From assembly GCA_043812975.1 (NCBI GenBank), contig JBDRLP010000013.1, positions 1 to 22,880 of the forward strand: DNA of 22,880 bases, given 5' to 3'. The translations under genes and the position numbers were made by a program. This DNA is from Candidatus Iainarchaeum sp. Its GTDB lineage: Archaea > Iainarchaeota > Iainarchaeia > Iainarchaeales > Iainarchaeaceae. The notes beneath the pieces were generated by a model. It was not told the DNA's origin. It was given only the letters and a program-made list of their open reading frames with translations, and did not search any database. This document shows, piece by piece, positions 1-22,880 of the stretch; position 1 is the stretch's first letter; every line of letters begins with the position of its first letter.

Positions 1-171
1 TTTTTCCCTTTCAACCAAACCAACTTCTTCCAAAGCCTGAACATGCTTCAAAGCCACTGGATTAGAAATATTCAATTCCTTTGCCAATGCAGCAATATGG
101 GTCTCCTTGTGCATGAGAATCTGCACAATATTGCGCCTGTTCTGGTTTCCTAATACTTGAAAAATATCCAT
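1..171 (-). CDS. ArsR-like winged helix-turn-helix transcriptional regulator (5' part only, runs off the window)
   Basis: Not in the ORF track. Manual translation from ATG at 171 gives MDIFQVLGNQNRRNIVQILMHKETHIAALAKELNISNPVALKHVQALEEVGLVEREK, which fits the ArsR/HTH_20 pattern (F..LG...R..I...L, LA.EL.IS...V..H...LEE.GLV). An AT-rich TATA-like box lies about 25 nt upstream. Confidence 0.88.
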   Translation of the reverse strand, partial: MDIFQVLGNQNRRNIVQILMHKETHIAALAKELNISNPVALKHVQALEEVGLVEREK

Positions 172-236
172 ACAACTCTTATGTTACTTAAGAATTTAAT
201 ATTATCCTTCAGGGTAATAATCATTATCTTTTTTTG

Positions 237-290
237 AAACTATTTAAAAGGTTCCTAAGATATTTCAATTTACTAACAAAAACTGAGGTG
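237..290 (+). promoter_or_regulatory. Putative archaeal BRE/TATA promoter and Shine-Dalgarno site for the gene at 296
   Basis: GAAAC-TATTTAAAA at about 236-249, and GAGGTG at 285-290, 5 nt before ATG 296. Confidence 0.55.
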
Positions 291-295
291 GTTCA

Positions 296-1837
296 ATGAA
301 AAAATATTTGCTAGTAATAAGTTTGTTATTATTTGCAGGAATTGCTCTTGCTGACCAGATAACAGTAAAATACAATTTTCCTCTTGATAAGGGAATAACT
401 GATGTTTCAGAAATAATAGAAATAAATGATGAAAATGCATTCACTGCATTTATAGAAGTTGCAAATAGCAATAACCTTGTCCTTGATCTAGATTACTACG
501 ATTTTGATGGGGACAGCATTCCAGAATCAGCGTTCATAAATGGGATTAGCGGAGTTAATACTTCTGATGATTTCTCAAGTTATTGGCAGTTCTCAATAAA
601 CAACAGTTCCTCTTTTACAGGAATAAGCGATTACTTCCCAAGTGGAGGAGATGTAATAAGCCTTGATTACTTGGATGATAAAACCGAAGACGCTCTTGAA
701 TGGCTTGTTGACAACCAGGAAGAAAACGGAAGGTTTGGTTCAAACTTATTCCAAAGCGGTTTTGGTTTAATGGCCTTAAGTCTTGCAAACCAAAATAGTG
801 TTGCTGTCGAATCTCAAGTGTACACAAATGGAATAAGTTACACTACTGGTGAACAGGAAAATGATGCTGGTTTTGGAGACGAATTATACACTGCGGTTTC
901 GATAATGGCTTTGCTTTCAAATGGAGAAAGTTTAACTGATTTTGATGTTGATGGCAAAACCGCAATTGAGTTTCTATTAGAAAACCAGAACAATGATGGT
1001 GGTTTTGAAAGCGGAACTAGCGAAAGTGATGTTGATACAACTTCATGGTCAATAATTGCTTTAGCACAGGCTGGAGAAGAATTTCCTGAAAATAATGGAA
1101 ATACTCCTGAGGATTATTTAATTTCTGTACAATTGGAAGATGGTGCCTGGGGTTATAATGCAGAATCAACAGGAAGTGTTGATTATACAAGTGAAGCATT
1201 GATTGCTTTAGCTACGGCTGGTTCAGAAGATGCAGCGGTTCAAGATGGTCTCGATTGGTTGTCAGATAAGCAGGATGAAGAAGGCTGTTTTGCTGATGGA
1301 TTCAGAACAGCTTTAGGAAGCATTGCTTTCAGAATGAATAGTGAAACAGAAAAAGCAAACTCAGCACTTGACTGCTTGAATACAATGCAGAATGGTGATG
1401 GAAGCTTTGGAAGAACCTCAAATAAATCAAATGCAATTGATACAGGATTAGCAATAATTGCATTAAGTGAGGAAACATTCCCTTTGACAACAACTTCTCC
1501 AACAGGTTCTGAGGAAGGAATTCTTGGTTTGAATTCAATAATAAAATTCATTGTGGAAATAGAGAATTTAGGAAATGTTACTGCTGAAAACGTAGAAATT
1601 TCTTTAGAAGGAATTCCAAGCGATTGGATTCTTGATCAGAGTAATCTAAGCTTTGATGAAATTCTCGCTGGAGATTCAATTGTAGCAGAAATCTTTGTGA
1701 AATTAGAGAATACAGGTTCGTTTGATGTACAGGCAATTGTAAGTACGGATACATCAACAGCATCAGCAAACTCGAACTTTGTTGATCTTGCAATAGAAGA
1801 AGCATTGCTTGGAATAAACCTGAGTTTTGAAGAGTGA
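296..1837 (+). CDS. Secreted protein: DUF4430 (transcobalamin C-terminal-like) domain + prenyltransferase/squalene-cyclase QW-repeat alpha/alpha barrel + C-terminal CARDB/Ig-like domain
   Basis: Signal peptide MKKYLLVISLLLFAGIALA. FINGISGV...YWQFSIN...GISDY...GDVI is DUF4430-like. Six QW-type repeats: QEENGRFG, QENDAGFG, QNNDGGFE, QLEDGAWG, QDEEGCF, QNGDGSFG. VEIENLGNVTAENVEI...GSFDV is CARDB-like. Confidence 0.8.
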   Translation: MKKYLLVISLLLFAGIALADQITVKYNFPLDKGITDVSEIIEINDENAFTAFIEVANSNNLVLDLDYYDFDGDSIPESAFINGISGVNTSDDFSSYWQFSINNSSSFTGISDYFPSGGDVISLDYLDDKTEDALEWLVDNQEENGRFGSNLFQSGFGLMALSLANQNSVAVESQVYTNGISYTTGEQENDAGFGDELYTAVSIMALLSNGESLTDFDVDGKTAIEFLLENQNNDGGFESGTSESDVDTTSWSIIALAQAGEEFPENNGNTPEDYLISVQLEDGAWGYNAESTGSVDYTSEALIALATAGSEDAAVQDGLDWLSDKQDEEGCFADGFRTALGSIAFRMNSETEKANSALDCLNTMQNGDGSFGRTSNKSNAIDTGLAIIALSEETFPLTTTSPTGSEEGILGLNSIIKFIVEIENLGNVTAENVEISLEGIPSDWILDQSNLSFDEILAGDSIVAEIFVKLENTGSFDVQAIVSTDTSTASANSNFVDLAIEEALLGINLSFEE

Positions 1838-1841
1838 TATT

Positions 1842-2333
1842 ATGGAAAAAAAATATGTAGCAATAGGGGTAGTAATAGCACTGGCTTTTGTAGTTTTGTT
1901 TCAGGGGGAACTAACAGGTTTGTTCTTCTTGAACAATTCTCAAGCAAATGATGAATTTCTTTTGGATAGTTCTGCTGATGCTGAAGAACAAATAATTACT
2001 TCTTCCAATACAGTTTCAACAAAACTTTCTTTTGAGATTGTTGAACCTGCAAAATTAAAAGTTGAACTTGTTGAAGGAAAATTATTTCCTTGTCCCAATT
2101 ATTCTGATTTAATTTTTGAAGTTGAAAATATAAGTTCAGGAGTCGCTGAGCGGTTTAATGTAAATTACCCTTCTGATCTTATTGTTGAAAACTGCATAAA
2201 CTGCTCGTTAAAGAAAATTGTTTCTGGAGCAAAGGAAACTGTAAAAATTAGGGCATGCAGGGCTGTTTCTGATGAACTCCATGTTGAGTTTTCCTCGGTA
2301 AATGCGGATACTTTACTTGTTCAACTAGATTAA
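1842..2333 (+). CDS. Membrane-anchored hypothetical protein with a CARDB/Ig-like domain
   Basis: ATG at 1842 is preferred over TTG at 1827 because GAGTGA precedes it. N-terminal TM helix (YVAIGVVIALAFVVLF). FEVENISSGVAERFNV...PSDLI resembles the C-terminal domain of the upstream gene. Gap to the upstream gene is 4 bp. Confidence 0.75.
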   Translation: MEKKYVAIGVVIALAFVVLFQGELTGLFFLNNSQANDEFLLDSSADAEEQIITSSNTVSTKLSFEIVEPAKLKVELVEGKLFPCPNYSDLIFEVENISSGVAERFNVNYPSDLIVENCINCSLKKIVSGAKETVKIRACRAVSDELHVEFSSVNADTLLVQLD

Positions 2334-2387
2334 TTTTTTCATCCCCTTGGGGAAAACCTATTTATTACAGAAAGCTGTTTTTAATGT

Positions 2388-3500
2388 ATGCAAATAACTG
2401 AAATCGCAAGAGAAAAAGCAATTGAAGTACTGAAAATCTGTTCAACCAAAAATGGCTTGTATGGTTCAGGCGGAAAGAATGGTTATACTTCTGTTTGGGC
2501 AAGGGATTCAATGATTTCTCTTATTGGTGCAACTTCCAATACAAAGGAATTCCAAAAGGTTTTCAAGGCAAGCATTGAAACTTTAGCAAAGTATCAGAGT
2601 GAAAAAGGCCAGATTCCTAATGATGTTGATGTTTTTGAAAAAAGAAAATTAGTAACTTTTGCGACAATAGATTCAAGTCTTTGGTTTGTTCTTGGAAACG
2701 CGATGTACAAAAAAAAGTTCGGGACTTCTCTCTGGAATAAGTACAGGAAAAATATTGAAAGAGCAATGCTTTGGGTTGAATATCAGGATGCTGGTGAAGA
2801 TTTAATGCCTGAACAACAGCCAACAAGCGATTGGCAGGATTGTTTTCCGCACAAGTATGGTCATACAATAAACACACAAGCAATGTACTATAGTGCATTG
2901 AAAGCAATAGGGAATAAAAAAATCTTCAAAGCTTTCAAGAAACAGGTTGACAAGTATTTGTGGGACGACAAGTTAGGTTATTTCATGCCCTGGCATTGGA
3001 AAGACCATGAGAAGTACAAAGAAAAAGAAGAATGGTTTGATTCTTTAGGAAACATGCTAGTGATTGTTTATGGTTTGGCAACAGAAAAGCAGGCAAAGAG
3101 TATTCTTAAAGTGGTTGAGAAGAAAAGAATTGCAAAACCTTATCCAATTAGAGTTATTGCACCTCCTATAAAAAAAGATTCAAAAGCATGGAAAGATTAT
3201 TTCAAAGCATGCCTTGCAGGAGAACCTAATAATTATATTAATGGAGGCATCTGGCCTTTTGTTGGAGGCTTTTATGTATGTGCTCTGGTGGAAGCAAAGC
3301 AGTATAAAAAAGCAGAACAAGCTCTTGAATCCTTGGCAAAGGCAAACAAGTTAGGAAAGCGTTACGAATGGGATTTTAACGAGTGGATCAATCCGGTTTC
3401 TAAGAAAGCTGGAGGCGGAAGACATCAGGCCTGGAGTGCCGGTGGTTATCTGCTTGCGTATGAAGCAGTGAAAAGGAAAAAAAACCCGCTTAAAATTTAA
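2388..3500 (+). CDS. GH100-like (alkaline/neutral invertase-related) / amylo-alpha-1,6-glucosidase-type (alpha/alpha)6 glycoside hydrolase
   Basis: YTSVWARD, TIDSSLWF, YINGGIWP, FNEW and QAWS parallel the GH100 motifs YxQVFIRD, VDSGLWW, YHNGGSWP, WPEY and QTWS. No signal peptide. Confidence 0.8.
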   Translation: MQITEIAREKAIEVLKICSTKNGLYGSGGKNGYTSVWARDSMISLIGATSNTKEFQKVFKASIETLAKYQSEKGQIPNDVDVFEKRKLVTFATIDSSLWFVLGNAMYKKKFGTSLWNKYRKNIERAMLWVEYQDAGEDLMPEQQPTSDWQDCFPHKYGHTINTQAMYYSALKAIGNKKIFKAFKKQVDKYLWDDKLGYFMPWHWKDHEKYKEKEEWFDSLGNMLVIVYGLATEKQAKSILKVVEKKRIAKPYPIRVIAPPIKKDSKAWKDYFKACLAGEPNNYINGGIWPFVGGFYVCALVEAKQYKKAEQALESLAKANKLGKRYEWDFNEWINPVSKKAGGGRHQAWSAGGYLLAYEAVKRKKNPLKI

Positions 3501-3531
3501 AATTTTTTTAATTTAATTGATTTTTTTATTT
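3501..3531. terminator. T-rich gap between convergent genes, probable oligo-T terminator
   Basis: Two T7 tracts on the + strand directly after the stop at 3500. Confidence 0.45.
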
Positions 3532-4695
3532 TTATTGTTTTTGTGAATGAAGCTTATCCTCAATCAACTTTGCAATATCAAGTGAAACTTTTTTATAATC
3601 AAAATTATTTACTGTGTGTTCTCTTGCTTGTGTTCCCATTTTTTCCCGAAGCTCATCATCACTTAAAAGTTTTAATAAATATTTTGCAAGATCATCCACA
3701 TCTGCTCTGTAAGCAAAAGTTTTTGGTTCATCAAACTTAATCTTGTGGTCTTCACCAAAACCCATGTTGGTGTAAGCCCATTCTTCTTCCAATTGGATGG
3801 TTTCCCCTACTTTTGCAAGGAAACCTGTTTCATTGTGAACAATAGTATCCTTTATACCCATTGCATTAATGCTTAACACAGGAATACCGCAGGCCATTGC
3901 TTCAACCTGAATCATGCCAAAACCTTCAATCCTGCTTGGAGCAGCATAAACATCAGCTGCACTGAGTAAAATCCTCATGCTTGTCCTTGAAAGCGGACCG
4001 TCAATATAATGAACCCGTTCATCAGGAAGCTCTTCCTTTTCAATAATATCCTGTTCGTCTTTGTAATGATACTCAGGTTCTCCGAATTCCCAGCTTTTTC
4101 CGATATATTTCCAGTTAGAGAATTCGCCGTTTATTTTTCCAAGTGCTTTCAGTACTTCCTGAAAACCTTTGCTTGTAGTATCTCCTCCTATTGTGAGAAT
4201 CATTTTGTCATTTTCTTCTACTCCAAGAATCTTTCGCATTTCCTGAACTCTCGGATCGCTTTTTGGAATAGGCTTCATTTGCTGAGTATCAATTCCAATA
4301 GGCATTGGATGCATTCTATCAGTATTAACACCATCTCTTTTGTATGTTTCCTTTACCCAGTTGCTTGTAACCATTATAAGAGGAAGTTCATTCAAAACAT
4401 CATGGTAATTTGCAACCCAGCCATCAGCATTTAACCATGGAACAGGCTGCATTCCATGTTCAATCGGATCCTGAATTATAGAAGGAGTGTCTCCCCAGAA
4501 GCCAACTCCGATTACATAATCGGGTTTGAAGATTTTGTAAAGTGCTTCTTTCTCAAAACCTGCTGTTCGGTCGCAGCCCATTACTGGATAATTATTTTCT
4601 TCTAATCCTTTGTGTAGGTAACTGCCCTGTAAACTTACTCCGTCGAGCTCAGCGGGAAAAGGGTAGAGCACAAGACTCTTAAACTTTTGATCCAT
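3532..4695 (-). CDS. Glycosyltransferase family 4 (GT-B, retaining)
   Basis: PIGIDT, KGFQEVLKAL, ADVYAAPSRIEGFGMIQVEAMACGIPV (E-x7-E motif), HNETGFL, LREKMG..AR. Confidence 0.92.
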   Translation of the reverse strand: MDQKFKSLVLYPFPAELDGVSLQGSYLHKGLEENNYPVMGCDRTAGFEKEALYKIFKPDYVIGVGFWGDTPSIIQDPIEHGMQPVPWLNADGWVANYHDVLNELPLIMVTSNWVKETYKRDGVNTDRMHPMPIGIDTQQMKPIPKSDPRVQEMRKILGVEENDKMILTIGGDTTSKGFQEVLKALGKINGEFSNWKYIGKSWEFGEPEYHYKDEQDIIEKEELPDERVHYIDGPLSRTSMRILLSAADVYAAPSRIEGFGMIQVEAMACGIPVLSINAMGIKDTIVHNETGFLAKVGETIQLEEEWAYTNMGFGEDHKIKFDEPKTFAYRADVDDLAKYLLKLLSDDELREKMGTQAREHTVNNFDYKKVSLDIAKLIEDKLHSQKQ

Positions 4696-5277
4696 TCATA
4701 ACACTTTCTTGAACGTCTCTTTATCAGAAAGACTGATGTATTCAAAGACATCCTTATCAAAATCATATACACGATTGATTAAATACTTTTTCTTTTCGAA
4801 TTCAGCGCTGTTCAGCTCGAAAACAAGTTCGGCATTCGCATTTGGCACGGCTCTGAACGGATCGTCGCGCGCTTCGTAGTCAAATACAAACAGTTCTTTG
4901 CAATTAATCAAACCTTGTTCCGCCATCTTCACAATGCCTTTGTGCGTTTCAATGTGTCTGCGATGTCCGTACTCGCCATTGGAGTTGTGCGTGTAAACAA
5001 CATCGAAGTGCTTGTCCATTGCAATAGGCTCAACACGTTTCACAACTTCGTCGAGTGATGAAAGTGGCTCTTCAGTATTTTCATCATCAATGTCTGAAAT
5101 AAATGCACGTGCGTTTAGTTCCTTGCAAACCTTGAAGAATTTGGGTTTTCTGTCAGAATCATCCTTTCTGCTTAAGGAAAGAATTGTCCATTCCCAGTCT
5201 TTCTCATGAAGAATTTTGCCACCCATCCAGATTGTTTCATCATCTGGGTGTGCTACAATCACAAGGGCTTTTACCAT
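4696..5277 (-). CDS. PIG-L/LmbE family Zn-dependent N-acetylglucosaminyl deacetylase
   Basis: VAHPDDE motif right after the likely start MVKALV (ATG 5277), and THNSNGEYGHRRH (H..H metal motif). Its TGA abuts the ATG of the GT4 gene (TGAATG). Confidence 0.9.
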   Translation of the reverse strand: MVKALVIVAHPDDETIWMGGKILHEKDWEWTILSLSRKDDSDRKPKFFKVCKELNARAFISDIDDENTEEPLSSLDEVVKRVEPIAMDKHFDVVYTHNSNGEYGHRRHIETHKGIVKMAEQGLINCKELFVFDYEARDDPFRAVPNANAELVFELNSAEFEKKKYLINRVYDFDKDVFEYISLSDKETFKKVL

Positions 5278-5330
5278 GCAATTAGTAATATATGCAAAAG
5301 AATAAATAGTCTGGTTTCGCAATAATCTCG
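5278..5330. promoter_or_regulatory. Compact divergent promoter with a single central TATA-like element
   Basis: AATAAATA at 5301-5308 lies at the midpoint between ATG 5277(-) and ATG 5331(+). Neither side has an SD motif. Confidence 0.55.
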
Positions 5331-6983
5331 ATGTCGAAGGTTTATGTAATAGGTGATCTTAACACAGATTTTTTTACGTACACTGGTTCGCGTGCGAGAT
5401 TTGGTGAAGAACAGAATGCAGACTTTACTCATTCGATTGGAGGAAACGCTACTAACTTTGCTGTTGCTGCAGCATCGCTTGGCATGGATGTAAACCTTGT
5501 TAGTATGATTGGCGAGGATTTGTTTACAAGATTTTTGAAAGCAGAGCTTGCAGAATCAAAAGTAAACAAGCTTCTTGTTAATTCGAGTTCTCCAAATGGT
5601 TTTTCAAACATTTTTGTGAAGAAGGGCGGCGAGCGAGGAATTTTTTCCAACAAAGGCGCACTCCTTGAGCTTTCATCTTCTTTGGTTTCGAAAAAAATTC
5701 TTTCAAGATTAAAGAAAGAAGATATAGTTTATTTTGGGGGTTTTTTCCATCTTCCAAAATTGAGACCTGGTTTTGTGAATCTGCTTAAAGCAATTAGAAG
5801 AAAAGAGGCAAAGGTTTTTTTTGACGCGACTTTTGATGAGTATGGGAAATGGGAAGTAAACAGTTTCCTTTCTCTTATTGATGTGTTTTTCCTGAATGAA
5901 GTTGAACTTGAACATATTACTAAAACAAAAAATAAGGGTAAAGGAATTAAGAAATTATTTTCCATGGGGGCTAATGAGATTGTTCTGAAGCTCGGTTCAA
6001 AAGGAGCTGAATACTTTTCCAGAACACAAAGTTTTGCAATGCCTGCTTTGAATGTAAAACCGGTTAATGCTACTGGTGCTGGTGATTTTTTCGATGCTGG
6101 TTTCACCTATGCGTTTCTTAATGGTTTTAGTTCCTGGAATTCACTTTTAATTTCTAACTTTGTTGCAGGGAAAAAAATTGAAAAAAAGCATTACTTTAAG
6201 CCAACTGAAAGCATGGTTAAAAATTATTTGAAAAATAAGAATTTGGTTGAGGTTGTAAAGGTTAAAGATTATAATATGGTTTCGAAACTTAGTGCTCAGC
6301 TTATTGTTGAACAACTAAATCAAAAGCCTGATTCTGTTATTTCGATTGCTGCAGGAAAAACTCCTATTGGTCTTTACAAAGAACTTGTTAAAGCATACGA
6401 AAAAAAGAATGTTAGTTTTTCAAAGGCTGTTTTTATTGAGATGGATGAATACCTTGGTCTTACTAATGAAAAAGATAGTTTTGCTTATGTGCTTCAAACC
6501 AAATTTTTGGATAAAGTGAATTTCAAAAAACAGAACATTTTTCTGTTTGATCCTTTTTCAAAAAACTTTTCCAAGGAACGTAAAAGAATTGATTCTGTTG
6601 TTCAAAGAAAACCTCTTGATTTTGTTTTGCTTGGAATCGGGGCTAATGCGCATATAGCTTACAACGAACCTTACACGAGTTTTTCTTCAGGAACACACTT
6701 TGTCAAAACTCATTTGAAAATTCTCAAAGCAAGAAAACAAAAGTTCTTGGGGAAAATTCCGAACAAGGCTTTTACTCTTGGAATAAAAACAATAAGTTCT
6801 GCCAAAAAACTTGTGCTTATTGCTAATGGAAAACCTAAGGCAAATGCAATTAAGAAAGTAGTTTCTTCAAAACCAAGTGTTAAAGTTCCGGCATCTATTC
6901 TGCAAAAGCACCCTAATTCAACAATAATAGTGGATCGCAAAGCAGGAAGTCTTCTTAAAAATTATATCAAAGGACAGAAATAA
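5331..6983 (+). CDS. Fusion of a PfkB/ribokinase-family sugar kinase (N-terminal) and a NagB-type glucosamine-6-phosphate deaminase (C-terminal)
   Basis: PfkB motifs: IGDLNTD, GGNATNFAVAAASLG, NEVE (NxxE), KLGSKGA, NATGAGDFF. NagB motifs: AAGKTP, MDEYLGL, LGIGANAHIAYNEP, TLGIKTI, PASILQKHP. Confidence 0.9.
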   Translation: MSKVYVIGDLNTDFFTYTGSRARFGEEQNADFTHSIGGNATNFAVAAASLGMDVNLVSMIGEDLFTRFLKAELAESKVNKLLVNSSSPNGFSNIFVKKGGERGIFSNKGALLELSSSLVSKKILSRLKKEDIVYFGGFFHLPKLRPGFVNLLKAIRRKEAKVFFDATFDEYGKWEVNSFLSLIDVFFLNEVELEHITKTKNKGKGIKKLFSMGANEIVLKLGSKGAEYFSRTQSFAMPALNVKPVNATGAGDFFDAGFTYAFLNGFSSWNSLLISNFVAGKKIEKKHYFKPTESMVKNYLKNKNLVEVVKVKDYNMVSKLSAQLIVEQLNQKPDSVISIAAGKTPIGLYKELVKAYEKKNVSFSKAVFIEMDEYLGLTNEKDSFAYVLQTKFLDKVNFKKQNIFLFDPFSKNFSKERKRIDSVVQRKPLDFVLLGIGANAHIAYNEPYTSFSSGTHFVKTHLKILKARKQKFLGKIPNKAFTLGIKTISSAKKLVLIANGKPKANAIKKVVSSKPSVKVPASILQKHPNSTIIVDRKAGSLLKNYIKGQK

Positions 6984-7051
6984 GGATAAAATTGTCCTTT
7001 GATAGCTATCGAAAGACCTTATTTGGATGCTTTTTAAAATGTCTTTCGATA
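6965..7051. repeat. Two tandem perfect inverted repeats built from four related 11-12 bp arms
   Basis: TATCAAAGGACA (6965-6976) pairs with TGTCCTTTGATA (6993-7004). TATCGAAAGAC (7007-7017) pairs with GTCTTTCGATA (7041-7051). Confidence 0.9.
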
Positions 7052-9223
7052 TTAGATTGAAAGCCTTGCAATTAAATAAGAAACAATTGCTTCAGCACCC
7101 TGATTTGCATTAACCCCTGTTTTTGTCAGGCCATCAAAACAACCGCCAGTTGATTCATCATAAACCATCTGATTGTGGGAGTTCTTTCCTAAAAACCAGT
7201 CAAATGCATTCCTTGCCTTTTTCAAATAATTTTGATTTCCTGTTTTTTCATATGCTTTTACAAAAGCAGTTGTCATTTCCGCTGCTTCAATTGGCTGCTG
7301 ATCAAAAAAGCCTCGGTCTTCATTTTTAACAAACCATTTTTCTTGTCCAATCGGAACAAACTTTCCTTTAATGAATAAAGTGTTAGTCAGAAAATCTATT
7401 GAGTCTTTAGCAATTTCTGCAACCTTTTTGTTTTCGAAATGGTCTTGTGCCACAAACAATGCTTCAGGTAGCCTGCTGTTCCCATAAGTGAGGTATTCCT
7501 CAAACCAGTTCCAGCCATCTGAGCTTACATTTTCATACTTTGAAACTAAAGAATCAAGCATTTCCTCTTTCATCCCGTTCCATTCTGGTATATGATTGTT
7601 TGAATTAATAATTCCAATTAGTGAGTCTGCCTGTGCCCTTGGTGAAATAATTCCTGGGCTTTGGCTTGCTGTTTTTTCCAGGATTTTTTTTGCACGTAAC
7701 CTGTAAGTTTCAGGCAGGTTGCTGTTAAGTGCAGTTCCTACTCCTAATAAAGTTCTTCCGAAAGAGTCCTCGCTTCCAACATCATCTGTAAATTCACGGT
7801 TTTCATCCAGAATATTATGAAATCTTCCGTCATTTATTTGGCATTTTTCAATAAAATTCAGGAAAGTGTCAGTAAATTTAAGCATTCTTTTCGAACCATA
7901 TTTTTCATACCCTTTTGTTGCAACAATCAATGCTCTTGCATTATCATCAAGAGTATAACCGCTTTTGATGTCTGGAGTTGAATAATCTGAAAACTGGATT
8001 ATTCCAAAATCATCAGTCATTTTTGTAAAGTGTTTAAAACTGATTCTTGGAAGTTTTGAATAGGTCTCAGCTTCTATTCCGGTGATGTCCAGAAAGGTAT
8101 TGAAATACTTTGTTGATACATTTGCCCAGGTCATTTTTCTGCTGTACTCAAAAGCATTCTTCTCAAGTTTTTTTCTTAAATCATCCGATGCCAGCATATT
8201 ATTAACCTGCTTTGCAAAACTTTTGCCGCTGTTACGCTTAACCAAAATTCCCCGGTCATCCGCCAAAACTTCCTCGTTGTATTTGTTCTTTGACGCTATT
8301 ATTGGTTTACCAGCACCCATTGCATAACTCACTGTGCCACTGCAAATCTGTTTAATGTCAAGTGATGGTGCTAAATAAACATCAGCCATTTTCAGAAATT
8401 CAGTGATTTCCTGTAAAGTTAAGTATTTGTCAACAAATTTCACATTTTTTTCAACATTATTTTTTATTGCTAATTCTTTCAGTTCCTGTCTGTAACTTTC
8501 TCCTTCATCAAGCCTGACTTTGGGGTGGGTTTGTCCAACTATTAAGTAAACAACATTCTTGTTTTGTTTTACTATTTCAGGCATTGCTCTTATCGTATGT
8601 TCAACACCTTTACCCCTGCTAAGCAAACCAAAAGTAAGCAAAATAGTTTTTCCTTCAAAACCCATTTGCTTTTTCAGTTTATCTTTTTCCTTAAAACCAA
8701 TGTTTGGTGCTCCATGAGGGATAACCACTAGTTTTTCTGCATCAACCCCATAGTCATTTGTAAGAATTTCTTTAGCATTTTCAGTCATTACAACAACCTT
8801 GTCGCTGTACTCAAAAATTTTCTGTACAACCATTTTCATTTCAGGTTCAGGATCCTCAAGGACTGTATGAAGTGTTGTAACAATTTTTTTGTTAGTTAAT
8901 TCCATTAACCTTAGGATGTGCTCCCCATGGTCGCCTCCGAACAAGCCAAATTCGTGTTGTATATTTACCAGTGAAATCCCTTTCATTGAATTGATTTTTT
9001 CAGCTGCCTTTTCATAACTTTTAATATCCTGTTCAACAAGATTGAATACTACTTTTTTCCCGTAATTGTAAAGGCTTGAATTGTCTTCATTAATTGCAAT
9101 TATTTTTGCAAGTGCTTCTTTTCCAAATTTTTTCTGTATATTGTCAGAGACATCTCTGGTAAAAGTAGCTAACCCGCATTCTCTTGGGGGGTATGATGAT
9201 AAATACAAAATCTTATTTGACAA
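7052..9223 (-). CDS. Glycosyltransferase family 4 fused to an uncharacterised C-terminal helical (probable alpha/alpha barrel) domain
   Basis: TTG start supported by GAGGTG 5 nt upstream (9229-9234). GT4 part: SYPPRECGLATFT, QHEFGLFGG, TFGLLSRGKG, SGTVSYAMGAG. C-terminal part: GYTLDDNARAL, EDSFGR, WFEEYLTYGN, FDQQPIEA, NQGAEA. Confidence 0.88.
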   Translation of the reverse strand: MSNKILYLSSYPPRECGLATFTRDVSDNIQKKFGKEALAKIIAINEDNSSLYNYGKKVVFNLVEQDIKSYEKAAEKINSMKGISLVNIQHEFGLFGGDHGEHILRLMELTNKKIVTTLHTVLEDPEPEMKMVVQKIFEYSDKVVVMTENAKEILTNDYGVDAEKLVVIPHGAPNIGFKEKDKLKKQMGFEGKTILLTFGLLSRGKGVEHTIRAMPEIVKQNKNVVYLIVGQTHPKVRLDEGESYRQELKELAIKNNVEKNVKFVDKYLTLQEITEFLKMADVYLAPSLDIKQICSGTVSYAMGAGKPIIASKNKYNEEVLADDRGILVKRNSGKSFAKQVNNMLASDDLRKKLEKNAFEYSRKMTWANVSTKYFNTFLDITGIEAETYSKLPRISFKHFTKMTDDFGIIQFSDYSTPDIKSGYTLDDNARALIVATKGYEKYGSKRMLKFTDTFLNFIEKCQINDGRFHNILDENREFTDDVGSEDSFGRTLLGVGTALNSNLPETYRLRAKKILEKTASQSPGIISPRAQADSLIGIINSNNHIPEWNGMKEEMLDSLVSKYENVSSDGWNWFEEYLTYGNSRLPEALFVAQDHFENKKVAEIAKDSIDFLTNTLFIKGKFVPIGQEKWFVKNEDRGFFDQQPIEAAEMTTAFVKAYEKTGNQNYLKKARNAFDWFLGKNSHNQMVYDESTGGCFDGLTKTGVNANQGAEAIVSYLIARLSI

Positions 9224-9318
9224 TCCCGCACCTCAAAAGTTTTGCTCAAAAAAAACTTTATTGTAATATAATTATGTGTGTTTAAATTATATTAAATGAT
9301 TTGTAAGCGAATTTGAAC

Positions 9319-10407
9319 TTATTTCAGAGAGTTTAGTATGTCTTCGAGTTTAATTTTTCTCACGGACGTGTTTGAGTCACCTTCGCCGCTGTAAATCAAA
9401 AGGTCTTTTTTGTTAAGTGACTGCATAACCGTGCTTGGAAAAGTTACATTATCATTGAAAGCTTCTTTAGTTTCCAGTTTTTTATCAGGCATAAACAAAG
9501 GATTCTTCACAGGGGTTTGTCCGACAATTTTTTCAGGGTTTTTAAGATCAAAAAGAATTGCACCTGCACTGTAAACCTTGTCAGAATCAGGATTATTCTT
9601 ATTTTTGAGCTGAACTCCGTGATAAATTTCAAGCCAGCCTTCACTTGTCTTTATCGGTACTGAACCTGCCCCTATTCTTAAATGATCCCAGCCTTGCTTT
9701 CTTGGCCCCAATAAAGGTTTATCTCTTCCCCAAAAAATTAAGTCTTTTGAATACGAAATCCAGATTCTTGGTTTGTCAAAAACCATTGTTCCTTCAGGTC
9801 TGTTCATTGCAACATAGTAACCATTAATTTTTTCAGGATAAATCACAACATCTTTATTCTGCTGTCTGAAAATTATTCCGTGTCTTTTCCAATTATTAAA
9901 ATTTTTTGTTGTTGCTAATGAAGTTGAAACCCCGCTGTAAGTAGAAACAGAAACATAAGTCATTGCGTATCTTTTTTCTTTTTTTAAGTGAGTAACTCTT
10001 GGGTCTTCTACTCCAAAATCACCGTCATCTTTCAATCCATAAAAATCAGGTTTTTTACTAATGCTTTCAACATTCATTCCTTCTTTATCCAGAATTATTT
10101 TTCTTATATGAGAAATTGTAGGAAGCCTCACAATATCATCATCTGTCCTGAAATAATCAGGGCAGAGTGTTAGTTTTTTTCTGTAAGTTTTTTCAACGTG
10201 AAGATTAATTTCTTTGGTGCCGACAAAATGCGGAGCCAGAAAAGTTTTCTCATCGTGATAAGGGGTTTCAGATATTCGTGTGAGAAGCATTATTTTCTTG
10301 TTTGGCAACCTTACCGCTGAAGGATTAAAAGCACCCCTGACCCTAAGGGTTTTTCTAGTGGGGGTAATGTCCTTTGCCTCTACAAGTAATTTAGATTCTA
10401 TTTTCAT
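9319..10407 (-). CDS. GH130 family beta-mannoside phosphorylase-like protein (5-bladed beta-propeller)
   Basis: GAFNPSAV, GVEDPRVT, NKDVVIYPEKING, NRP, IGAGSVPIKTSEGWLEIYHGV, NVTFP. Confidence 0.9.
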   Translation of the reverse strand: MKIESKLLVEAKDITPTRKTLRVRGAFNPSAVRLPNKKIMLLTRISETPYHDEKTFLAPHFVGTKEINLHVEKTYRKKLTLCPDYFRTDDDIVRLPTISHIRKIILDKEGMNVESISKKPDFYGLKDDGDFGVEDPRVTHLKKEKRYAMTYVSVSTYSGVSTSLATTKNFNNWKRHGIIFRQQNKDVVIYPEKINGYYVAMNRPEGTMVFDKPRIWISYSKDLIFWGRDKPLLGPRKQGWDHLRIGAGSVPIKTSEGWLEIYHGVQLKNKNNPDSDKVYSAGAILFDLKNPEKIVGQTPVKNPLFMPDKKLETKEAFNDNVTFPSTVMQSLNKKDLLIYSGEGDSNTSVRKIKLEDILNSLK

Positions 10408-10549
10408 GTAAGCAAAAGGATTTCTCCATATTTATACTTTGCTTTATTTTTGGTGCATTAGTTGAGAATCTAACCACAAGCAGTATGTTTTTATAGTAGA
10501 AGATATTAAGTTTATCAACTTAGTTTTAGTTCTATCAGGGTTTTGTTCG

Positions 10550-13500
10550 ATGGCAGAAAACGGTATATTTGATCAGATAAAACAATTCTATTTATCCATG
10601 GAAGATAAGTATTATGATGTACTTGATAAAATAAACAAAAAAATTCCTATTCTTAAAATAACAGATGCAATTGACAAAGTTTTCCCGAGTTTCCTTTTAC
10701 TATTAATACTGCTTTTTTTATTCTTTATCGCAAGCATTGCAGTTGTTTTTATACTTGTAACTGGGTCTTCAGTAGCAACTATTCATGTTATTGATGATGA
10801 CGGGGATAGTGTTGCTGATGTTTCGGTTGAACTAACGTTTAGTGATGGTACCACCAAAGACCTCAAAACCGATGCTTTTGGACGATTTTCATTCAATTTA
10901 AATGGCGAGGAAGTTGAAATCAATATTGAGGATGAAGAATATGAATCGTTTAATGAAACAGTAACTGTTAGTGCGACTGAGGAAACGGAAATCGTTTTAA
11001 CTAAACTCGGTGCAGCTTCTTCATTATTACAAAAAGCCATTGAAGTTAAGGATTTTGATACCCAAAATCCTCTTACAGGGGCACAAATTTCATTCAGATG
11101 CAGCAATAATCCTGCTTTGGCTCCAAGTTCTATTTATAACGCAGATACTATTGAAAATGTCCTTGTTGACAGTTCATGCGGTATTTTAACAGCAACACTA
11201 AGATTATCGGGTTTTGAAGATGCAACAAGAACTCTCACAGGTCCAAAGACAATTATATTGATGAAGAAAGTATCCCAAGAAACATTTGATTCCAGAGTGA
11301 TAGTTAATGTTACTGCAGAGGATACAGGAGACGCTCTTGTAGGAATGAGTATGGTTCTTTACAAGGACGGAGAAATCCATGCACGAGGCCAATCTGATGC
11401 AACCGGAAGGAAAGTGTTTGATGTAGCTCCAGGCGAATACTATGTGAAAGTAACAGATACTAGTTTCCCAGCAGTGTATTATACGACTGAAAGTGCAAAG
11501 ATTAATGTGCAGGCAGGAGACACTGAAACAATTGCTGTAAAGATGCCTTTAATTACAAGTGATGACCCTGTTGGAAAAATTCAGCTTAAATTTGTTGATA
11601 AAAAATCAGGATCTCCAATTGAGAATGTTCAGGCTGTATTCTTTGAAGATGGTGTTTATAGTGCAGCTCCTCCGAGTAATTCAAGCTCTAAAGGCAGGGT
11701 TGACCTATTCAATGCTGATTTCAATAAATCTTATTCAGTTTCTGCATCACATCCGGATTATATATTCAAAATAACACTTGATTTGCCTGTTATTGCTTTG
11801 AACAACACTGAGGTAAAAGAAATTGAACTTGTCAAGGCTGAATCTCCTGCAAAATTTGGTGACATTATTGTACTGGTCCAAAATGGAGAGGAAACCCCTA
11901 TAAAGGATGCTCAAGTGCACTTGTTTGACAAGGACATTGAATTCTCTATTTTGACAGGAACAACCAATTCTGAGGGAAAAATTACTTTTAAGAATATGCC
12001 TGTAGGTCTTTTCAAAGCTGTTGCAAGTGCAACTGGTCAGGACGGAGAATCACCTTATACTCAGCTGAACTCAGGAGTAAATTTGCTTCTGGAAATAACT
12101 TTGATTTTGCAGAAGGGTACAATAGAGGTTGAGGTTATTGATGGATTTGGAAGGCCGGTTGAAGGTGCAAATGTAAAGTTCGTTGATGAGTTTGCAGGCA
12201 GGCTTACTGATGAAGTGACTGATTCGGAAGGAAAGATAGATCCTCAGGAATTTTATTGGAATTTAAAGCCGTACCTTGAAGTTACAAAAAGCGGTTACTT
12301 GCTATCAAGAACCTCGGCATATGACCTTGCTCCGAAGTCAACGACTGAAGTACAGGTAGTGCTTCGTGAGACAGAGTATATTGACCAGTTAACATGTGTA
12401 AGCAATCAGGACTTGTGTATAGGTCTTGGGTTTAATGCTATTATTGAAAATACTCCGAGAAGAAAAGTAGCAACAATGTTTGAAGAAAATAAACATTACA
12501 TATTGTTGTTTGATGTTTACGTGGGAAAAGATATGGAGGATGTTACTGCTGTTGTAAGAACTGGTTTAGAAGCAGACATGACTGCAGGAGCGTCTAATAT
12601 TGTCATTGAGGGCGGTGCAGGTGCTGGAGAAGCTTCATTTATAAGAGATGACTCTTACAACACTCAGGACAATTATGTTGTAGCAAGTCCCACTAATAAT
12701 GATGGAAAACAGGCTTTGGTTTCATTTGGTGATCTTGCAGCTGGACTTTATAGCTTTGAGGTTGAGATTTTCATAAAACCAAACCAGGAGGATGATGCTG
12801 AAATTGAGATAAGGTATGGGGTTACAGGAGTTTCTGGTAGTACTGACCTTTACGTACCTAATGAAGATGAACTAATATTTTTGTTCTTCCAGTTGAATGA
12901 GCCAATAAGCTGTGATCCTGAAAATGCAGACTGCCCTAATTTTATTTTCAGCGGTTCAATAAGACCTGATGTTGAAGGCGGTGTAGCAAGAGCTCTTGAC
13001 CCTGATGGTATACAAGAGTTAACAATAGGAACTGAGTATGAAATAATACTCAATATAACTTATCTGAATCAAGAGGTGGGTGTGCTTAGTAATGTGTCAA
13101 TGGATGCAACCCATAATTCTAATGCGCTTACAGTAAGTCCTAATCCATTGAGCATTGGCTCCTTGTTGCCGAATTCTCTTACAAGTATAGCATTTACAGT
13201 AACCCCTGAACTTTCTACTGGATTAACAAGCATAGATTTCGAATTAAGTGAAAACCTGCCCGAAAATAGTATTAGTTATGAGTTCAGTATTGCTGAACAG
13301 GAAGCAATGAGTATAAGTGCACACCCCAGACAAATAATAGAGAATACTAGTACCTTTGTCGGAATTGAAGTTACAAGCCCACAGGATAATCCTGTTTCAG
13401 GTGCTGTTGTTGAATGGGCAAGCACTTGGGATGGATTTGACGGAACGAATGTTCTTCCATATACAGATGCGCTTGGAATTACCGGAGTTACTATTCCGCC

Positions 13501-16500
13501 AAGGGATAAAGGCGACCATATTTACTTCAAGGCAACAAGCCCGTACTACAAAGAATCTGATGTACTGGAAGTAAAAGTTGTTGACAGTTCTTCCTTTGAG
13601 CTTTCTCCATTCAGCTTTGCATGTGTTTCAATTACTGATGGTGGAGGATCAGCGTTACAGGATGCTGGTTTAGGTTTTGAAGGAGAATATTTAATCCCTG
13701 TTATCCATGGGAATCAGGCAATATTCGAAATAAACACTTTGAACTGCCCTAAAAATGTTAAAGTTGCCTTGAATGTTGGTACTTCCTCAAGTAATGCTGC
13801 CGGTAGTGATAGTGGAAGAATAACTCTGCGTGACGGTGCAAATATTGAGCTGGGTAATGATTGTGCAAGAACAGAAGAAGGCCCTATTCCTTGTGATGCT
13901 AGAACACTTTCAACTACTGATTCTTTAACAGTAAAAGCACATGCAAATAAACTATTAGGAGAATATGATGTTGAAATAAGGCTAATGTATGAAGGAGACC
14001 CTGGTTATTATCTTACTAATATTGTAAGAATAATTGTTGAGCGTAGTGCAGGAGAACAAACATTCTCAATAAGCAAACCTTACTTTAATATTTTTAATGG
14101 TCCCGATACTGCGGTAATAACAAATAATTCTTTTGTGGATATTGATAACTTCTGGTACCCTAAAGTTGATTTGCCGGCTGACATTATAAGAGAATACAAT
14201 ATTGATCCTGACAGGTATGCAGATATTCCTTCTTCTGCAACAGTAGATTGGACTGTAACACTTGTAGGTACTAAAACCAATACTTCATACTTAACAGTTG
14301 AAAGTGAAGCTGAACCTGCATGTATTGATCATAGGTCTGTTACCTGCCTTGACTGCACATGGTTGTGTTCACAATCTTCAAACACTACTTCGTGTGAAGC
14401 TCCGGCAGGAACTTGCCAGAGAAATGGTATAACATTAAAAATCCCAAATCCTGCGGATGTTACTGCAATAAAGCTTGAAGAAGTATGGTTCGCTCCAGGA
14501 GGAGGCGGAGAAATATTTATTGTTAAATCAGACGGAAGTAAGACACGTATTTACAATAAGACTCCAGAAGGCTGTTCTGCTTCACCAATAGGCAGTGAAA
14601 TTCTTGATTCTGCTTTTGATTTAACTGACATCCTTATTGTTGACGGAGCACAGACCGGAGTTACTTTCGATGTAAAAGCATCTACGGGTGCCGGTTGTAC
14701 TGAACACGCTTATGTTGGCGCAAAAATAAGTATTGACAGTGGCTCAGAACCAATTAACTATACTTTTTCAGACTCAAAAACCATTTCTATAAGCATTGAT
14801 AATGCTGCAGATTCTTATGATCTTGGAACTGTTGACCTTTCAGAAATACCTCCTCTTGACCCAAGCAGTGGTGACTTCATAATTCCAAAAGTAACCACTA
14901 CAAACCCTATGTTTGATGTCTGGCTTGAACAGGGAACAACTTCCCTTACTGTAAAAGGTTTATTTATAGGGTCTACAGAGTATGTAAAATCAAAAGATAT
15001 TGATATTACTGCGAGCAATATCAGCCTGATTGGAAGAGATTATGGTTTGCTGATGGTTGAAGATTATGTTTTACCAACCGGAGACACTGCTGTTGAAACT
15101 TCTCCTTTCAGTTATACGATAACTGTTGCTAATGATGCTGGAGAAGAACTACCAAGACCAAGTACAGCTGAATTTGTAATTCCATATGATGGTGAGGAAC
15201 ATGAATTAACAGGCACTGCCTTGACAGGTGTTGCACATACAATAGAATTACCTTCACTTAGTGGTACAATAGTTTCTTACAGCATTGAAGCTCCTGAAGG
15301 TTCACCAGTGGTTGTTTATTTCAAGGAGGGTGATACAGGAGATCCTGCTTCTGTAATTTTGGGTTCAACTCCGCCAACCAAAGTCTTTGCAAGAACTGCG
15401 TATACGCAGGAATCATCTAACAGTGTTCAAGCAATAATGCTTATTGATACATCAGGAAGTATGGATAATGAATGGGATACTGTATGTGCTGTTTCGGATA
15501 AAATAGAAGCAAACCTGAAAGCCGCAGGATTCGATGTTGATTTCAGTATTTATGGAATGGAAGTAGAAAGAGGATGTGCTACTGGAAAAGTTCAATGGCC
15601 TGCTGACTTCAATATAATTGCTGATGATCCTGTTACTATGGTTACTGCAGACTTTTATGATCATAAAGAAGAAGCATGGGGTGTACTTGGTTACGAGCTT
15701 ATAGATAAATTTGACTGGGATTCAGATTCAAGAAAAATGATTGTAATAATTAGTGACAGTGACCCTACAGGTGTAGGTAGAGAAACAGAATGTGCATTCC
15801 TGTGGTTTGGTTGTACAACCAGGAGTATGTGGAGAGATGGAATTGAAACAAAGGTTGTTAACCAGCTTGTTAAAAAAGCAAATGATAATGGTGTTTCATT
15901 ATTCTTTATTTCGCCTATTGATATGGAATCAAAAACAATGAATAAGATTAGTGATCCTTTGAAGAATGATGCTGAAGAGCTGATGGAATGGGCTGCAAGG
16001 CAGACAGGCGGAGCATGGCAACAATATTCTGCGGAGCCGGACACTGATTTCAGTGTTCAGAGATTTGCATTACTTATAGAAAGATCTCTATATCCTAAAG
16101 ATACAGAATACTTCCATGTGAGAGTTGATGCCGGAAAAGATAATGTGTGTTACGGAGCGAATGATATTACAGGGGTAACAGGTCCAAACGCAATTCCAAA
16201 AATAATTACTTCATGGAGCCGGGATGCTGTTTTAGTAGATTCCTGTGATAAGTATGTGTTTGGCAGCAGAGCTACAGAAAATAATGAAGCCTTTGCTTAT
16301 TGTGATGCTGCTCAGTTTAGTACTGAGATTTTAAAGAAACTTGAAAGATATGAAGATGAAGTAATTGGCAGTGGAGACAGTACTTATGCTTCTGAATATC
16401 TGAATTTTGAGTCTTATTTAATCCGTGATGGTTACACAGCTGATTTTGTTGCTGATTACGGTGAATATATCCAGTCAACTTTCTTTGAAGGCACCACTAC

Positions 16501-17707
16501 TCTGGATGGCATATTCAGCGAAGACAGAATTACTTTTGAAGGTCTTGAGCTTGATGAAGCATTACCTGTAACAGGACTTTATGCAGTAACAATTACTCTT
16601 GATTATGATAATGGCAATCAATTATTTTTCGTTGGTTCCGGAGGAAGCCAACAACTGAATGTCAGGGTCAATGTTAACTTTACAAAAATCCAGGAACTCT
16701 CAAACGAAAACCAGTTTTATTACCTGCCTTTTGATGGGGTTGTAGGAAGAGAAGTACTTCCTTCAGGATCTGTAGTGCTAAAAAGAGATGGTTATGGGGT
16801 TGGTTTCACAGGGGATATTTCAGAATTAGGTTTGTATGATGTCGGCAGTTCAGGAAGCCCTGTGATTGATGCTGTTCAGGGTACTCCTCTTGTGCCTTCA
16901 GTTCAAATTATCAAATCAACAGACTTTAAGGTACTTAATAATACTTCAAGAGGCAATCTTTTAGGCATAATTCCTCATCAGGGAGGCAAATCTATTTACT
17001 ATACTCCAAGTTATCCAGTTCCGATTTTAATGAAAGCAGAAAATATCAGTGAGAATAATCGTACAGATATTGCAGCGTTCCTTGTACTAAGAAAGACCGG
17101 TACAATTGTTGATATTGAAACTTCTTCATTAACCGAGTGGGATGCATTCTCCTCAAACCTGACACCATCATGCACGGTATTCAGTGGTGAAAATGCTTTA
17201 GAATTCAGAAACTATGAGGACGGGCTACTTGGAGATAGTGAAACAACTTGTGATAATCCAAATGATCCTAATGATTCTTTTGGATTTGAATGGGCAGACA
17301 CGGAACCTAAAGGGGTTGTTTCCAATAAAACAATATTCTATGTTCCGGATAATTCAAGTTATTCAATTACAAATGCATGTACTAATATTGCTGAAAAAGC
17401 AAGAGTAAGCTTTATTAGTCATGGGGCTACAATTAGTACTGATAGTTCTTCTGGTACTAATTTAGATTTAAGAAGTAATATTATGGGTTCAAGTGTTCAG
17501 AGCGTAACTTCTTTAGCAGATATTTTCCAGCTTATTGAGGATGAGTATATATGTGTTTCAACAGAAGAATCAGGGGTTGCGAATGAACAATCCACAAAGT
17601 TCTGGTGGAACCCTAAAAAGGTATTCAATGATCTGGCAATAAGCCAGAAAGTATCTATCTGTTCGCTAGAGATATGCAGCGAAAGTCCTGAAGCTTGTGC
17701 AAGTTAA
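10550..17707 (+). CDS. Giant (2385 aa) N-terminally membrane-anchored surface protein: carboxypeptidase-regulatory/prealbumin-like Ig repeats, Cys-rich segment, vWA domain
   Basis: TM helix at about aa 47-70. Repeated V.D..G.PV..A.V...TD..G units (e.g. VIDGFGRPVEGANVKF...TDSEG). MIDAS motif LIDTSGSMD at about aa 1633 with a downstream VIISDSDP. Acidic and S/T-rich. The ORF is uninterrupted for 7.1 kb. Confidence 0.85.
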   Translation: MAENGIFDQIKQFYLSMEDKYYDVLDKINKKIPILKITDAIDKVFPSFLLLLILLFLFFIASIAVVFILVTGSSVATIHVIDDDGDSVADVSVELTFSDGTTKDLKTDAFGRFSFNLNGEEVEINIEDEEYESFNETVTVSATEETEIVLTKLGAASSLLQKAIEVKDFDTQNPLTGAQISFRCSNNPALAPSSIYNADTIENVLVDSSCGILTATLRLSGFEDATRTLTGPKTIILMKKVSQETFDSRVIVNVTAEDTGDALVGMSMVLYKDGEIHARGQSDATGRKVFDVAPGEYYVKVTDTSFPAVYYTTESAKINVQAGDTETIAVKMPLITSDDPVGKIQLKFVDKKSGSPIENVQAVFFEDGVYSAAPPSNSSSKGRVDLFNADFNKSYSVSASHPDYIFKITLDLPVIALNNTEVKEIELVKAESPAKFGDIIVLVQNGEETPIKDAQVHLFDKDIEFSILTGTTNSEGKITFKNMPVGLFKAVASATGQDGESPYTQLNSGVNLLLEITLILQKGTIEVEVIDGFGRPVEGANVKFVDEFAGRLTDEVTDSEGKIDPQEFYWNLKPYLEVTKSGYLLSRTSAYDLAPKSTTEVQVVLRETEYIDQLTCVSNQDLCIGLGFNAIIENTPRRKVATMFEENKHYILLFDVYVGKDMEDVTAVVRTGLEADMTAGASNIVIEGGAGAGEASFIRDDSYNTQDNYVVASPTNNDGKQALVSFGDLAAGLYSFEVEIFIKPNQEDDAEIEIRYGVTGVSGSTDLYVPNEDELIFLFFQLNEPISCDPENADCPNFIFSGSIRPDVEGGVARALDPDGIQELTIGTEYEIILNITYLNQEVGVLSNVSMDATHNSNALTVSPNPLSIGSLLPNSLTSIAFTVTPELSTGLTSIDFELSENLPENSISYEFSIAEQEAMSISAHPRQIIENTSTFVGIEVTSPQDNPVSGAVVEWASTWDGFDGTNVLPYTDALGITGVTIPPRDKGDHIYFKATSPYYKESDVLEVKVVDSSSFELSPFSFACVSITDGGGSALQDAGLGFEGEYLIPVIHGNQAIFEINTLNCPKNVKVALNVGTSSSNAAGSDSGRITLRDGANIELGNDCARTEEGPIPCDARTLSTTDSLTVKAHANKLLGEYDVEIRLMYEGDPGYYLTNIVRIIVERSAGEQTFSISKPYFNIFNGPDTAVITNNSFVDIDNFWYPKVDLPADIIREYNIDPDRYADIPSSATVDWTVTLVGTKTNTSYLTVESEAEPACIDHRSVTCLDCTWLCSQSSNTTSCEAPAGTCQRNGITLKIPNPADVTAIKLEEVWFAPGGGGEIFIVKSDGSKTRIYNKTPEGCSASPIGSEILDSAFDLTDILIVDGAQTGVTFDVKASTGAGCTEHAYVGAKISIDSGSEPINYTFSDSKTISISIDNAADSYDLGTVDLSEIPPLDPSSGDFIIPKVTTTNPMFDVWLEQGTTSLTVKGLFIGSTEYVKSKDIDITASNISLIGRDYGLLMVEDYVLPTGDTAVETSPFSYTITVANDAGEELPRPSTAEFVIPYDGEEHELTGTALTGVAHTIELPSLSGTIVSYSIEAPEGSPVVVYFKEGDTGDPASVILGSTPPTKVFARTAYTQESSNSVQAIMLIDTSGSMDNEWDTVCAVSDKIEANLKAAGFDVDFSIYGMEVERGCATGKVQWPADFNIIADDPVTMVTADFYDHKEEAWGVLGYELIDKFDWDSDSRKMIVIISDSDPTGVGRETECAFLWFGCTTRSMWRDGIETKVVNQLVKKANDNGVSLFFISPIDMESKTMNKISDPLKNDAEELMEWAARQTGGAWQQYSAEPDTDFSVQRFALLIERSLYPKDTEYFHVRVDAGKDNVCYGANDITGVTGPNAIPKIITSWSRDAVLVDSCDKYVFGSRATENNEAFAYCDAAQFSTEILKKLERYEDEVIGSGDSTYASEYLNFESYLIRDGYTADFVADYGEYIQSTFFEGTTTLDGIFSEDRITFEGLELDEALPVTGLYAVTITLDYDNGNQLFFVGSGGSQQLNVRVNVNFTKIQELSNENQFYYLPFDGVVGREVLPSGSVVLKRDGYGVGFTGDISELGLYDVGSSGSPVIDAVQGTPLVPSVQIIKSTDFKVLNNTSRGNLLGIIPHQGGKSIYYTPSYPVPILMKAENISENNRTDIAAFLVLRKTGTIVDIETSSLTEWDAFSSNLTPSCTVFSGENALEFRNYEDGLLGDSETTCDNPNDPNDSFGFEWADTEPKGVVSNKTIFYVPDNSSYSITNACTNIAEKARVSFISHGATISTDSSSGTNLDLRSNIMGSSVQSVTSLADIFQLIEDEYICVSTEESGVANEQSTKFWWNPKKVFNDLAISQKVSICSLEICSESPEACAS

Positions 17708-18057
17708 ATCTAATAACTAATTTATTGATCAAATCATTGACCAAGTAAAGTTAAGCAAAGCTGATTGATAACTAATTTTTTCGGTTAGTAATCTGTTAGT
17801 TGGCATGCAAAATATTGACCAAACAAATGTGTGTGTTAAATTATTGCTTGTATCTTTGAGGGATAAAGTATTGTTTTCTAAGTTTGGGTTATTTTACTAA
17901 AAAGTCTATATGCTCTACTACTCCATTCTCTCTAGCTGATAGTCAATATCAAAATTTTTTATTAAATAGTTTGAGTTTGTTGCAATCAGCAAGCCTTATG
18001 TGAGGGGGAAAATTAGTGGATTGATAGTTTGATTAAAAGTTTTTTTTAAAATTTGAT

Positions 18058-18831
18058 TTACTGGCAATTCGCATCTGCGAAATCCTGGCCTTTCAAAGTG
18101 AGATTGTGTTTAAAGTAATAATCATTACCGAACTCGAAGGTTAGAGTTACAGCTCCTAGAGTATTTCCAATGAATAAGTATGGTGCTGTGCTTCTCAGAA
18201 GATCCTTCTGGTAAATATCGGTTGTTTTTCCTGCTTTAGCTTCAAAATCATAAGCTGCGTTGGTTGTGATTGAATCATCTGCACTTTCAGATTTTGATTT
18301 TAGAGTAATTCTATCAGCATAACTAAAATCACTTGTTCCTGTGTTCTTAAACTTAACAATCTTTACTGCTAAACCTCTTTCTCCCTCAAAATCCAGTGTA
18401 CACCAGAAGGTTAAATTCTCAACTTTAATATCTTCCAGCAATTCTGCGTCTGGTTCAGGCTCTGCTTCACATTCGCATGAAGAATTACAAACCTGACTTG
18501 AACTACAATCTGAATTAGATTCACAATCCTCTCCATCTTCTACATCCCCATTACCACAAACCGGATTAGTATTTGTGTTAGAATTATCATTATTTTGTGT
18601 ATCTGTATTAGAATTATCATTGTTAGTATTTGTGTTAGAATTGCCTGTAGTATCAGTAATAGTGGTATTAGGGCTAGTGTCAATTAAAGGAGTAGCATCA
18701 ACAACATTTGCTGGTTCATTTGTAACAAAAAATAGTACAAATCCAGTGACTGTTACAACCCCGATTAGTGCTACAAATAAAAACACGAGTCCGACTACAA
18801 GCACTAATGCAATGATTTTATCTCTGTCCAT
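18058..18831 (-). CDS. Membrane-anchored protein with a Thr/Asn-rich linker, a Cys-rich (CGNG..E..E.C) module and a C-terminal beta-rich domain
   Basis: Likely start MDRDKIIALV at ATG 18831, with a TATA box about 25 nt upstream. Long hydrophobic N-terminus. VCGNGDVEDGEDCESNSDCSSSQVCNSSCEC resembles Myxococcus-type cysteine-rich repeats. Confidence 0.78.
   Translation of the reverse strand: MDRDKIIALVLVVGLVFLFVALIGVVTVTGFVLFFVTNEPANVVDATPLIDTSPNTTITDTTGNSNTNTNNDNSNTDTQNNDNSNTNTNPVCGNGDVEDGEDCESNSDCSSSQVCNSSCECEAEPEPDAELLEDIKVENLTFWCTLDFEGERGLAVKIVKFKNTGTSDFSYADRITLKSKSESADDSITTNAAYDFEAKAGKTTDIYQKDLLRSTAPYLFIGNTLGAVTLTFEFGNDYYFKHNLTLKGQDFADANCQ
18566..18642. repeat. In-frame imperfect tandem repeat (30 + 27 bp units) encoding the NSNTxT(Q)NND linker
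   Basis: TTAGTATTTGTGTTAGAATT occurs at 18566-18585 and 18623-18642. TTAGAATTATCATT occurs at 18578-18591 and 18608-18621. Confidence 0.85.
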
Positions 18832-18888
18832 TAGTAAAAATAGTGGATAAATATTATTTAAAAGCATACTGTTGCATAACTAAATTGA
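18832..18888. promoter_or_regulatory. Compact divergent promoter with a single central TATA-like element
   Basis: TATTTAAAA at 18855-18863 reads TTTTAAATA on the - strand and lies midway between ATG 18831(-) and ATG 18889(+). Confidence 0.55.
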
Positions 18889-19296
18889 ATGCAATCTACT
18901 TCCAATGCGACTGAAGAAAAAATACTCCTGAATGGTACTCATTTAATGCTTGAATGCTTTGACTGTGATAAAGAGTTACTTAGCGACAAGCGAAAAATAA
19001 CTTCTTTTTTAGGAGAACTTCCGTCCAAAATTGGTATGAGAATTCTGAAAGAACCAATTGTTGTTGATTATGAGGGAAATGATTCCTGGGATAAAGGCGG
19101 AATCACTGGTTTTGTGCTTATAACTGAAAGCCACATTAGTATTCATACTTTTCCTAGTGAAGGATTTTTTACTGCTGATGTTTACTCCTGCAAACAATTC
19201 GAAGTTGAAGGAGTTATTTCATTATTCAAAGAATTTTTCAAGTCAAAAAAAGAAAGAATTCAGGTTGCCAAAAGGGAGCTTGAGTTCAGCAAGTGA
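18889..19296 (+). CDS. speD: Pyruvoyl-dependent S-adenosylmethionine decarboxylase-family proenzyme (substrate uncertain)
   Basis: GTHLMLE, GGITGFVLITE-SHISIHTFP (E|S self-cleavage site), DVYSCK. Confidence 0.85.
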   Translation: MQSTSNATEEKILLNGTHLMLECFDCDKELLSDKRKITSFLGELPSKIGMRILKEPIVVDYEGNDSWDKGGITGFVLITESHISIHTFPSEGFFTADVYSCKQFEVEGVISLFKEFFKSKKERIQVAKRELEFSK

Positions 19297-19305
19297 GGTG
19301 CTATT

Positions 19306-20703
19306 ATGGGGGAACTGGTTTATTCAGATACAGCAAAAGATATGATGGATGTATATTTTATTTATGAAGATGAAAAGCACATTCAGGGAACACCAAAATC
19401 ATTCAAAGGAAAAAAACTTGAAACAATTTATTTACCTGAAAAAAATATTTTTGTTGTCGGGTTAGGAAAAAAAGAAGAACTAAAAATCGATTATTTCAGA
19501 AGAGGCGCTGCTACTGCAGTAAAAACAGCTTCAACTTACAAGATATCCGGAATTCACTTTTCAATAAATAACCTGACTAAAGAAAATTGTACAGCATTAT
19601 TAGAAGGAGCAATGCTTGCCAATTATTTTTTTGATAAATACAAGTCAAAAGATGATAAGTTTTTCAAAATAGAAAAGTTTTCATTTCCAAAAAAAGCAAA
19701 TGCTTATTCAAAAGAACTGAACAATGCTATTTTGGTTTGTAAAAATGTTTACCTAACCCGAGACCTTGTTTCTGATTCAAGTGATGTTATTACTCCTGAT
19801 TTGTTAGAAAAACTATCAAGGAGAATTACTTTAAAATCAAAAGCAAAACTAAAAATGAAAGTATTGCATGAAAAAGAACTCAAAAAACAAGGATTAGATC
19901 TTCTTTATGGGGTTGGAAAAGCAGGGACAAGTAAACCACGTCTAATAATGCTTGAATATAATGGAAATAAAGGTTCTAAAGACAAAATAATGTTTGTTGG
20001 TAAAGGAATTACTTTTGATTCGGGTGGCCTTAATATTAAAATATGTAATCATATGCTTGAAATGCGTACAGATATGGCCGGGGCAGCAACCGTATTAAGC
20101 ATCATTAAGAGTGCTGTTGAATTGAAAATGAAAAAAAATATTGTTGTATTAATGCCCTGTGCTGAAAACCTTGTTGATTCAACATCCCAAAGGCCAGGGG
20201 ATATTATAAAATCTTATTCCGGAAAAACAGTTGAAAATATGAATACTGATGCAGAAGGACGTTTAGTTCTTGCTGATGCAATTGCTTACGGAGTTAAAAA
20301 ATACAATCCAAAATTGGTTGTTGAATACTCAACCCTTACAGGTGCAATTGTTGCTGCTTTAGGGTCTCATTGTGCCGGAATGGTTTCAACTTCAAAAGAA
20401 TATCAGGACAAAATGTTTGAAGCAGGCTTAAGCACTTATGAAAGAGTATGGCCAATGCCTCTTTTTGAGGAATATTTAGAAGAGGTTAAAGGAGAAAGAG
20501 CTGATTTCAGGTCATTGAACAAAACAAGAAAGAATGGTGCGATTTTTGGCGGAGCATTCTTATCCAAATTTTGCGAAGGTAAACCATTCATTCACATTGA
20601 TGTTGCAGGAACAGCAATGCTGGAAGACCCAAAAGATTACATGCCAAAAGCAGGTTCTGGTTTTGGGGTCAGGTTAGCAATATCATTCTTGGAAAATTTA
20701 TAA
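19306..20703 (+). CDS. pepA: M17 family leucyl (cytosol) aminopeptidase
   Basis: VGKGITFDSGG..IK, DMAGAA, NTDAEGRL, TLTGA, HIDVAG. SD motif GAGGTG at 19295-19300 overlaps the upstream stop. Confidence 0.95.
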   Translation: MGELVYSDTAKDMMDVYFIYEDEKHIQGTPKSFKGKKLETIYLPEKNIFVVGLGKKEELKIDYFRRGAATAVKTASTYKISGIHFSINNLTKENCTALLEGAMLANYFFDKYKSKDDKFFKIEKFSFPKKANAYSKELNNAILVCKNVYLTRDLVSDSSDVITPDLLEKLSRRITLKSKAKLKMKVLHEKELKKQGLDLLYGVGKAGTSKPRLIMLEYNGNKGSKDKIMFVGKGITFDSGGLNIKICNHMLEMRTDMAGAATVLSIIKSAVELKMKKNIVVLMPCAENLVDSTSQRPGDIIKSYSGKTVENMNTDAEGRLVLADAIAYGVKKYNPKLVVEYSTLTGAIVAALGSHCAGMVSTSKEYQDKMFEAGLSTYERVWPMPLFEEYLEEVKGERADFRSLNKTRKNGAIFGGAFLSKFCEGKPFIHIDVAGTAMLEDPKDYMPKAGSGFGVRLAISFLENL

Positions 20704-20708
20704 GTTTT

Positions 20709-21527
20709 TTAAACAAGTTTTCCAAATTCTTTCGGAGTATCCTTGTCAAACTGAACCATTCCTGATTCAGTTAATTTGTGTGAAAATAATTCTTTAAAAA
20801 CCCCGAATGGCATTGTAGCAATATCTGCTCCTTCCAAAGCACATTCCCTAACCTGTCTTGCATTTCTCAAAGAAGCCGCAAGAACTTCTGATTTAATATT
20901 ATAATTTTTGAAAATTTGCACGCATTCAGCAATCAAATCAATTCCGGAAACAATTCCATTATCATTCAGCATATTTTCATCATCTTCTATTCCGCCGGAT
21001 GGGAAGTAATCTGTTTTGTCAAATTTCATTTTTGCTTCTGTTCTCAGAAGATCATCAATCCTTCCTGCAAAAGGACTGACAAAATTAGCTCCTGCTTTTG
21101 CAGCTGCTAATGCCTGTTCAGGAGTAAAAATTAATGTGCAGTTCACTGGGATTTTTGCTTTCCTTAATGCTTTGATTGCAATTAAACCATCAAATTCCTT
21201 TCCTTCTTCGTTTGGAAAACTTGGGTTTACCGGAATTTTGATGTAAACATTTTTTGCCACGGGATTAAATTTTTTGAAAAGCTTTTTTCCCTGTTCAATC
21301 ATTCCTTTTGAATCAAGTTTTGTAACTTCTAATGATACTGGAGTTCCTTTTGCAATCTTTAATGCTTGTTTAATGTATTTTTCAAGACTCATTTTTTCCC
21401 CTTTGGCTTTAGCCTGCTCAACAGCCTTTTTCACCAGAGAAGGGTTCATTGTTATGCCGTCGCAAATCCCTGCTTTGTAAACAGTTTCTATTTCACTCAA
21501 AATTGCAGAATCCAAAAAGAACTTCAT
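20709..21527 (-). CDS. tal: Transaldolase (short TalC/MipB-FSA subfamily)
   Basis: MKFFLDSA, GITMNPSL, IKIP (Schiff-base Lys), NCTLIF, SPFAGRIDD, AASLR. Glu in SLEV and Phe in SPF favour transaldolase over FSA. SD motif GAGGTGG upstream. Confidence 0.9.
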   Translation of the reverse strand: MKFFLDSAILSEIETVYKAGICDGITMNPSLVKKAVEQAKAKGEKMSLEKYIKQALKIAKGTPVSLEVTKLDSKGMIEQGKKLFKKFNPVAKNVYIKIPVNPSFPNEEGKEFDGLIAIKALRKAKIPVNCTLIFTPEQALAAAKAGANFVSPFAGRIDDLLRTEAKMKFDKTDYFPSGGIEDDENMLNDNGIVSGIDLIAECVQIFKNYNIKSEVLAASLRNARQVRECALEGADIATMPFGVFKELFSHKLTESGMVQFDKDTPKEFGKLV

Positions 21528-21610
21528 TAAACCACCTCTAGAATTAGAAGTGAATTAATTATAAAAGTTGCTTTTGAAAGTTTAAATAGTACTTGAATCT
21601 TAATTTTAAG

Positions 21611-22117
21611 ATGGCTAAAAGAGCAATTCCTATTGTTCAGAATGGCAGAAGAAGCATCCCTGATTCTAAGGAGAGATTAAAAAGATTAATGAAATCCCCT
21701 AAGTTTGATTTTAACAAGGCTTATCGCGAAGCGTATCCTAAACCGATTATATCTACTATTAAACCTGAAAAATTCAATGCTGTTTGTACTTTACTTCTTG
21801 CAAGTGATTATAGCGGAGGCTTAATTGCAAGACTGCTTAATGTTGACCCTACTAATGTAAATAATATAAATAAAAAATTGAAATTACGTTCGCAAAGAGA
21901 CGTAGAAGTGATTAAAGCACTTGCTCAGAGCAAAGCACATGTAAAGCTTAAAACCCCAAAACCAACTCCTCGAGCTACCCGTACTCCAAAACCTAAACCA
22001 TTAAAGTTTTGGCAAAGAGGATTAGCACTTCTTAGAAGAGATAAAAGTCTTAAACCCGAATTGAGGAAACGATTGATTGAAAGAGCAGAAGCTGAAATTG
22101 CTCAAAGAACAAAGTAA
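21611..22117 (+). CDS. Very basic hypothetical protein with a probable helix-turn-helix
   Basis: ATG 21611 is preferred over TTG 21593, with GAAAG-TTTAAATA about 22 nt upstream. LLLASDYSGGLIARLLNVDPTNVNNI is HTH-like. The K/R/P-rich tract reads KTPKPTPRATRTPKPKP. Confidence 0.65.
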   Translation: MAKRAIPIVQNGRRSIPDSKERLKRLMKSPKFDFNKAYREAYPKPIISTIKPEKFNAVCTLLLASDYSGGLIARLLNVDPTNVNNINKKLKLRSQRDVEVIKALAQSKAHVKLKTPKPTPRATRTPKPKPLKFWQRGLALLRRDKSLKPELRKRLIERAEAEIAQRTK

Positions 22118-22122
22118 AATAA

Positions 22123-22728
22123 TTACTCTTTTGCTTTCTTATACAATTCTTCCACTTTTTTCCAGTTGATTACATTATAGAAAGCCTCAATATACTCCGG
22201 CCTCCTGTTCTGGTACTTCAAATAGTATGAGTGCTCCCACACATCAATAAGAAGAATCGGTTTTTTCCCTTCACTCAAGGGAGTATCCTGATTAGACATT
22301 TTCGCTATTTCGAGTTTTCCATTATCAACCGCAAGTACTGCCCAACCCGAACCGAATTGCGTGGCTGCTGCTTCGCTGAATTTCTTTTTGAATTCGTCAA
22401 AAGAACCAAAAGCAGAATTGATTGCTTCTGCTATTTTTCCTTCAGGAATTCCTCCTGCATTAGAGCCCATAATTTCCCAATAAAGAGCATGGTTATAGAA
22501 TCCTCCGCCATTGTTTCGAACAGCAGTTCTTTTATCCTCAGGAATCGCATCCAAATCCCCTAAAATTTCTTCAATGGTTTTGTTCTCAAAATCAGACCCT
22601 TTAATCGCAGCATTAAATTTATCAGTGTAAGCCTGATGATGCTTATCATGGTGTATGTGCATTGTTTGCTCATCTAGATGAGGCTCGAGTGCATTATACT
22701 CATAAGGTAGTTTTGGTAATTCAAACAT
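22123..22728 (-). CDS. sodA: Superoxide dismutase, Fe/Mn family (Mn-type signature)
   Basis: [50 protein letters not shown] motif GGAGGG upstream. Confidence 0.96.
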
Positions 22729-22743
22729 ATTATCCCTCCAAAA

Positions 22744-22787
22744 AATTAACGATTGTTAATTATAATAGTGCTTAAACCTTTATAAAA
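22744..22787 (-). promoter_or_regulatory. sod promoter: TATA box plus an 18-bp palindrome near the predicted transcription start
   Basis: TTTTATAAA on the - strand at about 22779-22787, and AATTAAC-GATT-GTTAATT at 22744-22761. Confidence 0.55.
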
Positions 22788-22802
22788 CTATTTTTGAATT
22801 CA

Positions 22803-22880
22803 TCAAATCAGGGTTGTTTGATCTGAGAAGTCTTTTTTTAGGTTTATGTACCTTTTCAATTCAGCTTTCACATTGTTGCG
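22803..22880 (-). CDS. 3' end of an unidentified gene entering from beyond the window
   Basis: Open frame ...RNNVKAELKRYINLKKDFSDQTTLI* ends at TGA 22805-22803, just upstream of the sod promoter. Only 25 residues are visible. Confidence 0.5.
   Translation of the reverse strand, partial: RNNVKAELKRYINLKKDFSDQTTLI

Follow-up and report, generated by a model that had tools for sequence, protein, structure and literature searches.

The six sugar genes at 2388..10407 of a Candidatus Iainarchaeum contig may encode a cytoplasmic make-and-break cycle of an alpha-linked glucosamine glycoside that is tied into glycolysis, a reading to which we give an even chance. In such a cycle, the glycosyltransferase GT4a would transfer GlcNAc to a small soluble acceptor X to form alpha-GlcNAc-X, the co-translated PIG-L deacetylase would convert it into alpha-GlcN-X and render the step irreversible, and the convergent GH100-like inverting alpha-glycosidase would later split GlcN-X. 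A PfkB kinase domain could phosphorylate the freed hexosamine (or hexose), and its fused NagB domain would convert GlcN-6-P into Fru-6-P and ammonia. A GH130_4-type phosphorylase beside GT4b would interconvert short beta-1,2-mannosides and Man-1-P, probably decorating or turning over the same compound in a mannosylated form, or serving a separate mannoside pool. Invariant catalytic motifs, a NagB-hydrolase fusion and neighbouring glycolysis genes support the route from alpha-GlcNAc-X through GlcN-X and GlcN to Fru-6-P. Gene order and its conservation, the conservation of catalytic motifs, the folds and the fusions were established directly; we infer all substrates, the direction of flux and a physiological role, which may be that of a reserve, an osmolyte or a nitrogen/carbon buffer.

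The window, that is, the whole stretch of 22,880 nt analysed, contains 15 ORFs, six of which form the locus (Table 1). Their coordinates were identical to those of the initial annotation, and Pfam confirmed every domain assigned there. The true start of PIG-L is likely the ATG at 5277, which would give a protein of 193 aa, and the intergenic stretch adjoining it is likely a promoter region shared with the kinase-NagB gene.

Table 1. Features of the sugar locus, with positions in the window.
Feature	Position	Strand	Basis and remarks
GH100-like hydrolase	2388..3500	+	Pfam, fold, invariant residues; 370 aa
GT4a glycosyltransferase	3532..4695	-	Glycos_transf_1 98.6 bits; 387 aa
PIG-L/LmbE-family zinc deacetylase	4696..5322	-	PF02585 46.9 bits, cut-off 28.2
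PfkB-NagB fusion	5331..6983	+	PfkB 146.5 bits and Glucosamine_iso 72.4 bits
GT4b-toroid fusion	7052..9223	-	Glycos_transf_1 85.5 bits and weak alpha-toroid matches; 723 aa
GH130 enzyme	9319..10407	-	PF04041 (Glyco_hydro_130) 131.6 bits; 362 aa
Divergent intergenic stretch	5278..5330	.	53 bp, AT-rich; between PIG-L (if start = 5277) and kinase-NagB gene

With the hydrolase family as anchor, species-representative genomes yielded 337 relatives; of these, the best 80 loci, a selection biased towards close relatives, were inspected with ORFs called by our own simple script. Each of the six families recurs in 37-68 of these 80 (best 80 of 337), while seven of the nine other window genes, taken as a control, recur in none or one of the same loci; the giant protein of the window has tblastn matches in nine loci (seven of them in one ORF cluster), and the 296-1837 protein is matched in L001 only. 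The clustering of the six families is therefore far beyond chance, and the genes recur widely across DPANN and CPR, which contradicts the lack of co-occurrence elsewhere that the initial annotation had named as refuting. Nevertheless, they do not form the single six-gene unit initially assumed, but a core trio and two facultative pairs. The trio of hydrolase, GT4a and PIG-L is near-universal and spans Iainarchaeota, Woese-, Pace- and Nanoarchaeota and Patescibacteria: GT4a was found in 68/80 loci (62/66 with at least 2.5 kb downstream, 23/23 with 8 kb or more on each side) and PIG-L in 64/80 (59/66 and 21/23, respectively). PIG-L and GT4a are no more than 130 bp apart in 61/62 loci, mostly with an overlap of -4 to 0, and GT4a is tail-to-tail with the hydrolase at no more than 300 bp in 52/68. 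The first accessory pair is a sugar kinase and NagB, fused or separate, and the second pairs a predicted beta-1,2-mannoside phosphorylase with an atypical GT4-toroid fusion. Recurrent neighbours comprise GAPDH, PGK, TIM, class I aldolase, bifunctional PGI/PMI, cupin PMI, ROK, POR and TrmB, and two metallophosphoesterase families recur near the trio in seven and three loci; no HAD/S6PP-type phosphatase is recurrent in the 80 neighbourhoods, and neither is any UDP-GlcNAc or GDP-Man synthesis gene, which counts against the proposed cycle. A search of the accessible literature found no description of this recurring gene module.

In a Kyte-Doolittle test (19-residue window, threshold 1.6), which is a crude measure rather than a signal-peptide predictor, no window of at least 1.6 was found in five of the six cluster proteins, and PIG-L reached 1.63 solely within its probably over-extended TTG start; the flanking proteins 296-1837, 1827-2333, 10550-17707 and 18058-18867 do show hydrophobic segments. 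This agrees with the initial claim that none of the six has a signal peptide. The claimed absence of transporter and flippase also held, as Pfam and profile models detected neither among the 15 window ORFs, nor did Pfam among the 43 recurrent neighbour families submitted, one of which is DUF63, a membrane protein of unknown function. The lack of flippase, transporter and membrane segment argues against a membrane or surface glycoconjugate, which we consider improbable and for which GT4a and PIG-L would make a GlcN-lipid (cf. PIG-A/PIG-L and GlcN-phosphatidylglycerol), GT4b would add mannose and the hydrolases would remodel. Such a pathway is consistent with a weak GT4a match to the GlcNAc-phosphatidylglycerol synthase model, with PimA/PimB among the GT4b structure matches, with the derivation of the PIG-L family name from GlcNAc-PI deacetylase, and with the giant protein, a surface protein adjoining the cluster. 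However, the synthase model score is 55.7 bits versus a cut-off of 480, the acceptor (N-terminal) domain of GT4a is acidic (pI 5.1 in the window, median 6.0 in 42 sequences, which is weak evidence), and the tight links to NagB, sugar kinases, PGI/PMI and glycolysis genes are at odds with envelope synthesis.

The hydrolase gave partial Pfam matches to GDE_C, Glyco_hydro_100 and MGH1-like families, confined to its C-terminal half. Foldseek with its AF2 model (pLDDT 89) ranked the GH100 invertases InvB, InvA and AtCINV at the top (E ~1e-14, TMq 0.75, 14-18% identity). All 23 sequences share R39-D40, D95, D148, D151 and E332; E332 and D151 align with the catalytic positions of InvA/InvB, and R39-D40, D95, D151 and E332 map onto the GH-G fixer, acid and base. 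Enzymes of clan GH-G cleave alpha-glucosides (PMC13671375). The GH100-like label was thus upheld by the fold and by the Asp/Glu/Asp triad that marks inverting alpha-glucosidases of clan GH-G; a single-domain (alpha/alpha)6, inverting alpha-gluco-type glycosidase is predicted, which we propose to be an alpha-glucosaminide hydrolase. Its nearest longer relatives, from Flavobacteriaceae (26-30% identity), carry fused sucrose-6F-phosphate phosphatase (S6PP-type) domains, which hints at a phosphorylated acceptor, although no phosphatase of that type recurs in the 80 loci. These relatives, the GH100-like fold and the best profile match of GT4a, a sucrose-phosphate synthase (SPS), are weak leads to fructose-type chemistry for X, while the identity of X, the amino-sucrose suggested initially and a storage or osmolyte role are all things that we infer.

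GT4a, whose N-domain has no Pfam match, conserves EX7E (E257, E265) and GGDxTSKG in 42 sequences. Its best single-sequence PDB matches are BshA (2jjm, 3mbo) and MshA, and its best profile match is the SPS Tll1590 (1.8e-20), the best solved relatives thus being soluble small-acceptor GT4s of the SPS, BshA and MshA kinds named initially for the GT4 family. Retaining GT4 chemistry yields an alpha-linkage, and GT4a is proposed to be a retaining GT-B transferase that makes alpha-GlcNAc-X from UDP-GlcNAc, the two pointers to this donor being the PIG-L partnership and a weak BshA/MshA similarity far under the equivalog cut-offs. PIG-L carries AHPDDE and HxRH unchanged in all 44 sequences compared, and the solved MshB and Dac structures are remote matches (E ~0.002-0.015). 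With its zinc and catalytic motifs kept and its gene translationally coupled to GT4a, PIG-L retains its assigned place as the GT4 partner, and we propose that it converts GlcNAc-X into GlcN-X.

A solute cycle built on a sucrose- or glucoside-type compound with no amino group, with an SPS-like GT4a, an invertase-like hydrolase and another role for PIG-L, would account for the Tll1590 match, for GH100 as the nearest hydrolase fold and for the phosphatase-fused relatives. We regard it as quite improbable: nearly every locus has a motif-intact PIG-L co-translated with GT4a, NagB is adjacent or fused, no S6PP or HAD phosphatase recurs, and GT4a scores 33 bits against the SPS model versus a cut-off of 576. 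The BshA and MshA matches, and the fact that a GT4 and PIG-L pair opens both pathways, would instead suit synthesis of a low-molecular-weight thiol akin to bacillithiol or mycothiol. This is barely credible, since the NCBIfam equivalog scores for BshA and MshA are far under their cut-offs (71.6 vs 273.7 and 54.3 vs 462.5), the conserved trio is completed by a glycosidase that has NagB attached, and neither the window nor the set of recurrent neighbours contains a cysteine ligase.

The proposed link of the alpha-glucosaminide cycle to Fru-6-P depends on the kinase-NagB protein, in which a PfkB-family kinase (residues 1-290) precedes a NagB-type deaminase (residues 307-543). The latter scores 182-200 bits with nagB models, under the curated cut-offs, and has B. 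subtilis NagB as best PDB match (6e-44). The fusion was present in 24/80 loci (13 Iain-1, 10 Iain-2, 1 other), an unfused ROK or PfkB kinase with NagB in 10/26 Woese-type loci, and a single 596-aa ORF of NagB fused to the hydrolase in one case among the 80, L045. For all seven stand-alone NagB-like neighbours tested, nagB rather than pgl gives the best score. The NagB recycling link of the initial annotation gains from this, with kinase and NagB in three architectures and the NagB-hydrolase fusion in one genome. A ROK kinase stands beside or near PIG-L at the position occupied by PfkB in other loci, which favours a hexose(amine) kinase over a phosphofructokinase, and GlcN (or another hexose) is proposed to pass via its 6-phosphate to Fru-6-P and NH3. 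Both kinase and NagB are absent nearby in the 13 CPR clade loci, which indicates that recycling to Fru-6-P is not universal.

The same enzymes could serve catabolism or salvage of host glycans, an unlikely alternative in which PIG-L would deacetylate free GlcNAc or oligosaccharide as in the Thermococcus chitin pathway, kinase and NagB would lead to Fru-6-P, GH130 would phosphorolyse imported beta-mannosides, the hydrolase would trim alpha-linked sugars, and both GT4s would take part in making unrelated glycoconjugates or operate in reverse. The archaeal GlcNAc route follows this logic of PIG-L, kinase and deaminase, and Dac is among the few PIG-L profile PDB matches; glycolysis genes as neighbours also fit, as does the host dependence assumed for these ultra-small archaea and bacteria. 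According to PMC4264767, GH130 genes elsewhere sit in clusters for catabolism or salvage, but the Thermoanaerobacter cluster described there has an ABC transporter, and none recurs in our 80 loci. Moreover, the coupling of PIG-L to GT4a in 61/62 loci, the nucleotide-sugar EX7E retained by GT4a and an alpha-glucosidase-like, not beta-glucosaminidase, hydrolase fold speak against salvage.

For the second accessory pair, the initial annotation had proposed a second GT4 with a helical domain and a GH130 acting on beta-mannosides. The fusion is real, with a GT4-like domain at residues 1-385 and an (alpha/alpha)6 toroid at 388-723, and the fused form was found in 43/81 sources (median 734 aa); however, Q292 and Y300 replace both Glu residues of EX7E, and GT4b may thus not be an ordinary nucleotide-sugar transferase. 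The toroid model (pLDDT 93) best matches the uncharacterised 7tem (2e-14), followed by the AGE/cellobiose-2-epimerase superfamily (12-14% identity), and has many invariant Asp/Glu but zero invariant His. The GH130 family assignment stood and was narrowed: Lin0857 is the best PDB match (1.3e-43, full length), and R44, E134, D135, K185, R203 and R244 align with R47, E136, D137, K184, R202 and R242 of Uhgb_MS, as does the lid region. Its phosphate-binding residues and beta-1,2 determinants are kept, and a beta-1,2-mannoside phosphorylase of Lin0857/Uhgb_MS (GH130_4) type, with a lid that suits short substrates, is predicted. GH130 adjoins GT4b in 27/34 loci having both, and CPR loci hold another GH130 subtype (best score, beta-1,2-mannobiose phosphorylase) likewise adjoining GT4b.

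Compared with known systems, this pair resembles Thermoanaerobacter Teth514_1786-1789, where GH130 lies beside a GT4 with an ABC transporter (PMC4264767), and Lin0857 and Uhgb_MS in its beta-1,2 and phosphate-binding determinants; GH130_4/6 enzymes are also capable of beta-1,2-mannoside synthesis, with Man-1-P or GDP-Man as the mannosyl source (PMC12814180). A cytosolic role would be shared with these systems and with Leishmania mannogen cycling, whereas the module cluster lacks an ABC transporter and Man-1-P guanylyltransferase, its GT4 partner has no EX7E and an extra toroid, and its GH130 is under the NCBIfam equivalog cut-off (235.6 vs 550). In the Thermococcus-type GlcNAc/chitobiose route, the PIG-L-family Dac, GlcN kinase and GlcN-6-P deaminase act such that deacetylation precedes phosphorylation on the way to Fru-6-P. 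The module would share this order, and Dac structures are remote PIG-L matches, but its kinase is of PfkB or ROK type, its deaminase of NagB type and its deacetylase operonic with a glycosyltransferase, and chitinase and beta-glucosaminidase are absent. With the sucrose/mannosylfructose cycle (SPS/MFPS GT4, SPP HAD-IIB, GH100 invertase) it would share the pairing of a GT4 synthase with an inverting alpha-glucosidase that is cytoplasmic and consists of a single (alpha/alpha)6 domain, and it shares the fold, profile and phosphatase-fusion matches given above; in the module, however, the committing step would fall to a deacetylase instead of a phosphatase, NagB is attached, and the hydrolase, with 14-18% identity to GH100 enzymes, is shorter than these by 70-90 residues. 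A GT4 followed by a PIG-L is the order of MshA/MshB, BshA/BshB and PIG-A/PIG-L, and in the first two a soluble GT4 is likewise followed by a PIG-L/LmbE deacetylase acting on its GlcNAc-glycoside product. In contrast to these, GT4a misses the equivalog cut-offs, the module has no cysteine ligase, and its third partner is an alpha-glycosidase; the links of the pathway to NagB and glycolysis imply turnover, not a thiol as the end product.

ORF calling on the window (35% G+C; no tRNA found in it by a tRNA scan) recovered six ORFs at precisely the coordinates from which the initial annotation had proposed a cytoplasmic six-gene sugar cluster, and Pfam and NCBIfam upheld all of its domain calls. In keeping with its statement that none of the six has a signal peptide and that no transporter is present, no membrane-like segment was found in the six proteins by a Kyte-Doolittle scan, in which four flanking proteins do carry one, and no transporter family was detected in the window with Pfam and NCBIfam. 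The TTG start of the PIG-L deacetylase is probably over-extended; its orthologues start at a Met giving MVKALVIVAHPDDE, and a start at that Met leaves a 53-bp AT-rich divergent spacer. The six genes are divided among four transcription units whose strands alternate, so co-regulation could not be assumed, and synteny therefore served as the test.

Genes of the window considered in this analysis
Gene	Position	Strand	Features
(alpha/alpha)6 hydrolase	2388-3500	+	GDE_C, GH100 and MGH1-like profiles match C-terminal half
GT4a	3532-4695	-	GT4 domain
PIG-L deacetylase	4696-5322	-	Pfam/NCBIfam call
PfkB kinase fused to NagB-type deaminase	5331-6983	+	Pfam/NCBIfam call
GT4b	7052-9223	-	Pfam/NCBIfam call; GT4 plus additional 336-residue C-terminal domain
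GH130	9319-10407	-	Pfam/NCBIfam call
Secreted protein	296-1837	+	DUF4430; prenyltransferase/squalene-cyclase-like (also weakly TED-like) alpha-toroid
Small membrane protein	1827-2333	+	No family; directly after the secreted protein gene
Giant protein	10550-17707	+	2385 residues; one N-terminal membrane segment; divergent from GH130; CarboxypepD_reg, Big_1, SpaA and weak macroglobulin-type domains
Transaldolase/fructose-6-phosphate aldolase homologue	20709-21527	-	272 aa; 182.7 bits with the fsa/talC model (cut-off 245.95)

The hydrolase has 1646 near-length database relatives; Diapherotrites/Iainarchaeota, Woese-, Pace- and Nanoarchaeota and Patescibacteria account for the best 120. Scanning one genome per species gave 337 hydrolase-related places, and the best 80 were taken with up to 10 kb per side; the ORFs in these loci were self-called, the gene counts come from tblastn and our own ORF clustering, and the MAG labels of the loci may be wrong. 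Co-occurrence of the genes elsewhere was borne out, with a core trio of hydrolase, GT4a and PIG-L being near-constant across the best 80 of the 337 loci. In 61 of 62 loci no more than 130 bp separated PIG-L from GT4a, the two most often overlapping by 4 or 0 bases, and GT4a was tail-to-tail with the hydrolase, at most 300 bp apart, in 52 of 68. As a control, seven of nine other window genes were found again in none or one of the 80 loci, the giant surface protein being an exception with matches in nine.

Genes accompanying the hydrolase at the best 80 of 337 loci
Gene	All loci	At least 2.5 kb downstream	At least 8 kb on both sides
GT4a	68/80	62/66	23/23
PIG-L	64/80	59/66	21/23
GT4b	41/80	36/66	14/23
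GH130	40/80	35/66	15/23
PfkB	39/80	38/66	16/23
NagB	37/80	36/66	15/23

Grouped by the hydrolase tree, the full six-gene set was found in Iainarchaeota clade 1 (16 loci and the window), while in the 14 loci of a second Iainarchaeota clade the trio and the kinase-NagB fusion occur without GT4b or GH130. The 26 loci of Woese-, Pace- and Nanoarchaeota combine the trio with a separate NagB and either a PfkB or a ROK kinase, GH130 and GT4b being frequently present too, and those of the CPR clade (13 loci, 100% support) hold a GH130-like gene, GT4b, hydrolase, GT4a and PIG-L, neither kinase nor NagB being near the module. These gene contents therefore indicate a core trio and two pairs, each of them facultative.

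The CPR hydrolases form a single clade (13 rows, 100% SH-aLRT; L028, L043, L044, L049, L052, L056, L069-L072, L074, L075 and L078) nested among archaeal DPANN clades, and the whole gene order accompanies them, which suggests that the module may have been exchanged between the archaeal and bacterial domains, in either direction. Eight loci are titled Thaumarchaeota, Chloroflexota, Methanosarcinales or Gammaproteobacteria (L018, L035, L038, L047, L062, L067, L068 and L072); as the hydrolases and gene order of all eight fall within DPANN or CPR clades, binning or labelling errors may account for these titles. In L014, L041 and L065 the hydrolase and GT4a are separated by an ORF of 343-345 residues that has no Pfam match.

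Outside the module, relatives of the giant protein occupy the same position in at least six Iainarchaeota loci, and seven of the nine loci with its tblastn matches clustered. Among the best 80 of 337 loci, L001, the closest relative, is the sole one in which the secreted and the small membrane protein recur; these two and the giant protein's macroglobulin-like domains hint at a surface alpha-2-macroglobulin-like system. The transaldolase homologue carries an insertion, since the 213-position fsa/talC model matches it in two stretches.

The families recurring beside the module were ROK kinases (10 loci), PGK and GAPDH (9 each), TIM and class I aldolase (8 each), and bifunctional PGI/PMI and a cupin PMI-like protein (7 each), with the PGI/PMI copy of L027 scoring above the TIGR02128 cut-off. 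TrmB regulators, pyruvate:ferredoxin oxidoreductase subunits and PfkB kinases recurred as well. No transporter or nucleotide-sugar synthesis gene was among the recurrent neighbour families of the best 80 of 337 loci. With glycolytic neighbours and neither of these, the module therefore lies in a setting of central carbon metabolism and not in envelope-synthesis loci; glycolipid synthesis was among the rival explanations weighed.

The AF2 model of the hydrolase (pLDDT 89, pTM 0.92) is a single-domain (alpha/alpha)6 barrel as in GH100, and its top Foldseek PDB matches were the GH100 enzymes InvB, InvA and AtCINV (E about 1e-14, TMq 0.73-0.79) at 14-18% identity; GH78, GH176 and GH63 enzymes were next in fold similarity. 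In the available part of PMC13671375 (2026), GH37, GH63 and GH100 make up clan GH-G of inverting alpha-glucosidases, relying on an Asp as acid, a Glu as base and a further Asp as ‘fixer’, and the GH100 ‘invertases’ are alpha-glucosidases acting on sucrose. By profile alignment, E332 corresponds to the Glu of InvA PEY, D151 to the Asp of InvB MID and D95 to VDS, so that the GH100 catalytic residues are found at conserved alignment positions; R39-D40, D95, D151 and E332 were unchanged in 23 of 23 sequences. For the putative naming of D95, D151 and E332 as fixer, acid and base we lean partly on InvA numbering. PF12899 scored 54.2 bits (cut-off 23.6), with GDE_C slightly higher, and its match is limited to residues 217-360, against profile positions 290-431 of 435. 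The hydrolase is better described as belonging to a putative sister family that falls inside or close to clan GH-G.

Most of the hydrolase's longer relatives are flavobacterial proteins of about 694 aa (Algibacter, Polaribacter, Mariniflexile, Seonamhaeicola and others). The Flavobacteriaceae proteins P0122-P0240 join an N-terminal sucrose-6F-phosphate-phosphatase (S6PP, HAD-IIB) domain to a C-terminal hydrolase domain, which is 26-30% identical over the whole query with every motif residue common to both; a Ser/Thr protein kinase domain is fused instead of the S6PP domain in P0121.

GT4a (PF00534, 98.6 bits) carries the EX7E motif of GT4 enzymes, with E257 kept in at least 90% and E265 in all of 42 sequences. 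Its best solved relatives were BshA and MshA in a single-sequence search, and SPS Tll1590, BshA, MshA, PimB, GlgM and TreT in a profile search. ESM Atlas look-ups gave solely generic ‘glycosyltransferase’ clusters. The deacetylase belongs to the PIG-L/LmbE family (PF02585, 46.9 bits, cut-off 28.2), and its His-Asp and His motifs, AHPDDE, H97 and H105-x-R-H108, were unchanged in 44 of 44 sequences; we presume their zinc-binding and catalytic roles from MshB data. For PIG-L, only eleven longer relatives were found, in which the fusion partner is GT2, a NodS-like methyltransferase or GT4; these partners proved uninformative as a clue to X, the acceptor of the proposed glycoside.

The kinase-NagB fusion was present in 24 of the 80 loci. 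Its NagB domain scored 182.0 with TIGR00502, under the curated equivalog cut-off of 236.9 that a separate NagB orthologue in L055 exceeds (249.3); every PDB match of the fused domain down to 3.6e-21 was a NagB, with that of B. subtilis at 6e-44. The stretches MDEY and GIGANAHIAYNEP, which we take to be catalytic in NagB, are present. That the separate NagB-like neighbours are 6-phosphogluconolactonases was rejected, as seven of seven tested copies scored higher as nagB. In one locus among the 80, L045, a single uninterrupted 596-residue ORF (9305-11095, +) joins a NagB-type deaminase (residues 1-226; nagB, 229 bits) through a short linker to the (alpha/alpha)6 hydrolase.

The kinase domain (PF00294, 146.5 bits; NATGAGD with the GAGD anion-hole motif readable) fell below every equivalog cut-off, the best model being ribokinase (117 against 300). 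PfkB is followed by aldolase and TIM in some Woese-type loci, as would suit a phosphofructokinase, but ROK kinases hold the same position in other loci, which argues for a predicted hexose(amine) kinase and ranks the phosphofructokinase below it.

GH130 and GT4b were adjacent in 27 of the 34 loci holding both. In the available part of PMC12814180, R47 and E136 of Uhgb_MS are beta-1,2 determinants and K184, R202 and R242 bind phosphate, and a lid loop marks the subfamily. All these features of GH130_4 are found in the window GH130, with R44, E134, K185, R203 and R244 aligning to the five residues in that order and the lid region 50-104 to Lin0857 52-108, whereas the transferase-tuning P206 and N211 are not kept. 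It aligned with Lin0857 over the full length (1.3e-43), and its NF050092 score of 235.6, which is under the curated equivalog cut-off of 550, far exceeded that of the beta-1,2-mannosidase model (61.8). The CPR GH130-like genes, which also adjoin GT4b, are of a different subtype whose best score was likewise beta-1,2-mannobiose phosphorylase.

GT4b has the GT4 domain (Glycos_transf_1, 85.5 bits) without the motif, as at residues ~285-302 the EX7E Glu pair is replaced in 37 sequences by an invariant Gln, Q292, and by Y300, for which some CPR copies have Asp; it is GT4-like in fold, and its donor may be other than a nucleotide sugar. Its C-terminal domain was modelled as a toroid (pLDDT 93), with the uncharacterised protein 7tem as the closest structure in Foldseek and AGE/cellobiose-2-epimerase-type folds next (TMq ~0.65-0.74, 11-14% identity). 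Enzymes of the AGE/cellobiose 2-epimerase superfamily require catalytic histidines, and no histidine is invariant in this domain among the 37 sequences, so a sugar 2-epimerase was rejected; so was a relative of the hydrolase, as tblastn with the domain matched GT4b orthologues only. A GH130 adjoining a GT4 is described for Thermoanaerobacter (available part of PMC4264767), and intracellular GH130s are noted in a CPR genome (available part of PMC7143001).

The initial annotation read the cluster as one unit that may make and recycle an amino-sugar glycoside; its chemical logic stands as the best-supported reading, narrowed, and the six-gene unit has been re-partitioned into trio and pairs. GT4a would make an alpha-GlcNAc glycoside of a soluble acceptor, the coupled PIG-L would deacetylate it, the GH-G-like hydrolase would split the resulting alpha-GlcN glycoside, and kinase and NagB would return the amino sugar to Fru-6-P. 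The pairing of a retaining transferase with an inverting alpha-glycosidase is stereochemically consistent. The GH130/GT4b pair would add a limb of beta-1,2-mannoside and Man-1-P, and the neighbouring PGI/PMI and cupin PMI genes are consistent with conversion of mannose phosphates to Fru-6-P. Turnover of an endogenous compound is preferred over pure catabolism because an intact Leloir-type transferase and degradative enzymes are both present; host-glycan salvage and a non-amino solute were also weighed.

As to the acceptor, three weak and partly independent leads suggest a fructose-type X: the fold resembling GH100, the relatives that carry an S6PP domain, and the SPS that tops the profile matches. 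Against it counts that no HAD/S6PP-type phosphatase was among the recurrent neighbour families of the best 80 of 337 loci, although two metallophosphoesterase families do recur near the module (7 and 3 loci). Taken as one joint claim, a horizontally exchanged, cytoplasmic, sucrose-like amino-disaccharide cycle of DPANN and CPR appears unlikely to us. Its sugar would be GlcN-alpha-1,2-beta-fructose or its 6-phosphate; an SPS-like GT4 would make it, the committing step would be deacetylation and not dephosphorylation, and a GH100-like alpha-glucosaminidase would split it. In many lineages the cycle would be linked to a ‘mannogen-like’ reserve, a pool of beta-1,2-mannosides that spares nucleotides and is handled by GH130 and by the EX7E-less GT4, which may use Man-1-P. 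If true, this would be an undescribed carbon/nitrogen reserve or osmolyte in organisms thought nearly devoid of biosynthesis.

DPANN archaea and CPR bacteria are regarded as metabolically minimal symbionts, and a five- to six-gene module in both radiations would extend their short list of capabilities by an endogenous metabolite cycle, from which a function would follow for several highly conserved ‘hypothetical’ carbohydrate genes. It also contains two enzymological oddities, the short GH100-like sister family and an EX7E-less GT4 that is fused to an uncharacterised toroid and mostly stands beside a predicted beta-1,2-mannoside phosphorylase. No published description of the module was found in the literature searched, which excludes most subscription journals, nor in a search for glucosamine-type compatible solutes.

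Among known systems, the order of GT4 then PIG-L is that of the MshA/B, BshA/B and PIG-A/L pathways, and a thiol cofactor was accordingly weighed as the product. GT4a is far below every NCBIfam equivalog cut-off (BshA model, 71.6 bits against 273.7; MshA, 54.3 against 462.5), and PIG-L resembles MshB (27.9 against 224) or Dac only remotely; neither the window nor the recurrent neighbour families of the best 80 of 337 loci contained a cysteine ligase. The module thus differs from the MshA/MshB and BshA/BshB pathways both in equivalog-level similarity and in the ligase, and is apparently a widely conserved, undescribed one in which known kinds of enzyme stand in a new combination.
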